Part shown: positions 1 through 64,000 of the stretch, one piece after another
Layout of the letters: each line of letters starts with the position of its first letter
Position numbering within the stretch: the first letter of the stretch is position 1
Assembly (NCBI GenBank): GCA_028687045.1
Contig: JAQUAW010000001.1
Location: 2,034 to 66,033 of the forward strand
DNA from: Patescibacteria group bacterium
Lineage (GTDB): Bacteria; Patescibacteriota; Patescibacteriia; Magasanikbacterales; UBA922
Direction of reading: 5' to 3'
Length of the DNA: 64,000 nt
Notes under the pieces: model-generated
The model's input: the letters and a program-made list of their open reading frames with translations, nothing else
Databases searched by the model: none
Told to the model about the DNA's origin: nothing
Made by a program: the position numbers and the translations under genes

Positions 1-525
1 GATAAAATAAAAAACACAGAAACCTTTCCTGGGTGTTTGGCGGTGATTGATCAATTGGAAATCTTGGCAGATCAGCTTGATGATGGACCGATAATTTGTC
101 TCGATGCTATTAAAGATCCAGGTAATCTAGGTACTATTATTCGCACGGCCGATTGGTTTGGTTTCAAGAATATTTTACTTTCTGAAGACACTGTGGATGT
201 CTACAATCCCAAAACTGTGCGTAGTACTATGGGTTCAATTTTTCATTTGAAGATTGCAAAAACCAGTAATCTTTTAAAAACTCTAGAAAAGCTCAAAAAA
301 GAGTCTGAATACAAAATTTACTCACTAGATTTGAAAGGGGAGAGTCACAAAAAAATGAAATATGAAGAAAAAGTTGTCTATATTTTTGGTAGTGAATCTC
401 AAGGAATTAGAGAAGGTCTTGAAAAAATAGTCGATAAGAGCTATAATATAGCAGGTCAAGGTCAAGCTGAATCACTCAATGTGGCAATTTCAGCTGCTAT
501 TGTAATGGCTAATTTATCATCCTAA
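1..525 (+). CDS. SpoU/TrmH-family RNA 2'-O-methyltransferase, C-terminal part. The 5' end is cut by the window edge and the frame is open back to position 1.
   Basis: ORF track 37..525 with no in-frame stop upstream. It has SpoU-like motifs (DPGNLGTIIRTADWFG, ESLNVAISAAI). Confidence 0.6.
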   Translation, partial: DKIKNTETFPGCLAVIDQLEILADQLDDGPIICLDAIKDPGNLGTIIRTADWFGFKNILLSEDTVDVYNPKTVRSTMGSIFHLKIAKTSNLLKTLEKLKKESEYKIYSLDLKGESHKKMKYEEKVVYIFGSESQGIREGLEKIVDKSYNIAGQGQAESLNVAISAAIVMANLSS

Positions 526-558
526 GTCGAGAATACGACGAGGGATCTGTAGACTCTG
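526..558 (+). repeat. Intergenic hairpin repeat, Y-type (…GA.GGATCTGTAGAC…)
   Basis: GTCGAGAATACGACGAGGGATCTGTAGACTCTG. Paired with an inverted X-type copy at 631..678. Confidence 0.6.
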
Positions 559-630
559 ATAACCTTCTTAATCTATTTAGCAACATCTTTTAGAATCAAT
601 TAATGATTTATTAAACAAAAACATTTATAC

Positions 631-678
631 TTAAGAAAGATCCCATGTCGAGCTTCGCCGACTTTGGGATTGTGAGAA
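631..678 (-). repeat. Intergenic hairpin repeat, X-type, abutting the gltX start
   Basis: CTTAAGAAAGATCCC…TTCGCCGACTTTGGGAT is the reverse complement of the X consensus GGTCATCCYGAGCCGACGAAGTACGGCGTAAGGATCTTTCTTAAG. Confidence 0.6.
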
Positions 679-681
679 CAT

Positions 682-2139
682 ATGATAAGAACACGTTTTG
701 CACCAAGTCCAACAGGCTATTTACATATTGGTAGTTTGCGTACAGCTCTTTATGCTTATCTTTTTGCACGCAAACATGATGGTAAGTTTTTGCTTCGTAT
801 TGAAGACACTGACCAAGGACGTTTTGTAGAAGGATCTCTTGAAAATATTCTTGAATCATTTGCTTGGACTCACGTTACAATAGATGAAGGAGTCGTTTTG
901 GAAAATGGAGAAATCAAACAAAAAGGTGATAAAGGTCCTTATATTCAATCCGAAAGATTGGAAATTTATCAAAAATATATCAAAGTTTTATTAGAAAAAA
1001 ATGATGCTTATCACTGTTTTTGTAGCAAAGAAAGATTGGACGAAATGCGTAAACAACAAGAAGAAAATAAACTTGCTACAGGTTATGATGGACATTGTCG
1101 TAATTTGACTAAAGAAGAAGTGGATGCAAAACTAGAAAATAAAGAAAGTTTTGTAATTAGAATGAAAATGCCAAAGGAAGGTGTGACTGTAATTGACGAT
1201 ATGGTGCGTGGCCGTGTGGAATTTCAAAACAAGTTAATTGACGATCAAGTTTTGATTAAAGCAGATGGATTTCCAACTTATCATTTTGCGGTAGTAGTAG
1301 ATGATCACTTGATGGAAATTAGTCATGCTATTCGTGCTGAAGAGTGGTTGGCTAGTACTCCAAAACATATTGTGCTTTATAATATGTTTGGTTGGGAAAC
1401 TCCAAAATTTGCTCATTTATCATTGCTCATCAATGAAAAGAAACAAAAACTTTCCAAACGTCATGGTGACGTATCGGTGATTGATTATGTCAAAAAAGGT
1501 TATTTACCTGAGGCTTTTGTTAATTTTATTGCTTTTTTGGGTTGGAATCCAGGTGATGATAGAGAATTTTTTACTTTGGAAGAATTAGAAAAAGAATTTG
1601 ATTTTGCCAAAGTTGGTAAGGCTGCTGCAGTATTTAATATTGAAAAACTAAATTGGTACAACAAACAATATATAATGAAAATGTCGAAAGAAGAATTGGC
1701 TAAAAGATGTGAAAGTTTTTTTCAAGAAAAAAGTGTAGATGTTAGTAGTTTTGATTTAGCAAAAATTGTTGCTTTGGAACAGGGGAGAGCCAATACTTTA
1801 TTTGAAATAGTAGAGAATACTTCCTTTATTTTTGCTTTGCCAGAGTATGAATCGTCTATGCTTGTCTGGAAAAAATCTGATAAAGAAACAACAAAAGTTA
1901 ATTTACAAAAGACTATTGAATTTTTAGAAAATATAACAGGGGAGTGGACACGTGAAAATCTGGAATCTTCTATGCTTACTTGGATAAAAGAGCAAGGATT
2001 AGGTAATGGTGATGTTTTGTGGCCAATGCGTGTTAGTTTGTCTGGTTTACAAAATTCTCCAGGACCTTTGGAAATTGCTGGAGTACTAGGAAAAGAAGAA
2101 ACTTTGACTAGAATGAGACAGGCTGTAGATAAAATTTAG
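682..2139 (+). CDS. gltX: Glutamyl-tRNA synthetase
   Basis: N-terminal RFAPSPTGYLHIGSLRTALY (HIGH motif) and a KLSKR (KMSKS-like) motif. 485 aa. Confidence 0.9.
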   Translation: MIRTRFAPSPTGYLHIGSLRTALYAYLFARKHDGKFLLRIEDTDQGRFVEGSLENILESFAWTHVTIDEGVVLENGEIKQKGDKGPYIQSERLEIYQKYIKVLLEKNDAYHCFCSKERLDEMRKQQEENKLATGYDGHCRNLTKEEVDAKLENKESFVIRMKMPKEGVTVIDDMVRGRVEFQNKLIDDQVLIKADGFPTYHFAVVVDDHLMEISHAIRAEEWLASTPKHIVLYNMFGWETPKFAHLSLLINEKKQKLSKRHGDVSVIDYVKKGYLPEAFVNFIAFLGWNPGDDREFFTLEELEKEFDFAKVGKAAAVFNIEKLNWYNKQYIMKMSKEELAKRCESFFQEKSVDVSSFDLAKIVALEQGRANTLFEIVENTSFIFALPEYESSMLVWKKSDKETTKVNLQKTIEFLENITGEWTRENLESSMLTWIKEQGLGNGDVLWPMRVSLSGLQNSPGPLEIAGVLGKEETLTRMRQAVDKI

Positions 2140-2176
2140 AATTTTTTGAGAAAACATGCTATAATAGTTTCTAACT

Positions 2177-3433
2177 ATGAAAAAGCGTGTTTTTTTATTT
2201 ATTTCTATTCTTATATCGGTTTTTTTGATAAACCCGTTTTTTGTTTTTACTGTCGATGCTACAGAAGTTGCTAGTACAAAAACAGATATTGATGAATTAA
2301 ATAAACAAATAGCTGACAAGAAAAATAAAGTAGCTGAATTAGAAAAGACGATTAAGGCTTACAAAGAAAAAATAGAACAAACAAAATTGGATTTTACGTC
2401 CTTGTCAAATCAATTATCTATTTTGGATAATTATATAGCCCAAGTAGATTTGGATATTCAATTTACACAACAAAAAATAGAACAAGCAGAGTTACAAATC
2501 AAAGAGATGTCTTTGTCAATTCAAGAAAAAGAAAGAGTAATAGCTGAACAACAAAGGCTTTTGTCTGGTCTTATCAGAACTATTCATTATGAAAATAATA
2601 AAAAGTATATAGAAGTAATGGCTGCTTATAATAGTTTTTCTGATTTTTATAATCGTGTTCATTATGTACAAAATCTTGAAAAAGATATGGGTAAAAGTGC
2701 CAAAACTGTTCGTTTAGCTAGAGAAGATTTGGAAAATAAGAAAAAACAAAAAGAAGAACAACAAAAGAGTTATCAAGAATTAAATGATAAATTGGATAAT
2801 AGAAAGAAAGATTTACAAGAACAAACACAATACAAAGAGAATTTACTTCTAAAAACAAAATCATCTCAACTTACTTTTAGTACTTTGGTAAATAATTTGA
2901 AACAACAGTATAGTCAAATTGAAAATGATATAAGTAGTATTGAAAATCAAGTTAGAAAAAGATTGGAAGAACAAAATAAAATAAATAATGGCAATCCACA
3001 GCAATCTGGTTTGTTGCCTCTTTCTTGGCCAACAGATAGTCGTTATGTGACAGCTTATTTTCATGACAAATCTTACCCTTTTAGAAATATTTTTGAACAT
3101 TCAGCTATTGATATTAGAGCTGCACATGGTACGCCTGTACGAGCATTAGCTTCTGGTTATATAGCCCGTACTACTCATTGTGCAACTTCTAGTTGTTATG
3201 CTTATGCTATGATAATCCATTCTGATGGTTTTTCGACTGTTTATGGACATTTGAGTAAAATTATAGTTTCAGAAGATCAGTTTGTGACTAGAGGTGATGT
3301 TATTGGTTATTCTGGTGCAACACCTGGTACTATTGGTGCTGGTCCTTTTACTACAGGCCCTCATTTACATTTGGAAGTACGTAAGAATGGTATTCCAGTA
3401 AATGCCTTAACTTACTTAGTTCAAGACTATTAA
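2177..3433 (+). CDS. Secreted coiled-coil protein with a C-terminal M23 (LytM) metallopeptidase domain; EnvC-like murein hydrolase or activator
   Basis: Signal peptide or TM at the N-terminus, a long K/E/Q-rich coiled coil, and a C-terminal HxxxD...HLHLEVRKNG motif typical of peptidase M23. Confidence 0.7.
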   Translation: MKKRVFLFISILISVFLINPFFVFTVDATEVASTKTDIDELNKQIADKKNKVAELEKTIKAYKEKIEQTKLDFTSLSNQLSILDNYIAQVDLDIQFTQQKIEQAELQIKEMSLSIQEKERVIAEQQRLLSGLIRTIHYENNKKYIEVMAAYNSFSDFYNRVHYVQNLEKDMGKSAKTVRLAREDLENKKKQKEEQQKSYQELNDKLDNRKKDLQEQTQYKENLLLKTKSSQLTFSTLVNNLKQQYSQIENDISSIENQVRKRLEEQNKINNGNPQQSGLLPLSWPTDSRYVTAYFHDKSYPFRNIFEHSAIDIRAAHGTPVRALASGYIARTTHCATSSCYAYAMIIHSDGFSTVYGHLSKIIVSEDQFVTRGDVIGYSGATPGTIGAGPFTTGPHLHLEVRKNGIPVNALTYLVQDY

Positions 3434-3438
3434 TTTTT

Positions 3439-3996
3439 ATGGAATTTAAAAATAAAAAAGATTTTTTTAGTGATAATGTTATATTTTTTGATACTGAATT
3501 TACCAATATTGATACAGAAATCGGTGAACTTATGTCTATAGCACTTGTAAAGCCTAATGGTGAAGAACTTTATCTAGAATTGGCTTATGATGAAAGAAGC
3601 GTGCATCCTTGGGTAACTGAGAATGTAGTACCTTACTTGTCAGGAAACAAAATCTCCAAAGAAGAAGCTCTAAATCAAATCTGGGAGTTTATTGGTAGGG
3701 GAGAAGAGAAGCCTTTTTTGATGGCTTATGTCAATCAATTTGATAGTATTTATTGGTATAGATTATTTTCAGACCCAAAAGAGCATCCTGTTTTTTGGAT
3801 ACCAATTGATTTCGCCTCTATTTTGTTTGCTTATGGTTTTGATCCTGAAATAATGAGAGTAGAGGACTTCTATCAATGGTTGGATATTGATACCAAAAAA
3901 TATAATAAACACAACGCCTTAGATGATGCTAGAAAGTTGAAAGAAGTCTATGATAAATTTAAGAGTAGGGTCCTAGTGTCGCACAATATAGAGTAG
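3439..3996 (+). CDS. DEDDh-family 3'-5' exonuclease (DnaQ/RNase T-like)
   Basis: Exo I FFDTEFT, Exo II YVNQFDSIYW and Exo III HNALDDARKL motifs. Confidence 0.6.
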   Translation: MEFKNKKDFFSDNVIFFDTEFTNIDTEIGELMSIALVKPNGEELYLELAYDERSVHPWVTENVVPYLSGNKISKEEALNQIWEFIGRGEEKPFLMAYVNQFDSIYWYRLFSDPKEHPVFWIPIDFASILFAYGFDPEIMRVEDFYQWLDIDTKKYNKHNALDDARKLKEVYDKFKSRVLVSHNIE

Positions 3997-4001
3997 TAAA
4001 T

Positions 4002-4042
4002 TATAAAAAATAAAAAGGGGAGAGATTAGTTTAATTGTCTCT
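4002..4042. terminator. Bidirectional rho-independent terminator hairpin
   Basis: AAAAAGGGGAGAGA..TCTCTTCCCTTTTTT, a 14-bp perfect stem flanked by an A run and a T run, directly after the stop of 3439..3996. Confidence 0.65.
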
Positions 4043-4864
4043 TCCCTTTTTTAATTATACTTTTCTAATTTATGAATTTATAATTTTGAATTTTGAAACA
4101 ATTTTCAATTTAATAATTTTGAAAAATATTTTTGATAAATTTCAAAAAAAATTATAAAATGATATTTTATTTAAAATAAAATTTTAGATAAATAATCAAA
4201 AGTACTTGCTAGTTGGATGTTTAGAATTGGATTTCTGATTACTACAATAGTCATGGGGATTTTTTAATAAAAAAGATGATACACTATACCTTGAGAAATA
4301 AAGCCCTGTTTTGTAGTGTCGTAAAATATAGATAATAATGGCTAAGTAGAGCCAAAAAGAGGAGATTGTTGTACTACCGAGTAGGTATCTATAATAAGCT
4401 AATAATTACTATAAAATAGCTGTAAAAAAATAGAACAATTATGTATTAAATATTTTTTTGTTAATTTTAAAGTTACATAAGTATTGGATATTAATGTTAG
4501 ATGTAGGGTACTAATGGCTGATGAAACATTTAAATATTATCTTATATTATAGTAGTATGTCGCATAAGGTATATTGTGCGACATTGCTTTAAACTAGTAT
4601 AAATGCTACCCAACTATACTTTTTTGTGTCTCTTCCCTATCAATGTTTTTGTTGCAAACAAAATATATCTAATATATTATTTTACCTTAAATAAAAAATA
4701 GACAATTATATTATTGTGTCTATTTTTTTTATAAATTTGCAGCGACGGTCGTGTGAAGTTTGGTATGGGTAACTAAACTTCTCACGACCGTCTATAGCGT
4801 CCCCTACTCTAGTAGAAAACGCTCTACATATTATATAACTACGTTTCTGAAATCTTGTCAACTG

Positions 4865-5683
4865 TTATTTAATTGTTGCAAAAAGTATTTTTGCGTAGTT
4901 TGGATTTGCGTTGTATAAATTGCTCATTTGTTTGATTACTCTCAAAAGAGATGGTTCAAAATCATTTACTTTTATAGTATCCCCTTCTGTTACATTGTCT
5001 AATACTGTATTTGCTACAGTTTTGACATTTTTGAATTCTCTATCTGTCAAAATCCAAAAAGCCAATTCATTTTCAATATGTCTTTTTTTGTTGTCTTGAA
5101 TAAGATAAACTTTAGGATTATTTGAAGTTTTTACCAAGTCTCCTTCTTTGACAGTATTCTCTGTTGAGGCCACAGTAGCTTCACCTATTTGTTGGCGATA
5201 TTTTGTAAGTTCAGTCAAAACCCATTGTTTAGTAATAGCATTGCCTGGGCAACTTTTTTTTGAGTAATCACGGTGAAAATGTATTTCAGAATCTGGAATA
5301 TTTAATTTTTTTAATAAAGTATTTATAGAATGTAGTGTATTCGTCTTGGTTTCTCCACACCAAACTTGGTTATCATAATCACCAACAACTTCAATACCAA
5401 TACTAAGATGATTGCCACTTCCGGCGTGAATACCATCACGACTCATATCAGAGAATAACCAAATACCATCTTCTGCCACAAAGAGATGTGGTCCTGCAGA
5501 CCAGCCTAGTCCTTCATAATAATGTTTTAAGCCTAGTACAGTGTTTTGTCCGTTCCATTCTTCTTTACTTGGACTCCAAGTATGATGGATTACTAGTTTG
5601 TTTGGGGGTAATGATCCATAATTTTTACTATTTGCGTAGCTAGTAAATTGATTACGATTTAATTTTTGATTTACAATATCCAT
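4865..5683 (-). CDS. N-acetylmuramoyl-L-alanine amidase (amidase_2/PGRP fold) with a C-terminal putative cell-wall-binding repeat
   Basis: Motifs HHTWSP...GWSAGPHLFV...HRDYSKKSCPG. The C-terminal segment VYLIQDNKKRHIENELAFW is shared with the protein at 55586..56989. Confidence 0.7.
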   Translation of the reverse strand: MDIVNQKLNRNQFTSYANSKNYGSLPPNKLVIHHTWSPSKEEWNGQNTVLGLKHYYEGLGWSAGPHLFVAEDGIWLFSDMSRDGIHAGSGNHLSIGIEVVGDYDNQVWCGETKTNTLHSINTLLKKLNIPDSEIHFHRDYSKKSCPGNAITKQWVLTELTKYRQQIGEATVASTENTVKEGDLVKTSNNPKVYLIQDNKKRHIENELAFWILTDREFKNVKTVANTVLDNVTEGDTIKVNDFEPSLLRVIKQMSNLYNANPNYAKILFATIK

Positions 5684-5719
5684 ATATATTATATTTTAAA
5701 ATTAATTTGTTTTATTTTT

Positions 5720-6751
5720 TTATTTCCAATAAATTCTATCAGAATAACGTAGATCTATATAATCCAAAAACTTATTTTCATCTTTTATTTTGTCTCTATA
5801 CAAAGCTTCTATTTTATTTATTTGAGATTTCACATCTATATCAAAACGTGTTTTCATATAAAATCCTTTGTATGTTTTTATGGTAAGATCTTGATGGTTA
5901 TCTTCAAATACAAAATATTTTAAAGGAATTTTTTCATTATTATCTAAATTTTTAAACCAAGCTATAATTGAGCTAACTTCATTTTTGTCTAAAACATTTT
6001 GATTGATAGTTACCTCTTGAAAATTATTTTTATCATAAATAATTGGATAATTACCTAAATCTTTTTTTATTGCATTTATGTCAGGTTCATGAAATCTAGC
6101 TATTACTATGGTAGTGGTAACTGTAGTACCATCATTTGTAGTCGTGGCTACATTTTTGGTAATATCTTTCCATTCATAATCACTGGTTTTACGCATTATT
6201 TCTACTATTTTTCCATCTAAATCAACATAGCTATATTCAATTCCATTATCATAGATAATAGTTGATATTTTTTCTTGAATAATAATTTCTAATTTATTAG
6301 GGAAACTTTTTTTGACTATTATTTTTTCTATAGGATATCTATCTTTTATAATATTTTTTATGTCATTAATATTGGCAATTAAATAGCTGTTTTGTTTGAT
6401 AAAACCGAATTTATTATAATTTAATATACCATTCACAGTGTCCAAAAGTTCTGTTTTGTTTATTCTTTGTATTCCTTCAATATTTATATTTTTGATAGAG
6501 AAAAATGGATGAAAAATAAATAAAGAAAATGTAAAAGATAAACTAAAAACTATAATAACTACTTTTAGATAAATATGATTATTGACTTTTTCATGTAAAA
6601 ATGGATTTTCCATTTCTTTGCCTTGCCAAGCAAAATCACGTCTTGTTTTTTTATAATTAAAAAAAGAGCTAAAAAACTTTTTGGTATTTTTTACTTTATG
6701 ATGAAACTTTCTTTGTAGTTTGTGATGATTTATGATTTTTTTGACTGACAT
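5720..6751 (-). CDS. ftsQ: Cell division protein FtsQ/DivIB-like (single TM plus POTRA)
   Basis: Basic N-terminus, one TM helix, then INIEGIQRINKTELLDTV, which is a POTRA signature. Confidence 0.55.
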   Translation of the reverse strand: MSVKKIINHHKLQRKFHHKVKNTKKFFSSFFNYKKTRRDFAWQGKEMENPFLHEKVNNHIYLKVVIIVFSLSFTFSLFIFHPFFSIKNINIEGIQRINKTELLDTVNGILNYNKFGFIKQNSYLIANINDIKNIIKDRYPIEKIIVKKSFPNKLEIIIQEKISTIIYDNGIEYSYVDLDGKIVEIMRKTSDYEWKDITKNVATTTNDGTTVTTTIVIARFHEPDINAIKKDLGNYPIIYDKNNFQEVTINQNVLDKNEVSSIIAWFKNLDNNEKIPLKYFVFEDNHQDLTIKTYKGFYMKTRFDIDVKSQINKIEALYRDKIKDENKFLDYIDLRYSDRIYWK

Positions 6752-6757
6752 AGAGTA

Positions 6758-6803
6758 CGGTCATCCTGAGCCGACGAAGTACGGCGTAAGGATCTTTCTT
6801 AAG
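6758..6803 (+). repeat. X-type hairpin repeat directly upstream of the ftsQ start
   Basis: CGGTCATCCTGAGCCGACGAAGTACGGCGTAAGGATCTTTCTTAAG. Confidence 0.7.
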
Positions 6804-6933
6804 AAGTACTTTTTAGAAATAATTTATGCTAATTGATTCTTATGATTTTGCTAATACTACTTAAAATATAAACATAATAAATTTTCCCCTCCATATTATT
6901 CTGTTAAATATAATTTATATTTTAGAGTTTGTA

Positions 6934-6966
6934 GGGTCTACAGATCCATCGCTCCGCTCAGGATAA
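6934..6966 (-). repeat. Y-type repeat, the inverted partner of 6758..6803
   Basis: Reverse complement is TTATCCTGAGCGGAGCGATGGATCTGTAGACCCT. Confidence 0.65.
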
Positions 6967-6967
6967 T

Positions 6968-7993
6968 TTAAAATCCACGTTTTTTATTTCTGATAGTTTC
7001 AATAATCCAGTTGAACCAATATAGTGGTGAGACTATATAGTCTTGTGCTGGTAATAAATCAATTTTGAAACCACCAAAACCTTTTTTGAAATGAGTAATA
7101 CCTTTGAAAGGATGACTATCAGGCGCATCGTCAGGAGCTATACCCCAGAAGTTGTAATAGTTTAATCCCCTTCTTTTGGCTTCTTTGATAGCTTCCCATT
7201 GTAGTAAATATGATGTTGGTAATTTTTTGTCTTGAACAAGTGAAGCCCCATGTCTATAAGCTGCTGAATTTCCATAATAATAGACTACAGCAGAAGAATC
7301 TAGCGTGTTGTTGTTTGGTAAGTATGCTTTGATTATAGCGACTTCATTGTCTTTGGAAAAATTTAAAAATTCTTTTTCTACATAACTATTTGAAAAACGT
7401 ACAAAATGATGTTTTTTTGCAGTATAATCATGCAAAACATTGAATTCTTCCAAAACTTTTTTATCATTAGAAAATTCTATTTTTACATTTTCTCTTAGGC
7501 ATCTATTTATTAGATTTCGATGATTTTTGTTCATATTCATCAAAATATTTTCTTCACTATCACGCAAATCCAAAAGCCAAGTCGTTTCAGCTAATACGTG
7601 GGTAGGCGCTTTACGAAAACCTATTTCGGCATAATTTTGTTTGTTTGTTTCAGTATCTTCTATGAAAGGTGAAACACGGATAAAAGAATAATTTTCTTTT
7701 TTGGCTTTTTGTTTTAAAAAATCTAACCAAGACTGCAAAGCTTCTTTGTTATTTTCTGTTATATAAGGTCCATAAGGTACAAAAAGAAAGTTGCCACGTT
7801 TAGCATGTACACTTAATACCAAAGAACCTCCTACAAGTTCATTATTTTTATAAATACCAATAAGCCAGTACTTCTCCCCCATCAATTTATAAAACTCACC
7901 ATATTTGTAAGATTGGTTCATGAGAGTGTATTTTTGTTTTAGCAAAAATTCTTCCCAATTTTTTTTATTTTCAATTTCTTTTATTTCGTACAT
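6968..7993 (-). CDS. FemAB-family peptidoglycan interpeptide-bridge aminoacyltransferase (paralog 1)
   Basis: About 340 aa with a FemABX-like motif layout (GNFLFVPYGP, HHFVRFS, LNYYNFWGI). Tandem with its paralog. Confidence 0.5.
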   Translation of the reverse strand: MYEIKEIENKKNWEEFLLKQKYTLMNQSYKYGEFYKLMGEKYWLIGIYKNNELVGGSLVLSVHAKRGNFLFVPYGPYITENNKEALQSWLDFLKQKAKKENYSFIRVSPFIEDTETNKQNYAEIGFRKAPTHVLAETTWLLDLRDSEENILMNMNKNHRNLINRCLRENVKIEFSNDKKVLEEFNVLHDYTAKKHHFVRFSNSYVEKEFLNFSKDNEVAIIKAYLPNNNTLDSSAVVYYYGNSAAYRHGASLVQDKKLPTSYLLQWEAIKEAKRRGLNYYNFWGIAPDDAPDSHPFKGITHFKKGFGGFKIDLLPAQDYIVSPLYWFNWIIETIRNKKRGF

Positions 7994-7995
7994 AA

Positions 7996-8988
7996 TTATT
8001 TTTCTTTTGTACTATGACCAACAATGGTTCTTTTTCTTAGTTTTTGAATTAAAGAAAATATTTTGTATTTGAAAGGATTCAGAATTATTTCCAAAGGTTT
8101 TGGATAGCATTCTAATTTACCATTAAAACCAGCTTTAAACTTCGCTACACCATCAAGAGGATGAGATTTTTGCCAAGTATAATTATGGTGTGAATTTTTG
8201 TCAGTACTTCCCTCTTTGGCTGGCGGAGCCATTCCCCAAAAGTCATAAACTTTGCAACCAAGTTGTTTGGCTAATTTTATTATTTCAAATTGATTTAGAT
8301 AAGGTCCCATCAAGTTGCGATGACTATTGGAAGACGCACCAAATAAATAATACATTTTGTTTTCATATTTGAAAACAATAGCTGAGGATAATACATCTTC
8401 ACCAAAATAAGTTGTGAGTTGGTAAACAGTATCTAACTTCAATAATTTTTCAATATAAGTTTTGTCATGAGTTCTAATACTATTTCTCTCAGTTGTCATT
8501 TCATTCAATTTCCAATAGGTTTCTAGATTTTTTTCTTGTTTGCATACTACACCTTTTTTGATAGCTAGATTTATATTGTATCTAGTTTTGCTATGCATTT
8601 CAGATAATATTTCATTTTCAGATTTTTCTAGATCTAGTAACCAAGTACATTCTGGTTGACGATTTCTTACTTCGGTGTAACTAAAATTTTTTGTAGTGGT
8701 GCTATTCAATCTTTCAATTCGCCAAAATACAAAATTTTTTTCTTTGAAAAATTTACTTATTTCATCAAGTATTTCTTCAGAAAAAGAAACGCGAGGTACG
8801 TAAATAAATTTCAAACCAAGAGCATTGGAAGTTACTACACCTTGAAATTGTATTTTTTCATTGTCAGTTATCAATTCGTATCTAAGTAGTTGTCTGCCTG
8901 TATCTTTCAAAAATTCACCATATTCCCAAGATTGTAAAAATTCTTTTTTTAGTGTCCAATCCTCTTTTTTTAATACTTCTTTTATCAT
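7996..8988 (-). CDS. FemAB-family aminoacyltransferase (paralog 2)
   Basis: Same architecture as 6968..7993 (FIYVPRVS, KVYDFWGMAP). The stop and start are 3 bp apart. Confidence 0.5.
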   Translation of the reverse strand: MIKEVLKKEDWTLKKEFLQSWEYGEFLKDTGRQLLRYELITDNEKIQFQGVVTSNALGLKFIYVPRVSFSEEILDEISKFFKEKNFVFWRIERLNSTTTKNFSYTEVRNRQPECTWLLDLEKSENEILSEMHSKTRYNINLAIKKGVVCKQEKNLETYWKLNEMTTERNSIRTHDKTYIEKLLKLDTVYQLTTYFGEDVLSSAIVFKYENKMYYLFGASSNSHRNLMGPYLNQFEIIKLAKQLGCKVYDFWGMAPPAKEGSTDKNSHHNYTWQKSHPLDGVAKFKAGFNGKLECYPKPLEIILNPFKYKIFSLIQKLRKRTIVGHSTKEK

Positions 8989-10223
8989 ACATTATTATTT
9001 ATTAATTCAACTATCATCTTAGCTTGCGTATAGGTAATGTCTTTGTTAATTGGTAAGTTTATAGATCTGGTAGCTAAATATTCAGCTTTGGGACAACTAT
9101 TTTTTATATAACCAGTTCTTTCTATATCTAAATATTTATCATTTGGAGCAATCACTGAGTCATACCAGTTACCCAAGATAATTCTTTTTTTCTTAGCTAA
9201 TTGAATCAAATTTTTTGGATTATCTACTAAAATTGTATACCTCAAAAGAATTTCATCATTAGATATTTGAGGTTTTTGAATATTTTTGGCTACTAACATT
9301 CTATCATATATTTCAGAAATTTCTTGTCGGTGTTTGTTCATTTGTTCCAATTTTTGCAATTGGTTCAACAAAATTTTTGCCAAAGAATTCGGATATTTTG
9401 CTGGATAAAAATTTAATTTGTGGCAAGATTTTTCTTCTTTATAAATTATTTTGCCTGTTATACCCATTTTTTGAGCCAAAGCTAATCCTAGTTTCCCTAA
9501 ATTAGCTACATCATAAAGAGCTTTACCAATATAAAAGATTGGGAAATTACAAAGATTTTGGAGTATTGTTTTTGTACTTGATTCTGGTAGTTTCTTATTT
9601 AACAACATTATTTTTTCGGCTATTTTGTCATTGTTGGTAATAAGTGCCCCACCTCGTGATGATGATATAACTTTGTCAGTACCAAAACTAAACATGCCAA
9701 TATCTCCCCAAGTTCCTATTAATTTGTCTTGGTATTTACCACCTATAGTATGAGCACAGTCTTCTATGACTATTAGATTATTTTCTTTGGCTATTTGTAA
9801 TAAATTTTCTAAATCTGCAGCTTTACCAAAAGTATGTTGAATAATTAATATTTTTGATTTTGGTGTTATTTTCTTTTTCAAATCTTCTACAGACATGTTC
9901 AAATCTTCGTTTATGTCTACATATACAGGTTTAGCTCCTGCCCAATTAATAGCATTACTAACAACAAGACAAGTATAGGCTTGAACCAAGACTTCATCAC
10001 CATACTTTATGTCTGTTGCTTCTATAGCTTTTTGTAAAGCAGTACGTCCACTATCAAAAGTAATCGCATATTTTACAGAAAAATAATTTTGTAACCAATT
10101 TTCAACTTGAATAATATTATTACCTTTTTTTAGTTGAGACCATTTCCAAGGTAAAAGTAAAAAAGACAAAGCAGTACTTACATCTTTTTTAGAAATGTTA
10201 GGATGAAAACCTGTAAAAATCAT
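8985..10223 (-). CDS. DegT/DnrJ/EryC1/StrS-family PLP-dependent sugar aminotransferase
   Basis: IEDCAHTIGG and FSFGTDKVISSSRGGAL motifs. Overlaps the upstream gene by 4 bp. Confidence 0.75.
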   Translation of the reverse strand: MIFTGFHPNISKKDVSTALSFLLLPWKWSQLKKGNNIIQVENWLQNYFSVKYAITFDSGRTALQKAIEATDIKYGDEVLVQAYTCLVVSNAINWAGAKPVYVDINEDLNMSVEDLKKKITPKSKILIIQHTFGKAADLENLLQIAKENNLIVIEDCAHTIGGKYQDKLIGTWGDIGMFSFGTDKVISSSRGGALITNNDKIAEKIMLLNKKLPESSTKTILQNLCNFPIFYIGKALYDVANLGKLGLALAQKMGITGKIIYKEEKSCHKLNFYPAKYPNSLAKILLNQLQKLEQMNKHRQEISEIYDRMLVAKNIQKPQISNDEILLRYTILVDNPKNLIQLAKKKRIILGNWYDSVIAPNDKYLDIERTGYIKNSCPKAEYLATRSINLPINKDITYTQAKMIVELINNNV

Positions 10224-10227
10224 AATT

Positions 10228-11823
10228 TTATTTAGCTAATTCTTGTCTTACGTTATCAGGTATTCTGTTTTCTAATAAAATAACTGATTTTTTATTTTTT
10301 TGATTTTTTATAAATTCTAATAAATCTTTACTACTCAGTTTTACCATAATTTTTGTATTGTATTTTGTTCCTACACCTTTTTTTAAAGGTTCTATGAAAT
10401 CAGGAGTTGTAATGACTAATTCATCAGCTACAAAAGCTACTTCACCACCAATTTGTTCGTGTATTTCATCACTTAGCTCCCCTAGTTCTATTATTCCTCT
10501 AGTAATAACTACTCTATTATATTCATGAGGATAACCAGCTAACATATTTATAGCAACGCGAAAACCATCAGGATTGGAGTTGTAAGTATCATCAATTATA
10601 ATAGCTTTACCATAATTATAAATTTGCAAAGCATGTTTTGGATTTTCTATTTTTTTGACAGCTTCTTTTATTTCTTCAATAGAAAAACCTAAATAATTAG
10701 CAACCAAAAGAGAAGGTGCCAAATTCAAAATATTGTATTCGCCGGTAATTTTTGTTTGTATTTCAATTAAAGTTTCTTTTCCTTCAATTGTTTTTTTGAA
10801 TTTACCAATTATTCCTATTTCATTACTTTTTATATCTTCAATTAGACATGTCGGTTGGTATTCTTCTTCAAAACCAAAAGTTAAAACTTTGGCTTTTATT
10901 TCATCTAAAAATTCTCGACAATACTTGTTGTCAGAATTTGTCACTGCCAAACCATTTTTTGGTAAAAATCTTAATAGCTCATATTTTGCTTTTTGAATGT
11001 TTTCAATAGATCCAAACAAACTTAAGTGCTGAGGACTAATAGCTGTAAGTATGCCAATTTCAGGGTGGACAATATTACAATGTTCTGTCAAATCACCAAC
11101 ATTATAAGCTCCCATTTCAACTATAAAAAAGTCAATATCTTTGAAGTTGTTTTGTAAAATAAATTTACTGATACCAAAATCTGTATTAATATTTTTTGGT
11201 GTGCAAATAACTTTGAATTTGTAAGCGAGTAATTGAGTAAGAATTTCTTTGGTACTAGTTTTACCATAACTACCAGTGATACCTATCACACGTAATTTTT
11301 TTATTTTTTGCAATTTCTTTCTGGCCATTCTAGCGATATGATCTTTGACAAATTGGGAAGCAATATTTAGTAAATGTACTAAAATAGTAATAGTTATAAA
11401 ACGCAAGAAACTAAAAGCAGCAATAGTCCTAATATCTTCTGTCTTTAAATAAAAAGCAATTTCAATTAATACTGAAGAAAAAATTAACAAAATTATTTTC
11501 AAACTAAATTTTGGTTTCTTGATTGGTTTTTTGAGAATTATCTTTGCTAAAAAATATAAAAAGTCCAAAAAGTATATTAGAAAAACTGCCCACTCAATCA
11601 CCAAAAAATAGCTTTGATTCCAAAAAAATACTACCAAAACAAGTGGCATTTTGTAAATAAAATCATAACGGAAAATAATCCGTTTACCTTCAGAAGTGCG
11701 AAGTAAATCCAAAAATCTATCCCAACGATATTCTTTTAGTTGCCAAAAATAAGCAAATTGCAAATATTCATTGCTCATGCTGATTAGCCAAAGTAAAATA
11801 ATGGATAAATCTAAAAGATTCAT
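10228..11823 (-). CDS. Mur ligase family protein (MurF-like) with an N-terminal multi-TM extension
   Basis: IGITGSYGKTSTKE P-loop typical of Mur ligases, with about 170 aa of hydrophobic N-terminus. Confidence 0.6.
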   Translation of the reverse strand: MNLLDLSIILLWLISMSNEYLQFAYFWQLKEYRWDRFLDLLRTSEGKRIIFRYDFIYKMPLVLVVFFWNQSYFLVIEWAVFLIYFLDFLYFLAKIILKKPIKKPKFSLKIILLIFSSVLIEIAFYLKTEDIRTIAAFSFLRFITITILVHLLNIASQFVKDHIARMARKKLQKIKKLRVIGITGSYGKTSTKEILTQLLAYKFKVICTPKNINTDFGISKFILQNNFKDIDFFIVEMGAYNVGDLTEHCNIVHPEIGILTAISPQHLSLFGSIENIQKAKYELLRFLPKNGLAVTNSDNKYCREFLDEIKAKVLTFGFEEEYQPTCLIEDIKSNEIGIIGKFKKTIEGKETLIEIQTKITGEYNILNLAPSLLVANYLGFSIEEIKEAVKKIENPKHALQIYNYGKAIIIDDTYNSNPDGFRVAINMLAGYPHEYNRVVITRGIIELGELSDEIHEQIGGEVAFVADELVITTPDFIEPLKKGVGTKYNTKIMVKLSSKDLLEFIKNQKNKKSVILLENRIPDNVRQELAK

Positions 11824-11828
11824 ATCAT

Positions 11829-12560
11829 TTAATTAGAAAATGTTTTTATTATATTTAATAATTCTTCTTTTTTCCAAAGGTGTAAACCATGTGTACCATT
11901 TTTTATCACTTCAAGTTTTGAACCTACGATATTATTGGCAATTAATTCAGCATCTTTGACAGGAACAAAACTATCTTTGTCTCCCCAGACAATTAGAGTT
12001 GGGATTTTTATTGCTGGTAAAAACTCGCTAACATCTTGCTTATTGATTTTGAGGAAAATATCTCTTTTGATGCCAGTTGTCTTATTGTAGTCCCCTGTTC
12101 CTGCTGATTTGTAAAGTAATTTACGCATAAAACCAGCAAGCTTATTTAGCCCTGGTAAACTAAATACTATTTTACCACTTTTGGCAATAAATTTAAAGAT
12201 TTTATTTCTAATACTTTCTGGTCGACGATAAATAGCAGCGCCACTCAAAATTAATTTATCAACAATGTTTGGTTCGTGAGATAGTAAATAAGAAGCAACT
12301 TGTCCACCAAAACTATGACCAAGCAAAATTGTGGGCTGTCCTTCTTGTTTGAGACTAATTATTTTGTCTTTAACAAACTGTGAGTACTCCTCCACACCCC
12401 AAATTGAGCTAGGACAGCTTTCCTCACCAAAACATGGTAGTTCTATCACTTCTACTTCAAAATCACTCTCCGCCAACAATACAAAATCAGACCAAGTTTG
12501 TTTTGATCCGTTCCAGCCGGGGAGGATAATCAATTTTTTATTTTGTGGAGTGCTCTCCAT
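11829..12560 (-). CDS. Alpha/beta-fold hydrolase
   Basis: GHSFGG nucleophile elbow; 243 aa. Confidence 0.6.
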   Translation of the reverse strand: MESTPQNKKLIILPGWNGSKQTWSDFVLLAESDFEVEVIELPCFGEESCPSSIWGVEEYSQFVKDKIISLKQEGQPTILLGHSFGGQVASYLLSHEPNIVDKLILSGAAIYRRPESIRNKIFKFIAKSGKIVFSLPGLNKLAGFMRKLLYKSAGTGDYNKTTGIKRDIFLKINKQDVSEFLPAIKIPTLIVWGDKDSFVPVKDAELIANNIVGSKLEVIKNGTHGLHLWKKEELLNIIKTFSN

Positions 12561-12602
12561 AATTTTGAATTTAGTAATTTTAAATTTTAAAATTTTGAAA
12601 AC

Positions 12603-13082
12603 TTATTTTATTGCTTTTTTGACAATACTTTTTATATTATCATCGGCACTAGTTATTTTCAAATTATCTATTTCAGACAAAGGAATCCATTCTAATTTGG
12701 CATTCAACTGTATTTCTTTTTCTTCAAAATTTTGTTCTTTTGCATTACCTACTAATTCACAGACATAAAAAAACTTAATAGCATGTGATGATCCTAAATT
12801 AAATGGCATCTCAAAAAAACGAGTGTTTATTTCTATCAAATCTTTTACTTTAATTTCAAAACCTGTTTCTTCCAAAAATTCTCTACGCAAAGCGTCAATA
12901 TGATCTTCACCGAGTTCAATCCCACCACCAATCAAATAATAACCTAAATCTCCAAATTTTATCATGAAAACTTTATCATCTTTTATTACCACAGCATATA
13001 CTGATGGACGAAAATATAAATCACTAACTTTCATTATTACTTTTTCACCTTCCATATTGTAGCCTTCAACAGTATTTGACAT
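12603..13082 (-). CDS. Nudix hydrolase (paralog A)
   Basis: Nudix box GGGIELGEDHIDALRREFLEETGF. Confidence 0.75.
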   Translation of the reverse strand: MSNTVEGYNMEGEKVIMKVSDLYFRPSVYAVVIKDDKVFMIKFGDLGYYLIGGGIELGEDHIDALRREFLEETGFEIKVKDLIEINTRFFEMPFNLGSSHAIKFFYVCELVGNAKEQNFEEKEIQLNAKLEWIPLSEIDNLKITSADDNIKSIVKKAIK

Positions 13083-13083
13083 A

Positions 13084-13493
13084 TTAGTTTATTGATTTTT
13101 TTATAATAGAAACTAAGTCAGTACTATCACCTATTTTAATTTTTTCTAATTTTGAAAGTTCAACCCATTTTCACAACTGAAAAATATTCTGATAGCATGA
13201 ACATCTTTATTAAATGAAGGATGTCTGAAAAAACTAGTTTGCACATCAATAATTTTCTTTATTTGTACATTATATCCAGTTTCATCTAGTACTTCTCTAC
13301 TTATTGCATTCTCTATTGTTTCTCCCAAGTCTATTCCCCCACCTGGTAAAGAGTATCCAAAATTTTGGCTTATCATTAAGACTTTTTCATCTTTTGTTAC
13401 TATACCATAAACAGAAATTCTCCAACTCAAATCAGAAATATTCATTTCTATTTTGTTTCTATCTTTATCTTCTCCTGTAACAGTTTTGTTCAT
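13084..13493 (-). pseudogene. Nudix hydrolase paralog B, apparently frameshifted near the 3' end
   Basis: The ORF 13146..13493 stops early (…ENGLNFQN*). A different frame just downstream encodes VELSKLEKIKIGDSTDLVSIIKKSIN, which is homologous to the C-terminal tails of paralogs A and C. Confidence 0.45.
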
Positions 13494-13494
13494 A

Positions 13495-13977
13495 TTATTT
13501 TTTAATACAATTTTTTACTATTTCAAGCAATGTACCATCGTCCCCTGCCATTTTTAGATTTTCTATTTCAGATAAATTTACCCACTCCACACTAACATTC
13601 AAAATATTTTCAGACTCAGTCAATTTTATATCTTCTGGATTTTCCGATATTATTTCAGCTTTATAAAATATTTTTATAGTATGACTGTATTTTTCTTTTA
13701 TTGGTGATTTGAAAAAAGCTGTTTGTATATCAAGTAAATCTCCTACTTCCACAGTATAGCCGGTTTCTTCTTTCAATTCTCTTATCAAGGTATCTATGTG
13801 ATCTTCACCAAGATCAATTCCACCACCTGGTAAAAAATAACCATACTTACCAAACTTTGTCATTAATAATTGATTGTCTTTAATTATGATAGCATAAATT
13901 GATGGTCTAAAATATAAATCATCAACATTGATAATTATTTTTTCATTAGATATTGTTAGTCCGTCAACTGTTTTCAT
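13495..13977 (-). CDS. Nudix hydrolase (paralog C)
   Basis: Nudix box GGGIDLGEDHIDTLIRELKEETGY. Confidence 0.75.
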   Translation of the reverse strand: MKTVDGLTISNEKIIINVDDLYFRPSIYAIIIKDNQLLMTKFGKYGYFLPGGGIDLGEDHIDTLIRELKEETGYTVEVGDLLDIQTAFFKSPIKEKYSHTIKIFYKAEIISENPEDIKLTESENILNVSVEWVNLSEIENLKMAGDDGTLLEIVKNCIKK

Positions 13978-13989
13978 GTTTTTTTGTTT

Positions 13990-15249
13990 TTATGCTTTTA
14001 TAGTATCCTTGCCCATAAAATTCTGCAAAACTTTCGGTACTCTAATACTTCCATCCGCTTGCTGATTGTTTTCAAGTATAGCAATTGGAAAACGACTTAG
14101 TACTACAGCTGTACCATTTAGTGTATGCACAAATTCATTTTTGCCTTCCTCATTTTTATATTTGATATTTAATCTTCTTGCTTGATAATCTGTACAGTTA
14201 CTGGTACTAGTGATTTCACCATAACCACCTTTAGCTTCATCTTCAGCTTTCATCGTCATCCAAGCTTCAATATCATATTTGCGGTAAGCAGGACCACCAA
14301 GATCGCTAGTTGGAATGTCAATAACGCGATAAGGAATTTCTAAACCATCACAGATTTCTTTTTCAATACTTAATAATTCTTGATGCAAGGTTTCACTTTC
14401 TTCTGGTTTACAGAAAATAAACATTTCTAATTTGGTAAATTGATGCACACGATAAAGACCTTTGCTAGTGCGACCATAAGCTCCAGCTTCAGTACGGAAA
14501 CAGTGAGACATAGCAGCATATTTCTTTGGTCCAGAGCTCAAATCCAAAACTTCGTCAGCATGATAGCCGAGCATTGTAATTTCTGCAGTGCCAACTAAAC
14601 TCAAACCTTCATCATTAATATTATAAATTTGTTTTTCTGCTCCACGAGGATTGAAACCAGCACCAAGCAAAATTTCATGCTTAGCTAAATCTGGAGTTTC
14701 GACAAGATTGTAACCGTGTTTTGCCAAAATATCCATGCCGTAATTTAGCATCGCTTGGTTTAGTCTGACCATATCATTTTTGACAAAGTAAAACTTACTA
14801 CCAGTTACTTTGGCACCACGTTCGAAATCTATCAAATCAAGATTGATCATAAGTTCTTCATGATCTTTGGCAGGAAAATCAAAGTTTGGAATAGTTCCAC
14901 GTTCTTCGACTGTGACAAAATCTTCTTCGCCACCAATCGGACTTTGTGGATGAGTCATATTTGGTACTTGGAGCATTAGTTCCATAAAATCAGCATCAAC
15001 TTTTGCTAGTTCTTCTTCCAAAGATTTTATTTTCTCCCCTACTTCACGCATTTGTTTTATTTCTTCATCAGTTGGTTTACCTTTTGATCCACTATTTCTT
15101 TTTGAACGTAGTTCTTCTACTTCTTGCATTTTTTCTCTTTTTTGTTTGTCCAAATCAAGAAGAGTATCAATATTTATTTTGACTCTTCTATTTACACAAT
15201 TTTGTTTTATGAGTTCGCTATTGTCGCGAATGAATTTTATGTCGAGCAT
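13990..15249 (-). CDS. serS: Seryl-tRNA synthetase. The likely true start is the second Met (MLDIKFIRDN…); the ORF track extends to 15264.
   Basis: N-terminal coiled coil and class II motifs (FRTEAGAYGRTSKGLYRVHQF, GTAV…SR). Confidence 0.9.
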   Translation of the reverse strand: MLDIKFIRDNSELIKQNCVNRRVKINIDTLLDLDKQKREKMQEVEELRSKRNSGSKGKPTDEEIKQMREVGEKIKSLEEELAKVDADFMELMLQVPNMTHPQSPIGGEEDFVTVEERGTIPNFDFPAKDHEELMINLDLIDFERGAKVTGSKFYFVKNDMVRLNQAMLNYGMDILAKHGYNLVETPDLAKHEILLGAGFNPRGAEKQIYNINDEGLSLVGTAEITMLGYHADEVLDLSSGPKKYAAMSHCFRTEAGAYGRTSKGLYRVHQFTKLEMFIFCKPEESETLHQELLSIEKEICDGLEIPYRVIDIPTSDLGGPAYRKYDIEAWMTMKAEDEAKGGYGEITSTSNCTDYQARRLNIKYKNEEGKNEFVHTLNGTAVVLSRFPIAILENNQQADGSIRVPKVLQNFMGKDTIKA

Positions 15250-15258
15250 ATGGGCAAT

Positions 15259-15302
15259 GGTCATCCCGATCCGCCGAAGGACGGAAAGGGATCTTTCTTA
15301 AA
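15259..15302 (+). repeat. X-type repeat overlapping the serS 5' end
   Basis: GGTCATCCCGATCCGCCGAAGGACGGAAAGGGATCTTTCTTAAA. It has compensatory stem changes relative to copy 6758..6803. Confidence 0.7.
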
Positions 15303-15370
15303 TATAAATGTTTTTAAAATAATTGACGTTAATTGATTCTAAAAAATGTTTTTGAATAAATAAAAGTTAT

Positions 15371-15416
15371 CAGGGTCTACAGATCCATCATCGTATTCTC
15401 GACTCAGGATGACATT
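15371..15416 (-). repeat. Y-type repeat, the inverted partner of 15259..15302
   Basis: CAGGGTCTACAGATCCATCATCGTATTCTCGACTCAGGATGACATT. Confidence 0.65.
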
Positions 15417-16465
15417 GAATTACAATACTCAATCAACTCTGGCAAAATTTCTTGATATAACTTATTATTGGCTCCAATCATATCTTCGTCTCCTGCTTTT
15501 TCCAAATCAAACCATTCAATTCCCAAAGTCTCGGCGTCAGATATTTCGTTAATGTTGGAAATTACTTTACAAAGCATTGGTACTAGATACACTTGATATT
15601 TTACAACTGAATCTAACTGAGCTTCAACATATATTTTGCTGAGTTGTCTGACTACTTCTACCACATAGCCAACCTCTTCTTGAGTTTCTCTAATTACATT
15701 TGTTTCAAATGTTTCACCAAGTTCCATACTGCCACCTGGGAATTCCCACTTGTTATGGTAGTCTGGTCGATGGGGGTCATTCCTCTTGGACATAAGAATT
15801 TTTCCATTGTCTACAATGATGGCAAGTGGAACAACGATGTGTTTGACACCATACTGATTTTGTAAATAATATTTTATTTTTATCAAAGCTTTGCCGCGGT
15901 GACTTGTTGCATTTTTTTCATTCGGTGTTAGTTCTGCATAAGTTTTTCCTAAATCTTCCAAATAAAATATTGGATCATAGCCCCAAGCAGTCTCTGTGTC
16001 TACACGTTTTTCTAATACCACCCCTTCTCTTACTCCGGTATTAGAAAAAAAACTTTTTTGTTGAGGGTCATAACAAACAAGACAAGATTTGAACTGTGCT
16101 TGTCTTTTTTCTAGTGGGACATCTTTTAATTTTTCTAGTAAAATATTTATACGTTCATCAGCATCAGCACCTACTCGAGCACTAATTACTCCAGGCCAAC
16201 CATCCAAAGCATCTACAAAAATTCCACCATCGTCAGCAATACTCATTAGACCTGTTTTTTCAGCGTAGTATTTGGCTTTAAGCACGGCATTGGCTTCTAT
16301 GGTACTTTCTGTTTCTTCAGGCTCTACTATTTTTTCGGGTAATTCAGCTAGAGACAAAAAATTAAATGGCAAATCTGCCAAAAATTTTTTCATTTCTCTG
16401 AATTTACCTTCATTGGTAGTAGCGATTAATATTTTTCTTTTTTCTTCTGTCATAAGGTTTTTCAC
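15404..16465 (-). CDS. Fusion protein: an RdgB/Ham1-type non-canonical NTP pyrophosphatase (N-terminal) joined to a Nudix hydrolase (C-terminal)
   Basis: N-terminus ILIATTNEGKFREMKKFL with a Ham1-like layout. C-terminus FPGGSMELGETFETNVIRETQEEVGY is a Nudix box. Confidence 0.65.
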   Translation of the reverse strand: MKNLMTEEKRKILIATTNEGKFREMKKFLADLPFNFLSLAELPEKIVEPEETESTIEANAVLKAKYYAEKTGLMSIADDGGIFVDALDGWPGVISARVGADADERINILLEKLKDVPLEKRQAQFKSCLVCYDPQQKSFFSNTGVREGVVLEKRVDTETAWGYDPIFYLEDLGKTYAELTPNEKNATSHRGKALIKIKYYLQNQYGVKHIVVPLAIIVDNGKILMSKRNDPHRPDYHNKWEFPGGSMELGETFETNVIRETQEEVGYVVEVVRQLSKIYVEAQLDSVVKYQVYLVPMLCKVISNINEISDAETLGIEWFDLEKAGDEDMIGANNKLYQEILPELIEYCNSMSS

Positions 16466-16506
16466 AATCCCGAACCCGAGGAACGAGGGAAGGGATCTTT
16501 CTTAAA
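16462..16506 (+). repeat. X-type repeat at the start of the RdgB-Nudix gene
   Basis: TCACAATCCCGAACCCGAGGAACGAGGGAAGGGATCTTTCTTAAA. Confidence 0.7.
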
Positions 16507-16584
16507 TTAAAATTTTTAGAAAATACTTATGTTAATTGATTTTGAAAAACATGCAATTGAAATAGGTATTTTTATTATCACGTT

Positions 16585-16624
16585 TTGACAAATTTCTCCG
16601 CCAAATCGGCGGATCAATTTGTCA
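16585..16624. promoter_or_regulatory. Split palindrome TTGACAAATT–(22-bp GC hairpin)–AATTTGTCA
   Basis: The same half-sites recur at 33788..33809 and 50728..50752. Confidence 0.45.
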
Positions 16625-16628
16625 TTCC

Positions 16629-17048
16629 TTATGTTTTTTCTAATAACTTTTTTCTTATCTCCCCAGACTTATGTTGTTCTGGTTTGTAAGATTTCAACCG
16701 AACAACTTTTGTGTTCAATCTAAATTCTTTGATTTTTTCTTCTAATTTATCAATAAAATTTTGTTGATCATAACCAAGAGCTATTACATCTGGTTTTTCA
16801 GTTTTGATAACTTTGTAATAATCTATTTTATTTCCTAAAACAGCTTGGTCAATTATTCTTATATTTTTCAAGAATTCTAATCTCTCTTTTTCGTTATGAA
16901 CTAAAGTAATTTTCTTTATTTTTTTTGAAGTAATATCTCTTCCAACTACAACCACTAAATAACTCCCTAGTTTCTTGGCTTGTTTGAAAAGATTCAAGTG
17001 TCCCAAATGTACAATATCAAATGTTCCAAAGACCATTACTTTTTTCAT
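16629..17048 (-). CDS. Cytidylyltransferase-like nucleotidyltransferase (HxGH family)
   Basis: FGTFDIVHLGH motif; 139 aa. Confidence 0.55.
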   Translation of the reverse strand: MKKVMVFGTFDIVHLGHLNLFKQAKKLGSYLVVVVGRDITSKKIKKITLVHNEKERLEFLKNIRIIDQAVLGNKIDYYKVIKTEKPDVIALGYDQQNFIDKLEEKIKEFRLNTKVVRLKSYKPEQHKSGEIRKKLLEKT

Positions 17049-17056
17049 AAATAAAA

Positions 17057-18556
17057 TTATTTCTTTTTTTCATCTTTCTCTTCCACTTCTTCTACAGGTT
17101 TCATAAGTGGAAAAGCTGTAACTTCACGCAAAGTATGTGAACCAGTGATAAGAGCTGCAAATCTATCAATACCAATACCAGTGCCTGTAGCTGGAGGCAT
17201 GCCGTGTTCTAGAGCTTCTACATAACTCCAGTCGTTGGCCATAGCTTCATCATCCCCTTCTGCTTTATTTTTTACTTGTTCTTCAAATCTTTCACGTTGA
17301 TCGATTGGATCGTTTAGCTCTGTATAAGAATTACTAAGCTCAAAACCATTGACGATAAGTTGGAACATTTCAGTATATCTTGGATCTTCAGCTTTTTTGG
17401 CTAGAGGTTTGAGTTCAATTGGATAATTCAAGACAAAAGTTGGTTGAATCAATTCTTTGCGAGCTGATTGTTTGTATAAATTATCAAGCAATTTTCCACG
17501 TTCGGTAAGATTTTCATGATCATAACCTTTGGCTGACATGACTTTTTTCAATTCTTCCAAATCTGTAAATTCATCAATATCAATACCAGAATATTTGAGA
17601 ACTGCATCATGAAAAGTAATACGAGGATATGGACCTGCAAAATTTATTTTGTGTTCATCGACTTCTACTTCCAATTTACCTATAGAATTTTCAACGACAT
17701 AAGGAATCAATTTTTCATGCAAGGTCATGTTGTCTTCATAATCAGCATAAGCCCAATAATATTCAAGCATGGTAAATTCTGGATTGTGTTGGTGGTCAAC
17801 GCCTTCATTGCGGAAAGCTCTACCCATTTCAAAAGTTTTTTCAAAACCACCTACCAACAATCTTTTTTGCCAAAGCTCACCCATACAAATACGTAAATGC
17901 ACATCTAAATCATAAGCATTCAAGTGTGTATCAAAAGTACGAGCCATAGCACCAGAAGAAATAGTTTCAAGCACTGGTGTTTCTACTTCAATAAAATTTT
18001 CATTTTGTAAAAATTCACGAATATAACGTAATATTTTTCCACGAACAATAATTTTGGCTTTTTCTTCTGGGTTGACCAAAAGATCCAAATATCTCTTACG
18101 ATAGCGCACTTCTTCATCATTCAAACCATGAAATTTGTCTGGCAGTGGTAATAAAGTTTTTGCGAGTAGTGTCCAAGAACTAACCAAGATAGAAGGTTCG
18201 CCTTTGTGTGTCATGAATTTTTTGCCTTGAACTTCAACAATATCACCTGAATCAATTTTTTTACTAAATAATTTGTAATTGTCAATTCCAATGTCATCTT
18301 GCTTAAAAGCTATTTGCATTCTGCCTGATTCATCTTGTAAATGACAAAACATAAGCTTTCCCATATCACGCTTTGTCATAAGACGTCCAGCAACACTAAG
18401 TTCAGCATCTTCTTTTGCGTCAAGAGCTTCTTTTATAGTTTGTTTACGATTTATTCTAGCAGGATAAATACTTATATTCATTTCCTGAAGTTCTTTCAAT
18501 TTACGAAGACGTATTTCACGCTCGTCATTGATATTGATTTCTATATTATTTGTCAT
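17057..18556 (-). CDS. lysS: Lysyl-tRNA synthetase, class II
   Basis: OB-fold N-terminus and class II motifs (FRNEGVDHQHNPEFTMLE, GIGIDR). Confidence 0.9.
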   Translation of the reverse strand: MTNNIEININDEREIRLRKLKELQEMNISIYPARINRKQTIKEALDAKEDAELSVAGRLMTKRDMGKLMFCHLQDESGRMQIAFKQDDIGIDNYKLFSKKIDSGDIVEVQGKKFMTHKGEPSILVSSWTLLAKTLLPLPDKFHGLNDEEVRYRKRYLDLLVNPEEKAKIIVRGKILRYIREFLQNENFIEVETPVLETISSGAMARTFDTHLNAYDLDVHLRICMGELWQKRLLVGGFEKTFEMGRAFRNEGVDHQHNPEFTMLEYYWAYADYEDNMTLHEKLIPYVVENSIGKLEVEVDEHKINFAGPYPRITFHDAVLKYSGIDIDEFTDLEELKKVMSAKGYDHENLTERGKLLDNLYKQSARKELIQPTFVLNYPIELKPLAKKAEDPRYTEMFQLIVNGFELSNSYTELNDPIDQRERFEEQVKNKAEGDDEAMANDWSYVEALEHGMPPATGTGIGIDRFAALITGSHTLREVTAFPLMKPVEEVEEKDEKKK

Positions 18557-18621
18557 AGCTATTTAACTTAAATTTAGGCTAATTTACTGACTTATTGTAA
18601 CAGATTTCTTTCAAAAATACA

Positions 18622-18646
18622 AATACTCCCAAGAAGGGAGTATTTT
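18622..18646. terminator. Rho-independent terminator between greA and lysS
   Basis: TACTCCCaagaaGGGAGTA hairpin followed by a T run. Confidence 0.6.
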
Positions 18647-18768
18647 GGCTAATTAAAGATAATTTTTTCAAAATAAGACTTTAGTTCTTAACTAAGTGTA
18701 TATAAAGCAGATACAGCAAGTACAACCTATATAACTATAATTAAAACCTAATACCTAAAACCTAATAA

Positions 18769-19230
18769 CTATTTAATATCTACAATCTTATAAACCTGTA
18801 CACCAGATGGTAAAGTCACTTGTATTTCTTCATTTTTTTCTCTTCCTAGAAAAGCAGAACCTAGAGGTGATTCATTGGATATTTTACCAGATACAGGGTC
18901 AGCTTCTTGAGCTCCGACAATAGTATAGTCTTTTTCTTTACCATTTATCTTTACAGTAACAGTAGAACCTATTTGAACAAAGCTACTTTTTCCTTCTGAA
19001 ATTATTTCAGCATTGTCCAATAGATTTTTCAATTCTATTACTCTACTTTTTGCCCAAGACATTTCGTCACGAGCAGCATGATATTCAGCATTTTCTGACA
19101 AATCACCCATTTGTTTAGCTTCATCAATACGTTTGGCAATAGTAGGTGTCTTTTCATTTTCTAATTCGTCCAATTCTGCTTTCAAATTGTCTAATTTTTG
19201 TTGAGTCATATATTGTACATCATCCGTCAT
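18769..19230 (-). CDS. greA: Transcription elongation factor GreA
   Basis: 153 aa. N-terminal coiled coil and a C-terminal FKBP-like domain (GSTVTVKINGKEKDYTIVG). Confidence 0.8.
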   Translation of the reverse strand: MTDDVQYMTQQKLDNLKAELDELENEKTPTIAKRIDEAKQMGDLSENAEYHAARDEMSWAKSRVIELKNLLDNAEIISEGKSSFVQIGSTVTVKINGKEKDYTIVGAQEADPVSGKISNESPLGSAFLGREKNEEIQVTLPSGVQVYKIVDIK

Positions 19231-19336
19231 ATATTTTGTTACTTAAAATGAGTTAAAAAAATAGTACCGCATACGCGGACCTGTCAGCTACTAGTATAAC
19301 AGGTTTTGAATTAAGGTCAAATTTTCTTTCCACAAA

Positions 19337-21358
19337 TTATCTTTTTTTATAATCTGCCCACCATTTATAAAATTCATTAGCTATTGGCTCGGCTGCAATA
19401 CCACCTTCACCACCCTCTTCTACTAGCACGGTAACTACTATTTCAGGATTTTCAAATGGTGCAAAAGAAGTAAACCATGCATGGGTATCTTTATTTTGAC
19501 TCCATTGAGCCGTACCTGTTTTACCAGCTGAACTAAAAGGTAAATTTTTCAAACCAGCACAAGAACCATAAGCCACACAATCTTTCATACCTAAACGAAT
19601 CGTTTCTAAGTTAGCTTTATCAATAAAATTTTCTGATAAAATTTTTGGAGTAATTTCAGTTCTTTCATTTGTTTCTGGATTGATAATTTGTTTTACAAGA
19701 TGAGGTTGATAGACTGTGCCTCCATTGGCAACACTAGCCGTCATATCCGCAATTTGTAAAGGGGTAGTCAAAAAGTCACCTTGTCCAATAGAATAATTGT
19801 AAGTGTCACCAATATACCAAGGTTCTTTTTTTGTACGTTGTTTCCATTGTGGTGTTGGCAAAAACCCACTTGATTCAGCTGGTAAATCAATACCAAGTAC
19901 TTTACCAAAACCAAATTTTTTCAGATATTCATTTATCGTGTCTACTCCCATACCTGCAAAATCACCATAACCACCGCCAATATAATAATAAAATGTATTA
20001 ACCGAAAGAGCTAGTGATTTACGAACATTAGTCAAACCGTGTCCTCCAACTTGCCAATCTGGAAAAAACCATTGTTGTACTCTAAGTCCTCCCGTACTCA
20101 AAAAAGTAGTATTAGCTGTAATAATATTTTCTTGTAAAGCTGCTGATGAGATGGCAGGTTTGATAACTGAACCAGAAGGAAAACTACCACTTATAGCTCT
20201 ATTGAAAAGAGGTCTGTTTTCATTATTCAAATATTCACTATATTTTGTTTGGCTAATTCCTCCAGAAAAATCATTATTGTCAAAACCAGGATAACTTACC
20301 AAAGCAAGGATTTCACCGTTACGAGGATCCATGACAACTGCCGAGGCTCTTTCTTTTTTTAATTCTTGAAGTTTTTTAGAAATTATTTCTTCTAGTTGTA
20401 TTTGCATATTATTGTCTATAGACAATATCAAATTAGAACCAGAAGTTGGGTCTTTTTCTGCCAAAACTTGTTGTTCTCTACCTTGAGCATTTACTTCTAT
20501 TCTTTTTTCACCATAAATGCCTCTTAGATAATTTTCATATTTTTTTTCTACTCCAGTTTTACCTATAGAATCAGAAGGTAGATAACCTTTTCGATAATAA
20601 GTTTCCAATTCTGTAGGAGATAATTTACCCACATAACCTAAAATATGTGCCAAGGTATTGTTAGTATAATTTTGTTCATCTTCTGGATGTAAAAAATCTA
20701 CAGTACTAGTTGAAATATTAATATTTTTGCTAGAATCCAAAATATATAATCTCTTACTACCAAATTGAATATTGATACCAGGTAAATCCAAACTAGCAAT
20801 TTGAATTTTTAAAGTAGTTTCATAAGGTATATCTTCGGCAATAATAATTGAATCTTGACGATAATTTTTATATTTTTCAATAGTATTTTGTACGTCTTGT
20901 TTATCTTGACCCGTTATACTAATTAATTTTTCAATTACGTTATTTAATTCTTTTTTATCCTTTGGTAAATCTTTTGGAACAACAGTGAGTGAAAAATTTG
21001 CTACATTTTGTGTAAGTTGAAAATTGTTTCTATCGAAAACGAGTCCCCTTTCAGATTGTATAGGTATGACTTTTTGTCTATTTCCTTCAGCTTGTGCGCG
21101 ATAATTATTTCCCATCAAAATTTGTAAAAAAAATCCTCTACCAAGAATAAAAGAAAAACAAAAAACTATAAATAATAAGAAAAAGAAAGTTTTTTTGCTA
21201 TCTGAAAAACTGGAGCCGAGGTGTGAACTGCCAGAAGTAGTAATATCTTCACTATGGTTATTACCCATAAACAAACTATCTTCTGTCCAAGATAATTTAT
21301 ATTTACCTTTTAGTGAGATATCCTTTTTAGGATTTATTAAGTATGGATCTATTTCCAT
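19337..21358 (-). CDS. mrdA: Penicillin-binding protein 2 (peptidoglycan D,D-transpeptidase)
   Basis: 673 aa with an N-terminal TM, a dimerisation domain and a transpeptidase domain. Lies directly upstream of mreD/mreC/mreB. Confidence 0.8.
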   Translation of the reverse strand: MEIDPYLINPKKDISLKGKYKLSWTEDSLFMGNNHSEDITTSGSSHLGSSFSDSKKTFFFLLFIVFCFSFILGRGFFLQILMGNNYRAQAEGNRQKVIPIQSERGLVFDRNNFQLTQNVANFSLTVVPKDLPKDKKELNNVIEKLISITGQDKQDVQNTIEKYKNYRQDSIIIAEDIPYETTLKIQIASLDLPGINIQFGSKRLYILDSSKNINISTSTVDFLHPEDEQNYTNNTLAHILGYVGKLSPTELETYYRKGYLPSDSIGKTGVEKKYENYLRGIYGEKRIEVNAQGREQQVLAEKDPTSGSNLILSIDNNMQIQLEEIISKKLQELKKERASAVVMDPRNGEILALVSYPGFDNNDFSGGISQTKYSEYLNNENRPLFNRAISGSFPSGSVIKPAISSAALQENIITANTTFLSTGGLRVQQWFFPDWQVGGHGLTNVRKSLALSVNTFYYYIGGGYGDFAGMGVDTINEYLKKFGFGKVLGIDLPAESSGFLPTPQWKQRTKKEPWYIGDTYNYSIGQGDFLTTPLQIADMTASVANGGTVYQPHLVKQIINPETNERTEITPKILSENFIDKANLETIRLGMKDCVAYGSCAGLKNLPFSSAGKTGTAQWSQNKDTHAWFTSFAPFENPEIVVTVLVEEGGEGGIAAEPIANEFYKWWADYKKR

Positions 21359-21359
21359 G

Positions 21360-21863
21360 TTATTTTATTAATCTAAATTTTGTAAAAGTCTTTTCTAAAA
21401 TAAAATATAATAAAAAAGATAAACTAGTTGTAAGTAGTATTTCCCAACCATAATATACAAACAAAGTTGCTTTTATTTTTGTATTAGAAAATATAATCAA
21501 AATTGTATAAAAAATTCTAAAAATAACAACTTCTAATAATGTCATTGTGGCCAAAGCCCAAATAGATTTATTAGCAAAAAATTCATAATACAACCAATAT
21601 ACCAACAAAAAACTAATAGTCAAAGATATAGTGAAAACTCCAAAAGATAATTCACTATACAAATCCATCAAAATTCCTGCCAGAAAAGCCAACCAAACAA
21701 CACTCCCTGTACCATAAAAACTCAACATTATTATCAAAAAAATAATAACTAAATTGATGTTTTCAAAAGGATATGGTAATAAATAAGAAAAATACAAATT
21801 TAATACAAAAACAGTAACTATCAAAAAAATATAAAAAAGTGTCTTCAATACAGACTTAATCAT
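21360..21863 (-). CDS. mreD: Rod shape-determining protein MreD-like polytopic membrane protein
   Basis: Sits between mreC and mrdA; 167 aa and entirely hydrophobic. Confidence 0.5.
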   Translation of the reverse strand: MIKSVLKTLFYIFLIVTVFVLNLYFSYLLPYPFENINLVIIFLIIMLSFYGTGSVVWLAFLAGILMDLYSELSFGVFTISLTISFLLVYWLYYEFFANKSIWALATMTLLEVVIFRIFYTILIIFSNTKIKATLFVYYGWEILLTTSLSFLLYFILEKTFTKFRLIK

Positions 21864-21880
21864 AACAATAAAAAATTATT

Positions 21881-22675
21881 TTAAGATTTTTTTGGAATAA
21901 TAACTGCTACCAAATTTATATAACCCAAATCAGCAGCCGGTGTAATAACAGCTTGTTGAAAAGGTTCGTGTGGTTGCTTATCAACTACCTCAATATTACC
22001 AATTATCAATCCTCTAGGTATACCAACAGTAAGACCTGAAGAAATAATAGTATCTCCAGGTGCGACTATTTCATTTTGTGGAATATAATTCATTCTAACT
22101 CCTAAGCCATAACCACCTTCTACCAAACCAATACTTCTTTCTCCATTCATAATAGTAGCACCTATAGCACTACTGTTGTCATTGATAAGTCTAACCACAG
22201 ATCTATCATCTTCTACTTTTGTTATTCTCCCAATAAGAATTCCACCACCCACAACGACAGGATTATCCAAACTAATACCATTTTTAGAACCCTTATCGAT
22301 CATAAGAGTAGTCCCTAATGGATTGATGGTTCTACTCAAAACTATTGCTCCTATATGTTCATAATCATTTTCTAGAAAAAAATTTAATTCTTTTTTCAAT
22401 TCATCATTTTCTTCGTTTAACAATTTTATATTTGTTAAAGCTACTTGATTTTGTTGTCTGAGTTGTTCCAAAGTATTTTTATCTTCTTCGGTTAATACCT
22501 GCTTGGATTTTTTAAAATAAGTTTTTACATTATTTACAGGTTTCAAACTCCAATCAATAACAGCTATAAATGGTTTTTCAATAAAATTTAACAAATGGAA
22601 ATGATTAAAAAATATAACAAAAATAATCACAAAAAAAATAGTAAAAAATGTTTTTGTTTTACTTTTGTTAACCAT
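21881..22675 (-). CDS. mreC: Rod shape-determining protein MreC
   Basis: N-terminal TM, coiled coil, and a C-terminal beta domain (VVVGGGILIGRITKV). Confidence 0.7.
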   Translation of the reverse strand: MVNKSKTKTFFTIFFVIIFVIFFNHFHLLNFIEKPFIAVIDWSLKPVNNVKTYFKKSKQVLTEEDKNTLEQLRQQNQVALTNIKLLNEENDELKKELNFFLENDYEHIGAIVLSRTINPLGTTLMIDKGSKNGISLDNPVVVGGGILIGRITKVEDDRSVVRLINDNSSAIGATIMNGERSIGLVEGGYGLGVRMNYIPQNEIVAPGDTIISSGLTVGIPRGLIIGNIEVVDKQPHEPFQQAVITPAADLGYINLVAVIIPKKS

Positions 22676-22687
22676 ATAGTATCTTAT

Positions 22688-23734
22688 TTATCTCTTTTGT
22701 TTAGATGAAGGTAATGCTATGTTTTTCAAAAGTTCATCTTCTTCCAACAAAATACCAGCTCCTCTCACAGTAGTTGTAAGTGGATCGTCGGCTATTCTTA
22801 CAGAAATTTCAGTAGCACGAGAAATTATTTTATCAATACCTCTAAGCATAGCTCCTCCACCAACTAATAATAAACCTCGTTCATGAATATCAGCTATTAA
22901 TTCTGGTGGTGTAGTTTCCAAAGTCATTTTGATATGGTCTACAATAGTTTTGATACTACGAGCCAATGCTTCACGAATTTGAGCATCGTTTACCAAGACT
23001 TCTTTTGGTAGACCAGTCACGACGTCTCTTCCTTTCATATTAAATTCTAGTAATTCACCAGAAGGCAAAGCTGAACCAACTTTGATTTTTATTTGTTCAG
23101 CATGACTTTCACCAACCAATAAATTGAAAACTTCTCTAGCATATTGTGTAATATTTCTGTTCATTTCGTCACCAGCAATTTGAGTAGATTTCCAGGTAAC
23201 CACACCATTCAAAGACAGAACTGCTATTTCGGTATTGCCAGCACCAATATCAACTACCATACTACCAACAGCTTCTTGAATTGGTAAACGAGCTCCAATA
23301 GCGGCTGCCATAGGACCTTGCACAACAATAACTTCACGTGCTCCTGCAGACGTCACAGCATCTTCTACCGCTTTTATTTCTACTTCAGTGACATCTAACG
23401 GAACAGCAATAATAACGCGTGGTCTATTTGTAAATGAAAAACCGTCTTTTTGAACTTTATCAATAAAATATTTAAGCATTTTTTCGGTCACTTCGTAATC
23501 AGATATTACACCTGCTGTAAGTGGTTTGGTAACTTGAATATGAGATGGAGTTTTTCCAAGCATTTGTTTGGCTTCTTGTCCTACTGCCAAAATTTGCTCG
23601 GTTTTGATGTTTATAGCGACAACAGATGGTTCATCTATCACAATACCTTTTTCAGAAGTATAAACCAAAGTATTGGCTGTACCTAAGTCAATGGCGATAT
23701 CTTTTCCTATTTTTTTAAACAATTTTTCAAACAT
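22688..23734 (-). CDS. mreB: Rod shape-determining protein MreB (actin homolog)
   Basis: DLGTANTLVY and VVDIGAGNTEIAV motifs. Confidence 0.9.
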   Translation of the reverse strand: MFEKLFKKIGKDIAIDLGTANTLVYTSEKGIVIDEPSVVAINIKTEQILAVGQEAKQMLGKTPSHIQVTKPLTAGVISDYEVTEKMLKYFIDKVQKDGFSFTNRPRVIIAVPLDVTEVEIKAVEDAVTSAGAREVIVVQGPMAAAIGARLPIQEAVGSMVVDIGAGNTEIAVLSLNGVVTWKSTQIAGDEMNRNITQYAREVFNLLVGESHAEQIKIKVGSALPSGELLEFNMKGRDVVTGLPKEVLVNDAQIREALARSIKTIVDHIKMTLETTPPELIADIHERGLLLVGGGAMLRGIDKIISRATEISVRIADDPLTTTVRGAGILLEEDELLKNIALPSSKQKR

Positions 23735-23832
23735 ATTTTCATTAAAACACTAGAACATAAAAACATTAAAACAATTTTTTCAAATAAATTATTATTTCAA
23801 TGTATTCATTTATATCTACTAAATAATTTTTA

Positions 23833-25086
23833 CTATTTTAATAATTCATCAATTGCAATAATTTTAGCTTCACTTTCATTACGTTTTTTAATTTCAACAG
23901 AATCTTGTGCCAAAGTCTTTGGACTTATGATGACACGAAGAGGAATACCAATTAAATCACTATCGGCAAACTTCTCCCCTGCTCGCACACCAATTCTATC
24001 ATCATACAAAACTTCTTTGCCTTGTTTTGTCAAAGTTTCATATAGTTCATCAGCTTTCTTCACATCAGCTTCTTCGCTACAAAGTGAAACAAGATGAATT
24101 TGGAATGGTGCGACGCTCTCTGGCCAAACAAGACCTTTTTCATCAGCAAAGCGCTCAACAATCACTCCCATCAAACGAGTAACACCAATTCCATAAGATC
24201 CTAGATGTACATATTTTTTTTCACCATTTTCGTCTGTAATATAAAGATTCATTTGTTCAGATTTTTTGGTACCAAAATTAAAAATATTTCCCACTTCAGC
24301 TGTTTTGACTTCTTCTAATTCATCACGAGTTACACCCAAATCTTGCAAAACTTTGTCACTCAAAACTTCATTATTGATAGCTATCTTTTTATCACGATTG
24401 ATATAGATAACATCTTCGCCAGCATCGGTAATTGTTTGAAATTCGTGAGAGAACTGTGTGAAGGCTCCACCAGAAGCAAAAGTAACAAAAGTATCGTCAC
24501 CTAGTCCAACACGTTCAAATACGCGCATATAAGCATCTATCACACCTTGATAAAATTTTTCATGTTGTTCTGCATCTAAGCTGTATGAATATAAATCTTT
24601 CATGACAAATTCACGACCACGCAAAATACCTGATTTTGCTCTTAGTTCATTACGCATTTTTGTTTGAAATTGATAAACATAAGCAGGTAAATCTTTGTAA
24701 CTAGAAATGTAATTTTTCATCATTTCACTAATAGGTTCTTCGTGTGACCAACCAAAACCGACTTCTGTGCCATTTTTTAATTTAGATTTGAACCAGACAT
24801 CCACATTTTCATCACTCCAGCGATCGGTATTTTCCCAAAGTTCTTTTCTTTGAAGACTAGTCATGATGAGTTCTTGTCCTCCAACAGCATTCATTTCTTC
24901 ACGAATAATTTGTTTTATTTTTTCAAGTACACAAATACCTAATGGTAGATAAGCATAAGCACCGGCCATTTCTTTGTAAATATATCCTGCGCGTGTCAGA
25001 AATTCTGCATTTTTTGACACTTCATCAGCAGGCGCTTCTTTGCGAGTTTTGGTAAATAATTGTGATTGTTTCATATGTTTTATCAT
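23833..25086 (-). CDS. proS: Prolyl-tRNA synthetase (short, archaeal/eukaryal-like form)
   Basis: 417 aa with class II motifs. Lacks the long bacterial insertion domain. Confidence 0.8.
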   Translation of the reverse strand: MIKHMKQSQLFTKTRKEAPADEVSKNAEFLTRAGYIYKEMAGAYAYLPLGICVLEKIKQIIREEMNAVGGQELIMTSLQRKELWENTDRWSDENVDVWFKSKLKNGTEVGFGWSHEEPISEMMKNYISSYKDLPAYVYQFQTKMRNELRAKSGILRGREFVMKDLYSYSLDAEQHEKFYQGVIDAYMRVFERVGLGDDTFVTFASGGAFTQFSHEFQTITDAGEDVIYINRDKKIAINNEVLSDKVLQDLGVTRDELEEVKTAEVGNIFNFGTKKSEQMNLYITDENGEKKYVHLGSYGIGVTRLMGVIVERFADEKGLVWPESVAPFQIHLVSLCSEEADVKKADELYETLTKQGKEVLYDDRIGVRAGEKFADSDLIGIPLRVIISPKTLAQDSVEIKKRNESEAKIIAIDELLK

Positions 25087-25087
25087 A

Positions 25088-25116
25088 TTGAGCGAAGCGA
25101 AATATCTTTCTTAAGG
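25088..25116 (+). repeat. X'-type repeat at the proS start
   Basis: TTGAGCGAAGCGAAATATCTTTCTTAAGG. Confidence 0.6.
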
Positions 25117-25227
25117 AATACTTCTATAACGCTTCAAATTAATTTTTATTAAATAACTATTTTAAATAACTTTTCTGAGAAGAAATAAATATTTTGTAAG
25201 AAAATTTTTCTTATTATAATATATTTA

Positions 25228-25253
25228 GGAAAGATTCTTCGCTCCGCTCAGAA
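25228..25253 (-). repeat. X'-type repeat, the inverted partner of 25088..25116 (about 110-bp spacer)
   Basis: GGAAAGATTCTTCGCTCCGCTCAGAA, the reverse complement of TTCTGAGCGGAGCGAAGAATCTTTCC. Confidence 0.6.
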
Positions 25254-25640
25254 TTAATTTGCCTTATGCTTGACTGAAATATTGAACGAAATAATCAAGA
25301 CAAACATAATCAAGAGTAAACTTCCAGTAACCATATTTAAATAATTTTGACCTTGTAAAAACAAAGCTAAAATCATAAATAATGACAAAAATAATGATTG
25401 ACGAAAGCTTATTTGGACATAGCGGAATAGCGGCAAATCTTTGGCTCCGAAAAATCTATAAAAGAAAAAGAATATAATTGACAAAGTCCCAAGTACTGAC
25501 AAAAAAAGGCTTCCATAAAAGAAAAGAAAGCCTGATAAAGGTGATGAAGTAGGATCAACATTTAAAATAACAAAAAACCAAGATACCCAACATAGTATCG
25601 TGGCAAAGAGCATTGTAGCAATATATTGACGTAAATTCAT
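25254..25640 (-). CDS. Small polytopic membrane protein of unknown function
   Basis: 128 aa with about 4 TM helices. Confidence 0.4.
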   Translation of the reverse strand: MNLRQYIATMLFATILCWVSWFFVILNVDPTSSPLSGFLFFYGSLFLSVLGTLSIIFFFFYRFFGAKDLPLFRYVQISFRQSLFLSLFMILALFLQGQNYLNMVTGSLLLIMFVLIISFNISVKHKAN

Positions 25641-25726
25641 AATAAGACAAAAATATAGCTATATTTAGCTATATCTTATATTACACTTTTTTTGTGGCTT
25701 TGGCAAGGGTAGTTTTTAGGCTATTT

Positions 25727-26026
25727 TTAAGCCAAATACCTAATCCTATCCACTTCATTTCTACCCAATTTTTCATTCAATTTATCCACTATTTGCGTTT
25801 GATTTAGCCTTATTTCCTGTGCCATAGCTGAACTACTACAACTTATAGTCAAAGTTCTGTTTTTGAGAAAAAGTGGAAGGGCTGTTTTTGCTAAATCTTC
25901 ACCAAATATCTCAGACAACACAACTTTGGCTTCTTCAACTACTTGAGAATCATCGAGTTGTTTTTTGAGTGGGCCTTTTTGAGTGAACCTGCTGTTTAGT
26001 GTGTCTCCGAGGGAGGAAAAGGGCAT
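25727..26026 (-). CDS. DUF721/DciA-like protein
   Basis: C-terminal pattern LKNRTLTISCSSSAMAQEIRLNQTQIVDKLNEKLG..V.RIRY matches the DUF721 consensus (GVLxVxVxSSAWAxEL…LN…G). Confidence 0.5.
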   Translation of the reverse strand: MPFSSLGDTLNSRFTQKGPLKKQLDDSQVVEEAKVVLSEIFGEDLAKTALPLFLKNRTLTISCSSSAMAQEIRLNQTQIVDKLNEKLGRNEVDRIRYLA

Positions 26027-26043
26027 AAATTCTTTGTATAAAT

Positions 26044-26150
26044 AAATGGAGATAAACTTGAGATAAATAGAGATGATACAATAATTTTTCGGTTAAAACT
26101 CATCTCAAGTGTATCTCTATCTTATCTCTTCGTCTTTTATCTTATCACAC
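26044..26150. repeat. GAGATAA/TTATCTC motif cluster upstream of the DciA-like gene
   Basis: GGAGATAAACTTGAGATAAATAGAGATGATAC … ATCTCAAGTGTATCTCTATCTTATCTCTTCG. Homologous to 43707..43778 but with the two arms in swapped order. Confidence 0.55.
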
Positions 26151-26194
26151 ATCATTTCAAAATCCAAATTATTCTTAATAAACAAAGCCCAACA

Positions 26195-29134
26195 TCAAAG
26201 CTGTCTAAACTCACATATCTCCTTAAAATCACAATACTGACAAACATGTTTATTTGGGGTGGCTTTGAAATCCCCTTTTTGGATTCGTTCCATCGCGTCA
26301 AACAGCTTAGCTTCTAACTTTTCTTTGTCTTTGTCTGTACCTACAAAAGACATTTTCTTGTTTTCATTTAAATAAAAGAAAGTTAATTTGTCTATCTTTC
26401 CTAAATTTTGGTATTGTGGCAAAGTTTCCACAGCAATTTGATAAATAAGCAATTGTTGTTTGTCGTCAATTGTTAGTTTATCTTTTGGTGTACCAGTCTT
26501 ATAATCTATAATCTCCAATTTATTATCTTCCACAGCATCAATTCTATCTATTCTACCTTTGACAAAGTATTCCCCTATTTTGATTTTAAATCCGCCTTCA
26601 ATTGTCACTGGGATTGTCCAATTATTTTCTTGTGATTTGTAAAATTCTTTGAGTAATTCTTCACCTTTGGCAAAATATTCTTCTCTTTGGTTTTTACTCT
26701 TGTACCAATCAGGGATCCATTTTCTTTTGTAAATTGCGAGTAATTCTTCTTCATTTGGAATTTTTATTTTGCCCGTACTTTTGTTTTCGGTAACAGTCTC
26801 AAACAAAGATACTTGCTTAGCACTATTCATATCTTGTACTTTTTCATAAAATTCTTGCAAAGTCCCGTGAATAGTATTACCAAAACTAAAATGTGGACTA
26901 CCTTTACTTGGCAAATTCAAAACGTAAGCCAACTTGTAATTGTAAGGGCACTTTTGGTAAGTACTAATACGAGAATAAGAAAATATTTTTGGTGGAATGT
27001 ATTCTATTTCTTCCTCATCATTTTCTATTTGCGTATTTAGTTTTTTTATTTCTTGCATCAGAGTTTGTTCTTTTTCAACAAGTTTTTTTTCTTTATTATC
27101 GAAATCAAGCTCAGCCAAAAAGCGACTTATTTTCTTGGCTCTAGTTCCACCATAACTACTCGCACTTGTCAAAAATAATCTTTGTTTGGCACGAGTCACT
27201 GCCACATAGAAAAGACGACGCTCTTCCTGATAATGCAAATCATTGTTTTCCAAAAACTTTTCTCTAATAAGTTCATCTGGCAAAGCTATTCCTTCACTCT
27301 TGCGTCTAGTTGGAAATCTTTCTTCTACCAAATTTACAATGAAAACATTTTTGTATTCTAGACCTTTTGAACCATGAATAGTGATGATATTGACTGAGTC
27401 TGGTGTATCTTTGATTTGATTTATTTTGCCACCGTCCCCTGATTCGATGATGAATTCATAATTCTCGACAAAACCAGCCACATGGGCTCCAGGTACATTT
27501 TCTTCGTAAGTCCGAATAAGATCAAAAAATTGTTTCAAATGATAAATTTGTCTGATAACGTCTTTGTTTCCTTTATTTTCTTCAATAGTCAAATATGACA
27601 AATAACCAATGCTTTCCATAAATTGATAAAGCAAACTGGTTGGCTTTTCAAATTTACTTTGCTTGATTCCTTCGTGACAGGCGTTTAATAATTTGTTAGC
27701 CATTTCTATCGCGTGAGTAGACAAAAATAATTCTTGAGCTCGCTTGAGTGTTTCATAATAAGACATACTTTTTCTCTTGGCTGTACTTGTCACTTTTTGC
27801 AAATCGTTTTGACTAAATTCCAAAAACGGCATTTTTAGCAAACGAAAAAATGCTTTGTCATCATAAATATTAGTCAGAAGTGTGAGGAAATTGAAAGCAT
27901 CAATCACAATATCTTGACGATAAAGCCCTGCTGAAGCAAGATACTCAAAAGGAATGCCAAAGCTCTCCAAAGCGTTGCTAAATGGCTCTACGTGAGAATT
28001 GGCACGAACAAGAATTGCGAAATCATCCCAATTACTATCTTTATCATTTTCTTTTATTTCCACTATTTTGTTTATCACTCCTACTACTTCTTCATCAAGT
28101 GTTTCATAGTGTAAATGTTCTATTTGAGTGTGCAAATCTTTGAGACCACTTTCCAATCTTTTACTAATTTGTAATTTTTCTTCTAGACGATGTGGATTAT
28201 TATTTTTGATAGAGTTGTAAGCCAAATCCAAGATTTCTTGACCAGAACGATAATTGTCTGTCAGAACAATATTTTTGGCATTAGGATAATCTGTTTTGAA
28301 ATTCATGATGATAGCAACATTGGAACCACGAAAAGAATAGATAGCTTGGTCATCATCCCCTACTACTGTCAGTTTATTATTTTCGCCTGCTAACAATTTT
28401 ACCAATTGATATTGCGCCCAATTGACATCTTGAAATTCATCTACCATTATATATTTAAATCTTTTTTGTAATTTTTTGAGTACGTTTGGTCTGTCTTGCA
28501 AAAGTTTGACTGCATAAAAAATAATATCACCAAAATCCATTGACTCATTATCCAACAATAATTTTTGATATTTATTATAGGCATCAGCCAACTCAATCAA
28601 TCTATTTTTTTCTTGTTTTTCAGCTTCGTCTTTGTCCAAAATCAAAGACTTTACATAATCCAAATAAGCTTGAGGTGTTATCATTTCATCTTTGGCTTTG
28701 GAAAAGTGTGTAAGAAGTTCATGAATATAACGATTTGGACTACCCATTGGTCGATAATAATCAAAATTAAAATCATAAATATGTTCTCGCAAAAGCAACC
28801 AAGCGTCGGTCTCATTTAATAATTTGAAATGATTTGGTAGACCAATTTCAAGACCATATTCTTCCAAAACTTTTTGACAAAAACTATGAAATGTAGAAAT
28901 TTGCATTTCAGTATAATTGGCTTCAATCAGGTCGTCTACTCTATCTTGCATTTCTTGTGCTGCTTTGTCAGTAAAAGTCAAAGCCAAAATTTCTTCGGGC
29001 AAAGCCAATTTTTGCTCGACAATGTGAGCAATTTTTTTGGTAATGACGGTAGTTTTGCCAGTACCAGCACCAGCAATAATCAACAAATTACCATCGTTGT
29101 ATTCTATGGCTTCTTTTTGGTTTTTATTTAACAT
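26195..29134 (-). CDS. UvrD/PcrA-type superfamily-1 helicase fused to a C-terminal PD-(D/E)XK nuclease with a Cys cluster (AddA/RecB-like)
   Basis: N-terminal GAGTGKTT Walker A. C-terminal RIDRIDAV..IIDYKTG plus CQYCDFKEIC. Confidence 0.75.
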   Translation of the reverse strand: MLNKNQKEAIEYNDGNLLIIAGAGTGKTTVITKKIAHIVEQKLALPEEILALTFTDKAAQEMQDRVDDLIEANYTEMQISTFHSFCQKVLEEYGLEIGLPNHFKLLNETDAWLLLREHIYDFNFDYYRPMGSPNRYIHELLTHFSKAKDEMITPQAYLDYVKSLILDKDEAEKQEKNRLIELADAYNKYQKLLLDNESMDFGDIIFYAVKLLQDRPNVLKKLQKRFKYIMVDEFQDVNWAQYQLVKLLAGENNKLTVVGDDDQAIYSFRGSNVAIIMNFKTDYPNAKNIVLTDNYRSGQEILDLAYNSIKNNNPHRLEEKLQISKRLESGLKDLHTQIEHLHYETLDEEVVGVINKIVEIKENDKDSNWDDFAILVRANSHVEPFSNALESFGIPFEYLASAGLYRQDIVIDAFNFLTLLTNIYDDKAFFRLLKMPFLEFSQNDLQKVTSTAKRKSMSYYETLKRAQELFLSTHAIEMANKLLNACHEGIKQSKFEKPTSLLYQFMESIGYLSYLTIEENKGNKDVIRQIYHLKQFFDLIRTYEENVPGAHVAGFVENYEFIIESGDGGKINQIKDTPDSVNIITIHGSKGLEYKNVFIVNLVEERFPTRRKSEGIALPDELIREKFLENNDLHYQEERRLFYVAVTRAKQRLFLTSASSYGGTRAKKISRFLAELDFDNKEKKLVEKEQTLMQEIKKLNTQIENDEEEIEYIPPKIFSYSRISTYQKCPYNYKLAYVLNLPSKGSPHFSFGNTIHGTLQEFYEKVQDMNSAKQVSLFETVTENKSTGKIKIPNEEELLAIYKRKWIPDWYKSKNQREEYFAKGEELLKEFYKSQENNWTIPVTIEGGFKIKIGEYFVKGRIDRIDAVEDNKLEIIDYKTGTPKDKLTIDDKQQLLIYQIAVETLPQYQNLGKIDKLTFFYLNENKKMSFVGTDKDKEKLEAKLFDAMERIQKGDFKATPNKHVCQYCDFKEICEFRQL

Positions 29135-29164
29135 ACTGAGCGGAGCGAAGTATCTTTCCTAAGG
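29135..29164 (+). repeat. X'-type repeat at the helicase-nuclease start
   Basis: ACTGAGCGGAGCGAAGTATCTTTCCTAAGG. Confidence 0.6.
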
Positions 29165-29283
29165 AAAATATCAATAATAAAAAAAAACTTCATCTATATT
29201 AAAATTGTTTAAGCTAGTATTATTCTACTACAATTCTTCAAAAAAACAAAATCTCCCCAACTAAGAGAGATTCTATTCCGCGT

Positions 29284-29320
29284 ATATCCGCGTAAATATC
29301 CGTTTAATCTGCGTTTTTAA
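29284..29320. repeat. Four phased TCCGCGT-like units with a 10-11-bp period
   Basis: TCCGCGTatatCCGCGTaaataTCCGTTTaaTCTGCGT. Related units occur at 46213..46239 and 19271..19287. Confidence 0.5.
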
Positions 29321-29463
29321 ACTCCACAATTACATCCACCACAACAACTGTCTTCTTTTTCTGTTTCCTCGTCACAAGCGCAAAAACCTTCATTATTGCA
29401 ACAGGTATCTTCTTGCTTTGGCTCTTCTTGTGAATCTTTTTCTTCTTTTGTTTCGTCTGACAT
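29317..29463 (-). CDS. Candidate 48-aa micro-protein: acidic N-terminus and a C-terminus with 8 Cys (…TCCNNEGFCACDEETEKEDSCCGGCNCGV). Not in the ORF track because it is under 60 aa.
   Basis: The ATG lies 13 bp downstream of the stop of 29477..30676 on the same strand, and the frame is open for 147 nt. Confidence 0.35.
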   Translation of the reverse strand: MSDETKEEKDSQEEPKQEDTCCNNEGFCACDEETEKEDSCCGGCNCGV

Positions 29464-29476
29464 ATATTTATTTTAG

Positions 29477-30676
29477 TTATTTAAGTAAATTTGGATACTT
29501 TTGAAAAAACATCTCCAAAACCTGACCATTTAGTCTGTAAACTTGATTTTCCTCGTCTTTCGTTACCCACATAGTATCTAGCAAATTTTGCATTATGCCT
29601 TCATTACTTAATGCAAAAGGCAGTTTTTTTCCCTGCATTATTTTTTTCAAAACATCCCTTTCTTCATCATTAAAAGTTTTTTGAAAAACTTGTCTATAAT
29701 GGTTAAATATGTTGTCAAAGTTTCTCTCTATTCTTTCAATGACATCTTCCATATCACTAGCCGTATAATTTAATTTCTTTACGTCAACAGAACAAAATTC
29801 AGCCAAAAATTCATTGACAAAATAATTTATTTCTCTAGCTTTACCACCGGTAAACTCGTAAATTTTTTCTATGGCATCAGGGGCAAAAGTAAGATAGCTC
29901 CCTTCCAAGTCTTTTTCTACTAATAATCTTGTCTCTTCCAAAGTAAGTGGTCTAATATAAAATTCTTGATAATCCTCACCAAATATTTTTTGTAACATCT
30001 TATTATTTTCTATATCTACAAAATGCAATACCAAAGCTATCTGCAGTTCATCCAAATTACCTAAACTTGCGATATATCTCAAAAATCCCTCATTATCTAT
30101 AACATTGACTACCTCATCAATGGCTATAAAACATTTAATATTATTATCTTTTAGATATTGATTTAAATACTCAAACGGTGTTTGTCCACTTTCTGTAATT
30201 TTTTCTCTTATTTCCTCAATACTAGCTTGTTTACCTTGTTCAATCTCTTTTTGACGAATAAATTTACAAACTTCATACAATCCAAATCGTTTTTTAAAAT
30301 AGTCTAAACTACTATCTGAAAGAATCGGAATAGCGTCAAACTTGATAGAATTATCTGCACCAAAGTCATTGACCAAGGAATTCAACATACTACTTTTGCC
30401 AATCCTTTTGAGACCTCTTATTGCTACATTTTGTCCAGCGAGTAAAGTATCTTGAATTTTCTTTTCTTGATCCAGACGAACAATACTTCTTTCTATACTG
30501 GCTTCACGTGTAATTCTTTCTCTTGTTTTTTCAAGATGAACTTCAAAAATTTCAGGTGATAATCTTGCTCTTACTTCTTCTAAAGTCAGTTCTTTTTCTT
30601 GTTGCTCAGTACTTTCATTCATTGTTAGTTTTTCTTCCTCTGGCACAAAAGGAAGATAATTATCACCTGTACCCAT
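29477..30676 (-). CDS. AAA+/P-loop ATPase of unknown function
   Basis: Walker A IRGLKRIGKSSML and Walker B CFIAIDEV. 399 aa. Confidence 0.55.
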   Translation of the reverse strand: MGTGDNYLPFVPEEEKLTMNESTEQQEKELTLEEVRARLSPEIFEVHLEKTRERITREASIERSIVRLDQEKKIQDTLLAGQNVAIRGLKRIGKSSMLNSLVNDFGADNSIKFDAIPILSDSSLDYFKKRFGLYEVCKFIRQKEIEQGKQASIEEIREKITESGQTPFEYLNQYLKDNNIKCFIAIDEVVNVIDNEGFLRYIASLGNLDELQIALVLHFVDIENNKMLQKIFGEDYQEFYIRPLTLEETRLLVEKDLEGSYLTFAPDAIEKIYEFTGGKAREINYFVNEFLAEFCSVDVKKLNYTASDMEDVIERIERNFDNIFNHYRQVFQKTFNDEERDVLKKIMQGKKLPFALSNEGIMQNLLDTMWVTKDEENQVYRLNGQVLEMFFQKYPNLLK

Positions 30677-30733
30677 AATATAAAAAATATAGTTGATTTA
30701 TGAAACTATAATATCATCTCTATAATACCCAAG

Positions 30734-32518
30734 TCAAGCCATAAAACCACCAACTTGAATATCCCACAAATTACGATAAATACCATTTTTTTTCTTCAAA
30801 AGTACTTTGTGTGAACCTTGTTCAAGAATTCCACCTTGTTCTATCACCAAAATTCTATTTGAATTCATAATAGTCGAAAGTCTGTGTGCGACGATAATGA
30901 CAGTCTTACCTTTCATCAGATTTCCCAAAGCATCTTGGATAAGCTTTTCTGACTTAGAATCTAAACTAGAAGTTGCTTCGTCCAAAATCAAAATTGGGGA
31001 ATTTTTTAGTATTGCTCGAGCTATAGCTACGCGCTGTCTTTCACCGCCCGAAAGCTTGATACCTCTTTCTCCTACCAAAGTATTGTAACCATCTGCCAAA
31101 TTCAAAATAAAATCATGAGCATTGGCTTGCTTGGCAACAGACATCACTTCTTCATCACTAGCATCTGGTTTAGCATAACGAATATTTTCCATGATACTTC
31201 TATGAAAAAGCATCGGGTCTTGTGGCACAAGACTGACATTTTGCCATAAACTTTCTTGCGTACACTTGGCAATGTTTTGTCCATCTATCAGAATTTTTCC
31301 ACCAGAAATATCATGTTGACGTAAAAGCAATTTTACAATAGTAGACTTCCCTGCACCTGAGGAACCAACGAGGGCTATTTTTTCTTGAGGCTTGATTACC
31401 AAATCCATTTTTTTGATTATTTCTCTAGTTTTGTTGTAAGCAAAAGAAACTTCTTTGAATTCTATTTTACCTGTCGTAACTTGTAATTTTTTGGCATTTT
31501 TGACATCTTGTATGTCATAAGGCATATTTAGTATCTCAGTCATTTCTTCGGCGTCAGCCAGTGATTCATAAAAATCTCTAATTACACGACCAAAGCCAAA
31601 AAACTTTTCAAAAATAATAATAAGATAAGATTGAATCAAAATAAAATCACCAACTGTAATACTACCAGCTTGCCAAACTTTGACAGCATAAAACAACATC
31701 ACGATTTCCAACAAAATCATCAACATCCATTGTATACCATCAAACCAAGTGGAAATGTCCCAAGAAAATTTTCTTATTTTCCTTAGATCTTCTGTTTTTT
31801 GTTCAAATTCTTTACACTCTCTACCATAACCAACCAACAACTTTACATTGGTATTATTAGTAAAAGAATCAGCCAAAAAAGCTCCAACCTTGGAATCTAG
31901 CTGACTTCTCTCAAAATCATATTTTAATTTGAATTTACTAAAAAAGTAACTAGTCAAAACAAAGATGAATATCCAAGAAATTATTATTAAAGCAAAAAAC
32001 TTGTTACGACTAAATAAGACAATAGAAATAAGTGTAACATTGATAATGATAGGCAAAAGATCCCAAATTATTCTATCTGAAATTCTATCAAAAGCTTGTA
32101 CAAATCTACCAACTTTTTTTACCAGAGAACCTACGAAGCTGTTGTTGAAAAAAGAAAAAGAATGTTTGTGAACTTTGGAAAAACAAGCATCATTCAAATC
32201 TTTTAGACTGTCTGTGCTAAACTTTATGTACAAAAAAGCCATGACACGGATAAAAAACCACTGCAAAATTTTTATACCCAAAATAATAAATAATGTGGTA
32301 TAGAGAATCTCAACATTAGGATTAGTAGACAAGACATCAAAAAACTTTTTGTACCAATAAGGAGCCAATATTGAAAAAGCATCACCAATCAATAACAACA
32401 AAAACATAGACATAAAGCTCCATTTGTATTTCCAAGCTTGTTGCCAATAAATTTTCAAAGTTATTTTGGTATTATTTTTCATAAGTAATTTATTTTTTTT
32501 GCAATAAAAAAACGTCAA
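30734..32518 (-). CDS. ABC exporter with fused permease and ATPase (MsbA-like half transporter)
   Basis: Six-TM N-terminal half, then GSSGAGKST Walker A, LSGGERQRVAIARAIL signature and ILILDEATS Walker B. Confidence 0.85.
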   Translation of the reverse strand: MTFFYCKKNKLLMKNNTKITLKIYWQQAWKYKWSFMSMFLLLLIGDAFSILAPYWYKKFFDVLSTNPNVEILYTTLFIILGIKILQWFFIRVMAFLYIKFSTDSLKDLNDACFSKVHKHSFSFFNNSFVGSLVKKVGRFVQAFDRISDRIIWDLLPIIINVTLISIVLFSRNKFFALIIISWIFIFVLTSYFFSKFKLKYDFERSQLDSKVGAFLADSFTNNTNVKLLVGYGRECKEFEQKTEDLRKIRKFSWDISTWFDGIQWMLMILLEIVMLFYAVKVWQAGSITVGDFILIQSYLIIIFEKFFGFGRVIRDFYESLADAEEMTEILNMPYDIQDVKNAKKLQVTTGKIEFKEVSFAYNKTREIIKKMDLVIKPQEKIALVGSSGAGKSTIVKLLLRQHDISGGKILIDGQNIAKCTQESLWQNVSLVPQDPMLFHRSIMENIRYAKPDASDEEVMSVAKQANAHDFILNLADGYNTLVGERGIKLSGGERQRVAIARAILKNSPILILDEATSSLDSKSEKLIQDALGNLMKGKTVIIVAHRLSTIMNSNRILVIEQGGILEQGSHKVLLKKKNGIYRNLWDIQVGGFMA

Positions 32519-33236
32519 TAGTATTATACACCTTTTGACGTTTTTTTAAAATAGTTTTTTTAAAAAATAAAAAACAATAATAAAAAATAATTATTGTTTA
32601 TCTTTAAAATCTTATAATTATTATTTACAAAATAAATTATAAAAAATTCAAATTACAATAATTAACAAATCTTTTGTCAAAATCAATCTAAATTTTTGTT
32701 TCAAAAAACCAAAACTTAGATTGATTGAGACGACGTACCTCCTTTGTTAAAGTAATCTCAATCCTCCTTTTGTTCTTCTTTTTTTTCGATGAGCCCTCAC
32801 AATGGGGGCTTTACCGAAGAATGGTGTTGAATGGCTCTGCCAAACACCACCACAAAGCTGAACCGAGCTACAAGAGGATGATCGGAACCCTCCACTTTAA
32901 ACTCGTATATACCAGACGTAACAAAAATAAACAGAAAATTATGATGCACTTCTTCGACTACTCGGCACTGTGGCCGCTTAGCCAAAAAGTGAATCATATA
33001 CATCAAAACGCCTTCATGCGTTTTGATGTGTTGACCACAAAAAGTTGGAAGAAAAGAGATACTACGTAGGTGATAAAGTCTGCAAACAGTCTTGATATCT
33101 CCACTGTTCACAGCACCAACACACCTCCCTAAAAAAGCTGTATTGCGCCGCCACGACTCTGTCGCGGCAGCTAAAAATAGAAACAAAGCCAAGAAAGGCA
33201 CTGTTGCCAAAAGATCCACCTGGACCTCCTAGAAAT

Positions 33237-33458
33237 GCGACTTCACAACGTGAGAACTTCTCACGCCATTCAGTCGCTGGTTTCTATCTAAAAAATAGAC
33301 AAAAATCAGCAACTGAATTTTTTGGCACGCACAAAATCATACTCTCCGACATATCCACTGTCAATTACTATATCCTTGACAGAGTGTAATTTGTCGTTCT
33401 ATTTGTAAAAGTTCTCTATACAAAAAAATACACCTAATTTAATAGATGTATTTTTTTT
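33237..33458. repeat. Copy 1 of a 210-220-bp direct repeat. It contains a GC-rich nested hairpin, a degenerate TTGACA palindrome and a terminal hairpin with a T run.
   Basis: About 90% identical to 33650..33866. Starts GCGACTTCACAACGTGAGAACTTCTCACGCCATTCAGTCGC. Confidence 0.7.
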
Positions 33459-33649
33459 GCCCCTCCTTTCCTCCTTTGTGTATGTGAATGGTTGGGCAAT
33501 TACCTCAAGCGGATCCCCAATAGCGGGAATCTCCACCTGAAGCCCCTGATTTCCGGCGGCTGTTTAGCCAGCCGGAAACCATCAACAACACAATGACGGG
33601 AGACACTCCCGCCAAAAACTCCAAAAAGCTCATGTGAGCCTCCGAAACG

Positions 33650-33866
33650 GCGACTTCGCAACGTGAGTACTTCCCACGCCATTCAGTCGCTAGTTTCTAT
33701 CTAAAAAATAGACAAAAATCAGCAACTGAATTTTTTAGCACGCACAAAATAATACTCTTTGACATATCCACTGTCAATTACTTTACCCTTGACAAATTTC
33801 AATTTGTCGTTCTATTTGTAAAAGTTATTTATATAAAAAAATACACCTATTTTCTAGGTGTATTTT
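33650..33866. repeat. Copy 2 of the same direct repeat. It contains the perfect palindrome CTTGACAAATTTCAATTTGTCG and the terminator TACACCTAttttcTAGGTGTATTTT.
   Basis: Aligns to copy 1 with a 413-bp period. Confidence 0.7.
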
Positions 33867-33885
33867 AATTAATTTATTTTAATTT

Positions 33886-35160
33886 CTAAACAAGATAACG
33901 TAAGAAAATATAGACAGTACACATCACCAAAGCTACAAAAGTCAAAGGTAATGCCATCTTCATATACTCCCAAAAACCAATACCATGACCTTCTTTACTA
34001 GCAATACCACTTACTACAACATTGGCTGAAGCACCAACCAAGGTCGCATTTCCACCAATATCAGCACCAAGAGCCAATGCCCACCAAATTGGTGCCAAAG
34101 GTAGTCCTGCAATAGTTCCTAAATCTTTGACAAGTGGGATCATAGTAGCTACAAATGGAATATTATCAATTACAGCTGAAAATATAGCTGAACCCCACAA
34201 AACACTCAAAGTAGTAGCTGTCATGTTTCCACCAGTAAGATTTAGCAAACCTTCAGCCAACATACGAATAGCGCCAACTTCTTCTAGAGCTACAACCAAG
34301 ATGAAAAGTCCCATGAAGAAAAATATTGTAGTCCATTCTACTTCTTTCAAATGTTCTTCTGGATCATGCATGGTCAAAAGCAACATAAGAGCAGCACCAC
34401 CAAGAGCGATAGTAGCACCTTCTAAATGAGTTACACTATGGGTAAAAAATCCAACCAAAACTATAGCCAAGACAAATAATGCTTTTTTTAACAATTTTAC
34501 GTCAGACAAAGCTTCTCTTGGATTAAATTTTGCGATAGTAGCTTGTGCTTCTGCAGTAGCCACAAGTTGCTTGCGATAAATGAAAACCAAAAGTGCAATA
34601 GTAACAATAGAAACAAGAACAGAAATAGGTCCAAGATTAACCAAAAAATCATTGAAAGTAAGACCACTAGCACTACCAATAAGAATGTTTGGCGGATCTC
34701 CGATAAGAGTAGCTGTACCACCAATATTGGCCAACAAAATAGCACCTATAAGAAATGGCTTAGGGTGAATTTTCAAATTATGAGCAACCACAAAAGTGAC
34801 TGGTATCATAAGAAGTACAGTAGTCACATTGTCGAGCAAAGCAGAAAAAACAGCAACAATAGTTAGTAATAATATATATATTTTTACAGGGTTACCCTTA
34901 CCAACTTTGGTAGCCCAGATAGCCACATATTGAAACATACCACTGTGTTTGGCTATTCCCACAATAATCATCATACCAATCAAAAGGCCTAGAGTATTGA
35001 AGTCAATCCCCTCAATTGCTTTTTCTTGTGTCACAATACCAAGCAAAACCATCAATCCCGCACCAGCCATAGCAATGACAGTACGATGAATTTTTTCAGA
35101 GATGATAATAGCGTAAGTAGTAATAAAGACAACAAGTGTAATCCAAAAAAAGATTCCCAT
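33886..35160 (-). CDS. ArsB/NhaD-superfamily ion transporter permease
   Basis: 424 aa, about 10-12 TM helices, with a duplicated internal-repeat architecture typical of the ArsB/NhaD/CitMHS group. Confidence 0.65.
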   Translation of the reverse strand: MGIFFWITLVVFITTYAIIISEKIHRTVIAMAGAGLMVLLGIVTQEKAIEGIDFNTLGLLIGMMIIVGIAKHSGMFQYVAIWATKVGKGNPVKIYILLLTIVAVFSALLDNVTTVLLMIPVTFVVAHNLKIHPKPFLIGAILLANIGGTATLIGDPPNILIGSASGLTFNDFLVNLGPISVLVSIVTIALLVFIYRKQLVATAEAQATIAKFNPREALSDVKLLKKALFVLAIVLVGFFTHSVTHLEGATIALGGAALMLLLTMHDPEEHLKEVEWTTIFFFMGLFILVVALEEVGAIRMLAEGLLNLTGGNMTATTLSVLWGSAIFSAVIDNIPFVATMIPLVKDLGTIAGLPLAPIWWALALGADIGGNATLVGASANVVVSGIASKEGHGIGFWEYMKMALPLTFVALVMCTVYIFLRYLV

Positions 35161-35187
35161 ATAGTTTATAAATCTTTATTATATTTA

Positions 35188-35658
35188 TTAATGAATTCCG
35201 AGTACACGAGCGATAGCTTTTTTGATATCAGTACGATTGATATAGCCAACCAATTTTTCTTCAGCATCGACTACTGGAATTTGACGAATCTTGAATTCAG
35301 AAAGCATAGTAGCAGCTTCCATCAAAGTATGACTTTCTTTGATAGTGTGAACCTCTTTGGTCATAAATTTGGTAATAGGTTCATCAGCAACTTCTTTGAT
35401 TCTAACACTAAATTCTTCAGCCGCCTCAAAAGAAGCTAAATGTTTGTCTTCTTCCAAATAATCTGGAACTACATATTGAATCAAATCCATACTAGACAAA
35501 ATCCCTTTTACATATTTTTCATCGTCAACGACAACCACTCCATTGGTACGACCGTCAACCATTTTTTGCAATGCTTCTCTAAAAGTAGCATTAATATTTA
35601 CTGTTGTCACAACATCTTGCATGTTGTTTTTGACAAGATATTTTTCTTGTTCTGTCAT
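35188..35658 (-). CDS. Tandem CBS-domain protein
   Basis: 156 aa with two CBS-like motifs (GVVVVDDEKYVKGILS; IPVVDAEEKLVGYINRTD). Sits directly upstream of the permease. Confidence 0.7.
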   Translation of the reverse strand: MTEQEKYLVKNNMQDVVTTVNINATFREALQKMVDGRTNGVVVVDDEKYVKGILSSMDLIQYVVPDYLEEDKHLASFEAAEEFSVRIKEVADEPITKFMTKEVHTIKESHTLMEAATMLSEFKIRQIPVVDAEEKLVGYINRTDIKKAIARVLGIH

Positions 35659-35781
35659 ATATTCTATATATTATATATAAATTAAATTGCTTTTTGCATT
35701 ATTTCTAATTTAGAACATACAACATTATAAGATAATTTTAGTATAATTTCAAGGGTAACAGTGGATAAATATTTAAACAAC

Positions 35782-35819
35782 AAAAAATACCAGATTGTAA
35801 CTGGTATTCTTTATTTTTT
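35782..35819. terminator. Bidirectional rho-independent terminator
   Basis: ACCAGATTGTAACTGGT hairpin with an A run on one side and a T run on the other. Confidence 0.6.
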
Positions 35820-35840
35820 ATTTCTAATAAACAATCATTC

Positions 35841-37436
35841 TTATAAATCGTTTCCTGTATATGACATATTGAAACTTTTATTAATCAAAGGAAAATCTGG
35901 CACAATATTGTTCAAACCAGCCTCACCCAAAGCTGACCAGTTGACAAAGGAAGGATCTCTTGGAAATACTCTACTAATATTGCCTTGTGCGTCTGTAGCT
36001 ACGAAATAAGATATCTCTCCACGCCAACCTTCCACCATACTTACAGCATAAGCACTTTTTTGCAAAATAAGGCTAGTAATATTGGCTACAATAATCTCTC
36101 CCTCAGGTATTTTTTGCAAAGATTCTTGTACTATTTCCAATGATTTACGAATTTCTTTTAAACGAATCTGAAATCTAGCGTTGACATCACCCTCTTCTTC
36201 TACAGGTATTTGCCCCATAGAAACTTCGGCGTAAGCAGCATAAGGGTGATCAACACGTGTATCATGTTTTACACCTACAGCTCTACCAGCGACACCCAGA
36301 GTACCTTGGTTATTAGCTACTTCTAGAGAAATGATGCCTGTACCTTTTAGACGATTCAAAAGTGATGCACTATCTTCAGCGATAGCAATCACTTCTTCAA
36401 AATCTTTAGCAATTTTTATCAGTTCTTTACTTAGATAATCTTGTTCACTTTTGTTTAAATCTTTTTTTACACCACCAATAGTATTTACACTACGCAAAAA
36501 TCTACTTTTTGTTAATTTTTCATTTATTTGCATCATCATTTCACGCAAACGTGATCCATTGGCTCCACCAAAACTGAAACCAGTATCCATCATAATAGCT
36601 CCAATATCACCAAAATGATTAGCTAGTCTTTCAAGTTCAGCAAAAATGGTTCTCAAATACAAAGCACGTTTTGGCACTTCAATTCCAGCTAATTTTTCTA
36701 TAGTTTGACAAAAAGCTAAAGAATGACTAAAAGAACTATCACCAGAAATTTTTTCTGACAAACGTATCTTATTTTCCAAAGACAAAACTTCAAATAATTT
36801 TTCACTACCTTTGTGTACATATCCCAAACGTGGTTCAAGTTGCACAATACTTTCTCCAGCCATACTAAAACGAAAATGACCAGGTTCGATAATACCAGCA
36901 TGAATTGGTCCAACAGGAATTTCATAAATCCCCTCACCTTTTACTTCTTGAAATTCATATTTACCGGTTACTTCTTTCAATTTGGTTTTCCATTCAAAAT
37001 CTTTTCTAAGAGGAAAAACATTACTTGGATAATTTTCATGCAAAATAAGCGGTCTATTGTCTGGAATATCTGTAGCTACTAAACCAAAAAAAGTCTGAAT
37101 TCTTCTTTCGTAGTTTAATATTTCAGGTACAAGGTTAGCCAATGAAGGAAAATCAGTAGTATTTTTCAATTCAATAAAAGGACAGATAAAAAAATTATCA
37201 CCAGGTACAGCAAATAAATACCAAATTTTGAAAGCTCCTTTTTCTTTTCTTTCGTCTGTAGCGGTGACTAGCTTAAGTGAAAGTTTTTTTTGATTATGTA
37301 ACTCTCCTACAATTTCAGCTATTTGTGTAGAAGATACTTCGAAGATAGCCAAGTTATCGTGATACTCTACGTTAGCATTCTTTGGAAGGTATGATTGTAT
37401 TTTTTCTTTTATCATATTAGTATTGCAAAACAGCAT
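35841..37436 (-). CDS. Fused NuoC-like/NuoD-like subunit, homologous to the group-4 [NiFe]-hydrogenase large subunit but lacking the Ni-binding cysteines (Ehr large subunit-like)
   Basis: VGPIHAGIIEPGHFRF and LGYVHKGSEK are NuoD/HycE-like. The L1 position reads KISGDSSFSH where hydrogenases have RxCGxCxxxH. The C-terminus has no CxxC. Confidence 0.7.
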   Translation of the reverse strand: MLFCNTNMIKEKIQSYLPKNANVEYHDNLAIFEVSSTQIAEIVGELHNQKKLSLKLVTATDERKEKGAFKIWYLFAVPGDNFFICPFIELKNTTDFPSLANLVPEILNYERRIQTFFGLVATDIPDNRPLILHENYPSNVFPLRKDFEWKTKLKEVTGKYEFQEVKGEGIYEIPVGPIHAGIIEPGHFRFSMAGESIVQLEPRLGYVHKGSEKLFEVLSLENKIRLSEKISGDSSFSHSLAFCQTIEKLAGIEVPKRALYLRTIFAELERLANHFGDIGAIMMDTGFSFGGANGSRLREMMMQINEKLTKSRFLRSVNTIGGVKKDLNKSEQDYLSKELIKIAKDFEEVIAIAEDSASLLNRLKGTGIISLEVANNQGTLGVAGRAVGVKHDTRVDHPYAAYAEVSMGQIPVEEEGDVNARFQIRLKEIRKSLEIVQESLQKIPEGEIIVANITSLILQKSAYAVSMVEGWRGEISYFVATDAQGNISRVFPRDPSFVNWSALGEAGLNNIVPDFPLINKSFNMSYTGNDL

Positions 37437-38862
37437 TATTAATTAAAGTCTGCAAAAATGGTGGCAAATAGACACTCAAAATAACTATAATAGTAACAAA
37501 TAAAATTTGTGGAATAAACAACCAAATATTATTTTCACCTTTTTCAATATTGTCTGGTTTTTCTCCAAAAAACATAGCTGTAAAATGTTTCAAAAAACTT
37601 ACAAAAACTAAAGCGAGAAAAAACAGAGCAATCAAACTAACGACAGGATACTCTTTCATACCAGCTGACAAAATGTAAAGTTTGGTCATAAACATTCCAA
37701 ATGGTGGCACACCTGTCACAATCAGAAAACCAATAAGGGAAAGTACACCCGTCACAGGCAAGACTTTCAAAGCTCCTTTGACATTGAAAATTTTGGCAGA
37801 ACTATATTTCAATAACAAATTTCCTGTAGATAAAAAGAGTACGACTCTGACACAAGAATGATAAACAATATGAAGTATTGCTGCAAAAATACCTAATCCT
37901 CCAAAACCAAAACCAAGTGCCATTACACCGGCATTTTCAATACTAGAATAAGCAAGCAATCTTTTGTAATTTTTGGCATTGAACATAATCAAAGCTGAGA
38001 CAACAATAGACAATAGACCAAAAACAATCAATAGTGTTTGACTAAACAAAGGTCCAACGGCAATGTCTACAATAACCTTGTATCTAAGCATAATCACAAA
38101 AGCAATTGGCAACAAAGCGCCGGATAACAAAGCGCCTATAGGTGCTGGTGCTTTGCTATAAGCATCTGGTTTCCAAGTGTGCATTGGTACAAAACCAATC
38201 TTAGTACCATAACCAATAAGTACAAAAACAAAAGCAATTTTAGCAAGCAAGGGGTCAAGATGAATAGCATTACTAGTCAATGTTTGCCAGTCCACCAAAC
38301 CAACACTAGACAAATCAATAGAGGTAAAAAATAATAATGTTCCAAAAAATCCCAAAAGTAAACCAACAGAATTGATAATCAAATATTTCCAAGCTCCTTC
38401 AATCGCTGATGGTTTATTGTAAAAACTTATCAAAAAGGCAGTAGACAGTGTGGTAGCTTCAATAGAAATCCAAGCAAAAATAGGATTGCTAGAGGTAATT
38501 GCCAAAAACATCGCTACAAAAAACATATTCAACAAAACAAAATATTGTTTTACACGTGTAAAACCAATAATACTTTTTTGCATTTCTTGACGTAAATATT
38601 GTACAGAATAAATAGTAGTAGCAAAACCAACAAAACCAAGAACCAAGACAATAATAGCACCCAAAGAATCAATTGAAAAAAATCTTCCAGAACCTGGTGT
38701 ATAAATTCCCAATGAAGACACTTTTAGAGCTACTACAATAGACAACACCAAAGAAATTAATGAAGAAACTACTGATACAACTTCAATAACTACTTTTCTT
38801 TTAGAAAGAAGATTTATTATCGCTGCAATAAACAAAGTTATTATTATAAAAAAAATTTCCAT
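37417..38862 (-). CDS. NuoN/NuoM/MrpD-like antiporter-type membrane subunit
   Basis: 481 aa, about 14 TM helices, with family-typical motifs. Confidence 0.7.
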   Translation of the reverse strand: MEIFFIIITLFIAAIINLLSKRKVVIEVVSVVSSLISLVLSIVVALKVSSLGIYTPGSGRFFSIDSLGAIIVLVLGFVGFATTIYSVQYLRQEMQKSIIGFTRVKQYFVLLNMFFVAMFLAITSSNPIFAWISIEATTLSTAFLISFYNKPSAIEGAWKYLIINSVGLLLGFFGTLLFFTSIDLSSVGLVDWQTLTSNAIHLDPLLAKIAFVFVLIGYGTKIGFVPMHTWKPDAYSKAPAPIGALLSGALLPIAFVIMLRYKVIVDIAVGPLFSQTLLIVFGLLSIVVSALIMFNAKNYKRLLAYSSIENAGVMALGFGFGGLGIFAAILHIVYHSCVRVVLFLSTGNLLLKYSSAKIFNVKGALKVLPVTGVLSLIGFLIVTGVPPFGMFMTKLYILSAGMKEYPVVSLIALFFLALVFVSFLKHFTAMFFGEKPDNIEKGENNIWLFIPQILFVTIIVILSVYLPPFLQTLINNAVLQY

Positions 38863-38866
38863 ATTT

Positions 38867-39514
38867 TTAATCTTTTAATTTTTTCATTGAAGAAACATTC
38901 AATGTTCCAAAATGTTTATACAACATTGAAATAAAAATTGAGGCAATCATAATCCAAATAAAAATATTAAAAATAATTCCTAATTGAAGAGAAGCCGACT
39001 GCTCTAACTCAGCAAAAACAGCAAACATCACGATACTATTTTCAAAAGACAAAATACCAATAATTTGTGACAAAGCCCCTTTACGATTGACTATCAAAAA
39101 CAAAGAAAGAAACATCGATGACAAAGCAAGAGATAACAGCATTTGATGATCTGACACAATACTAGTCAAAGGAACAAACTTTTGTGAATGAGCTATAAAA
39201 ATTAAAACAGCAATAACAATTAAAGTAATTGGTGTATTTAGATAAGTACTAACAGAAAAAGACAAAGCATATTTTTTGATCAGACTAATAAAAAACTTTG
39301 GTGCTACAATAACTTTGACAATCAACATCACAAGTATAACTAATAACATCCACAAATCTTTGGTCTCAAAAAAAGAATTTAATAATATAATAACAACTAC
39401 TAATGATTGCAAGGCATAAGTATACACAGCTGAAACGTTTTTCTTCATTATAAGCAAAAAGACAACAGATAATAGAACTATCTCAGATAAAAATTGTAAA
39501 GTTAATAGATTCAT
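38867..39514 (-). CDS. Small polytopic membrane subunit of the same module, possibly NuoJ/K- or MbhD/HyfE-like
   Basis: 215 aa and hydrophobic. Embedded between the NuoH-like and NuoN-like genes. Confidence 0.4.
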   Translation of the reverse strand: MNLLTLQFLSEIVLLSVVFLLIMKKNVSAVYTYALQSLVVVIILLNSFFETKDLWMLLVILVMLIVKVIVAPKFFISLIKKYALSFSVSTYLNTPITLIVIAVLIFIAHSQKFVPLTSIVSDHQMLLSLALSSMFLSLFLIVNRKGALSQIIGILSFENSIVMFAVFAELEQSASLQLGIIFNIFIWIMIASIFISMLYKHFGTLNVSSMKKLKD

Positions 39515-39547
39515 AAATTATCACTATAAAAAACAAAGTTAGATGTT

Positions 39548-40483
39548 TTATTTAATTGAATAAATAAGTCCAATTGCCACAACATTGAAAATAAAAGAAA
39601 TAAATAATAAATCTGGCAATCGAAAAAATCTAAATTTAGCAATAGTTGATTCTAGCACAGCAATAGCACCACAAAATAAAAATATTTTTATTAAAAAATA
39701 AAAAATACTCAAAGATATCGAAGCCAACCCAACATCAGTACCAAAACCAAATGGAAAAAATAAGTTAGCGCCAAGTACCATAAAAATAAGTAATTTGTTG
39801 GCAGCAGCCCATTCCATCAGTGCCAAACGTTTACCAGAAAATTCCAAAATCATAGCTTCATGCACCATAGTCAATTCCAAATGAGTAGCTGGATTATCAA
39901 AAGGAAATCTGGCAGTCTCAGCCAATAAAACAATGAAAAATCCACCAAAAGCAAGTAATACTGGCAAAAAGTATTGACCACCAATTGATTGACTAAAACT
40001 TGCGATATCAAACAAATTACTAGAACCAGCTATCAAAGCCATGGTTAAAAGTGAAAAAATGAAGCCTCCTTCAGCTAAAGCTGAAATAGTCATTTCACGA
40101 CTTGAACCAAAACCACCAAAAGCACTACCTGTATCAACACCAGCCAAAGCCATAAAAAAAGTACCAATAGCTAAAGTATAAACAACAAATAAAATATCAC
40201 TAGTAACAAAACCTGCAATGCGTGGAAAAAAGATAGGTATACTAAAGCCAACTACCAAAGTTACTGCAAAAACAATATAAGGAGTAAATCGAAAAACCCA
40301 AGAAGCGTCATTACTTATTACTTCATCTTTGTGTAAAAGTTTCCAGATATCTCTGTAAGGTTGAAAAATATTAGCACCTTGACGATTTTGTAACTTAGCT
40401 TTTATTTTTCTAATAATACCAATACACAAAGGTGACAAAGCTGGTACAAAAAATAATTGGATTATCCAAATAAATATTGACAT
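39548..40483 (-). CDS. NuoH/HycD/EchB-like membrane subunit
   Basis: 311 aa; the RIAGFVTSD…GFGSSREMTISALAEGG region matches the NuoH/HyfC fold pattern. Confidence 0.7.
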   Translation of the reverse strand: MSIFIWIIQLFFVPALSPLCIGIIRKIKAKLQNRQGANIFQPYRDIWKLLHKDEVISNDASWVFRFTPYIVFAVTLVVGFSIPIFFPRIAGFVTSDILFVVYTLAIGTFFMALAGVDTGSAFGGFGSSREMTISALAEGGFIFSLLTMALIAGSSNLFDIASFSQSIGGQYFLPVLLAFGGFFIVLLAETARFPFDNPATHLELTMVHEAMILEFSGKRLALMEWAAANKLLIFMVLGANLFFPFGFGTDVGLASISLSIFYFLIKIFLFCGAIAVLESTIAKFRFFRLPDLLFISFIFNVVAIGLIYSIK

Positions 40484-40487
40484 AAAA

Positions 40488-42539
40488 TTATAATATTACG
40501 AGTAGAGCTAGCATAAGAGCTACAAAAATATAAGTGATATAAAGATCGATATTACCATTCTGTATAGTCTTAGCTTTTACAGATAACTTATTGATTACTA
40601 TATGTATAGGTTGATAAAAGTAAGTATTGTATATATTACTAATACTCAAAGTTATTGTTCTTGATTTTGGTAAATATCTATTTTGATCATCATAATACTC
40701 AATATTATTTTGAATAGTTGGTTTGAGCAAACCTTTGAAAATCAATATTATTGATCGTGAGAATCCTGTAGCTGTTATTTCAGCACGTGGAGTAAGATCT
40801 GTACCACAATCCCAAGTATTGGTCTTACATTCTTTTTGTGTTTTGTTAATTACTTTTTTGAAAACGAAAATTACCAAAAAAGTAGCAACCACAAGTAAAA
40901 GAAAAATAAACATACCAGAGATTGAAGAAAATCCATCAGAAACAGTCATACTCTGGTTAGAAGAAATATTTACAGCAGAAGCTGAATTTTTGAAGATACT
41001 CAAACTTTGACTTACGGTATTGATAAGACTAATTACATATCCAGAAAATACACCAAACAAAAGTGTTAATAATGCTAAAGCGCCCATACCTAAACGCATA
41101 GAAAAAGGAGATTCTTTGGCATGTTTCACTTCCTCACTACGTGGACGAGCCAAAAAAGTAGCAGCAAAAGCTTTGACAAAACAAGCAAGTGCTAATCCCC
41201 CAGTAAATACCAATGATCCTGCTGCCAAAATAAAGATCCATTGTGTTACAAACTGCATTTGATTTATTCCTTGAAACAAAGCTTGATAAGTCAACCATTC
41301 ACTAAAAAAACCATTAAACGGTGGCAAAGCAGAAATAGCAATTGAACCAATAAGAAAGAAGAAAGCTGTTTGTGGCATGTACTTTATTAGACCACCATAT
41401 TCTTCCATATTACGAGTATGTACTTGGCTTATTACCGAGCCTGCACTTAAGAAGAGTAAAGCCTTGAAAATAGCATGATTAAGTGTGTGAAATAATGCTG
41501 CACCAAGGCCAAGCAAAGCCAAAGCTGGTAAATTTAGAGAATAAAAAGTCAAAGCACTGCCCAAACCAAGCAAAATAATACCAATGTTTTCTATACTATG
41601 ATAAGCAAGCAATCTCTTGATATCATGTTCAGTCAAAGCATATAAAACTCCGAGTAGAGATGAGATTGAACCAACCACCAAGATTACTAATCCCCACCAG
41701 TATGGTGCTGGAGAAAGAATATCCAAAAACAATCTTACCATCATATAGATACCAGTCTTGATCATAACACCTGAGAGTATTGCTGAAACATAAGAAGGAG
41801 CAGCTGGATGAGCGGCTGGTAACCAAATATGCAATGGGATAATACCAGCTTTCAAGCCAAAACCAATAAAAGCAGAAACAAAAATAATATTTTTTATAAA
41901 TGCAGGAACAAGAGCTATATTTTCTTTTATCACTAGAAAATCAAAAGAACCAATATACTTAAACAAAAGTAAAAAAGCTAAAATAATAAAGGCTGTACCA
42001 ATATAAGTCATCACCAAATACAAAAAACCTGCCTTTACATTATCTTGATCATTTTTTTCATAAACAATCAAGAAATATGAAGTAACTGCCATTATTTCCC
42101 AAAAAATAAGGAAAAAAAGAGCATTAGAAGAAGTTACTACTAAAATAACACTGGCAATAAAAATGTTATAGAAAAATCCAAGAGCGCCAATATTATATTT
42201 TTTGTAATAATGTTTTATATAACCTACACCATAGATAGAACAGAATAAGACTATCAAAGAAACTACAAAAACAAAAAAACTAGACAACAAGTCGATATGA
42301 AAAGACAATGTAAAAAGTGAAAAAACAGATGTTTTCAGATCAAACAACAAACTACTTTTTGTCAAAATTGCTGTAATAGAAAAAATCAAACCCCATAAAG
42401 AACCAGCGATAGCAAAAAAACTACCCCAGCCATTTGCATATTTATCATTTTTGAGGAAAAACAAAGATCCAATGCCTCCAACAAAAAATAAGGAAAGTAA
42501 AATAAAAAAGCTAATTGGTGAGGTAATGATTTCTAACAT
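40488..42539 (-). CDS. NuoL/MrpA/HyfB-like large antiporter subunit
   Basis: 683 aa, about 16-18 TM helices, with the conserved WLPAAHPAAPSYVSAI-type motif. Confidence 0.75.
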   Translation of the reverse strand: MLEIITSPISFFILLSLFFVGGIGSLFFLKNDKYANGWGSFFAIAGSLWGLIFSITAILTKSSLLFDLKTSVFSLFTLSFHIDLLSSFFVFVVSLIVLFCSIYGVGYIKHYYKKYNIGALGFFYNIFIASVILVVTSSNALFFLIFWEIMAVTSYFLIVYEKNDQDNVKAGFLYLVMTYIGTAFIILAFLLLFKYIGSFDFLVIKENIALVPAFIKNIIFVSAFIGFGLKAGIIPLHIWLPAAHPAAPSYVSAILSGVMIKTGIYMMVRLFLDILSPAPYWWGLVILVVGSISSLLGVLYALTEHDIKRLLAYHSIENIGIILLGLGSALTFYSLNLPALALLGLGAALFHTLNHAIFKALLFLSAGSVISQVHTRNMEEYGGLIKYMPQTAFFFLIGSIAISALPPFNGFFSEWLTYQALFQGINQMQFVTQWIFILAAGSLVFTGGLALACFVKAFAATFLARPRSEEVKHAKESPFSMRLGMGALALLTLLFGVFSGYVISLINTVSQSLSIFKNSASAVNISSNQSMTVSDGFSSISGMFIFLLLVVATFLVIFVFKKVINKTQKECKTNTWDCGTDLTPRAEITATGFSRSIILIFKGLLKPTIQNNIEYYDDQNRYLPKSRTITLSISNIYNTYFYQPIHIVINKLSVKAKTIQNGNIDLYITYIFVALMLALLVIL

Positions 42540-42540
42540 A

Positions 42541-43083
42541 TTATTTTTTTTGTGAAGGTTTATTTTCTATTGTTTCAAGAATCTTGAGTAATGATTGAAG
42601 AATAAAAGTAGGTGTAGGAGGATCACCCAGAATTTGATAATCTACAGGTATCACTGAATCTACACCATTTAACACAGCATAAGAATCTTTGAATATTCCA
42701 CCATCAATAGCATCATCCCCTATTGCTACCACAATTTTTGGGTTAGGTGTGCCATCATAGGCATCTTTGAGAGCCTTGGCCATATTTTTCGCTACAGGAC
42801 CAGTCACAAGCAACATGTCAGCGTGTCTTGGTGAAGCCACAAAATGAATACCAAAACGTTCAACATCATAGAAACTGTTAGACAAAGCTACCAATTCTTG
42901 TTCACAAGAGTTGTCTGATCCAGCATCAATTTGTCTGATAGCCAAAGAACCCCTAAATAATTTTTTTACTTTATCTTGTATTTTTTCTCCAATTTCAAAA
43001 AAATCCTTTTGATTAAGATCATCTTTTGAAATAGAAATTATATTTTTTGGTGTTTTGAATATTTTTACAAAAAGTTTCAACAT
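42541..43083 (-). CDS. NuoB/hydrogenase small-subunit homolog with 3 of the 4 Fe-S ligand cysteines replaced
   Basis: Aligns to NuoB: GCCAVEMM becomes NSCEQELV, MGSCANGGG becomes IGDDAIDGG, and PGCPP becomes LGDPP. Confidence 0.7.
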   Translation of the reverse strand: MLKLFVKIFKTPKNIISISKDDLNQKDFFEIGEKIQDKVKKLFRGSLAIRQIDAGSDNSCEQELVALSNSFYDVERFGIHFVASPRHADMLLVTGPVAKNMAKALKDAYDGTPNPKIVVAIGDDAIDGGIFKDSYAVLNGVDSVIPVDYQILGDPPTPTFILQSLLKILETIENKPSQKK

Positions 43084-43267
43084 ATAGACCTTAAAATAAT
43101 ATTTTATTATACTTTACAAAAAATCACTAAAATATAAATATACCTATGATTGGCAAATTTATAACAGGACATATTTTCTCACTAAATAAACTAATTGTCA
43201 ACCCAATAAATTTATATTATACACATGAAAAAATCAAAAAACCACTTTTGAAAAGTGGTTTTACCTT

Positions 43268-43696
43268 TTATCTTAATTTTCTGTATTTGTTGGCAACCCT
43301 GATTCTGTTCATTTCTTTATCAATAAGTGCTTGCAGTCTAGCATAATCAACATCTTCAATATTTTTGACTTTTTCCATTTCTTCTTCAGCTCTCTTATGA
43401 GCTTCTTCAGCTCTAGCAAGATCAATATTATCAGCTCTTTCAGCACTATCAGCCAAGATGACTAATTCACTATTTGCTCTCACTTCCAAAAAACCACCAG
43501 AGATAGCATAAGGATGTTCACCATCTTTATCTTTGATTCTCATTTCTCCAGCTTGAAGAACAGAAACCATAGGAATATGGCTTGGCAATACGGTAATTTC
43601 ACCAGAAGTTGTTGGAATACTTACTTGAAAAACATCATTTTCGTAAACTTTTTTTTCTGGTGTGATTATTGTAAATTTTAAAGTTTGTGTTGACAT
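43268..43696 (-). CDS. atpC: F1 ATP synthase epsilon subunit
   Basis: 142 aa with a beta sandwich and a helical hairpin. Last gene of the atp operon. Confidence 0.8.
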   Translation of the reverse strand: MSTQTLKFTIITPEKKVYENDVFQVSIPTTSGEITVLPSHIPMVSVLQAGEMRIKDKDGEHPYAISGGFLEVRANSELVILADSAERADNIDLARAEEAHKRAEEEMEKVKNIEDVDYARLQALIDKEMNRIRVANKYRKLR

Positions 43697-43706
43697 AGAT
43701 ACAAAT

Positions 43707-43778
43707 TTTATCTCAATATATCTCTATTTTATCTCTATCTTATTATAAGGAGATAAATGGAGATAATGTAGAGATATG
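43707..43778. repeat. GAGATAA/TTATCTC motif cluster between atpD and atpC
   Basis: TTTATCTCAATATATCTCTATTTTATCTCTATCTTATTATAAGGAGATAAATGGAGATAATGTAGAGATATGG. Confidence 0.55.
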
Positions 43779-43785
43779 GTTTTAT

Positions 43786-45174
<1,389 letters not shown>

Positions 45175-45204
45175 TTAATTAATTGATTTGTTTTAAAATA
45201 TTTA

Positions 45205-46170
45205 TTAATTTAACGCTGCAGCACCACCAGCAATTTCCGCAATTTCTTGAGTAATAGCAGCTTGTCTAGTCTTGTTATAAGTAAGATTCAATTCTTTGAT
45301 CATATCATTTGCTGAGTCACCGGCATTTTTCATAGCCAACATGCGAGCACTGTGTTCACTAGCAGAACTTTCAAGTAGAGATTGATATATTTGCATTTCT
45401 ACAAGTCTAGGTAAAATTGTTTTCAAAACTTCAGCTTTACCTGGTTCAAATAAATATTCGTTCAATTGTTCTTGCTTTCCTTTATTCAAAGTTCTTTCTT
45501 TCAAATCTTCATCACGACCAAGCTCAGTAATCATTTTTTCCAAATCAAATTCTGAAATTGGTAACACTTGACGAATCTTAGCTTCTTGAGCCACAGCTGA
45601 ACGATAATCTGTATAAGATACTACAACTTTATCATATTTTTTTTCTATATAATTTCCAATTATCATTTGAGAAGCTACCATTACATCTTCAAGTACTGGT
45701 TTATCTGAAATACTATTGAAAGAAGCAATCAAGTTGTAACCGTGTTTTTTACAAAAATCAGCACCTTTTTTACCAATACCAATCACATCTACTTCCACAC
45801 TTTCACTAGACTGGGTATGTTTATTACGAGCACGTTGAAAACTAATATTTTTTGGATCTTTTAGTTGAGCTGCAGTTTTTTTGATAATATTGGAATTGAA
45901 ACTTCCACACAAACCACGATTGGAAGTAATCAAAATTAATAATATTCTTTTTACTTGTCTTATCTCAAGCAAAGGCATTGATTCCTTTTCAGTCTTTGAC
46001 AAATTTATCAACAAATCCCACGCAGTAGTAGCGTATTCTCTAGTATCCAAAGCAGCCTGCACAGCTTTGCGCATTTTGGCAGCCGAAACCATTTCCATCG
46101 CCTTAGTAATTTTTTTGGTGTTGGAAACTGATTTGATTCTAGTTTTTATTGCTTTAGCACTTACAGCCAT
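45205..46170 (-). CDS. atpG: F1 ATP synthase gamma subunit
   Basis: 321 aa with conserved termini (MAVSAKAIKTRIKSVSNTKKITKAMEMVSAAKMRKA …AITQEIAEIAGGAAAL). Confidence 0.85.
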   Translation of the reverse strand: MAVSAKAIKTRIKSVSNTKKITKAMEMVSAAKMRKAVQAALDTREYATTAWDLLINLSKTEKESMPLLEIRQVKRILLILITSNRGLCGSFNSNIIKKTAAQLKDPKNISFQRARNKHTQSSESVEVDVIGIGKKGADFCKKHGYNLIASFNSISDKPVLEDVMVASQMIIGNYIEKKYDKVVVSYTDYRSAVAQEAKIRQVLPISEFDLEKMITELGRDEDLKERTLNKGKQEQLNEYLFEPGKAEVLKTILPRLVEMQIYQSLLESSASEHSARMLAMKNAGDSANDMIKELNLTYNKTRQAAITQEIAEIAGGAAALN

Positions 46171-46241
46171 ATTATTAAATAAAAAGTTTAAAGTTTAAAG
46201 TATCTGTGTTAATCCGCGTTGTTATCTAATTATTCTGCGTA

Positions 46242-47729
46242 TTATTTCTTAAATTCTTCACAAACACCTTTCAAATCCGCAATGATACTATCATCCCATT
46301 CACCTTTAGAGATTTTTTCTAACAATGATTGGTGACTACCTCTAACAAAATCCAAAAATTTTTCTTCTGTTTTCAAAATATCAGTAACAACAACATCATC
46401 GAAATAACCATTATCTACTGCAAAAATAGAAGCAACTTGATCTTCAACATGCATCGGACTATATTGAGGTTGTTTCATAAGTTCTACTACTCTAGCACCT
46501 CTATCCAATTGTTTCTTTGTTTCGACATCTAGATCACTAGCAAATTGAGCAAAAGCTTCAAGTTCACGATATTGAGCAAGAGCAAGCTTAATTTTACCAG
46601 AAACTTTTTTCATTGGTTTAGTTTGAGCAGCACCACCTACACGAGAAACAGAGATACCGACGTTGACAGCTGGACGAATACCCTTGAAAAACAAATCTGT
46701 TTCCAAGAAAATTTGTCCATCAGTAATAGAAATTACGTTGGTTGGAATATAAGCAGTCACGTCAGAAGCTTGTGTTTCAATAATAGGAAGAGCGGTAATA
46801 GATCCACCACCATGTTCTTTGTTCAAGTTACAAGCACGTTCCAAAAGACGGGAATGAAGATAAAAAACATCTCCAGGATAAGCCTCACGTCCTGGTGGGC
46901 GTCTCAAAAGCAAAGAAATTTCACGATAAGCCCAAGCTTGTTTTGTCAAATCATCATAAACGATTAAGACATCTTCACCTTTATCAGCGAAGTATTCAGC
47001 CATAGTTACACCAGCATACGGAGCAATAAAAGACATCGCAGCAGGATCAGATGCACCAGCTACCACTACAGTTGTGTATTCCATAGCACCATTTTCTTCA
47101 AGTTTAGCTACGATACGAGCTACTTTTGACTCTTTTTGTCCAATAGCTACATAAATACATTTCATGTTTTGACCTTTTTGGTTGATGATAGCATCAATTG
47201 CAATAGCTGTTTTACCAGTTTGACGATCACCAATGATAAGCTCACGTTGTCCACGTCCAATTGGAATCATAGCGTCAATAGCTTTGATACCAGTCTGTAC
47301 AGGAACACCAACAGGTTGACGACTCATCACACCAGGAGCTGTTTTTTCGATAGGATAAAATTCTTTTGTAACAATATCACCTTTACCATCAATAGCTTGT
47401 CCAAGAGCGTTTACCACACGACCAATCACTTTTTCACCAACTGGTACTGACAAAATTCTACCAGTTCTCTTGACAGTATCACCTTCTTTGATTTTTTCAT
47501 ATTCACCCAAAATCATAGCACCTACAGTTTCTTCTTCCAAATTCAAAGCTACACCCATAATACCGCCTGGGAATTCAAGCATCTCTTGAGATTGACAACT
47601 TGTCAGACCACTCATACGAGCAATACCGTCCCCTACTTCAATAACAGTACCGACTTCTTCTACTTCTACTGTTTTTTGAAAAGCAGAAATATGTTTTTTT
47701 AGTTCTTCGATTACTTGATTTGTAGACAT
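46242..47729 (-). CDS. atpA: F1 ATP synthase alpha subunit
   Basis: [11 protein letters not shown] Walker A; 495 aa. Confidence 0.95.
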
Positions 47730-47744
47730 ATATTTTTTACTAAT

Positions 47745-47775
47745 CTTGAGCGGAGCGAAAGATCTGTAGACCCTG
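47745..47775 (+). repeat. Y-type repeat upstream of the atpA start
   Basis: CTTGAGCGGAGCGAAAGATCTGTAGACCCTG. Confidence 0.6.
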
Positions 47776-47804
47776 CGAACGCTTCTTTTAATTTAAATGT
47801 TTTT

Positions 47805-48191
47805 TTAAATAGTTAAACTTTTTTTTAAATTTGTCAATTGTGTTTTCACACTAGCATCCAATATTTTATCTTCTATTTTCACTCTAATACCACCTATCAA
47901 ATTTTTATCAATCTTTTCTTGAACAAAAACTTCTTTACCAAAAGATTCTTTAATTTTTTTGATAATTTCACTATCCAAATCTCTTGCAGAAGTTACTTCC
48001 AATTCAACTATTCCTTGTTTCTTCTTAAGAATAGTTTCAAATTCAGCTATAATATTATTGGTTTGTTTTATTTTGTGTTTTTTAGCTAGTAGACCCACAA
48101 AATTTTTCAAAACAATATCTAAATCACTAGCATTCAAACCAATAGTCAATTCGTAAAGAGCTTCAGCAAATTGTTTATTAGAAATTTTCAT
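47805..48191 (-). CDS. atpH: F1 ATP synthase delta (OSCP) subunit, short form
   Basis: C-terminal IGGIRVKIEDKILDASV is typical of delta. It sits between atpF and atpA. Confidence 0.65.
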   Translation of the reverse strand: MKISNKQFAEALYELTIGLNASDLDIVLKNFVGLLAKKHKIKQTNNIIAEFETILKKKQGIVELEVTSARDLDSEIIKKIKESFGKEVFVQEKIDKNLIGGIRVKIEDKILDASVKTQLTNLKKSLTI

Positions 48192-48200
48192 ATATTTACG

Positions 48201-48243
48201 TCATTCCGACCCGCCGAATCGGCGGGGAGGGATATTTCTTAAA
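48201..48243 (+). repeat. X-type repeat upstream of the atpH start
   Basis: TCATTCCGACCCGCCGAATCGGCGGGGAGGGATATTTCTTAAA, with the perfect inner stem CCCGCCGA/TCGGCGGG. Confidence 0.65.
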
Positions 48244-48308
48244 TCTAAATTATTTTAATTTACAAAACTTTCAAATGATTCTAAAATACTTTTTCAATTA
48301 ATTTATTA

Positions 48309-48869
48309 TTATTTTTTTAGACTAGCTAAACTATCTTCAATTATTTTTTTGTCAATTTTACCATCCATTTTTTCATTCAAGATTTTTTCTAAAGCAGTTA
48401 CAATAAGTGTAGCTGATTCCTGTCTAATCTCTTCCATCATTTGTACTTTTTCTGTTTGAATACTTTTTTTAGCTTGATCCACAATCACTTCGACTTCACT
48501 TTTAGCTTTTACTTTCATATCCTCACCAAGTTGTTTAGCTTCAGTATGTGCTTTTTCAATTACTTTATTAGCTTCAGCTTTGGCTTCTTTCAATTTGTCT
48601 TGATATTCTTTTTCACTAAGAGCTAAATTAGTTTCAATTTCTTTAGCATTATCAATACTATCATCAATCATTTTTTTACGTTCAGCCAATGTTTTAGTCA
48701 AAGGTTTCAAAATCAAAAACCATAAGATTATAGCAACAACAGTAAAGTTAATAAGTTGAAAAACAAAAAGTTGAGCATTTAAACCCAAAGATGCTGGTAA
48801 ACTTTGTTCAGCAACGCCTGTTTCCTCATGTGTATTTAATGTTTCTTCTGTCATAATAATATTAAACAA
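48309..48869 (-). CDS. atpF: Fo ATP synthase b subunit
   Basis: Single N-terminal TM followed by a long charged helix. Confidence 0.7.
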   Translation of the reverse strand: MFNIIMTEETLNTHEETGVAEQSLPASLGLNAQLFVFQLINFTVVAIILWFLILKPLTKTLAERKKMIDDSIDNAKEIETNLALSEKEYQDKLKEAKAEANKVIEKAHTEAKQLGEDMKVKAKSEVEVIVDQAKKSIQTEKVQMMEEIRQESATLIVTALEKILNEKMDGKIDKKIIEDSLASLKK

Positions 48870-48979
48870 GTAAATAATTATTTGTGTTTATTTGTGTAAC
48901 ATTTGTATTATTTTCAAACAAATAAACCAATGAAACCAAGTTTACCAGTTTTTAGCTAGTAAACTTAGTCTACAACGAT

Positions 48980-49267
<288 letters not shown>

Positions 49268-49338
49268 TTATAAATTAAGTGACCTTTCGATCTTAGTCCC
49301 CTTGAAAATTTCAAGAAGATTGAAGATTGAAATGTCTT

Positions 49339-50157
49339 TTAGTGATGTGCTTCTTCTTCATCTCCATGTGGAACAGAAGTGGCTACCGTCATATATACCA
49401 AAGTAAGCATCGCAAATACCGTAGCTTGAATCACACCTACCAATATCTCAAGTAACATGAAAGGTGTTGGAACAAAAGCCGCAACTAAAGCCGAAATCAC
49501 AGAAATCAAGATTTCTCCAGCAAAAATATTACCAAAAAGACGTAGAGAAAGAGATACAACTTTTGCAACCTCAGAAACTATTTCGATAAGACCCACACCA
49601 AATTCAATGATAGCTGCAAAAACAGCAATGAACCCTTCGCCAATACCATTTTTGAATTTTTTAAAACTTTTGAAAACATTTTTTATTTGTACAAACTTAC
49701 CCAAATGTGTAAAAACACCAATAGTAGCAAAAGCATAGAGATGCGAACCAATCACAGAAACAAGTGCCATAGCGAGAGTAAGATTCAAATCAGTGTTGGC
49801 AGGACGAAGCAACATATTGTGTCCAACAGTAATACTTCCTGTACCTGGTAAAAGTCCAAGCCAATTTGATAACAAAATAAAAAAGAAGATAGCACCAACT
49901 ATTGGCAAAAATCTAATAGTCTTTTTTCTATCTCCTGTAACTTGATCAAAATAACCAAGTAGCGTGTCTAAGAAAAATTCACTAGCATTTTGTAATTTTC
50001 CTGGTTTCAAACTTATACTTCTTTTTATAAAAATTCCTAAAATCAAAAAAATGACAATCGCAAGCCAAGCATTTACCATAGTATTGGTAATATTTAGATT
50101 ACCAATGTGAAATACTGCTTCTGGAGCAAGTGTAGGAATGTGAATTTCTGCGCTCAT
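49339..50157 (-). CDS. atpB: Fo ATP synthase a subunit
   Basis: 272 aa with a conserved Arg in the LSLRLFGNIFAGE motif. Confidence 0.85.
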   Translation of the reverse strand: MSAEIHIPTLAPEAVFHIGNLNITNTMVNAWLAIVIFLILGIFIKRSISLKPGKLQNASEFFLDTLLGYFDQVTGDRKKTIRFLPIVGAIFFFILLSNWLGLLPGTGSITVGHNMLLRPANTDLNLTLAMALVSVIGSHLYAFATIGVFTHLGKFVQIKNVFKSFKKFKNGIGEGFIAVFAAIIEFGVGLIEIVSEVAKVVSLSLRLFGNIFAGEILISVISALVAAFVPTPFMLLEILVGVIQATVFAMLTLVYMTVATSVPHGDEEEAHH

Positions 50158-50192
50158 AATTTATTTATTTTGATTTCCATAATTAATGGTGT

Positions 50193-50278
50193 TCTCCCCC
50201 TTGTAGGGGGAGCTAGAGGGGGTTAATGACAATTTAATCAACGTCGAACCCCACCTGACCTCCCCTACAAGGGGAGGA
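50193..50278. repeat. GC-rich composite hairpin element between atpZ and atpB
   Basis: CTCCCCCttgtaGGGGGAG and its inverted twin CCTCCCCtacaaGGGGAGG flank a third hairpin, AGGGGGTT…AACCCCAC. Confidence 0.55.
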
Positions 50279-50297
50279 ACTCTCTAAAAAGTTTTAT

Positions 50298-50558
50298 TTA
50301 TTTTTTTTCGTCAAGTTTCTTATACTCTTCCCCATACAACTTAGCTTTCTTATAAATCATTTTAGTAGAAAGAAAGGCAGCCAAGAGAAAAGCTGAGATA
50401 GTAAACCAAGGAGCGTGTCCATATTTACCTTCAAGCCACTGACCAATTAAGACAAAAACTATAATAGGTACAGCAATTATGGCTCCAAAATCACCCACAA
50501 TACGTAGACCCAACATCATATATTTTCTATCTTTTGGATCTTCTGGTAAAAGAGACAT
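50298..50558 (-). CDS. AtpZ/AtpI-like small membrane protein encoded upstream of atpB
   Basis: 86 aa with two TM helices, in the leader position of the atp operon. Confidence 0.5.
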   Translation of the reverse strand: MSLLPEDPKDRKYMMLGLRIVGDFGAIIAVPIIVFVLIGQWLEGKYGHAPWFTISAFLLAAFLSTKMIYKKAKLYGEEYKKLDEKK

Positions 50559-50727
50559 ATTTTTTGAAAGAATGTCTAGAATAAAAACGGTGCTATTATA
50601 ACTGTTTTAACCCATTTAGTCAATTATTTAGCAAATTTGTTGTGAATAATAATAACTAGACAAAATTTGGCCAAAAAATAACACGCCATCAGTTTAGCAA
50701 AAACAAATACGATGTCAATCTGATTAC

Positions 50728-50752
50728 CCTTGACAAATTGGAATTTGTTGTT
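50728..50752. promoter_or_regulatory. Operator-like palindrome CCTTGACAAATTggAATTTGTTG. It overlaps a -35-like TTGACA and lies upstream of tatD.
   Basis: Near-identical to the site at 33788..33809. Confidence 0.45.
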
Positions 50753-50842
50753 CTAAAACAAATAAGCGTTATTTACTCTTAAATAACAAAGAATCTCAAA
50801 ATTACCGAGATTCTTTTTTATTTTATAAATTTTTCAATCAAA

Positions 50843-50880
50843 ACTTTCGTAATTTCGTACTGTTCGTATTTCGTATCCCT
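50843..50880. repeat. TTCGTA array (4 units with an 8-9-bp period) downstream of tatD
   Basis: CTTTCGTAATTTCGTACTGTTCGTATTTCGTATCCCT is a direct repeat of 51790..51830. Confidence 0.6.
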
Positions 50881-50886
50881 CAAAAC

Positions 50887-51732
50887 CTAAATTTTAATCT
50901 TATCAAACAACCTCAAACTATTTTCCCAAATAATATTTTGGACTTCCTTAACACTCAAATCTTTTATAATAGCTACTTGTTTGAGGACTTCTTCTACCAT
51001 CCAAGGTTCACAACGTTTGCCACGATACTTTTGAGGAGCGAGATATGGAGCATCTGTTTCTATCAAAAATCTATCCAAAGGAACATTTTTTACTACTTCC
51101 CACAAATCTTTTTGAATTTTTGGTTCTGTCTTTTTGCTAGGAAAAGTGATAATACCCGTGAAACCCAGATACAAACCAAAATCCAAATATTTTTGAGCAA
51201 CTTCCCAATCTCCACTAAAACAATGTACTACTCCACGTATTGGCTTAGGTAATGTTTCTAATACAGCAATTAGCTCTTTGTGAGCATCACGAACGTGAAT
51301 TACCAATGGTAAATTATGTTTTATAGCAAAATGATATTGCGCCAAAAATATTTCTTTTTGTTTTTTCAAAACTTCTTCAACTGTTTTGTCTTTCGGAACA
51401 TGATACAATTCAAAACCACATTCCCCTACTGCAATTACTTTGTCTGACTTAGCAAGTTCAGCAAAATATTCTTCATCAAAATTTTCTTCACGAGAAACAA
51501 AAGATGATTCTTCTTCATCGACATAAGTTGGAAATAAGTGTATTGGATGAATCCCGATTGAAGCAAAAATATTAGAATTACTTTCAGCTAACTCCACCGC
51601 TTTTCTACTCGTTTCTTTTTGGGTACCAATAGCATGAAGCCAAATATTTTTTTCAGCACAAACTTCAAGCACTTTTTCACGCTCTTCATCAAAACCTTTG
51701 AATTGTATATGGCAGTGAGAGTCAAACAACAT
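50887..51732 (-). CDS. tatD: TatD-family metal-dependent DNase/hydrolase
   Basis: N-terminal FDSHCH and a TIM-barrel motif layout. Confidence 0.85.
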   Translation of the reverse strand: MLFDSHCHIQFKGFDEEREKVLEVCAEKNIWLHAIGTQKETSRKAVELAESNSNIFASIGIHPIHLFPTYVDEEESSFVSREENFDEEYFAELAKSDKVIAVGECGFELYHVPKDKTVEEVLKKQKEIFLAQYHFAIKHNLPLVIHVRDAHKELIAVLETLPKPIRGVVHCFSGDWEVAQKYLDFGLYLGFTGIITFPSKKTEPKIQKDLWEVVKNVPLDRFLIETDAPYLAPQKYRGKRCEPWMVEEVLKQVAIIKDLSVKEVQNIIWENSLRLFDKIKI

Positions 51733-51742
51733 ACTATTAACT

Positions 51743-51830
51743 GGATACGAAATACGAAAATTTACGAAAGTACGAACTACGGAACTTTCGTATGTTCGTA
51801 CTTTTCGTATTTCGTATCCCTATTAACGAA
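51743..51830. repeat. Long imperfect palindrome built from the same TTCGTA/TACGAA units, upstream of tatD
   Basis: GGATACGAAATACGAAAATTTACGAAAGTACGAAC…CTTTCGTATGTTCGTACTTTTCGTATTTCGTATCC. Confidence 0.6.
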
Positions 51831-52437
51831 TTAAATTCTCAGCGTAATCTACAGTAGAATGAAGCAATTGCAAAGCCTTTGGCAAAAGTGGAATAAAGAT
51901 AGAGGCAATATCACTCAAAATTGGAGCGATTATTGAATTTGCCAAACTTGTCATTATTTTTTCAGAAAGCGGAATTCTTTCAATAAAATATACAAACAAG
52001 CCAAGACTTAGAATACCTTCAATAATACCCAAACCTAAACCAAACAAACGATTGAAAGTTTTGACAAAAGGAACGATAGAAACTATCTTAAAAATTCTAT
52101 CAATAAACCAAAACAAAACACCAACCAAACTAGTAATAATAAAAAAAGCCAAAACAAACATCAAAACCTTACTAGTATTTACTCCCCAACCTGTTACAGA
52201 AATAAGCCAATTAGCCAAATCCTGATAATATCTACCGGCCAAATAAACACCTAAGAAAGTACCAATGAGTGATCCAAATGCACGGACAAATCCAGACCAA
52301 AAACCATAAATACCAAAACTACCTATAATTATAAGAAAAATGATATCAGTGACATTCATACATATATAATAAAAATTATGCTTATATTTTACTATAAAAA
52401 AAATAAAAAGTAAATAAAAAAGCCCAATATTGGGCAA
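51823..52437 (-). CDS. cvpA: CvpA-family membrane protein. The start may be an internal Met (MNVTDIIF…).
   Basis: Four TM helices with GxxxG-rich segments typical of colicin V production protein. Confidence 0.55.
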   Translation of the reverse strand: MPNIGLFYLLFIFFIVKYKHNFYYICMNVTDIIFLIIIGSFGIYGFWSGFVRAFGSLIGTFLGVYLAGRYYQDLANWLISVTGWGVNTSKVLMFVLAFFIITSLVGVLFWFIDRIFKIVSIVPFVKTFNRLFGLGLGIIEGILSLGLFVYFIERIPLSEKIMTSLANSIIAPILSDIASIFIPLLPKALQLLHSTVDYAENLIR

Positions 52438-52454
52438 TTATTTTTGTGGTTTGT

Positions 52455-52602
52455 GAGGAGAACGGTGGGACTCACGTTTGTCTGTCGACTACGGGTATTG
52501 ACGCGAAGGAGGCACGTCAGCACCGCACGTAGAGCAAACTACCAGTCCATCTAGGGAGCAAACTCCCCAGACTATGGCCGCGAGCACTCCACCGTTCCCC
52601 TC
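52455..52602. ncRNA. Candidate structured ncRNA of about 150 nt, identity unknown. It has a long terminal helix and two internal hairpins. The strand is uncertain.
   Basis: About 60% GC in a roughly 30% GC genome. The 5' GAGGAGAACGGTGGGACTCACG pairs with the 3' CGCGAGCACTCCACCGTTCCCCTC. Internal hairpins are CTACG..TGACG..CGTCA..CGTAG and GGGAGcaaaCTCCC. Confidence 0.45.
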
Positions 52603-52662
52603 AACCACAAACTACGATATTTTAGTTAATTTGTCAATAGTTAGTTATAAAAGCAGTTCAAT

Positions 52663-54183
52663 CTATTTCTCTAATCTTACAAACAAAATATCTGCTTTTT
52701 TGATTTTTTTTCCTTCTTGCAATAAACCCCATTTTTTTTCTTCAGCAAAATTGTCTGAAACTTCCAAATTCAATTGAGACAAAATCTTTTCTGCAGTTCC
52801 AGGAATAATTGGTACCAGTGATAAAGCCAAATGTCGTAGACCTTCTACCAATTGATACAATAAAACAGAGATATTTTCACCAGTCTTCACTTTTTCCCAA
52901 GGTTTTTCTTCAGAAATTTTCAAATCTATCTTAGAAACCAAGGAATTGATATTTTTTATTACTTCTTCAAAATCAAATTTAGCAAAAGCACTTTCATAAT
53001 CTAACCAAAATTTTTCTGTTCCAAAAATATCTGTTGCAAGGGCTGGTACCTTATTTTCTTGATATTTTTCAATCATAGTCAAAATACGAGAAGTAAGATT
53101 ACCAATACCATTTACTAGATGAGCGGTGTAGAAATTTTCAAAACGTGATACTGAAAAATCACCATCTTTAGTTGAAGAAACTGCTCCAAGCAAATAATAA
53201 CGTACAGCATCTGTTCCATATTTAGTAACAACATCTTCTGGATTCACGACATTTCCTAGAGATTTACTCATCTTCTCTCCTTCAGTTGTCAAATAACCAT
53301 GTATAAATTCTGTTGTTGGCAAATCCAAACCTGCAGAAATAAGCATAGCCGGCCAGTAAAGAACATGAAATTTGCCAATACCTTTGCCAATTACATGCAC
53401 TACTTCCCTATTTTCTTGATCATTTTGTTCCCAATATTTTGCAAACAAACTTTCATCACTACTACCAAAATTTAAACCTGTTATATAATTTGACAAAGCA
53501 TCCACCCAAACATACATAATTTGACTTTCATCACCTGGAACTTTTACCCCCCAATTGTGAGCACGCTCTGCACTACGAGAAATACTAAAATCTTCCAATC
53601 CTCTATCTATAAAAGCAAGCCACTCATTTTTACGAAATTCTGGAGTAATATTTATAATGTTTTTTTCTAACAATTCTTTCAATTTTTCTTGGTAATTGGA
53701 AAGTTTGAAAAACCAATTTTCTTCTTCAACCACTTCCGGTACAGTCTTATGTTCCAAACATTTACCATCCTCGAGTTCTTCTTCTTTATAAAAAGCTTCA
53801 CAACCAACGCAATACAAACCTTTGTATTTTCTTTTTTCTAAATCTTCTTTCTTGAAATTATTCCACAATTTTTGGGCACCTTTCATATGTCTATCTTCTG
53901 TAGTACGAATGAAGCCATCAAAAGAAATATTCAAAATATTTTTGAAATTATAAAATTCTTTGTAGTATTCATCAACAAATTCTTGAACACCCTTGCCAGC
54001 TTTTTCAGCTGCTTGTACATTTTTGAGAGAGTTTTCATCAGTACCGGACAAAAAGAAAACATCTTTACCCACAAGTCTATGATAACGAGCTATTGCATCT
54101 GTTTGAATATATTCAAGAGCATGTCCAATATGAGGTTTGCCATTGATATAAGGAATAGCGGTTGAAATATAATACTTATTCAT
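52663..54183 (-). CDS. metG: Methionyl-tRNA synthetase
   Basis: HIGH (PHIGHALE) and KMSKS motifs. Confidence 0.9.
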   Translation of the reverse strand: MNKYYISTAIPYINGKPHIGHALEYIQTDAIARYHRLVGKDVFFLSGTDENSLKNVQAAEKAGKGVQEFVDEYYKEFYNFKNILNISFDGFIRTTEDRHMKGAQKLWNNFKKEDLEKRKYKGLYCVGCEAFYKEEELEDGKCLEHKTVPEVVEEENWFFKLSNYQEKLKELLEKNIINITPEFRKNEWLAFIDRGLEDFSISRSAERAHNWGVKVPGDESQIMYVWVDALSNYITGLNFGSSDESLFAKYWEQNDQENREVVHVIGKGIGKFHVLYWPAMLISAGLDLPTTEFIHGYLTTEGEKMSKSLGNVVNPEDVVTKYGTDAVRYYLLGAVSSTKDGDFSVSRFENFYTAHLVNGIGNLTSRILTMIEKYQENKVPALATDIFGTEKFWLDYESAFAKFDFEEVIKNINSLVSKIDLKISEEKPWEKVKTGENISVLLYQLVEGLRHLALSLVPIIPGTAEKILSQLNLEVSDNFAEEKKWGLLQEGKKIKKADILFVRLEK

Positions 54184-54298
54184 ATTTATTTTTTGGATTA
54201 TTAGAATAACATAAAAAATATTTGTGTCTATTCGTTAGTATTTGTGTTATTCTTAAACTTTTTTAATTCACAAAACGTAAAATTTAAAATTCACTTTT

Positions 54299-54979
54299 TT
54301 ATTTAGAAATGATAACAACGAATTCTCCTTTATCCTTCACCTGCATATCACCAAGTCCACCTACTGTCCCACGATAAATCGTTTCAAATTTTTTGGTAAG
54401 TTCCCGACAAATGCAAATCTTAGTTTCTGGATTCAAAAACTCTTGCATACTTGCCACGGCTTTGAGAATTCTGTGATTTGATTCATAAAAACAAACTGTC
54501 TGTTCAATATTTGCTAAATTTTTAAAATAAGTTTGTCTACCATTTTTTTGTGGAGGAAAACCAAGGAAAACAAATTTGTCAGTAGGAAATCCAGAAATAG
54601 AAAGTGCTGTCACTACAGCAGAAACACCAGGAATTGGAATAATAGTTAATTGGTTACTTAGTTTATTAGTTAATTCACTAATTAAAAGATTACCTGGATC
54701 ACTTATACCCGGTGTTCCTGCATCAGTAACTAATGCTAAATTTTTACCTTCTTCAAGCAATTCTTTTATTTCAGAAACTTTTCTTTCGTCACTATGTTGG
54801 TGATAACTAATTGTCTTAGTGGTGATTTCATAATGATTCAACAATTTTTGAGTGACTCTAGTATCTTCACACAAAACAAAATCAACGCTTTTCAAAGTTT
54901 CCAAAGCGCGCAAAGTAATATCACCTAAGTTTCCAATCGGTGTAGCGACAATATATAATTTTCCAAAATCAGTCGTCAT
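54299..54979 (-). CDS. rsmI: 16S rRNA (cytidine1402-2'-O)-methyltransferase RsmI (tetrapyrrole-methylase fold)
   Basis: LYIVATPIGNLGDITLRALETL…LCEDTR. Confidence 0.8.
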   Translation of the reverse strand: MTTDFGKLYIVATPIGNLGDITLRALETLKSVDFVLCEDTRVTQKLLNHYEITTKTISYHQHSDERKVSEIKELLEEGKNLALVTDAGTPGISDPGNLLISELTNKLSNQLTIIPIPGVSAVVTALSISGFPTDKFVFLGFPPQKNGRQTYFKNLANIEQTVCFYESNHRILKAVASMQEFLNPETKICICRELTKKFETIYRGTVGGLGDMQVKDKGEFVVIISK

Positions 54980-55232
54980 AATCCTTATTTCTTAATTCTT
55001 AGTTCTTATATAATAACAAATCTAGCCAAAAAATCAAACTATTGACAAAAAAACGAATTTAAAGTAGATTGACTAATCAATTTTGACTAAACAAGGTCAA
55101 ATTTTGTCTACCAAAGATGCTGTCAAACTATTTAACATTATCTTTGGCAGACCAAAAGTCTGCAAACAGACCTGAGAAGGAACGAGCTGGAAGTACCAGA
55201 ACGTCTCTTCTCACCTGCACCTTGGGAGAGGT

Positions 55233-55460
55233 GTGGAAATAAGACGAACAAAGGCCGACACCTACATCAGTGTAGGTTCGGCCATCGGCGCTATAGCGGG
55301 CGCCGTCTTCGGCCTCGAGGCCGGAGGAAACATGGGTGCAGGAATCTTCTGCACCGTGGTCGGCTCCGCACTTGGAGTCGTCCTTGGACTGGTCGCTATG
55401 CCAGTCCTAAAACTAACCGCTGCGGCGTTTGTCAGATCTGACAAACGCCGCGATCTCTAA
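55233..55460 (+). CDS. Small Gly-zipper membrane protein encoded in a GC-rich island. Alternate start codon; the gene model is uncertain.
   Basis: GSAIGAIAGAVFGLEAGGNMGAGIFCTVVGSALGVVLGLVAM carries GxxxG repeats. Local GC is near 58%. It is followed by two hairpin terminators. Confidence 0.4.
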   Translation: MEIRRTKADTYISVGSAIGAIAGAVFGLEAGGNMGAGIFCTVVGSALGVVLGLVAMPVLKLTAAAFVRSDKRRDL

Positions 55461-55510
55461 CAGCCGTGGGCAGAAGCTAAAAACTTCTTTGCCCACGGCC
55501 ATCCAATCTT
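55413..55510 (+). terminator. Tandem hairpins ending in T8 downstream of the Gly-zipper ORF
   Basis: GCGGCGTTTGTCAGATCTGACAAACGCCGC is a perfect palindrome. It is followed by CCGTGGGCA…TGCCCACGG and then ATCTTGccaaaaCAAGATTTTTTTT. Confidence 0.6.
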
Positions 55511-55585
55511 GCCAAAACAAGATTTTTTTTATTTTTTATGCTATAATATGAAAACTAAATAGAAATTAATGTCTAAAATAAAAAT

Positions 55586-56989
55586 ATGAAAAAACCTGTA
55601 GTTTATATAGCTCTACTGAGCTTATTACTTCCCCAAATTTCTTTAGCAACTGAATTCAACCCTAATTTTATTATTACTGATGAAGCTTTGCAAAACAAAG
55701 ATACCATGACAGTCTCTGATATTCAGATTTTTTTGGAAGAAAAAAATAGTGCTTTAGCTGACTTCATTACTGAATACCAAGATGGATCAAGACAAAAAGC
55801 TTCTAGCATCATCTATAATTCAGCTCAAAAATATAATATCAATCCCAAATATTTACTTGTAAAACTACAAAAAGAACAAAGTCTAATTACCGAAAAAAAT
55901 CCTAGCCAAAAACAATTAGATTGGGCTACAGGCTACGCTGTATGCGACAGTTGTAGTAAAGATGATCCAAGTATTCAAGAATACAAAGGTTTTGCCAAAC
56001 AAGTAGACAAAGCTGCGGATGTAATGCGTGGTTATTATGAAAAAGTAAGTTCTCAAGCTTGGATAAAAAGAGCTGGACAAACTTATAATATAGACGGACA
56101 AGATATTACACCAGCCACCAATGCTACAGCGTTTCTTTATACCTATACTCCACATTTGCATGGCAACCAAAATTTTTGGACAATCTGGCAATCTTGGTTT
56201 GAACAAAGCTATCCAGATGGTACCTTAGCCAAAACATCTACTGATACTACAGTATATTTGATTCAAAATGGCAAAAAAAGAAAAATATCTAATATGACTT
56301 CTTTGATTACCCGCTTTGATCCAAAACTTATAATTACCATAACAAAATCAGAACTAGACAAATTAGAAGAAGGAATAGAAATCAAATTACCAAACTATGC
56401 TATTGTTAGTTCCCCTTCTGGTTATTACTTGCTTGATTATGATTACAAAAGAAAATTTGATAGTTATGATGTTGTCAGAGCTATAGGTTACAATCCTGCC
56501 GAAATTATGGAAGTCACAGATACTGAATTATCTGAATATTTACCTGGCAAAAATATTAGTGCCGATGTAAAAGATTTAACAGGTCGTCTAGTGCAATTGA
56601 AAGGAACCAACAATTTTTATTATATAAAAGATGACACTTATGCTCCAATACTTGATAAAAAAATAATACAATTGAACTTCCCAAATTTAACTATTGATAA
56701 AGTAGACAATAGTGCTTTCAACAACTTAAACAAAACAGAACCACTATTACCAAAAAATGGTACTATCATTGGTGTAGAAGGTGAAGCTACTATCTATGTT
56801 ATGGAAAATGGTAAAAAAAGACATATCAACAATGAAGAGACTTTCTTACAATATGGCTATAATTGGAAAAATGTTGTCTGGATAAATTTTGGAGCAGCCC
56901 TAATCATTCCAGAAGGTCAGCCCTTGCAATTAATCGAACAACTTGATAATTTAGATGTAGTCACAACTTCGGACGTATCAAGTCTTTAA
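55586..56989 (+). CDS. Secreted protein with two copies of a roughly 35-aa repeat shared with the amidase at 4865..5683. Possibly a cell-wall-binding or murein-hydrolase-associated protein.
   Basis: Signal peptide MKKPVVYIALLSLLLPQISLA. Repeats are TTVYLIQNGKKRKISNMTS and ATIYVMENGKKRHINNEETFLQYGYNWKNV. Confidence 0.5.
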   Translation: MKKPVVYIALLSLLLPQISLATEFNPNFIITDEALQNKDTMTVSDIQIFLEEKNSALADFITEYQDGSRQKASSIIYNSAQKYNINPKYLLVKLQKEQSLITEKNPSQKQLDWATGYAVCDSCSKDDPSIQEYKGFAKQVDKAADVMRGYYEKVSSQAWIKRAGQTYNIDGQDITPATNATAFLYTYTPHLHGNQNFWTIWQSWFEQSYPDGTLAKTSTDTTVYLIQNGKKRKISNMTSLITRFDPKLIITITKSELDKLEEGIEIKLPNYAIVSSPSGYYLLDYDYKRKFDSYDVVRAIGYNPAEIMEVTDTELSEYLPGKNISADVKDLTGRLVQLKGTNNFYYIKDDTYAPILDKKIIQLNFPNLTIDKVDNSAFNNLNKTEPLLPKNGTIIGVEGEATIYVMENGKKRHINNEETFLQYGYNWKNVVWINFGAALIIPEGQPLQLIEQLDNLDVVTTSDVSSL

Positions 56990-56999
56990 ATTATAATTT

Positions 57000-57791
57000 A
57001 TGCCCATAGTATTTGCAGCTATCACACCTCATCCACCTATTATTATAGATGGCATAGGAAAAAACAAAAAAGAACTAGTAAACAAAACAATAACAGCTTT
57101 TGAAAAACTTGAACAAAATCTATATACTAGTAAACCAGATGTTATTGTTATAATTTCTCCACATGGTGATATTTTTGAAAATACTTTTGCAGTAAACCTG
57201 TCTGAAAATTTTGTTTCTCATTATGAAAAATTTGGTGATTTTGCTACCCAAGAATCATGGACAGGTGAAATAATGTTGGGACATATTATCAAAGAAAAAT
57301 CTTACGAAAAAAATTTACCAGTACAACTAATCACCGAAGCAAAACTAGATCATGGTTCATCAATACCACTTTCAAAATTAACAAAACACTTCCAAAATAT
57401 AAAAATATTACCAATTGGCAATACTCAACTAGATCCAAAAACACAATTAGAATTTGGACAACTTTTATACGAAATATTTTCAGAATCAGAAAAACGAATA
57501 GCTATTATCGCCTCAGCTGATTTGTCACATGCTTTAAATAGTGATTCTCCGGCAGGCTTTCACAAAGATGGTGAAGAATTTGATAAAAAAATTATTGAAT
57601 TACTAGAATCTCATAATACAGCTGGTATCGTCAACTTAGATCCAGAACTTGTAAAGAATGCTTCTCAGTGTGGCTACAACTCAATAATTACAATACTTGG
57701 ATGTCTAAGAAACATCAACTATTCTTTCAAAAATATTTGCTATGAAACTAGTGTAGGTATTGGCTATCTAACTGGAGAATTTGTCTTTTAA
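57000..57791 (+). CDS. LigB/MEMO1-family protein (class III extradiol dioxygenase-like fold)
   Basis: N-terminal FAAITPHPPII and SPHGD motifs. Confidence 0.5.
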   Translation: MPIVFAAITPHPPIIIDGIGKNKKELVNKTITAFEKLEQNLYTSKPDVIVIISPHGDIFENTFAVNLSENFVSHYEKFGDFATQESWTGEIMLGHIIKEKSYEKNLPVQLITEAKLDHGSSIPLSKLTKHFQNIKILPIGNTQLDPKTQLEFGQLLYEIFSESEKRIAIIASADLSHALNSDSPAGFHKDGEEFDKKIIELLESHNTAGIVNLDPELVKNASQCGYNSIITILGCLRNINYSFKNICYETSVGIGYLTGEFVF

Positions 57792-57811
57792 AAACCAAAT
57801 ATTTTAATTTT

Positions 57812-59680
57812 GTGATTGCCAAAATCATTCCACTTACAAGACTACCTAGGGCTTTTTCTTTTTTTGATTATACCATACCTGAAAATTTGGAAAAATCACT
57901 AAAAACAGGTCAATTGGTAGAAATACCTTTCCGCTCCAAAAGTATCTTTGGTATTGTTTATGATATTGAAAAAAATGATAATGAAAAATTAAAAGAACTA
58001 AAAAGTATTGTAAACGAAATAGCTATTTTTAGTAAAAAACAATTGGAGATGTACTTACTTTTGTCTGAAATTTATCTAATATCTCCTTCGGTATTACTAA
58101 AAATGAGTTTGTTGCCACTACAAAAAAGAAAATTACAAAAGATAGCACTGCAAACTTTTACAGAAAAAGCTAAAAAAGAAAATACCCAAAGTTATCATTT
58201 TTATAATTCAAAAGAAGAACATAAAAAAATATATAAAAATATAGAAAATAATAGTTTGCTAATAGTACCAGAAGTTAGACAAATTGAAGAAATAAAAAAA
58301 ATTCTCCCAAAAAAATTACAAGACAAAATAGTCGTCTGGTATTCTGAACTTAGTACCAAACAAAAATTTGAAAATTGGCTACAAATAAAAAATGGTGAAA
58401 AAACAATTATCATAGGTACACGCAATGCTCTATTTTTACCATTCAATAATTTGGACAAAATTATTATTGACTTTGAACATGATGAAAATTTAAAAAGTTG
58501 GGATAGTACACCTAAATTCCAAACCAAAGACATTGTAAAATTTTTACAAAAATTATATTCTTGCGATATTAGCTTTGCTAGTTTTTCACCTAGTTTTGAA
58601 AAGTATTACGAAATAAACAAAGGACAAATTGAATACTCCCAAAAATTGACTAAAGATAAATTACTATTCAAAAATACAAAATCAAATTTACCAACAGTCA
58701 TAAATATTTCAAACAAAAATTTTAGTCAAAATAAAAGTGTTTTTTCACTAGATTTGGAAGAGAGAATAAGAACAGCTACCAAAGATGTCTTCATTTATAT
58801 AAATAGAAAAGGTTTTGCCACAACCACACAATGTCTAAATTGTGGTTATATAGCTCGTGATCCTCAGACAAATCTACCTCTTATTTACGACCAAAGCAAA
58901 AATATTCTCTATTCACCTTACAGCAAATTTAGTCAAAAGTTCTCCCCTACCTGTCCCGAATGCAAAAGTGAATTGATAAAAAACTATGGCTACGGCACAG
59001 AGTTAGTAGAACAAGAAGTAAAAAAAATAATGAACACAGAAAGTTCTCATGATATTATTAAGCTAGACAAAGATAGTAATCAATTAGAAACAACATCTAA
59101 TCAAGCTCGTATTATCATTGGTACAAATGCAGCTATCAAAGCTATCAACTGGGAACAGACTGACTTGATCATTTTTCTCGATATTGATAGACAATTAGCG
59201 ATACCTGAATATTTATCCCAAGAAAACATCTGGCACAATATTCAAGAAATAAATTATTATCGAAATGAACAAAGCAAATTTTATATTCAAACTAATAATC
59301 CAGAACATACTATTTTCAAATCACTAGGCGAAAAAGACAGAATATATAGGACAGAACTAAACACTCGACAAAAACTAGGTTTATTTCCTTACCAATATGT
59401 AGTAAAATATTACTGTGGAACTGATAGTGAAAACAAAAGCAAGAACCTATCAGAACAAACTGCCAAAAATGTTATGACAGCATTGACAAAACTAGCCAAA
59501 AATGCTACAATACTCGGCCCTTACGAAATGCAACCAAAATATTTTCGTAAGCAATATTGGTATGGTTTCGCTCTAAAAATTGCTGATAAAAACTCATTAT
59601 CAGTAATCAGGCAAATCAATCAATATATTCCTGGCAACTTCAAAATAGATCCTAATCCTATTTCGTTGCTTTCTCCTTAA
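57812..59680 (+). CDS. priA: Primosomal protein N' (PriA)-like protein with a Zn-ribbon and an atypical, apparently degenerate Walker A region
   Basis: N-terminal KIIPLTRLPRAFSFFDYTIPENL…GQLVEIPFRSKSIFGIVYDI is PriA-like. The CxxC…CxxC Zn ribbon is present. No GxGKT is recognisable. Confidence 0.55.
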   Translation: MIAKIIPLTRLPRAFSFFDYTIPENLEKSLKTGQLVEIPFRSKSIFGIVYDIEKNDNEKLKELKSIVNEIAIFSKKQLEMYLLLSEIYLISPSVLLKMSLLPLQKRKLQKIALQTFTEKAKKENTQSYHFYNSKEEHKKIYKNIENNSLLIVPEVRQIEEIKKILPKKLQDKIVVWYSELSTKQKFENWLQIKNGEKTIIIGTRNALFLPFNNLDKIIIDFEHDENLKSWDSTPKFQTKDIVKFLQKLYSCDISFASFSPSFEKYYEINKGQIEYSQKLTKDKLLFKNTKSNLPTVINISNKNFSQNKSVFSLDLEERIRTATKDVFIYINRKGFATTTQCLNCGYIARDPQTNLPLIYDQSKNILYSPYSKFSQKFSPTCPECKSELIKNYGYGTELVEQEVKKIMNTESSHDIIKLDKDSNQLETTSNQARIIIGTNAAIKAINWEQTDLIIFLDIDRQLAIPEYLSQENIWHNIQEINYYRNEQSKFYIQTNNPEHTIFKSLGEKDRIYRTELNTRQKLGLFPYQYVVKYYCGTDSENKSKNLSEQTAKNVMTALTKLAKNATILGPYEMQPKYFRKQYWYGFALKIADKNSLSVIRQINQYIPGNFKIDPNPISLLSP

Positions 59681-59754
59681 ACTAGTAAACACAACAGATT
59701 CGGCCTAATAAACCGATAAACTAATAAACTCAATATTTCATGAAGCAACATGCA

Positions 59755-59786
59755 CAGGATCTACAGATCTCTCGCTACGCTTCGAG
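59755..59786 (-). repeat. Y-type repeat upstream of the def start
   Basis: CAGGATCTACAGATCTCTCGCTACGCTTCGAG. Confidence 0.55.
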
Positions 59787-59804
59787 ATTTATTATAGAAT
59801 TCCT

Positions 59805-60302
59805 ATGACACTAGACATTATCACAATCCCTAATGAGAATCTTAGAAAAAAATCTGTAGAAGTAGATCTTGATTTTGTGCGTGATGAAAATAGTCAAAAA
59901 CTTTTTGACGACATGATAAAAACTATGTATGAAGATGATGGTATTGGCTTGGCAGCACCTCAGATTGGCAAAAATATTCGTGTCTGTGTAATAGGCAGAG
60001 AAGCTCTCAAGATGGACAAACACAATACTCTACCAGTAGAAGATCTAGTACTTATAAATCCAACTTGGCAAAAAATAAACAAAAAAACTCATGTGGAATT
60101 AGAAGGTTGCCTTTCTGTACCAAAAACTTATGGCAAAGTAAAACGCTACAAAAATGTTTATGTAGAAGCACTAAATCGTAAAGGAGAACATATCGAGTTT
60201 GAAGCCAACAACTTTTTTGCTAAGGCTGTCCAACATGAAGTAGATCATCTTAATGGCGTTTTGTTTATTGACAAAGCGACTGGGATTTACGAGATAGAGT
60301 AA
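59805..60302 (+). CDS. def: Peptide deformylase
   Basis: GIGLAAPQIG, EGCLSVP and HEVDHLNG motifs. Confidence 0.9.
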   Translation: MTLDIITIPNENLRKKSVEVDLDFVRDENSQKLFDDMIKTMYEDDGIGLAAPQIGKNIRVCVIGREALKMDKHNTLPVEDLVLINPTWQKINKKTHVELEGCLSVPKTYGKVKRYKNVYVEALNRKGEHIEFEANNFFAKAVQHEVDHLNGVLFIDKATGIYEIE

Positions 60303-60438
60303 TTAAATATACTAATATACAAATTATACGAATGATACTAATAATACAAATACTCAATTAAACAATTATTTAGTAGAAAAAAATTAGTAATATTTGTATC
60401 ATTTGTAACATTAGTATATTGGTATAATATTCATTAGT

Positions 60439-61362
60439 ATGCAAAAAATAAAAATCATTTTCTTTGGAACACACGAATTTGCCAAAACAATTTTACAAGG
60501 ACTTATTGATAGTTCTCTTTTTGAAATAGAAAAAGTCATTACCCAACCAGACAAACCAGTTGGACGTAAACAAATTTTGCAAAAATCCCCTGTTAAAATT
60601 CTAGCCGAAGAATTTGGATTAGAAATTGATCAACCAGAAAGCTTAAAAAACTACGAACTATTGGTTAATGACTCTGAACTATTCATCGTCGCTCAATATG
60701 GTCTACTCATTCCTGAAAACATTTTGAATATTCCAAAATTTGGAACAATAAATACTCACACTTCCCTACTACCAAAATATCGTGGAGCTTCACCTATTCA
60801 ATCAGCAATTTTCAATGGTGAAAAAGAAACAGGTGTCACCATCATGCTAATGGACAGAGGTATGGACTCTGGGCCTATTTTGAGCCAAAAAACAGTACCA
60901 ATACTAGCAGATGAAACTTATATAGATTTAGATGAAAAAATGGCGCAAATCGCCTCACAATTGCTTCTAGATACAATACCAAAGTATATTGACGATGAAA
61001 TAAAGCCACAAACTCAAAATGAAGCTGAAATAACATTTTGTAAAAAATTAGACAGAGATGATGGTAAAATTGATTGGAAAAAATCTACATCAGAAATTTA
61101 CAATCAATATCGTGCTTTCACACCATGGCCAGGTGTCTGGACTACTTGGAATGACAAACGTCTAAAACTTTTGAAAATGTATCCCAGTGATAAAAAAATA
61201 GAAACTGGTAAAGTATCTATAGAAAATGGTAAAATATATATTGGCACTATCGACAGTTCTTTAGAAATACTGGAATTACAATTAGAAGGAAAACCTTCTA
61301 TGATGGTCTCAGTGTTTATAAATGGTTATGGTAAAAATTTTGATAACACTCTCCTAAAATAA
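60439..61362 (+). CDS. fmt: Methionyl-tRNA formyltransferase
   Basis: N-terminal formyltransferase motifs (INTHTSLLPKYRGASPIQ) and a C-terminal OB-like domain. Confidence 0.9.
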   Translation: MQKIKIIFFGTHEFAKTILQGLIDSSLFEIEKVITQPDKPVGRKQILQKSPVKILAEEFGLEIDQPESLKNYELLVNDSELFIVAQYGLLIPENILNIPKFGTINTHTSLLPKYRGASPIQSAIFNGEKETGVTIMLMDRGMDSGPILSQKTVPILADETYIDLDEKMAQIASQLLLDTIPKYIDDEIKPQTQNEAEITFCKKLDRDDGKIDWKKSTSEIYNQYRAFTPWPGVWTTWNDKRLKLLKMYPSDKKIETGKVSIENGKIYIGTIDSSLEILELQLEGKPSMMVSVFINGYGKNFDNTLLK

Positions 61363-61370
61363 CCAATTTT

Positions 61371-61413
61371 GTCATCCTGAACCGACGAAGTACGGTGAAG
61401 GATCTTTCCTAAA
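61371..61413 (+). repeat. X-type repeat between fmt and the GIY-YIG gene
   Basis: GTCATCCTGAACCGACGAAGTACGGTGAAGGATCTTTCCTAAA. Confidence 0.7.
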
Positions 61414-61437
61414 ATAATTTTAATTAATAAATAATTT

Positions 61438-61728
61438 ATGGGAGGAAATAATTATTATGTTTATATAATGACAAGTATAAGTGGCGTTTTATATATTGGG
61501 GTTACAAATGATTTAAGACGTCGAGTGATTGAACATAAAAATGAATTAATAGATGGTTTTACAAAAAAATATAAATGTCATAAGTTAGTGTACTACGAAT
61601 ATTTTACTGATATAAATTATGCCATTCGACGTGAAAAAGAATTAAAAGGTTGGAAAAGAATCAAAAAAATAGAATTAATTAAAAAAGATAATTATAATTT
61701 AATTGATTTATTTCCGAAAATTAATTAG
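61438..61728 (+). CDS. Small stand-alone GIY-YIG nuclease (YhbQ/UPF0213-like)
   Basis: YYVYIMTS…VLYIGVTNDLRRRVIEH…; 96 aa. Confidence 0.8.
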   Translation: MGGNNYYVYIMTSISGVLYIGVTNDLRRRVIEHKNELIDGFTKKYKCHKLVYYEYFTDINYAIRREKELKGWKRIKKIELIKKDNYNLIDLFPKIN

Positions 61729-61749
61729 TTGGAAGTGTATAAATTTAAA

Positions 61750-61784
61750 AAAGATTCTTCGTCCTCTACGGGACTCAGAATGAC
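61750..61784 (-). repeat. Diverged X-type repeat in inverted orientation, downstream of the GIY-YIG gene
   Basis: AAAGATTCTTCGTCCTCTACGGGACTCAGAATGAC. Confidence 0.5.
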
Positions 61785-61807
61785 AGTTAGAAAGATTAGT
61801 TTAATCC

Positions 61808-63253
61808 GTGTTCCAATCTAAACATTTCAATGTGAAAAATTTTAATAAAGAAATGACACCTAAAAAGTTAGAATATTTACTTCTAACATTTTTTTTGATT
61901 CTACGTCTAGCTTCTTTTTGGACTTACCAAAATCTTGTTTGGAATTCTAGTTTAGCAACTATTTTGATAATCAGCTTCACTTATTTGACTCTAAAAAATC
62001 TACCACTAGCCTGGACAATTCTCGTAACAGAACTTTTCTTAGATGGAGCTGGCGGTTTTTTTCAACTAGGTGGACTAATACTCCGTACTTGGTTTCTTGG
62101 TATTTTTGCTCTTGCCTGGCTAGGGTCAAAAATAAAAAATAGAAAACTAAATCTGAGTCTTCCAAAACCAATACTAATCACTCTCCTACTTTCTATTTTT
62201 ACAATCTTACTAGCTATAATCTTGGGATTGAAAAATGGACATGGAACTATACTTGTTTTACAAGATGCAATTCTATATTTCTTTGTTTTCTTATTATTTC
62301 CAACTTTGGAATTTACCAACTTCCCAAAAAAATATTTTATAAGTCTCAGCAAGATATTTATCATATTATCAGGAGTATTTTCTCTTTTAACTTTTTTTAT
62401 TTATTCTAGTGCTTTAGGTTTTTTACAAAACCCTTATTACCACTGGTTTCGTGACATTGCTGGTGGCAAAATTACAGATCTAGGAAATCACTTTTTTCGA
62501 GTAGTATTGTCCAATCAAATTATCATAGTTCCTCTTGTTTTAATCTTTATTTCTTATTTGATTAAACAATCTACAAATAAAAAATGGTGGTTTTTGACAT
62601 CATTATCTTTGTTGATTCTAATCATGAATTTTTCACGTATTTATTTTCTAGCCCTTGCTTTCGGCATGCTGATTTTGGCATACAAAAATAACTTCAAAAA
62701 ATGGTTTCTAACTTCCCTTACGATTACAACTTTATTTATCACAATCTTTATTTCTTTGAACCTTGTTTCTAGCCGTTTCAATTCTATTGGTTTAGAACTT
62801 ATTGGTTTAAAAATATCTTCTATACAAAAACCAAGTGATGATATTAGTGGAGCCATTCGACTCGCAATGTTACCAGATATAAAAGAAAAAATATCTACAC
62901 ATCCCTATTTTGGCTCTGGTCTAGCTACCCAAGTAAGCTATGAAGATCCTGCTACAAAAGAAATAGTTACTCGCACTCAGTTTGATTGGGGTTATTTTGA
63001 AATGTTGGCTGAACTAGGCTTTGTAGGTACCTTCATATTCTTACTTTTTATTATCATGGTACTTTATTATTTAGCAAAATTAGTTTATAAACAAAAAAGC
63101 CCACTTCATTTAGGACTTTTTGCCGGAGCTATTTCACTATTTGTTATCAATATTACAACTCCTGCTCTATTTCAAGGTTTTGGAATACTCTACTTTGTAT
63201 TTATTATGAAAATTATTTCTGAAAATCATCAAGATGATGTTTCTCTACAATAA
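61808..63253 (+). CDS. O-antigen ligase/polymerase-like polytopic membrane protein (Wzy_C-like). The start may be the downstream ATG (MTPKK…).
   Basis: 481 aa, about 12 TM helices, with a large periplasmic loop near the C-terminal third. Confidence 0.5.
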   Translation: MFQSKHFNVKNFNKEMTPKKLEYLLLTFFLILRLASFWTYQNLVWNSSLATILIISFTYLTLKNLPLAWTILVTELFLDGAGGFFQLGGLILRTWFLGIFALAWLGSKIKNRKLNLSLPKPILITLLLSIFTILLAIILGLKNGHGTILVLQDAILYFFVFLLFPTLEFTNFPKKYFISLSKIFIILSGVFSLLTFFIYSSALGFLQNPYYHWFRDIAGGKITDLGNHFFRVVLSNQIIIVPLVLIFISYLIKQSTNKKWWFLTSLSLLILIMNFSRIYFLALAFGMLILAYKNNFKKWFLTSLTITTLFITIFISLNLVSSRFNSIGLELIGLKISSIQKPSDDISGAIRLAMLPDIKEKISTHPYFGSGLATQVSYEDPATKEIVTRTQFDWGYFEMLAELGFVGTFIFLLFIIMVLYYLAKLVYKQKSPLHLGLFAGAISLFVINITTPALFQGFGILYFVFIMKIISENHQDDVSLQ

Positions 63254-63962
63254 TTTTTTTAGCTTTTTCATAATTACTAACTTTCTCACTCCACCATGGC
63301 AAATTTTTACATGGTTTTTTGTAAGCAAATTTCGGCAACCAACCACTTATTATTCCTGTAGAAATGATGGTAAACAAATATTCATCAATCCACTCTCCTT
63401 TTTTACCAAGTTCTAACATAGTTAACCACAAATCCCAATCTTGAAAACGTTTTAATTTTTCATCAAACAAAGGAAAATCCTCCCGACGAATAAGTGAACT
63501 AGTATGTATATAATTATTTTTTTGTAATTCTATTGGTGAAAATTTCTTAGCCAACATTTTTTTCTTACCCAAATTGAAACTAGAATAAACAAAACTAAGA
63601 TCTTGCTTTTTATCCAATTTTTTTGCCATTTTTTCCAGCATATCGCTTTCCGCTTCAATATCTGCATCCCAAAATATAACATACTCCCCTTTTGATAAGT
63701 CAAATCCTTTATTTCTGGCAGCTGGAGCACCTTTGTTTTCTTGACGGTAATAAATAATGTTTACGTTTGTATTTTTTTTCACATTCCTCATTCCTCGTTC
63801 CACATTCCCCTCGACACTGCCATCATCCACCACAATAATTTCTTTATTCTCATAATTTTGTTGTGTAGCCGAAAGCAAAGACTTCTCGAAAATCTCGACA
63901 CGATTGTAAACTGGGATAATAATACTAATCAATTTTGGCATATATTTTTTTATTTTTGACAA
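63213..63962 (-). CDS. Family-2 glycosyltransferase
   Basis: IISIIIPVYNR…VVDDGS (DxD motif). Confidence 0.75.
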   Translation of the reverse strand: MSKIKKYMPKLISIIIPVYNRVEIFEKSLLSATQQNYENKEIIVVDDGSVEGNVERGMRNVKKNTNVNIIYYRQENKGAPAARNKGFDLSKGEYVIFWDADIEAESDMLEKMAKKLDKKQDLSFVYSSFNLGKKKMLAKKFSPIELQKNNYIHTSSLIRREDFPLFDEKLKRFQDWDLWLTMLELGKKGEWIDEYLFTIISTGIISGWLPKFAYKKPCKNLPWWSEKVSNYEKAKKIIVEKHHLDDFQK

Positions 63963-64000
63963 TAAAAGGAAATACTAAATAAAGTACAGAAAAAAACAAA

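What the first reader, a model, noticed from the sequence alone, without database searches (positions are those of the whole stretch)
526..678. Dispersed family of GC-rich 30-45-bp hairpin repeats with three mosaic subtypes. Fifteen copies occur in this window. Most are arranged as inverted pairs, and most sit within a few bp of start codons.
Seen in the sequence.
- The X consensus is GGTCATCCYGAGCCGACGAAGTACGGCGTAAGGATCTTTCTTAAG.
- The Y type is …CCTGAGCGGAGCGATGGATCTGTAGACCCTG.
- The X' type is ACTGAGCGGAGCGAAGTATCTTTCCTAAGG.
- The subtypes share blocks, which suggests recombination between them.
- Copies show compensatory changes in the stem (ATCCT/AGGAT versus ATCCC/GGGAT versus an inner CCCGCCGA/TCGGCGGG). 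That pattern argues for selection on a hairpin in RNA or DNA.
- Inverted X+Y or X'+X' pairs flank 70-330 bp of AT-rich spacer at 526-678, 6758-6966, 15259-15416, 25088-25253 and 61371-61784.
- Single copies abut the starts of proS, the helicase gene, atpA, atpH, def and the RdgB-Nudix gene.
- The outward end that faces a start codon carries AGGATGA or AGGATAA roughly 10 nt before the ATG.
Inference: this could be a MITE/REP-like mobile family, invertible-promoter-style switches, or a shared translational leader and RNA-processing element.
Basis: seen in the sequence. Interest (0 to 1): 0.8.

Follow-up and report, generated by a model that had tools for sequence, protein, structure and literature searches.

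The report
Ssn-nuclease hairpin repeats in a CPR bacterium
The 15 GC-rich hairpin repeats are real. They are this Magasanikbacteria genome's version of the hairpin repeats that go with a small Ssn-type GIY-YIG single-stranded-DNA nuclease encoded in the same window, so they are a new member of a family described in 2025, here with comparative evidence of gain or loss between relatives.

Summary
An HMM built from the 15 copies recovers exactly those 15 in the window, and 10 of them form 5 inverted pairs.

Each copy has a (T)GTC head and a 5-bp outer stem that starts A-T, T-A. Then come GA/GA, an inner mini-hairpin that usually has a GNA triloop, a C right after the palindrome, and one of two tails (CTTTCYTAA or CTGTAGAYCCTG). 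The head always faces the neighbouring gene: 10 face start codons and 5 face stop codons.

Homologues of that gene across many phyla carry inverted GTC-hairpin-C repeats: 73% on at least one flank and 39% on both, against 5% and 0.3% at random positions. This is the Ssn nuclease / SRM (NTS, dRS3, CGTC-tagged REP) system of Chenal et al. 2025.

The host is a Candidatus Magasanikbacteria (CPR) bacterium. Close relatives show empty, solo-repeat and repeat-ssn-repeat states at three orthologous sites. The spacer of one pair holds a truncated ssn remnant, so the pairs look like MITE-style deletion derivatives.

The RNA-leader and invertible-switch readings are not supported. Verdict: new member of a known kind, moderate interest.

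The parts
516..566 (+). Copy c01. Head ATC, core GTCGAGAATACGAC, Y tail CTGTAGACTCTGATAAC. Overlaps the spoU stop codon (TCA TCC TAA).
   Evidence: (E 9.6e-8)
628..675 (-). Copy c02. Degenerate head ACA, core GTCGGCGAAGCTCGAC, X tail. The head lies 7 nt upstream of the gltX ATG (682).
   Evidence: z -4.2
567..627 (-). AT-rich X arm of the 517-681 doublet (contains AGAATCAATTAA...AAAAACATTTATAC). It is conserved with the arms at 15302-15362, 16506-16545 and 6803-6846.
   Evidence: whole doublet 74% identical to rc 15259-15414
6760..6806 (+). Copy c03. Head GTC, core GCCGACGAAGTACGGC, X tail. The head lies 9 nt from the start of the ftsQ-like gene (6751).
   Evidence: E 2.4e-10
6847..6894 (-). 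Truncated ssn pseudogene (MEGKIYYVYILSSISK...) inside the spacer of the 6758-6967 pair.
   Evidence: tblastn against the L082 Ssn paralogue: residues 1-18, 78% identity, E 6.7e-4. Translation.
6924..6966 (-). Copy c04. Degenerate head ATT, minimal core GAGCGGAGCGA, Y tail. Lies 1 nt from the femAB stop codon.
15260..15305 (+). Copy c05. Head GTC, core TCCGCCGAAGGACGGA, X tail. The head overlaps the longest-ORF start of serS; the likely true start is 15 nt downstream.
15363..15413 (-). Copy c06. Head GTC, core GTCGAGAATACGAT, Y tail. Supplies the last two codons and the stop codon of rdgB-nudix (TCA TCC TGA).
   Evidence: (I1)
16464..16509 (+). Copy c07. Head ACA, core CCCGAGGAACGAGGG, X tail. 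Sits at the rdgB-nudix start.
25082..25118 (+). Copy c08 (X' type). Outer stem ATATT/AATAT, minimal core GAGCGAAGCGA, X tail. Sits at the proS start.
25222..25257 (-). Copy c09 (X' type). Outer stem ATTCT/AGAAT, core GAGCGGAGCGA, X tail. Sits at the stop codon of the 128-aa ORF.
29130..29166 (+). Copy c10 (X' type). Outer stem ATACT/AGTAT, core GAGCGGAGCGA. Sits at the start of the AddA-like helicase-nuclease gene.
47740..47783 (+). Copy c11. Outer stem ATCTT/AAGAT, core GAGCGGAGCGA, Y tail. The head lies 11 nt from the atpA start.
48200..48246 (+). Copy c12. Head CGTC, 7-bp inner palindrome CCCGCCG/CGGCGGG, X tail. A replaces C after the palindrome. Lies 9 nt from the atpH start.
   Evidence: z -2.4
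59743..59791 (-). Copy c13. Outer stem ATCTC/GAGAT, core GAAGCGTAGCGA (GTA triloop), Y tail. Lies 14 nt from the def start.
   Evidence: E 1.8e-3
61371..61416 (+). Copy c14. This is the left terminal repeat of the repeat-ssn-repeat unit. Head TGTC, core ACCGACGAAGTACGGT, X tail. Lies 8 nt after the fmt stop codon.
   Evidence: E 4.2e-10
61438..61728 (+). ssn gene: a 96-aa single-domain GIY-YIG nuclease.
   Evidence: Pfam PF01541 E 4.7e-14. More than 573 relatives in many phyla, at 52-69% identity among the 80 loci kept. The flanks of those relatives carry GTC-hairpin-C repeats. A 100% identical protein sits at the same locus in L109.
61744..61784 (-). Copy c15. This is the right terminal repeat of the repeat-ssn-repeat unit. 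Head TGTC, core GTCCCGTAGAGGAC (GTA triloop), tail CTTTTTTAA.

Best explanation
The repeats are the Magasanikbacteria-lineage form of Ssn-related motifs (SRMs). SRMs are oriented DNA hairpin repeats of the NTS / dRS3 / CGTC-tagged REP class.

Shown here:
- The family consists of a GTC head, an AT-initiated covarying stem, and a C immediately 3' of the palindrome.
- One inverted pair forms the terminal repeats of a 96-aa single-domain GIY-YIG gene at 61438-61728.
- The same gene family is bracketed by the same kind of repeat in many phyla.
- A second pair encloses a truncated ssn remnant.
- Three orthologous intergenic sites in close relatives exist in empty, solo-repeat or filled states.

Inferred from Chenal et al. 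2025 (Neisseria, Wolbachia):
- The encoded nuclease binds the GTCAT (top) strand of the hairpin only when that strand is single-stranded. It cuts a few nucleotides 5' of the head, which here is at the junction with the neighbouring gene.
- The 3' C serves binding and the GTC serves cleavage.

Inferred from the anatomy:
- Repeat-ssn-repeat is the autonomous form.
- The Y-spacer-X doublets and the solo copies are non-autonomous deletion derivatives, as MITEs or REPINs are.
- These have accumulated in the short intergenic regions of a compact genome. Only insertions at gene ends survive, and some donate a stop codon (LSS*) or an ATG.
- 9 of the 15 copies have lost the GTC head and are probably fossils that can be bound but not cleaved.

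The benefit to the host, if there is one, may be restriction of incoming ssDNA during natural transformation, as in Neisseria. That step is speculative here.
For: 1. Family and count.
2. Anatomy: the alignment and the table. The first two stem pairs are invariant A-T and T-A in 34 of 34 copies. C follows the palindrome in 14 of the 15 window copies.
3. Strand asymmetry: 8 T.G wobbles and 0 A.C, all read on the GTCAT strand. GNA triloops (GAA, GGA, GTA) and tandem GA/GA occur only on that strand.
4. GIY-YIG gene between inverted copies.
5. Generality: of 79 homologues with full flanks, 58 have a GTC + >=5-bp palindrome + C element in one flank and 31 have one in both. At 3000 random positions in the same loci the figures are 151 (5%) and 10 (0.3%). 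L065 is flanked on both sides by GTCATTCCCGCGCAGGCGGGAATC, a literal instance of the published NTS core.
6. Relatives L082 and L083 have a second ssn paralogue (48% identical). It carries a Y-tailed repeat on one flank and an inverted X-type-tailed repeat on the other.
7. Site polymorphism:
   - spoU-gltX is empty in L081 (5-nt gap) and filled in the window, L082 and L083.
   - femAB-ftsQ is empty in L081 and L083 and filled in the window and L082.
   - fmt-wzy is empty in L086 and L088 (3-nt gap), has a solo repeat in L084, L085 and L087, and has repeat-ssn-repeat in the window and L109.
8. Truncated ssn in the 6758-6967 spacer.
9. Published biochemistry and the association statistics (71% of homologues with at least one flanking repeat, 42% with both): PMC11893778.
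Against: - The published degenerate SRM search string finds 0 matches in the window, because these hairpins are longer and two-tiered.
- I could not assign the ORF to CDD cd10448 or compare it with N. meningitidis SsnA directly.
- No biochemistry exists for this protein or these repeats.
- No target-site duplication or defined insertion signature was found at the three empty/filled comparisons, so deletion or recombination could explain part of the polymorphism.
- Copies within the window are only about 74-90% identical, so there is no sign of very recent activity in this genome.
- The nearest-neighbour DNA energy model does not distinguish the top from the bottom strand, and most single copies are not significantly more stable than shuffles.
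- The strand argument rests on wobble and loop asymmetry, and on a register that I chose.
Confidence: 0.8

Rival explanations
1. The hairpins act mainly at the RNA level. They would be 5'-terminal stem-loops that stabilise the mRNA or sequester an AGGA-like ribosome-binding site, together with 3' stem-loops that terminate or protect transcripts. The AT-rich spacers would carry the promoters.
For: - All copies are intergenic and lie within 0-24 nt of a start or stop codon.
- A -10-like hexamer (TATACT, TATATT) sits just upstream of TTAAGAAAGATCC in several X arms (read directly from the sequence).
- REPs and Neisseria repeats are known to be co-transcribed and to affect mRNA (background in PMC3733652).
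- Secondary exaptation of this kind is not excluded.
Against: - The same element occurs in both orientations relative to transcription, so the mRNAs would carry complementary, non-equivalent sequences.
- All 8 wobbles are T.G on the GTCAT strand, which is antisense to the mRNA for most start-proximal copies.
- The consensus scans call no promoter in the two spacer regions scanned and no intrinsic terminator at the repeats there.
- There is no Rfam match.
- Orthologous genes in relatives do without the elements.
- The AGGA lies 12-17 nt from the likely true starts, and most genes here have no Shine-Dalgarno sequence.
Confidence: 0.12
2. The inverted pairs are invertible DNA switches. A site-specific recombinase would flip the AT-rich spacer between the inverted repeats and so change promoter direction.
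For: Five inverted-repeat pairs flank spacers of 70-330 bp that sit between genes.
Against: - No tyrosine or serine recombinase is encoded in the 64-kb window. The main ORFs of 90 aa or more in the gene map were scanned with Pfam, apart from the 96-aa ssn gene, which is the only mobile-element-type gene found.
- One third of the copies are solo.
- The arms of a pair usually belong to different subtypes (Y with X) and have different hairpin cores.
- The two homologous doublets (517-681 and 15259-15412) have the same internal orientation relative to their flanking genes.
- The relative L082 has the same orientation as the window at both shared sites.
Confidence: 0.02
3. The repeats are REP/REPIN elements in the strict sense. 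They would be mobilised by a RAYT (IS200/IS605-type Y1 HUH transposase) encoded elsewhere in the genome, and the GIY-YIG gene would be a passenger.
For: The elements have the general look of REPs and BIMEs: hairpins with an unpaired head, inverted doublets, and an intergenic location. The rest of the genome was not available to search.
Against: - No RAYT is in the window or in about 100 kb of loci from relatives with called genes.
- The head is (T/C)GTC, not the GTAG that RAYTs cleave. CGTC-tagged REPs were reported to lack a dedicated transposase (PMC3733652).
- The association of the GIY-YIG gene with GTC-hairpin-C repeats recurs across phyla at 73% and 39%, against 5% and 0.3% in controls. 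A passenger would not show that.
Confidence: 0.04

Closest known systems
Ssn nucleases with NTS / SRM repeats (Chenal et al., Nat Commun 2025, PMC11893778)
   Same: - The protein is a ~94-96-aa single-domain GIY-YIG protein.
- Its gene is bracketed by inverted hairpin repeats.
- The repeat has a (C/T)GTC head, a palindrome that starts AT, and a C immediately 3'.
- There are many solo copies, almost all intergenic.
- The flank-association figures I measured (73% and 39%) match the published ones (71% and 42%).
   Different: - The host is a Patescibacteria (CPR) MAG. The word Patescibacteria does not occur in the paper's main text, and the paper surveyed reference and representative genomes.
- The hairpin is two-tiered (5-bp outer stem, GA/GA, inner stem, GNA triloop) and carries long lineage-specific tails.
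- The published degenerate search string gives 0 hits.
- Activity is untested here.
- Here there is direct comparative evidence for gain or loss of solo, doublet and ssn-bearing forms, plus an ssn remnant inside a doublet. The paper only hypothesised mobility.
Neisseria dRS3 repeats and neisserial intergenic mosaic elements (NIMEs); CGTC-tagged REP superfamily including Rickettsia RPE-4/6 (Di Nocera et al. 2013, PMC3733652)
   Same: - The unpaired head is CGTC or TGTC.
- The stems begin with A-T, T-A (34 of 34 copies here).
- There is a short unpaired tail that begins with C.
- Hairpins and intervening segments are arranged as a mosaic in intergenic regions.
- Some copies run into coding ends.
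   Different: - The published families have simple 8-9-bp stems with 4-5-nt loops and CCA tails, and occur mostly as head-to-head dimers.
- Here the stems are interrupted and the loops are triloops.
- The tails are 9-17 nt long, and the dimers are tail-to-tail, separated by 70-330 bp.
REP / REPIN / BIME elements with RAYT transposases (REPtrons)
   Same: The logic is the same. A single-copy nuclease gene is flanked by inverted copies of a hairpin repeat that also occurs as many dispersed singlets and doublets, and recognition is thought to occur on ssDNA.
   Different: - The enzyme class differs: GIY-YIG rather than Y1 HUH.
- The head motif differs: GTC rather than GTAG.
- No RAYT is present.
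- No transposition chemistry has been demonstrated for Ssn.
Bacterial MITEs (Correia/NEMIS, RUP, ERIC, Nezha)
   Same: The doublets are 150-220 bp, non-coding and bounded by inverted repeats. They are inserted next to genes, are present or absent between close relatives, and one derives visibly from a coding element by internal deletion.
   Different: No DDE transposase parent and no target-site duplication were detected. The terminal repeats are themselves hairpins with strand-specific features.

Membership tests
Ssn nuclease family (GIY-YIG, CDD cd10448) | Small (~94 aa) single-domain GIY-YIG protein with no extra DNA-binding domain | tested here: met
   The ORF is 96 aa. Pfam PF01541 covers residues 5-75, E 4.7e-14, and there is no other domain. 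The motifs YVYI, LYIG, RRR and REKE are present.
Ssn nuclease family (GIY-YIG, CDD cd10448) | Falls in the cd10448 clade with N. meningitidis SsnA | not testable with these tools
   Neither CDD nor the Nm SsnA sequence was available. Indirect evidence only: relatives at 52-69% identity are flanked by canonical NTS-type repeats, for example L065, L034, L042 and L073. The best PDB hits are the separate UPF0213 proteins, and only at E 5e-5.
Ssn nuclease family (GIY-YIG, CDD cd10448) | Gene flanked on both sides by inverted hairpin repeats | tested here: met
   Copy c14 (61371-61416, +) and copy c15 (61744-61784, -) flank the gene with their heads outward. The same holds for the paralogue in L082 and L083 and for 39% of 79 homologues.
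Ssn nuclease family (GIY-YIG, CDD cd10448) | Site-specific cleavage of ssDNA only, next to the cognate hairpin | not testable with these tools
   This needs purified protein and oligonucleotide assays.
Ssn-related motif (SRM / NTS) repeats | Oriented hairpin repeat of 20-50 nt with a conserved 5' GTC head and a C directly after the palindrome | tested here: met
   C follows the palindrome in 14 of 15 window copies. An exact GTC head is present in 6 of 15 (c03, c05, c06, c12, c14, c15) and is degenerate in the rest. The stem covaries.
Ssn-related motif (SRM / NTS) repeats | Matches the published degenerate search string HGTCWYN(0-2)YYVSBRHN(0-5)WNVSBRGN(0-2)RNCYNB | tested here: not met
   There are 0 matches in the window, against 0.02 in shuffles. 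The string allows at most about 19 nt of hairpin. It also matched only 14 of 79 ssn flanks in my set, against 58 of 79 for a generic GTC-palindrome-C test. It is therefore a search aid and not a definition.
Ssn-related motif (SRM / NTS) repeats | Multicopy, enriched over chance, almost exclusively intergenic, and spatially associated with ssn | tested here: met
   There are 15 copies in 64 kb. All are intergenic or overlap only terminal codons. The ssn gene is in the same window. Relatives L082 and L083 carry 3.3 copies per 10 kb.
CGTC-tagged REP superfamily (Di Nocera 2013) | Unpaired CGTC/TGTC head; stem with A-T and T-A in the first two positions; short unpaired tail | tested here: met
   Heads are TGTC, CGTC or GGTC in the intact copies. 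The first two pairs are A-T and T-A in 34 of 34 copies. The tail begins with C. Stem and loop geometry differ from the four published families.
REP/RAYT (REPtron, REPIN) | Associated RAYT (Y1 HUH transposase) and a GTAG head | tested here: not met
   No Y1 transposase was found among the window ORFs scanned or among the called genes of L081-L083. The head is GTC, not GTAG.
Invertible promoter switches (fim/hin-type, invertons) | Inverted repeats that flank a promoter, with a cognate site-specific recombinase | tested here: not met
   There is no recombinase in the window. The orientation is the same in the window and in L082 at both shared sites. No promoter was called in the two spacer regions scanned.

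The most novel reading that the evidence does not exclude
Repeat-ssn-repeat is an autonomous mobile element of a class not yet recognised as a transposon. It would be driven by a 96-aa GIY-YIG ssDNA nuclease that cuts at hairpin ends. The doublets and solo hairpins would be its MITEs, and the element would have been active within Magasanikbacteria since the divergence of genomes whose GltX proteins are still 85-92% identical. The empty, solo and full series at fmt-wzy and the ssn stump at 6847-6894 would then be natural snapshots of its life cycle, in a phylum where no mobile-element biology of this kind has been described.
Probability: 0.35. Interest if true: 0.75.

Novelty: new member of a known kind. 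Interest (0 to 1): 0.4.

Why it matters
- It places a repeat family that would otherwise look enigmatic in a CPR genome into the recently defined Ssn/SRM system, and extends that system to Patescibacteria.
- The published SRM search string misses two-tiered hairpins of this kind. Ssn-associated repeats are therefore probably under-counted.
- The orthologous-site series (empty, solo, repeat-ssn-repeat) and the ssn remnant inside a doublet are comparative evidence that these elements are gained, decay and are lost in the way transposon/MITE families are. The 2025 paper raised that only as a hypothesis.
- Each new cognate nuclease-hairpin pair is also a candidate sequence-specific ssDNA-cutting reagent.

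Tried and rejected
- Rfam at gathering and at E <= 0.1 gave no family for the repeats.
- ARAGORN found no tRNA or tmRNA.
- The published SRM regex gave 0 hits.
- A purely structural scanner (AT-initiated 5-bp stem, GC-rich interior, then C) was useless in this AT-rich genome: 58 hits against 54.7 in Markov simulations. I replaced it with a sequence HMM.
- Consensus promoter and terminator scans gave nothing at the repeats.
- ssDNA folding of the top against the bottom strand showed no energetic asymmetry in the nearest-neighbour model.
- An exact-protein look-up of the window's GltX found nothing on record, so the source genome itself was not identified.
- NCBIfam gave no specific family for the ORF.
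- PDB has no Ssn structure; only UPF0213 proteins hit, at E 5e-5.
- No supplementary files were held for the Ssn paper, so there was no Nm SsnA sequence.
- I looked for target-site duplications at three empty/filled sites and found none that was convincing. A GAACAC repeat near gltX is locus-specific.
- I looked for ssn remnants in the other spacers and found none besides 6847-6894.
- The IMG/VR scan found the 25-nt core in 79 contigs, but only 1 of the fetched loci has an ssn homologue. That gives no evidence for a viral vector.
Full report

Yes. The window is about 31% G+C, and the GC-rich 30-50-nt elements stand out in the intergenic regions.
- GAGCGGAGCGA with up to 1 mismatch occurs 5 times against 0.04 expected.
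- The composite X module AATCAWTTRA-N24-29-TTAAGAAAKATCC occurs 4 times against 0 expected.
- An nhmmer profile built from the 15 copies returns exactly those 15 (E 2e-10 to 2e-3). The next hit has E 8.7.
- Ten copies form five inverted pairs: 517-681, 6758-6967, 15259-15412, 25087-25253 and 61371-61784.
- Two whole doublets, 514-681 and the reverse complement of 15259-15414, align end to end at 74% identity, AT-rich spacer included. The unit that is repeated is therefore larger than the hairpin.

**2. Anatomy**

I oriented every copy the same way. Each copy then reads, in order:
- a head, (T/C/G)GTC, exact in 6 of 15 copies;
- a 5-bp outer arm, AT-Y-Y-N;
- GA;
- an inner stem closed by C-G around a GNA triloop (GAA, GGA or GTA), often with a bulged A on the 3' side;
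- GA;
- the complementary outer arm;
- C, present in 14 of 15 copies;
- T and one of two tails, CTTTCYTAA (X, X') or CTGTAGAYCCTG(ATAAC) (Y).

The core GTCGAGAATACGAC carries the Y tail in the window and the X tail in relatives.

The outer stem was scored on 34 distinct copies from the window and relatives.
- It is paired in 98.8% of cells, against 88.5 +/- 1.1% in shuffles (0 of 500 reach it).
- It has 22 double-sided changes against 5.6 expected (0 of 500).
- The first two pairs are invariant A-T and T-A.
- Caveat: I chose each copy's register to maximise pairing, although the invariant AT/AT and the following C anchor it.

All 8 wobbles are T.G on the head-bearing strand, and there is no A.C. 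The GNA loops and the tandem GA/GA likewise exist only on that strand. From my own knowledge, d(GCGNAGC)-type GNA mini-hairpins and sheared G.A pairs are unusually stable in DNA. The nearest-neighbour model used here does not capture that. It predicts the two-tier fold in 13 of 15 copies, but with modest energies and no strand difference.

**3. Position**

The head always faces the adjacent gene and the tail faces the spacer.
- Ten heads lie 0-24 nt from a start codon: gltX, an ftsQ-like gene, serS, rdgB-nudix, proS, an AddA-like helicase gene, atpA, atpH, def and a Wzy_C gene.
- Five lie on or next to a stop codon: spoU, femAB, rdgB-nudix, a 128-aa ORF and fmt.
- In spoU and rdgB-nudix the element supplies the last two codons and the stop (TCA TCC TRA).
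- The ATG of the longest serS, proS and helicase ORFs is the CAT of the head read backwards.
- For serS, proS and rdgB the canonical N-terminus starts at the second Met, 12-15 nt downstream.

**4. The missed gene**

ORF 61438-61728 lies exactly between inverted copies c14 and c15. It encodes a 96-aa protein that is nothing but a GIY-YIG domain (Pfam E 4.7e-14; sequence).

A scan of one genome per species found more than 573 relatives. The 80 loci kept are 52-69% identical and come from Proteobacteria, Bacteroidota, Chloroflexota, Patescibacteria and other phyla. Printing their flanks showed the same design nearly everywhere: (T)GTCAT, then a hairpin, then ATC, on both sides, inverted, with heads outward.

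I quantified this with a generic test (GTC, then a palindrome of at least 5 bp, then C, within 150 nt).
- 58 of 79 homologues have it on at least one side and 31 of 79 on both.
- At 3000 random positions in the same loci the figures are 5% and 0.3%.

**5. What is known**

A full-text search led to Chenal et al. 2025 (PMC11893778).
- They define the Ssn family: roughly 94-aa single-domain GIY-YIG proteins, CDD cd10448.
- They define its cognate hairpin repeats: NTS in Neisseria (CGTCATTCCCGCGMAVGCGGGAATCYRG, which contains dRS3) and SRMs in general.
- They report that 71% of homologues have at least one SRM nearby and 42% have SRMs on both sides. My figures match these.
- Biochemically, SsnA binds and cuts only the ssDNA form of one strand, a few nucleotides 5' of the motif.
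- The C just after the palindrome matters most for binding, and the three bases before the palindrome matter most for cleavage.
- In N. meningitidis the system lowers transformation by NTS-bearing DNA.
- They note that NTS-ssnA-NTS looks like an insertion sequence and draw the REP/RAYT analogy, but only as a hypothesis.

Di Nocera et al. 2013 (PMC3733652) had earlier grouped dRS3, Rickettsia RPE-4/6 and others as CGTC-tagged REPs. In those repeats the stems start A-T, T-A, and they "apparently lack a dedicated transposase".

The window's repeats share the head, the AT-initiated stem and the 3' C. They do not match the published degenerate SRM string (0 hits), because the hairpin is longer and two-tiered. 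That string also missed most ssn flanks in my own set (14 of 79 against 58 of 79), so I treat it as a search aid and not as a definition.

I could not run CDD or obtain the Neisseria protein. Membership of the ORF in cd10448 therefore rests on indirect evidence. For example, the homologue in L065 is flanked on both sides by GTCATTCCCGCGCAGGCGGGAATC, which is a literal NTS core.

**6. Host and comparative evidence**

GltX places the window in Candidatus Magasanikbacteria (Patescibacteria/CPR). The best hits are 92-76% identical. I fetched orthologous loci and found three sites that are polymorphic.

| Site | Empty | Solo repeat | Filled |
|---|---|---|---|
| spoU-gltX | L081 (5-nt gap) | none | window, L082, L083; L083 has a different core/tail combination |
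| femAB-ftsQ | L081, L083 | none | window, L082; L082 has extra nested units |
| fmt-wzy | L086, L088 (3-nt gap) | L084, L085, L087, where the repeat replaces the fmt C-terminus with ...LSS* or ...MSF* | window, L109: repeat-ssn-repeat, with Ssn 100% identical between the two |

- The fmt C-terminus ...LK* is shared by the empty sites and by the window. This argues that the repeat-free state is ancestral at that site.
- Repeat density ranges from 0 (L081, L086, L088, L089) to 3.3 per 10 kb (L082, L083). The window has 2.3 per 10 kb.
- L082 and L083 carry a second ssn paralogue, 48% identical to the window's. It has a Y-tailed repeat on one flank and an inverted X-type-tailed repeat on the other.
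- The spacer of the 6758-6967 pair contains, on the minus strand at 6847-6894, MEGKIYYVYILSSISK followed by divergence and a stop. This is 14 of 16 identical to the N-terminus of that paralogue (tblastn E 6.7e-4).
- So at least one doublet is a repeat-ssn-repeat unit that has lost most of its gene.

**7. Mechanism**

Shown:
- The family, its covarying and strand-asymmetric hairpin, its physical association with ssn here and across phyla, its turnover between relatives, and the derivation of one doublet from an ssn-bearing unit.

Inferred from published biochemistry:
- The Ssn protein recognises the head-bearing strand as ssDNA and nicks just outside the head. Here that is at the boundary with the neighbouring gene.
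- Nine of the 15 copies have lost GTC and are likely non-cleavable fossils.

Inferred from anatomy:
- Repeat-ssn-repeat is the autonomous form, and doublets and solos are non-autonomous descendants.
- They persist only where a compact genome tolerates them, which is at gene ends.

Speculative:
- A host-level role in restricting incoming ssDNA.

Not found:
- No target-site duplication or insertion signature, so the transposition chemistry, if there is any, remains open. Part of the polymorphism could be deletion or recombination.

**8. Rivals**

- An RNA leader or terminator role is not supported as the primary function. The copies lie in both orientations, the wobble asymmetry follows the head strand and not the transcript, there is no Rfam match, no promoter or terminator is called, and orthologues do without the elements. 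Exaptation of individual copies is not excluded.
- An invertible switch is not supported. There is no recombinase in the window, the arms of a pair are heterotypic, and the orientation is fixed in relatives.
- A RAYT-driven REP is not supported. There is no RAYT, the head is wrong, and the GIY-YIG association recurs across phyla.

**9. Verdict**

The finding is real and well described, and the MITE/REP-like reading is the right one of the three offered. The system belongs to the Ssn/SRM (CGTC-REP, dRS3/NIME-like) kind described in 2025. It is a new member in a CPR lineage, with an unusual two-tier hairpin that escapes the published motif. The comparative snapshots support mobility. Interest is moderate.

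Noticed in passing
L082:~9942 and ~16215; L081:~1549; L026 upstream of 7523: A 20-bp perfect palindrome, CCTGCCTGCCGGCAGGCAGG, is inserted exactly between TTAAGAAA and GATCC of the X tail at two separate loci in relative L082. Single copies occur in L081 and in a Liptonbacteria locus, and the window has none. It looks like a second palindromic repeat family that targets or travels with the X element.
   Followed up: partly
window 26027-26194 and 43697-43785: Iteron-like arrays of TATCTC / GAGATAA motifs in both orientations lie in the intergenic regions on the upstream side of the AddA-like helicase gene and of atpD. They may be binding sites for a regulator.
   Followed up: no
window 50842-50880, 51733-51821: TTCGTA-rich repeat blocks flank the tatD-like gene on both sides. 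They include a 39-nt direct repeat at 92% identity and an inverted copy.
   Followed up: no
window 33237-33440 and 33650-33853; partial copy 50703-50757: A 204-nt direct repeat (91% identity) lies inside a 666-nt, relatively GC-rich intergenic region, and a third partial copy lies 17 kb away. Rfam gives no match, so an unannotated structured RNA or a mobile element is possible.
   Followed up: partly
window 52438-52662 and 55080-55540: Two GC-rich islands sit in an otherwise 31% G+C genome. The first has long-range complementarity between its ends (GTGGTTTGTGAGGAGAACGGTGGG ... CCACCGTTCCCCTCAACCACAAAC). Neither matches an Rfam family, even at E <= 0.1.
   Followed up: partly
window 50185-50290: GC-rich inverted repeats (CCCCCTTGTAGGGGGAG / CTCCCCTACAAGGGGAGG) lie upstream of the ATP synthase A-chain gene. 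The only Rfam hit there is a chance match to a plant microRNA family (E 0.0075, well below the gathering score).
   Followed up: partly
window 12603-13977: Three tandem NUDIX-domain paralogues (159, 115 and 160 aa) account for the largest direct repeats found in the window.
   Followed up: partly
window 2140-2176 and 55520-55585: Extended -10-like TGCTATAAT boxes lie close upstream of start codons (11 nt before the ATG at 2177), and most genes lack a Shine-Dalgarno sequence. This suggests very short or leaderless 5' UTRs in this organism.
   Followed up: no
L146-L224 (IMG/VR contigs): The 25-nt repeat core GTCATYCTGAGCGRAGCGAAGRATC occurs exactly in 79 predicted viral contigs. Only one fetched locus also has an ssn homologue. 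Solo copies of this hairpin type are therefore widespread outside ssn neighbourhoods, possibly in proviral or misbinned host DNA.
   Followed up: partly
window 16578-16628: A different long hairpin (GACAAATTT-CTCCGCCAAATCGGCGGAT-CAATTTGTC) follows the stop codon of the cytidylyltransferase-like gene and ends in GTCATTCC. The repeat-family HMM does not detect it. It may be a terminator or a decayed relative of the family.
   Followed up: no

What the first reader, a model, noticed from the sequence alone, without database searches (positions are those of the whole stretch)
6968..12560. Peptidoglycan tailoring cluster: two FemAB-like transferases, a DegT aminotransferase, a MurF-like ligase with a long N-terminal TM domain, and an alpha/beta hydrolase
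Seen: five co-directional, tightly packed genes lie downstream of ftsQ. The Mur-ligase homolog carries about 170 aa of membrane helices before the ligase P-loop, which is atypical for cytoplasmic MurC-F.
Inference: a membrane-anchored ligase and two Fem-type transferases suggest a non-canonical stem-peptide or interpeptide bridge, possibly with an amino-sugar modification from the DegT enzyme.
Basis: partly seen in the sequence, partly recalled or inferred. Interest (0 to 1): 0.5.

Follow-up and report, generated by a model that had tools for sequence, protein, structure and literature searches.

The report
Membrane-anchored MurF cell-wall operon
The five genes are real and form the cell-wall precursor operon of a candidate-phyla-radiation bacterium, whose MurF enzyme has swapped its nucleotide-binding head for a five-helix membrane domain and always travels with a serine hydrolase, a widespread arrangement I found no published description of.

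Summary
Five tightly packed minus-strand genes (12560→6968) encode an α/β-hydrolase, a 531-aa MurF-like ligase with about 170 N-terminal membrane residues, a DegT aminotransferase and two FemAB transferases. They lie upstream of ftsQ, not downstream.

The ligase is not a mis-joined ORF and probably not a tailoring enzyme. The same architecture recurs in hundreds of protein clusters. It is the annotated MurF of cultured Clostridia such as Gottschalkia acidurici. It fills the murF slot of dcw clusters in Poribacteria (murE–hydrolase–murF–ddl–mraY) and Woesebacteria (hydrolase–murF–degT–femAB–mraY–ftsW–murG).

The hydrolase sits directly upstream in 74 of 76 loci across phyla. The membrane domain has no Pfam family or solved structural relative and occurs only fused to this ligase.

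Downstream genes split cleanly. Non-CPR lineages carry ddl (45/46). CPR lineages carry degT–femAB (25/28 and 28/28) and never ddl, and their ligase lacks an arginine that is invariant in the ddl-linked clade.

Best reading: a housekeeping membrane-tethered MurF with a hydrolase partner, plus Fem-type stem-peptide branching. The roles of DegT and the hydrolase are unresolved. I rate it a new variant of a known kind, moderately interesting.

The parts
11829..12560 (-). α/β-hydrolase (243 aa), the conserved upstream partner of the membrane-type MurF
   Evidence: Pfam Abhydrolase_1 scores 75.9 bits. Ser83 (in GHSFGG), Asp196, His224 and a D157-Y158 pair are each at least 95% conserved in 72 orthologues from several phyla. 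The gene lies on the same strand within 2.5 kb upstream of the ligase in 74 of 76 loci that have enough upstream sequence. No signal peptide or TM segment is visible in the sequence.
11308..11823 (-). N-terminal membrane domain of the ligase (residues 1-172). It has five predicted TM helices and a conserved W-Q-L-K-x-Y-R-x-D-R motif at the cytoplasmic end of TM1.
10228..11307 (-). MurF-type ligase body (residues 173-531): ATP-binding middle domain and C-terminal domain
   Evidence: TIGR01143 murF scores 245.9 bits, E 7.5e-73, covering profile positions 60-403 of 418. The top seven PDB sequence hits are all MurF, with 3zl8 at E 1.4e-44. The top ten Foldseek hits are all MurF, with 4qf5 at E 1.2e-25 over 377 columns.
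8985..10223 (-). DegT/DnrJ/EryC1/StrS-family PLP aminotransferase (412 aa)
   Evidence: Pfam 221.3 bits. Residues 33-210 align to perosamine synthetase 3bn1 at E 4e-34, including the Schiff-base lysine. K184 and D155 are at least 95% conserved in 27 CPR orthologues. The gene lies directly downstream of the ligase in 25 of 28 CPR loci and in none of 46 non-CPR loci.
7996..8988 (-). FemAB-family transferase a (330 aa), an extra paralogue seen only in close Magasanikbacteria relatives
   Evidence: Pfam FemAB 93.8 bits. It is 30% identical to the second copy. A second Fem gene is present only in the window, L001-L003 and a few other loci.
6968..7993 (-). FemAB-family transferase b (341 aa), the orthologue of the single Fem gene found in all CPR loci
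   Evidence: Pfam FemAB 98.2 bits. It matches FmhB 6snr and FemA 1lrz with the helical-arm segment skipped. F302-K303-x-G-F-G-G is at least 95% conserved in 29 sequences. A Fem gene lies downstream of the ligase in 28 of 28 CPR loci.
5720..6751 (-). FtsQ-like division protein, the conserved downstream neighbour in CPR
   Evidence: POTRA_1 25.9 bits against a cut-off of 23. It follows the Fem gene in 19 of 28 CPR loci.
13990..15264 (-). Seryl-tRNA synthetase, a conserved upstream neighbour of the hydrolase in CPR only
   Evidence: Seryl_tRNA_N plus tRNA-synt_2b. It lies upstream in 21 of 24 CPR loci and in none of 45 non-CPR loci. A functional link is inference only.

Best explanation
This is the core cell-wall precursor operon of a Candidatus Magasanikbacteria (CPR/Patescibacteria) genome.

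The 531-aa ligase is the organism's MurF, the enzyme that adds the terminal dipeptide to the muramyl tripeptide. It belongs to a widespread subfamily I found no published description of. In this subfamily the soluble N-terminal UDP-binding domain has been replaced by a five-helix membrane domain. The predicted topology is N-terminus out, ligase in the cytoplasm, and conserved polar residues on the cytoplasmic face. The last soluble step of precursor synthesis is therefore tethered to the membrane beside MraY.

A cytoplasmic serine hydrolase with an intact Ser-Asp-His triad is its obligate genomic partner. I infer that it works with the membrane domain. Its reaction is unknown.

The FemAB proteins then use aminoacyl-tRNA to add a branch to the stem peptide. 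That would be one residue in most CPR and two in this lineage.

DegT is an active PLP aminotransferase that CPR have built into the same operon. Its substrate is unassigned.

Shown here: domain architecture, family assignments, conservation and gene neighbourhoods. Inferred: the housekeeping role, the topology, the Fem branch and every substrate.
For: Architecture is conserved.
- 120 listed homologues cover 96-100% of the protein at 43-97% identity.
- The domain profile finds 718 clusters, essentially all as N-termini of proteins about 530 aa long.

The enzyme is MurF-like.
- TIGR01143 gives E 7.5e-73 and is far better than the murC, murD or murE models.
- MurF structures are the top hits by both sequence and fold.

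Context points to a housekeeping role.
- Poribacteria L047: mraW-ftsI-murE-hydrolase-ligase-ddl-mraY.
- Woesebacteria L052: hydrolase-ligase-degT-femAB-mraY-ftsW-murG-...-ftsA.
- Neighbouring Mur ligases are MurC, MurD or MurE, never a canonical MurF.
- A ddl that passes the NCBIfam D-Ala-D-Ala ligase cut-offs lies directly downstream in 45 of 46 non-CPR loci.
- The protein is the annotated MurF in cultured Gottschalkia, Caloranaerobacter, Proteiniborus and others. The complete G. acidurici genome shows hydrolase-ligase-ddl.
- The 64-kb window contains no other Mur ligase.

The hydrolase is a partner: 74 of 76 loci, with a conserved triad.

Fem and DegT: family scores and conserved catalytic residues. 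Operon synteny persists down to 31-45% ligase identity.
Against: - I could not search any whole genome for a second, canonical murF. 'Sole MurF' rests on neighbourhoods and on annotation names.
- The protein misses the TIGR01143 cut-off (245.9 against 288.6), and its C-terminal Pfam score is borderline.
- All 28 CPR-clade ligases lack the arginine of the H-R motif. That arginine is invariant in the ddl-linked clade (46/46) and aligns with the G-R arginine of E. coli and T. maritima MurF. The CPR enzyme may therefore not behave exactly like MurF.
- Nothing explains how UDP-MurNAc-tripeptide would be bound without the N-terminal domain.
- No function is established for the hydrolase or for DegT.
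Confidence: 0.6

Rival explanations
1. The membrane domain replaced the UDP-binding domain because the enzyme acts on a lipid-linked substrate. On this reading the dipeptide is added to undecaprenyl-PP-MurNAc-tripeptide at the membrane, after MraY rather than before it. The hydrolase would help with substrate or product handling.
For: - The UDP-binding domain is completely lost and a polytopic domain gained, with invariant Q28/Y32 and conserved P104 and K/R109 on the predicted cytoplasmic membrane face.
- The domain occurs only on this ligase.
- From my own knowledge, not tested here: MurT, a Mur-fold enzyme without the UDP domain, works on lipid II together with a partner that has a catalytic triad.
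- The gene is adjacent to mraY in several lineages.
Against: - There is no direct evidence.
- Simple tethering explains the same data.
- The gene order murE-murF-ddl-mraY is the canonical one.
- The rest of the enzyme is ordinary MurF.
Confidence: 0.15
2. In CPR the DegT-FemAB pair functionally replaces Ddl. The end of the stem peptide, or the substrate handed to the CPR-type ligase, would be made by a tRNA-dependent Fem-type enzyme together with a PLP enzyme rather than by D-Ala-D-Ala ligase.
For: - The neighbourhoods are mutually exclusive. ddl lies directly downstream in 45 of 46 non-CPR loci and in none of 28 CPR loci. degT and femAB lie downstream in 25 of 28 and 28 of 28 CPR loci and in none of 46 non-CPR loci.
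- In Woesebacteria the pair sits between murF and mraY, exactly where ddl sits in Poribacteria.
- A Ddl HMM finds nothing in any CPR locus or in the 64-kb window.
- The two ligase clades separate cleanly, and the CPR clade has lost the invariant arginine.
- FemAB-b also matches solved 'aminoacyl-tRNA-dependent peptide synthases' at E 3e-4.
- SerRS is a CPR-specific upstream neighbour.
Against: - Absence of ddl within about 10 kb is not absence from the genome.
- As far as I recall, and not checked here, public CPR genomes do carry annotated D-Ala-D-Ala ligases.
- Fem enzymes transfer L-aminoacyl groups, whereas DD-transpeptidases need a D-D terminus.
- All known DegT enzymes act on keto-sugars or inososes, not on amino acids.
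- A few CPR loci have femAB without degT (L016, L019).
Confidence: 0.1
3. DegT and FemAB together decorate a sugar rather than the stem peptide. DegT would aminate a nucleotide-keto-sugar and the Fem-type enzyme would aminoacylate the new amine, giving a modified glycan or a secondary wall polymer.
For: - DegT is closest to sugar C4 aminotransferases such as PseC, LegC, WecE and ArnB, and to perosamine synthetase.
- The Fem proteins and DegT give weak hits to the paired NCBIfam families FemAB_IMCC1989 and PLP_IMCC1989, and to the PEP-CTERM-associated FemAB family of exopolysaccharide loci.
- degT and femAB are adjacent, with overlapping stop and start codons.
Against: - No dehydratase or oxidoreductase that could supply a keto-sugar lies in the operon or among the window ORFs scanned.
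- The genes are embedded in the dcw cluster between murF and mraY or ftsQ, not in a polysaccharide locus.
- The best Fem model is the stem-peptide FemX.
Confidence: 0.12

Closest known systems
Canonical MurF (UDP-MurNAc-tripeptide:D-alanyl-D-alanine ligase; E. coli 1GG4, A. baumannii 4QF5, T. maritima 3ZL8)
   Same: The middle and C-terminal domains match: the P-loop, E236, H266, K280, N367 and the DDxYNxNP motif. MurF is the best sequence and fold match. In relatives the gene sits in the murF position next to murE, ddl and mraY.
   Different: The N-terminal UDP-binding domain of about 80 residues is absent and is replaced by a five-helix membrane domain of about 170 residues. The C-terminus ends LLEN[RD] in this family. 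The CPR clade lacks the conserved arginine at the start of the C-terminal domain. An obligate hydrolase partner gene is present.
MurT/GatD lipid II amidation complex (S. aureus, S. pneumoniae)
   Same: It is a Mur-ligase-fold enzyme without the UDP-binding domain. It is encoded next to, and works with, a partner enzyme that has a catalytic triad, and it acts at the membrane. MurT chains appear as weak hits (6gs2, 7q8e, E about 1e-7).
   Different: MurT is soluble and carries a DUF1727 C-terminal domain. Its partner is a glutaminase, not an α/β-hydrolase. The sequence relationship here is far weaker than the relationship to MurF.
CapB/PgsB poly-γ-glutamate synthetase
   Same: It is a membrane-anchored member of the Mur ligase superfamily (my own knowledge).
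   Different: It has a single anchor and is related to FolC. No CapB family appeared here, and the FolC model scored only 24 bits. The genomic context is unrelated.
MurE-MurF chimera of Bordetella pertussis (Shirakawa et al. 2023, PMC10214165)
   Same: It is a precedent for a functional MurF whose N-terminal 'cap' region is missing or replaced.
   Different: In that case the replacement is a fused MurE, not a membrane domain. That survey considered only Mur proteins longer than 600 aa, so the 530-aa membrane type fell outside its scope.
FemX of Weissella viridescens; FmhB/FemA/FemB of S. aureus; MurM/MurN of S. pneumoniae
   Same: FemAB fold, conserved F-K catalytic motif, and a tandem pair consistent with sequential additions. 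Like FemX, the proteins are short (330-341 aa) and lack the coiled-coil arm.
   Different: Identity is low. The FemX equivalog model scores 46 bits against a cut-off of 500. Donor tRNA and acceptor are unknown. The genes sit inside the dcw operon next to a DegT gene.
DegT-family sugar aminotransferases (PseC, PglE, ArnB, perosamine synthetase)
   Same: The PLP-binding large domain matches, with the Schiff-base lysine and the aspartate.
   Different: The region after residue 210 is divergent, and sequence matches to solved structures stop there. No equivalog cut-off is reached. No partner dehydratase is nearby. The gene is embedded in a cell-division and cell-wall operon.

Membership tests
MurF (TIGR01143 / Mur ligase) | Mur ligase middle (ATP-binding) domain with a P-loop | tested here: met
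   PF08245 scores 131.7 bits against a cut-off of 24, over residues 182-374. GITGSYGKTS lies at 181-190.
MurF (TIGR01143 / Mur ligase) | Mur ligase C-terminal domain | tested here: met
   PF02875 scores 28.6 bits against a cut-off of 28.4, which is borderline. Profile and fold alignments to MurF structures run to about residue 500.
MurF (TIGR01143 / Mur ligase) | Closer to MurF than to MurC, MurD, MurE, Mpl, FolC or CphA | tested here: met
   murF 245.9 bits, against murC 84, murE 77, murD 70 and folC 24. The top seven PDB sequence hits and the top ten Foldseek hits are all MurF.
MurF (TIGR01143 / Mur ligase) | Score above the curated family cut-off | tested here: not met
   245.9 against 288.6 bits. 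The Poribacteria and Sporosalibacterium members also miss it, at 238.8 and 252 bits. The shortfall goes with the unaligned first 60 profile positions.
MurF (TIGR01143 / Mur ligase) | Soluble N-terminal domain that binds the UDP moiety | tested here: not met
   Alignments start at profile position 60 of 418, or at T. maritima MurF residue 68. Residues 1-160 form five hydrophobic helices with no Pfam match.
MurF (TIGR01143 / Mur ligase) | Residues invariant among Mur synthetases (list from my memory of Bouhss et al. 1997: P-loop Lys, Glu, His, two Asn, Arg, Asp) | tested here: inconclusive
   K188, E236, H266, N367 and D411/D412 are present and conserved. The arginine is Ala398 here and is never Arg in the 28 CPR-clade sequences, while it is Arg in 46 of 46 ddl-linked sequences.
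MurF (TIGR01143 / Mur ligase) | Genomic association with murE, ddl and mraY | tested here: met
   This holds in relatives: L047, L024 and similar loci show murE-hydrolase-ligase-ddl-mraY; L052 shows ligase-degT-femAB-mraY-ftsW-murG; 45 of 46 non-CPR loci have ddl adjacent. In the window itself only ftsQ is adjacent.
MurF (TIGR01143 / Mur ligase) | [quoted passage not shown] | not testable with these tools
   This needs an enzyme assay or complementation.
FemAB family (PF02388) | Family HMM above the gathering score | tested here: met
   98.2 and 93.8 bits against a cut-off of 24.
FemAB family (PF02388) | Conserved catalytic Lys in the F-K-x-x-F-G motif (FemX K305, from my own knowledge) | tested here: met
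   F302-K303-x-G305-F306-G307-G308 is at least 95% conserved in 29 orthologues. The paralogue has KFKAGFNG.
FemAB family (PF02388) | Coiled-coil helical arm of S. aureus FemA/FmhB | tested here: not met
   The alignment to 6snr skips chain residues 229-298, and the proteins are only 330-341 aa long. This matches the short FemX type.
FemAB family (PF02388) | Equivalog-level identity with FemX (NF047883) | tested here: not met
   46 and 41 bits against a cut-off of 500.
FemAB family (PF02388) | Aminoacyl-tRNA-dependent transfer to a peptidoglycan precursor | not testable with these tools
   This needs biochemistry or muropeptide analysis.
DegT/DnrJ/EryC1/StrS aminotransferases | Family HMM, with the Schiff-base Lys and the PLP-binding Asp | tested here: met
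   221.3 bits against a cut-off of 19.8. K184 aligns with the lysine of perosamine synthetase. K184 and D155 are at least 95% conserved.
DegT/DnrJ/EryC1/StrS aminotransferases | Assignment to a characterised specificity (PseC, LegC, WecE, ArnB and others) | tested here: not met
   The best is PseC at 162.9 bits against a cut-off of 423.5. All matches cover only residues of about 9-210.
DegT/DnrJ/EryC1/StrS aminotransferases | A neighbouring enzyme that produces the keto-sugar substrate | tested here: not met
   There is none in the operon or among the window ORFs scanned.
α/β-hydrolase fold | Family HMM and a Ser-Asp-His triad with a G-x-S-x-G elbow | tested here: met
   Abhydrolase_1 scores 75.9 bits. 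H82-S83-x-G85-G86, D196 and H224 are at least 95% conserved in 72 sequences. No specific subfamily cut-off is reached; the best is EstV lipase at 68.6 bits against 300.
CapB / FolC / cyanophycin synthetase / MurT (other Mur-fold ligases) | A better match to one of these than to MurF | tested here: not met
   folC 24 bits, cyanophycin synthetase 46 bits, and MurT chains at E about 1e-7, against MurF at E 1e-44 to 1e-73.

The most novel reading that the evidence does not exclude
In a large part of bacterial diversity (CPR, many Clostridia and Bacilli, Poribacteria, some Chloroflexota), the 'last cytoplasmic' step of peptidoglycan precursor synthesis is carried out by an integral membrane MurF. 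Its membrane domain, helped by a dedicated serine hydrolase, would replace UDP recognition because the true substrate is lipid-linked. That would reverse the textbook order of the MurF and MraY steps. In CPR the same enzyme has diverged further: it has lost the invariant arginine and has degT-femAB where other lineages have ddl.
Probability: 0.12. Interest if true: 0.85.

Novelty: new variant of a known kind. Interest (0 to 1): 0.6.

Why it matters
MurC-F are textbook soluble enzymes and antibiotic targets whose N-terminal domain holds the UDP moiety of the substrate. This analysis points to a MurF that lacks that domain, is built into the membrane and is always paired with a conserved hydrolase. 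It appears to be the housekeeping form in CPR bacteria and in cultured Clostridia.

If that holds, the accepted picture of where and how the pentapeptide precursor is completed is incomplete. It also names two uncharacterised players, the membrane domain and the hydrolase, that can be tested in cultivable organisms such as Gottschalkia acidurici.

For CPR bacteria, I found no published analysis of wall chemistry in the searches run here. The degT-femAB genes embedded in the dcw operon give concrete predictions for muropeptide analysis, namely a branched stem peptide or an amino-sugar or other modification.

The shared hydrolase-MurF module is also a candidate character for placing CPR relative to Firmicutes and Chloroflexota.

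Tried and rejected
- **Frameshift or mis-joined ORF.** Rejected. The full-length architecture is conserved in 120 listed homologues and in 80 genome loci.
- **A second Mur ligase in the window.** None found by phmmer against all ORFs of 60 aa or more.
- **A tailoring paralogue next to a canonical MurF.** Not supported. Every neighbouring Mur ligase I classified is MurC, MurD or MurE.
- **A Van-type ligase beside the non-CPR enzyme.** Rejected. It passes the D-Ala-D-Ala ligase cut-offs and fails all Van models.
- **Promoter and terminator scan of 4500-15500.** Counts do not differ from shuffles, so it is uninformative.
- **Rfam on the femAB-ftsQ gap.** Only chance-level hits.
- **Literature.** Eight full-text searches and eight papers opened found no description of a membrane-type MurF, of its hydrolase partner, or of degT-femAB in CPR dcw clusters.
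- **Do CPR genomes with the cluster lack ddl or a canonical murF?** I could not decide this.
- **Taxon labels.** Several MAG titles proved unreliable. L018, labelled 'Saccharibacteria', is Paceibacterota by its homologues. I therefore did not use such labels as evidence for Bacteroidota or Saccharibacteria membership.

Full report
**What is in the window**

The interval 6968-12560 holds five minus-strand ORFs:
- 12560..11829, 243 aa
- 11823..10228, 531 aa
- 10223..8985, 412 aa
- 8988..7996, 330 aa
- 7993..6968, 341 aa

The spacers between them are 5, 4, -4 and 2 nt. This is an operon-like arrangement.

Pfam assigns them in order to Abhydrolase_1 (75.9 bits), Mur_ligase_M and Mur_ligase_C (131.7 and 28.6 bits), DegT_DnrJ_EryC1 (221.3 bits), FemAB (93.8 bits) and FemAB (98.2 bits). 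All scores are above the gathering thresholds.

Transcription runs towards an FtsQ-like gene (6751..5720, POTRA_1) and a MurNAc-L-Ala amidase-type gene (5683..4865).

Further upstream lie three NUDIX paralogues, SerRS, a Ham1-NUDIX fusion, a cytidylyltransferase-like gene, a class II aminoacyl-tRNA synthetase, GreA, PBP2, MreD, MreC and MreB.

The window is about 30% G+C. Its closest relatives are Candidatus Magasanikbacteria.

**The ligase**

The P-loop GITGSYGKTS begins at residue 181. Residues 1-160 contain five hydrophobic helices.

AlphaFold2 models of the whole protein and of residues 1-172 both reach pLDDT 90. They place helices at 3-29, 53-67, 73-96, 108-128 and 131-172.

Lys and Arg cluster in loops 30-52 and 97-109 and after residue 158. 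From this I infer a topology with the N-terminus outside and the ligase in the cytoplasm.

From residue about 162 onward the protein is MurF-like:
- TIGR01143 scores 245.9 bits, E 7.5e-73, over profile positions 60-403 of 418. The murC, murE and murD models score 84, 77 and 70 bits.
- The seven best PDB sequence matches are all MurF, with 3zl8 at E 1.4e-44.
- The ten best Foldseek matches are all MurF, with 4qf5 at E 1.2e-25 over 377 columns.

The canonical N-terminal UDP-binding domain is absent, which is why the score stays under the curated cut-off of 288.6.

**Not an artefact**

The 120 best database homologues are 515-551 aa long, cover 96-100% of the query and are 43-97% identical to it.

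The N-terminal region carries its own conservation. W12, Q28, K30, Y32 and G46 are invariant among 50 Magasanikbacteria-type sequences, and W27, R33, D35, R36 and P104 are nearly so.

A profile of the region, searched against 1.84 billion representative proteins, finds 718 clusters at E<=0.001. The full-length hits are nearly all 505-571 aa with the match at residues of about 1-175. The short hits look like fragments. The domain therefore exists only as the head of this ligase.

**A family far wider than CPR**

A scan of one genome per GTDB species returned at least 590 relatives, and I examined 80 loci. They come from these groups:
- several CPR lineages: Magasanikbacteria, Paceibacterota, Woesebacteria and Peribacteria
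- Poribacteria
- Chloroflexota
- many Clostridia and Bacilli, including cultured Sporosalibacterium, Gottschalkia, Caloranaerobacter, Proteiniborus, Anaerosalibacter and Tepidimicrobium

In the cultured species this protein is the annotated MurF.

All members have 150-230 residues with four to six hydrophobic peaks before the P-loop. The motif after TM1 is WQLKEYRxDR in CPR and HM[LF]Q[LQ]NxY elsewhere. Q28 and Y32 are invariant in both groups, 28/28 and 46/46.

**Gene neighbourhoods**

- *The hydrolase partner.* An orthologue of the window's α/β-hydrolase lies on the same strand within 2.5 kb upstream of the ligase. This holds in 24 of 24 CPR loci, 45 of 45 ddl-linked loci and 5 of 7 unclassified loci that have enough upstream sequence. 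Its Ser83-Asp196-His224 triad and a D157-Y158 pair are at least 95% conserved across 72 sequences.
- *The downstream gene splits the family.* In 45 of 46 non-CPR loci the next gene is ddl. It passes the NCBIfam D-Ala-D-Ala ligase cut-offs and fails all Van-type models. In CPR loci the next genes are degT (25 of 28) and femAB (28 of 28), usually followed by ftsQ (19 of 28). ddl is never next, and a Ddl HMM finds nothing in any CPR locus or in the window.
- *The dcw cluster.* In Poribacteria the order is mraW-ftsI-murE-hydrolase-ligase-ddl-mraY, with murD and murC further on. In Woesebacteria it is hydrolase-ligase-degT-femAB-mraY-ftsW-murG-...-ftsA. Every other Mur ligase I classified near these genes is MurC, MurD or MurE, never a canonical MurF.
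- *A cultured example.* The complete genome of Gottschalkia acidurici shows hydrolase-ligase-ddl.

I conclude, by inference from context, that this membrane-type enzyme is the housekeeping MurF of these lineages. I could not scan whole genomes for a second murF.

**CPR-specific features**

A neighbour-joining tree of the ligase portion separates the degT/femAB-linked sequences (28) from the ddl-linked sequences (46) into two clean clades.

One conserved Mur-ligase position differs between them. The H-R motif at the start of the C-terminal domain is His-Arg in 46 of 46 ddl-linked sequences. The arginine is replaced by Gly, Ala, Thr or Ser in all 28 CPR sequences, and it is Ala398 in the window. 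This arginine aligns with the G-R arginine of E. coli and T. maritima MurF. As I recall from Bouhss et al. 1997, it is one of the residues invariant among Mur synthetases. I did not check that here.

SerRS precedes the hydrolase in 21 of 24 CPR loci and in no non-CPR locus.

Only the window and its close relatives carry two Fem genes. These are 30% identical to each other. Most CPR have one, orthologous to the 6968-7993 copy.

**The other proteins**

- *FemAB-b* matches FmhB (6snr) and FemA (1lrz) with the helical arm skipped. Its best NCBIfam model is the short Weissella-type FemX, far below cut-off. It keeps an F-K-x-G-F-G-G motif at least 95% conserved in 29 orthologues.
- *DegT* aligns over residues 33-210 with perosamine synthetase and other sugar aminotransferases. 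It keeps the Schiff-base lysine K184 and D155, but reaches no equivalog cut-off. No keto-sugar-forming enzyme is nearby.
- *The hydrolase* resembles small esterases (EstV, BioH, MenH, valacyclovir hydrolase) without reaching any specific cut-off.

**Mechanism**

Most likely (about 0.6): a membrane-tethered housekeeping MurF, working with a cytoplasmic serine hydrolase of unknown reaction, completes the pentapeptide next to MraY. The Fem enzymes then add a one- or two-residue branch from aminoacyl-tRNA. DegT is an active PLP enzyme whose substrate I cannot assign.

Rivals:
- The membrane domain replaced UDP recognition because the substrate is lipid-linked (0.15).
- degT-femAB functionally replace ddl in CPR (0.10).
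- DegT and Fem jointly modify a sugar (0.12).

Each of these is compatible with the data but has no direct support.

**Literature**

Eight full-text searches and several papers gave no description of a membrane-type MurF, of its hydrolase partner, or of degT-femAB inside CPR dcw clusters.

The survey of Mur fusions by Shirakawa et al. (PMC10214165) considered only Mur proteins longer than 600 aa, so this 530-aa type fell outside it. That paper does show that a MurF can function with its N-terminal cap replaced.

**Verdict**

The proteins are already in databases under the MurF name. What I found no published account of is the following set of features: replacement of the UDP-binding domain by a conserved membrane domain; the obligate hydrolase partner; and the CPR-specific degT-femAB genes downstream of murF where other lineages carry ddl, together with loss of an otherwise invariant arginine.

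I rate this as a new variant of a known kind, with interest 0.6.

Noticed in passing
window 6752-6967; 25085-25254; 29133-29148; 47743-47758: A GC-rich intergenic repeat of about 30 nt, AT(C/T)(C/T)TGAGCGGAGCGAAGnATCTTTCCTAAG, occurs five times against 0.04 expected. Two inverted pairs bracket AT-rich inserts of 170-215 nt. One of these fills the 216-nt gap between femAB-b and ftsQ, a gap that is about 10 nt in relative L002. It looks like a MITE- or REP-like element. There is no Rfam match, and the fold z-score is only -1.95.
   Followed up: partly
window 35841-43083 (-): A complex-I or group-4-hydrogenase-like membrane module lies next to an F-type ATP synthase. It comprises a fused NuoC/NuoD-like protein, two antiporter-like subunits, a NuoH-like subunit and a NuoB-like subunit. 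The large-subunit homologue has no CxxC nickel-iron ligand motifs. It is therefore a hydrogenase-related (Ehr/Mbx-like) complex rather than a hydrogenase, which is unusual cargo for a CPR genome.
   Followed up: partly
residue 398 of the ligase (window about 10630-10632) and loci L001-L071: All 28 CPR-clade ligases lack the arginine of the H-R motif. That arginine is present in 46 of 46 ddl-linked relatives and aligns with the G-R arginine of solved MurF enzymes. No compensating residue was identified.
   Followed up: partly
window 12603-13977 (-): Three tandem NUDIX paralogues (159, 115 and 160 aa) lie between SerRS and the hydrolase. The middle one is truncated. Relatives have one (L001) or none (L002) at this position.
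   Followed up: no
L004, L007, L018, L070 and others: Several public MAG titles are taxonomically wrong. Loci 44-46% identical to and fully syntenic with Magasanikbacteria are labelled 'Gammaproteobacteria'. A 'Saccharibacteria chromosome' (OZ246399) is Paceibacterota by its homologues, and one of those homologues is even labelled Pacearchaeota.
   Followed up: partly
window 13990-15264 (-) and CPR loci: Seryl-tRNA synthetase is a conserved upstream neighbour of the hydrolase-MurF-DegT-Fem operon in 21 of 24 CPR loci and in none of 45 non-CPR loci. This could hint at Ser-tRNA as the Fem donor, or it could be plain synteny.
   Followed up: no
window 55586-56989 (+); 61808-63253 (+): A 467-aa ORF has no Pfam match. 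An O-antigen-ligase-like (Wzy_C) membrane protein lies nearby.
   Followed up: no
window 1-64000: ARAGORN finds no tRNA gene in the whole 64-kb window.
   Followed up: no

What the first reader, a model, noticed from the sequence alone, without database searches (positions are those of the whole stretch)
12603..16465. Nucleotide-sanitation island: three tandem Nudix paralogs, one frameshifted, then serS, then an RdgB/Ham1-Nudix fusion
Seen: 12603..13977 holds three homologous Nudix genes. The middle one reads through into another frame that restores the conserved C-terminal tail, so it is either a pseudogene, a sequencing error or a programmed shift. The gene upstream of serS fuses a Ham1/RdgB ITPase fold to a fourth Nudix domain.
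Inference: an unusual concentration and fusion of house-cleaning pyrophosphatases. This could reflect heavy reliance on scavenged nucleotides, as expected for a reduced-genome symbiont. The fusion could also be a bifunctional enzyme acting on modified or signalling nucleotides.
Basis: partly seen in the sequence, partly recalled or inferred. Interest (0 to 1): 0.5.

Follow-up and report, generated by a model that had tools for sequence, protein, structure and literature searches.

The report
Ham1–Nudix fusion plus decaying Nudix trio
This stretch of a tiny-genome groundwater bacterium (Magasanikbacteria) carries a lineage-wide fused two-domain "nucleotide-cleaning" enzyme and three old Nudix gene copies, one freshly broken by a 70-base deletion; it is real and tidy, but mostly ordinary.

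Summary

- **The "frameshift" is a deletion.** nudB lacks 70 bp relative to an intact, 92%-identical ortholog. The loss removes 23 codons, including an invariant Glu and core strands. It is a young pseudogene, not a programmed shift.
- **The three Nudix genes are old paralogs.** They share 39-50% aa identity, whereas orthologs in other genomes are 88-96% identical. Related genomes keep 0-3 copies in the same serS|hydrolase slot.
- **The fusion is real.** It is one ORF in about 70 species-level Magasanikbacteria genomes, always within greA-lysS-cytidylyltransferase-fusion-serS. Catalytic motifs of both domains are conserved. The Ham1 half passes the RdgB model cut-off. The Nudix half is only MutT-like and falls below cut-off.
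- **Likely function (inferred).** A bifunctional sanitiser of the nucleotide pool.

Two things seen in passing may be more interesting. A covarying stem-loop leader precedes serS, the fusion and other genes. In other Patescibacteria, LeuRS genes carry Nudix and/or Ham1 domains as internal insertions.

The parts
12603..13082 (-). nudC: intact 159-aa Nudix hydrolase, clade C of a COG1051-type family (NCBI MDD2655956.1)
   Evidence: Pfam NUDIX E=2.8e-15. It is 96% identical to the single Nudix in L010. dN/dS against that ortholog is 0.08.
13084..13493 (-). nudB pseudogene. The 5' part (13146-13493) reads as a 115-aa ORF ending at a premature TAG. The 3' tail (13084-13167) is in another frame. The 70-bp deletion junction lies at about 13168/13169.
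   Evidence: Alignment with intact orthologs (A2) and the length difference of 410 vs 480 nt. The deletion removes residues 109-132 of the ortholog P0244, including invariant E124 (A8). In the AF2 model (pLDDT 94) it removes the end of strand 97-112, helix 122-125 and part of strand 130-135.
13495..13977 (-). nudA: intact 160-aa Nudix hydrolase, clade A (NCBI MDD2655958.1)
   Evidence: Pfam NUDIX E=3.6e-16. Orthologs in L001, L003 and L009 are 88-91% identical. The best solved relative is 2pqv, of unknown function.
13990..15249 (-). serS (seryl-tRNA synthetase). The likely true start is the ATG at 15249 (MLDIKF...); the mechanical ORF runs on to 15264.
   Evidence: Pfam Seryl_tRNA_N plus tRNA-synt_2b. 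The start is placed by the leader layout shared with five other copies.
15245..15340 (-). Copy of a repeated ~95-nt leader element (conserved boxes plus a two-tier stem-loop) immediately upstream of serS
15404..16453 (-). Ham1/RdgB-Nudix fusion gene, 349 aa from the ATG at 16453 (NCBI MDD2655960.1). The mechanical ORF from a GTG at 16465 gives 353 aa.
   Evidence: Pfam, NCBIfam TIGR00042 159.7 bits against a cut-off of 145.35, and more than 120 homolog clusters of ~345 aa with both domains. The exact 349-aa protein is on record. AF2 pLDDT is 90.8.
15872..16432 (-). Ham1/RdgB (ITPase) domain of the fusion
   Evidence: Pfam residues 12-198. It is 40% identical to E. coli RdgB 1k7k, with a TM-score normalised to target length (TMt) of 0.85.
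15458..15835 (-). Nudix domain of the fusion: complete Nudix box and a clade-specific KRNDPHRPxYHxKWEFPGG signature
   Evidence: Pfam residues 211-336. Invariant columns are listed in A3. The best solved relatives are of the MutT, MutT2, CTPase and BdRppH types.
16448..16543 (-). Second copy of the leader element, upstream of the fusion gene
16629..17048 (-). Small cytidylyl/adenylyltransferase-like gene ('ctp', 139 aa), the conserved upstream neighbour of the fusion
   Evidence: Pfam CTP_transf_like. Best PDB match is 3glv, E=3e-30. It lies next to the fusion in nearly all of ~70 loci, and the two stop-to-stop ORFs often overlap.
11829..12560 (-). Alpha/beta hydrolase, the conserved downstream border of the variable slot
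   Evidence: Pfam Abhydrolase_1; synteny

Best explanation
The region is a conserved housekeeping block of a Candidatus Magasanikbacteria (Patescibacteria) genome, with gene order lysS - small nucleotidyltransferase - Ham1/Nudix fusion - serS. A variable slot follows, between serS and an alpha/beta-hydrolase gene.

**The fusion.** It is a single 349-aa protein. An RdgB-type ITP/XTP/dITP pyrophosphatase domain is joined by a short, conserved linker to a MutT-like Nudix domain. Most likely it is a bifunctional 'house-cleaning' enzyme. It would convert two classes of damaged nucleoside tri- or diphosphates to monophosphates, so that polymerases do not incorporate them. This would suit an organism that salvages rather than makes its nucleotides.

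**The slot.** In this lineage it holds an old three-member family (A, B, C) of COG1051-type Nudix hydrolases of unknown substrate. They lie downstream of the serS leader with no further copy of it before 6840, so they are probably transcribed with serS. Related genomes retain different subsets. Here copy B has just been inactivated by a 70-bp deletion and is a young pseudogene.

Shown: the anatomy, conservation, domain identity, the deletion, and the age of the paralogs. Inferred: the enzymatic activities, the bifunctionality, and co-transcription.
For: **Fusion.**
- Both Pfam domains are present, and the N-terminal half exceeds the NCBIfam RdgB/HAM1 cut-off.
- The residues aligned with E. coli RdgB K13, K53 and R87, and the DD, FGYDP and SHR motifs, are conserved.
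- The fold matches RdgB with TMt 0.85-0.90.
- The Nudix box G-x5-E-x7-REUxEExGU is complete. E259, E262 and E263 are invariant across 30 homologs that share 44-93% identity.
- More than 120 protein clusters and about 70 species-level genomes carry it as one ORF in the same gene order.

**Deletion.**
- A 70-nt gap against L003, with about 96% identical flanks.
- It removes an invariant Glu and core secondary structure.
- dN/dS of the remnant is 0.24, like its intact neighbours, so the lesion is recent.
- An independent assembler (Logan, run SRR22315507) gives an identical 1522-bp contig that includes the deletion.

**Paralog age and differential retention.** The tree and identity matrix are, and DNA identity is 60-80%. 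Slot content is A+B in L001 and L003, A in L009, C in L010, B in L007 and L016, and none in about 40 loci.

**Precedent for cooperation.** Mammalian ITPA (Ham1 family) and NUDT16 (Nudix) jointly clear ITP/dITP and IDP/dIDP (PMC2875033, PMC2919730).
Against: - No biochemical data exist for any member.
- The Nudix half scores below the MutT equivalog cut-off (57 vs 97.9 bits). Only its N-terminal half aligns to MutT.
- That half carries an invariant, unexplained signature (RNDPH...H..WEFPGG, C298). Its substrate could be something other than an oxidised or deaminated nucleotide.
- pTM of 0.63 leaves the inter-domain geometry uncertain.
- Some Magasanikbacteria have lost or truncated the Nudix half (L077, L062). 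The pairing is therefore not obligatory.
- The Logan contig may derive from the same reads as the MAG. The deletion is thus replicated across assemblers, not across samples.
- Promoter and terminator scans were uninformative in this AT-rich DNA.
Confidence: 0.7

Rival explanations
1. The Ham1 and Nudix modules of Patescibacteria are functionally tied to aminoacyl-tRNA synthetases rather than to general pool sanitation. They might remove aaRS by-products (Ap4A or other NpnN), or keep non-canonical NTPs away from amino-acid activation. On this view the lysS...serS flanks are meaningful.
For: - The fusion lies between lysS-ctp and serS in essentially all of ~70 genomes.
- In other Patescibacteria, LeuRS itself carries a Nudix domain and/or a Ham1 domain as internal insertions. 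L086 has both (Pfam). Among 94 LeuRS ORFs from metagenomes, 14 have Nudix only, 7 have Ham1 only and 2 have both.
- An Ap4A hydrolase (3i7u) is among the structural neighbours.
Against: - The whole greA-to-Mur-ligase block is syntenic. Adjacency to two aaRS genes may simply be inherited order.
- RdgB-type enzymes are not known to act on Ap4A.
- The Tyr that, from my recollection of the Nudix subfamily rules, marks ApnA hydrolases downstream of the Nudix box is not conserved in A3.
- Insertions into essential proteins could merely secure constitutive expression.
Confidence: 0.15
2. The nudB lesion is an assembly or sequencing artefact, and the gene is intact in the organism.
For: Only one MAG contig and one 100%-identical Logan contig carry it. 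These may come from the same reads. The remnant shows no further decay.
Against: - A clean 70-bp loss with 1-2 nt of microhomology is not a typical homopolymer or indel error.
- Two different assemblers agree.
- The flanks are unique sequence, not a repeat that would collapse.
Confidence: 0.1
3. The stand-alone Nudix genes serve the downstream cell-wall genes (for example hydrolysis of UDP-sugar or UDP-MurNAc-peptide), or they are phage-defence genes. On this view they are not nucleotide sanitisers.
For: - They sit in one same-strand string with the hydrolase, Mur ligase, DegT and two FemAB genes. No leader copy occurs between serS and 6840.
- The slot is hypervariable. B alleles are only 61% identical between genomes whose fusion proteins are identical.
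- There is a weak PADLOC PDC-S07 match.
Against: - About 40 related genomes have the same cell-wall string with no Nudix.
- The PDC-S07 match is generic. It is strongest (67.6 bits) for the clearly housekeeping fusion domain.
- No other defence genes are nearby.
- There is no subfamily-level match to a nucleotide-sugar hydrolase.
Confidence: 0.1
4. The middle gene is expressed through a programmed ribosomal frameshift.
For: The downstream frame stays open to a stop at 13084 and encodes the conserved tail.
Against: - Orthologs are in-frame and 23 codons longer.
- There is no X_XXY_YYZ slippery heptamer at the junction (TGTGAAAATGGG).
- The product would lack an invariant Glu and core strands.
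Confidence: 0.01
5. The Ham1-Nudix 'fusion' is two genes joined by an assembly or indel error.
For: One related assembly (L079) has the two halves in separate ORFs.
Against: - L079 also has a fragmented serS and lysS, so it is a poor assembly.
- About 70 independent genomes and more than 120 protein clusters have a single ~345-aa ORF with a conserved linker (YLQNxYGxKHIVVP).
Confidence: 0.01

Closest known systems
E. coli RdgB / yeast Ham1 / human ITPA (ITP/XTP/dITP pyrophosphatases)
   Same: The N-terminal 200 aa are 40% identical to RdgB. They have the same fold (TMt 0.85-0.90) and the same triphosphate-binding and catalytic motifs, and they exceed the TIGR00042 cut-off.
   Different: RdgB and ITPA are single-domain proteins. 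This one carries a C-terminal Nudix domain. No solved chain spans both domains; the best TM-score normalised to query length is 0.52.
MutT / NudG / MutT2-type Nudix NTP pyrophosphohydrolases
   Same: The Nudix box is complete, with a 'WEFPGG' entry like the MutT LEFPGGK. These are the best sequence and structure neighbours.
   Different: It scores below the MutT equivalog cut-off. The C-terminal half does not align. It has a clade-specific invariant RNDPH-x4-H insertion and a conserved Cys. The substrate is unknown.
Mammalian ITPA + NUDT16 pair
   Same: A Ham1-family and a Nudix enzyme cooperate on the same damaged-purine pool, one acting on tri- and the other on diphosphates (PMC2875033, PMC2919730). 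This gives a functional logic for fusing the two folds.
   Different: They are separate proteins in mammals. The fusion's Nudix domain shows no specific NUDT16 similarity: no Pfam Nudt16-like hit, and no NUDT16 among the top 50 structures.
S. pneumoniae MutT/nudix family protein 2pqv and COG1051/YjhB-type Nudix proteins
   Same: 2pqv is the best solved sequence relative of nudA, nudB and nudC. It shares the N-terminal beta-hairpin extension. Source names for homologs are generic, such as 8-oxo-dGTP diphosphatase or YjhB.
   Different: No characterised member exists. Identity is only about 25-30%.
NadM-Nudix and PPAT/NTPase bifunctional proteins (NCBIfam NF003791, NF002250)
   Same: They are precedents for pairing a small nucleotidyltransferase with a Nudix or NTPase module. 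Here the nucleotidyltransferase-like gene is the constant upstream neighbour.
   Different: Here the transferase is a separate gene. In this window a leader element also separates it from the fusion. Scores against those models are far below their cut-offs.

Membership tests
RdgB/HAM1 non-canonical purine NTP pyrophosphatase | Curated family models matched above threshold | tested here: met
   Pfam PF01725 scores 174.6 bits against a cut-off of 22.5. NCBIfam TIGR00042 scores 159.7 against 145.35.
RdgB/HAM1 non-canonical purine NTP pyrophosphatase | Triphosphate-binding Lys/Lys/Arg (E. coli K13, K53, R87) and the DD, FGYDP and SHR motifs | tested here: met
   The pairwise alignment to 1k7k shows TTNEGK, LKAK, ISAR, ADDGG, WGYDPIF and TSHRG. 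These columns are invariant or nearly invariant in A3. Residue roles are taken from PMC3899018.
RdgB/HAM1 non-canonical purine NTP pyrophosphatase | ITPase fold | tested here: met
   The AF2 model has pLDDT 90.8. Foldseek gives TMt 0.85-0.90 and rmsd ~2 A to 1k7k, 2q16 and 3tqu.
RdgB/HAM1 non-canonical purine NTP pyrophosphatase | Hydrolysis of dITP/ITP/XTP to NMP + PPi | not testable with these tools
   An enzyme assay is needed.
Nudix hydrolase superfamily | Nudix box G-x5-E-x7-R-E-U-x-E-E-x-G-U | tested here: met
   Fusion: GSMELGETFETNVIRETQEEVGY. nudA: GGIDLGEDHIDTLIRELKEETGY. nudC: GGIELGEDHIDALRREFLEETGF. nudB and its intact ortholog read ...REVLDETGY, with Asp replacing the first Glu of the EE pair.
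MutT 8-oxo-dGTP diphosphatase (equivalog) | Score above the curated equivalog cut-off; full-length alignment including the base-recognition region | tested here: not met
   TIGR00586 scores 57.1 bits against a cut-off of 97.9 for the fusion, and 19-27 bits for the stand-alone genes. PDB MutT alignments cover only the first ~60 residues of the domain.
NUDT16-like (deoxy)inosine diphosphatase | Pfam Nudt16-like (PF22327) above cut-off | tested here: not met
   There is no hit for the fusion. nudA and nudB score 19 bits against a cut-off of 27.
Programmed ribosomal frameshift gene | The shift is conserved in orthologs, a slippery site is present, and the full-length trans-frame product is homologous throughout | tested here: not met
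   Orthologs are in-frame. The 70-bp deletion removes 23 codons. There is no slippery heptamer.
Recent tandem duplication | Paralogs closer to each other than to orthologs elsewhere; high DNA identity | tested here: not met
   Paralogs share 39-50% aa identity, against 88-96% for A and C orthologs. The tree has three clades spanning several genomes. DNA identity is 60-80%.
Anti-phage defence Nudix (PADLOC PDC-S07) | A specific match, plus a defence-island context | tested here: inconclusive
   The matches are generic: 31-39 bits for the stand-alone genes and 67.6 bits for the housekeeping fusion domain. The neighbours are aaRS and cell-wall genes.

The most novel reading that the evidence does not exclude
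In Patescibacteria, Ham1 (ITPase) and Nudix modules form a conserved partnership with aminoacyl-tRNA synthetases. In Magasanikbacteria they appear as a didomain gene locked between lysS and serS. In some Paceibacteria-like genomes they appear as domains inserted into LeuRS itself. They would act at the site of amino-acid activation, for instance by destroying NpnN by-products or excluding ITP/XTP. The shared structured leader upstream of serS and the fusion would co-regulate them.
Probability: 0.15. Interest if true: 0.65.

Novelty: new variant of a known kind. Interest (0 to 1): 0.33.

Why it matters
If the didomain protein is truly bifunctional, it is a compact two-in-one nucleotide-pool sanitiser. 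It is conserved across a whole candidate phylum-level lineage of ultra-small, nucleotide-scavenging bacteria. It would be a natural fusion of the two enzyme folds that mammals use side by side (ITPA and NUDT16/MTH1). That makes it a convenient system for asking how damaged-nucleotide clearance is organised when genomes are minimal.

The broken middle gene and the 0-3 copy variation give a small, clean example of ongoing gene loss. On its own, though, the finding is a well-behaved case of known enzyme families with automatic annotations already in public databases.

Tried and rejected
- **Programmed frameshift:** rejected. Orthologs are in-frame, 70 bp are missing, and there is no slippery site.
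- **Recent tandem duplication or gene conversion:** rejected.
- **Fusion as an assembly artefact:** rejected by conservation.
- **Defence-system reading:** PADLOC gave only generic Nudix matches.
- **Known RNA elements:** Rfam gave none, either at gathering threshold over the whole window or at E<=1 over 15200-16600. There are no tRNAs.
- **Sigma-70 promoter and terminator scan:** uninformative in 30% GC DNA.
- **Substrate assignment for the stand-alone Nudix genes:** NCBIfam, PDB sequence search and Foldseek gave only generic Nudix neighbours.
- **Literature:** searches for a described Ham1-Nudix fusion, Magasanikbacteria Nudix, or aaRS-Nudix/Ham1 insertions found nothing relevant. The library is limited to open-access papers.
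- **nudC homolog search:** a single-sequence search found only 6 relatives because of the word index. The profile search reached 465.
- **Source contig:** the NCBI source contig itself could not be retrieved; only the 1.5-kb Logan contig was available.

Full report
**What is there**

All genes of the region lie on the minus strand. Pfam identifies them as follows:
- a Mur ligase (10228-11823);
- an alpha/beta hydrolase (11829-12560);
- three NUDIX ORFs (12603-13082, 13146-13493, 13495-13977);
- seryl-tRNA synthetase (13990-15264);
- a Ham1p_like + NUDIX ORF (15404-16465);
- a small cytidylyltransferase-like gene (16629-17048).

lysS and greA follow, upstream on the coding strand. A Pfam pass over 58 large ORFs finds exactly four NUDIX proteins in the 64 kb. 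The remainder is housekeeping: aaRS genes, ATP synthase, MreB, a PBP and FemAB.

**Source**

The exact proteins are on record from one 68,348-bp NCBI MAG contig labelled 'Patescibacteria group bacterium'. They are MDD2655956.1, MDD2655957.1, MDD2655958.1 and MDD2655960.1. The closest relatives are named Candidatus Magasanikbacteria.

**The 'frameshifted' middle gene**

Syntenic loci from close relatives were recovered through the fusion protein. L003 carries an intact 159-aa ortholog of the middle gene, 92% identical at the protein level. Against it, the window sequence lacks a contiguous 70 nt and is otherwise about 96% identical (alignment A2; 410 vs 480 nt). The junction is at about 13168/13169 (TGTGAAA|ATGGG).

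Because 70 = 3x23+1, the loss removes 23 codons and also shifts the frame. This explains why the conserved tail (WVELS...SIN, 13167-13084) appears in another frame.

The deleted segment corresponds to residues 109-132 of the ortholog. It contains a Glu that is invariant across 49 homologs (A8). In a confident AF2 model (pLDDT 94.2) it covers the end of one core strand, a short helix and half of the next strand. Even a frame-restored product would be crippled.

There is no slippery heptamer, and orthologs are in-frame, so a programmed shift is excluded.

dN/dS of the remnant against L003 is 0.24, similar to nudA (0.18-0.19). No secondary lesions are present. The deletion is therefore recent.

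An independent assembly of run SRR22315507 (Logan) gives a 1522-bp contig that is 100% identical, including the deletion. This argues against an assembler artefact. It may not be an independent sample, however. NCBI annotated the 115-aa remnant as an ordinary NUDIX protein.

**Age and dynamics of the Nudix trio**

The three copies share only 43-50% amino-acid identity and 60-80% DNA identity. A tree that includes homologs from related genomes resolves three clades:
- Clade A: window nudA, plus L001, L003 and L009, at 88-91%.
- Clade C: window nudC, plus L010 at 96% and three metagenomic proteins.
- Clade B: the window remnant and L003 at 92%. A more divergent B2 group comes from L001, L007 and L016.

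The triplication therefore long predates these strains. It is not a recent tandem duplication.

The order is always A, then B, then C. Related genomes keep A+B, A only, B only, C only or none. This fits differential loss from an ancestral array. The N-terminus of the L010 copy (MKTV...) looks like nudA joined to a nudC body, consistent with recombination between paralogs. The window shows the next loss in progress.

The family has hundreds of relatives at 30-45% identity, all carrying generic names. No curated model or solved structure assigns a substrate.

**The fusion**

The 353-aa mechanical ORF most likely starts at the ATG at 16453, giving 349 aa (MTEEKRK...). That matches the length of homologs and the NCBI protein.

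*Ham1 half:*
- It exceeds the RdgB/HAM1 equivalog cut-off.
- It is 40% identical to E. coli RdgB.
- It conserves the Lys/Lys/Arg triphosphate site and the DD, FGYDP and SHR motifs.
- It superposes on RdgB structures at TMt 0.85-0.90.

*Nudix half:*
- It has a complete Nudix box with invariant catalytic glutamates.
- Its nearest relatives are MutT, MutT2, CTP pyrophosphohydrolase and BdRppH.
- It scores below the MutT cut-off.
- It carries a clade-specific invariant signature (KRNDPHRPxYHxKWEFPGG, plus a conserved Cys).

I therefore file the Nudix half only as 'MutT-like, substrate unknown'.

The linker (YLQNxYGxKHIVVP) is conserved. No PDB chain covers both domains.

The architecture is not an artefact. 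The best 120 of 263 homologous clusters all have both domains at ~345 aa. A scan of species-representative genomes found about 70 full-length copies, nearly all in Magasanikbacteria. Many of those records carry a default 'uncultured Gammaproteobacteria' title but share the same synteny.

Exceptions are informative. L077 has cleanly lost the Nudix half, L062 is truncated, and L079 is split in a visibly fragmented assembly.

I found no paper that describes this fusion. The closest functional precedent is the mammalian ITPA + NUDT16 pair, which together clear ITP/dITP and IDP/dIDP.

**Is it an 'island'?**

In every locus with enough flank, the order greA-lysS-ctp-fusion-serS-hydrolase-Mur ligase is conserved. 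The fusion's position next to serS is thus inherited clade-wide synteny.

The stand-alone Nudix genes occupy a variable slot between serS and the hydrolase. Of 57 loci, about 40 have nothing there. Others carry unrelated cargo:
- an IS200-like transposase;
- a SemiSWEET-like PQ-loop protein;
- an asparaginase-like gene;
- an Excalibur-like gene;
- unknown membrane proteins.

Nudix genes of other subfamilies nevertheless occupy the same slot in L040, L067 and L068. ADPRase-like Nudix ORFs sit in a second slot, between lysS and ctp, in L020, L030, L031 and L047. No other Nudix ORF was found anywhere else in the ~13-kb neighbourhoods. Recurrent co-localisation with the fusion is therefore real, although it rests on only a handful of independent events.

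**Transcription units and a repeated leader**

A ~95-nt element precedes both serS and the fusion. It consists of an AGAATCAATTAA box, about 25 AT-rich nt, TTAAGAAAG, a two-tier stem-loop, and then about 12 nt before the ATG.

Further copies lie before three other genes, and there is one orphan copy. The window positions are 592-687(+), 6745-6840(-), 15245-15340(-), 16448-16543(-), 48187-48282(-) and 61358-61449(-). The 16-mer core occurs 7 times, against 2.1 expected by chance.

Twelve distinct copies, six of them from related loci, each fold on their own into the same structure. Base pairs covary:
- In the outer helix, a C-G pair occurs six times and a U-A pair five times.
- The inner stem reads GUCG/CGAC, GCCG/CGGC, UCCG/CGGA, ACCG/CGGU, GCUG/CAGC or UCUG/CAGA.

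Rfam has no match.

If this element marks transcript 5' ends, the fusion has its own unit. serS would then lead a long unit containing nudA, the nudB remnant, nudC, the hydrolase and the cell-wall genes. This is inference only.

**A lead beyond the window**

One hit of the genome scan is L086, a Paceibacterota MAG. It encodes a ~1207-aa LeuRS with two internal insertions:
- a NUDIX domain after the editing domain;
- a Ham1 domain (E=8e-59) between the catalytic core and the anticodon-binding domain.

Both inserted domains keep their motifs.

A metagenome scan then recovered 94 LeuRS ORFs. Of these, 14 have the Nudix insertion, 7 have the Ham1 insertion and 2 have both. This raises the possibility that Ham1/Nudix modules are linked to aaRS function in Patescibacteria. 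That would make the lysS...serS flanks here meaningful. I rate this at about 15%, because conserved synteny alone would give the same picture.

**Verdict**

The fusion is a previously uncharacterised but already auto-annotated variant of known house-cleaning enzymes. The Nudix trio is an old family undergoing loss. Interest is modest. The leader element and the aaRS-embedded Ham1/Nudix domains are the more unusual by-products of this analysis.

Noticed in passing
window 592-687(+), 6745-6840(-), 15245-15340(-), 16448-16543(-), 48187-48282(-), 61358-61449(-); also L001 11194-11289, 19233-19315 and 19404-19519, L016 7079-7171, L034 7117-7210, L062 6845-6921: A repeated ~95-nt leader sits directly upstream of start codons. 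It has conserved boxes (AGAATCAATTAA ... TTAAGAAAG) followed by a two-tier stem-loop with clear compensatory base changes. There is no Rfam match. It may be a promoter plus 5'-UTR hairpin, or a translational control element, specific to this Magasanikbacteria subclade.
   Followed up: partly
L086 3433-7053(+); L088 1-3939; Ham1-only insertion in L089-L094 and L101; Nudix-only insertion in L095, L110, L111, L115, L139, L141, L143, L148, L152, L154, L162-L164 and L167: Leucyl-tRNA synthetases of other Patescibacteria carry two kinds of internal insertion. One is a NUDIX domain after the editing domain. The other is a Ham1/ITPase domain between the catalytic core and the anticodon-binding domain. 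L086 and L088 have both. No literature on this was found.
   Followed up: partly
serS|hydrolase junction in L003, L009, L015, L035-L037, L040, L042, L054, L067, L068 and L078; lysS|ctp junction in L020, L030, L031 and L047: Two insertion hot spots flank the conserved ctp-fusion-serS core. Cargo includes an IS200-like transposase, a SemiSWEET-like PQ-loop protein, an asparaginase-like gene, an Excalibur-like gene and unknown membrane proteins. Nudix genes of at least three other subfamilies also turn up there repeatedly.
   Followed up: partly
L010 vs window 13700-18650; L001 and L003 vs window: The identity pattern is mosaic. L010 is 91-92% identical to the window in lysS-ctp and serS, but only ~70% in the fusion gene and ~73% upstream. 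L001 and L003 encode identical fusion proteins, yet their B-type Nudix alleles are only 61% identical. This suggests recombination or allele exchange within the block.
   Followed up: no
L077 5986-6588; L062 5986-6852: Two Magasanikbacteria genomes have lost (L077, 201 aa) or truncated (L062) the Nudix half of the fusion while keeping the Ham1 half. The fusion is therefore dispensable in some lineages.
   Followed up: no
window 15249 and 16453: The mechanical ORF starts are probably 5 and 4 codons too long: ATG at 15264 for serS and GTG at 16465 for the fusion. The leader layout and homolog lengths place the true starts at 15249 (MLDIKF...) and 16453 (MTEEKRK...).
   Followed up: yes
window 61358-61449(-), between fmt (60439-61362,+) and a 96-aa ORF at 61438-61728(+): This is an orphan copy of the leader element. 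It points into the 3' end of the formyltransferase gene, and no ORF lies downstream on its strand. It could be a relic, an antisense transcript or a small RNA.
   Followed up: no
window, ORFs between ~26000 and 55000 (exact genes not mapped): Pfam reports Complex1_49kDa, NADHdh and two Proton_antipo_M subunits alongside F-type ATP synthase genes. A complex-I or Mrp/hydrogenase-like module is not what one usually expects in a Patescibacteria genome.
   Followed up: no
window 16629-17048(-): The small nucleotidyltransferase next to the fusion is closest to the Thermoplasma protein 3glv (E=3e-30) and to TagD/RfaE-II-type enzymes. In most related genomes its stop-to-stop ORF overlaps that of the fusion. 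Its substrate and any link to the fusion are unknown.
   Followed up: partly
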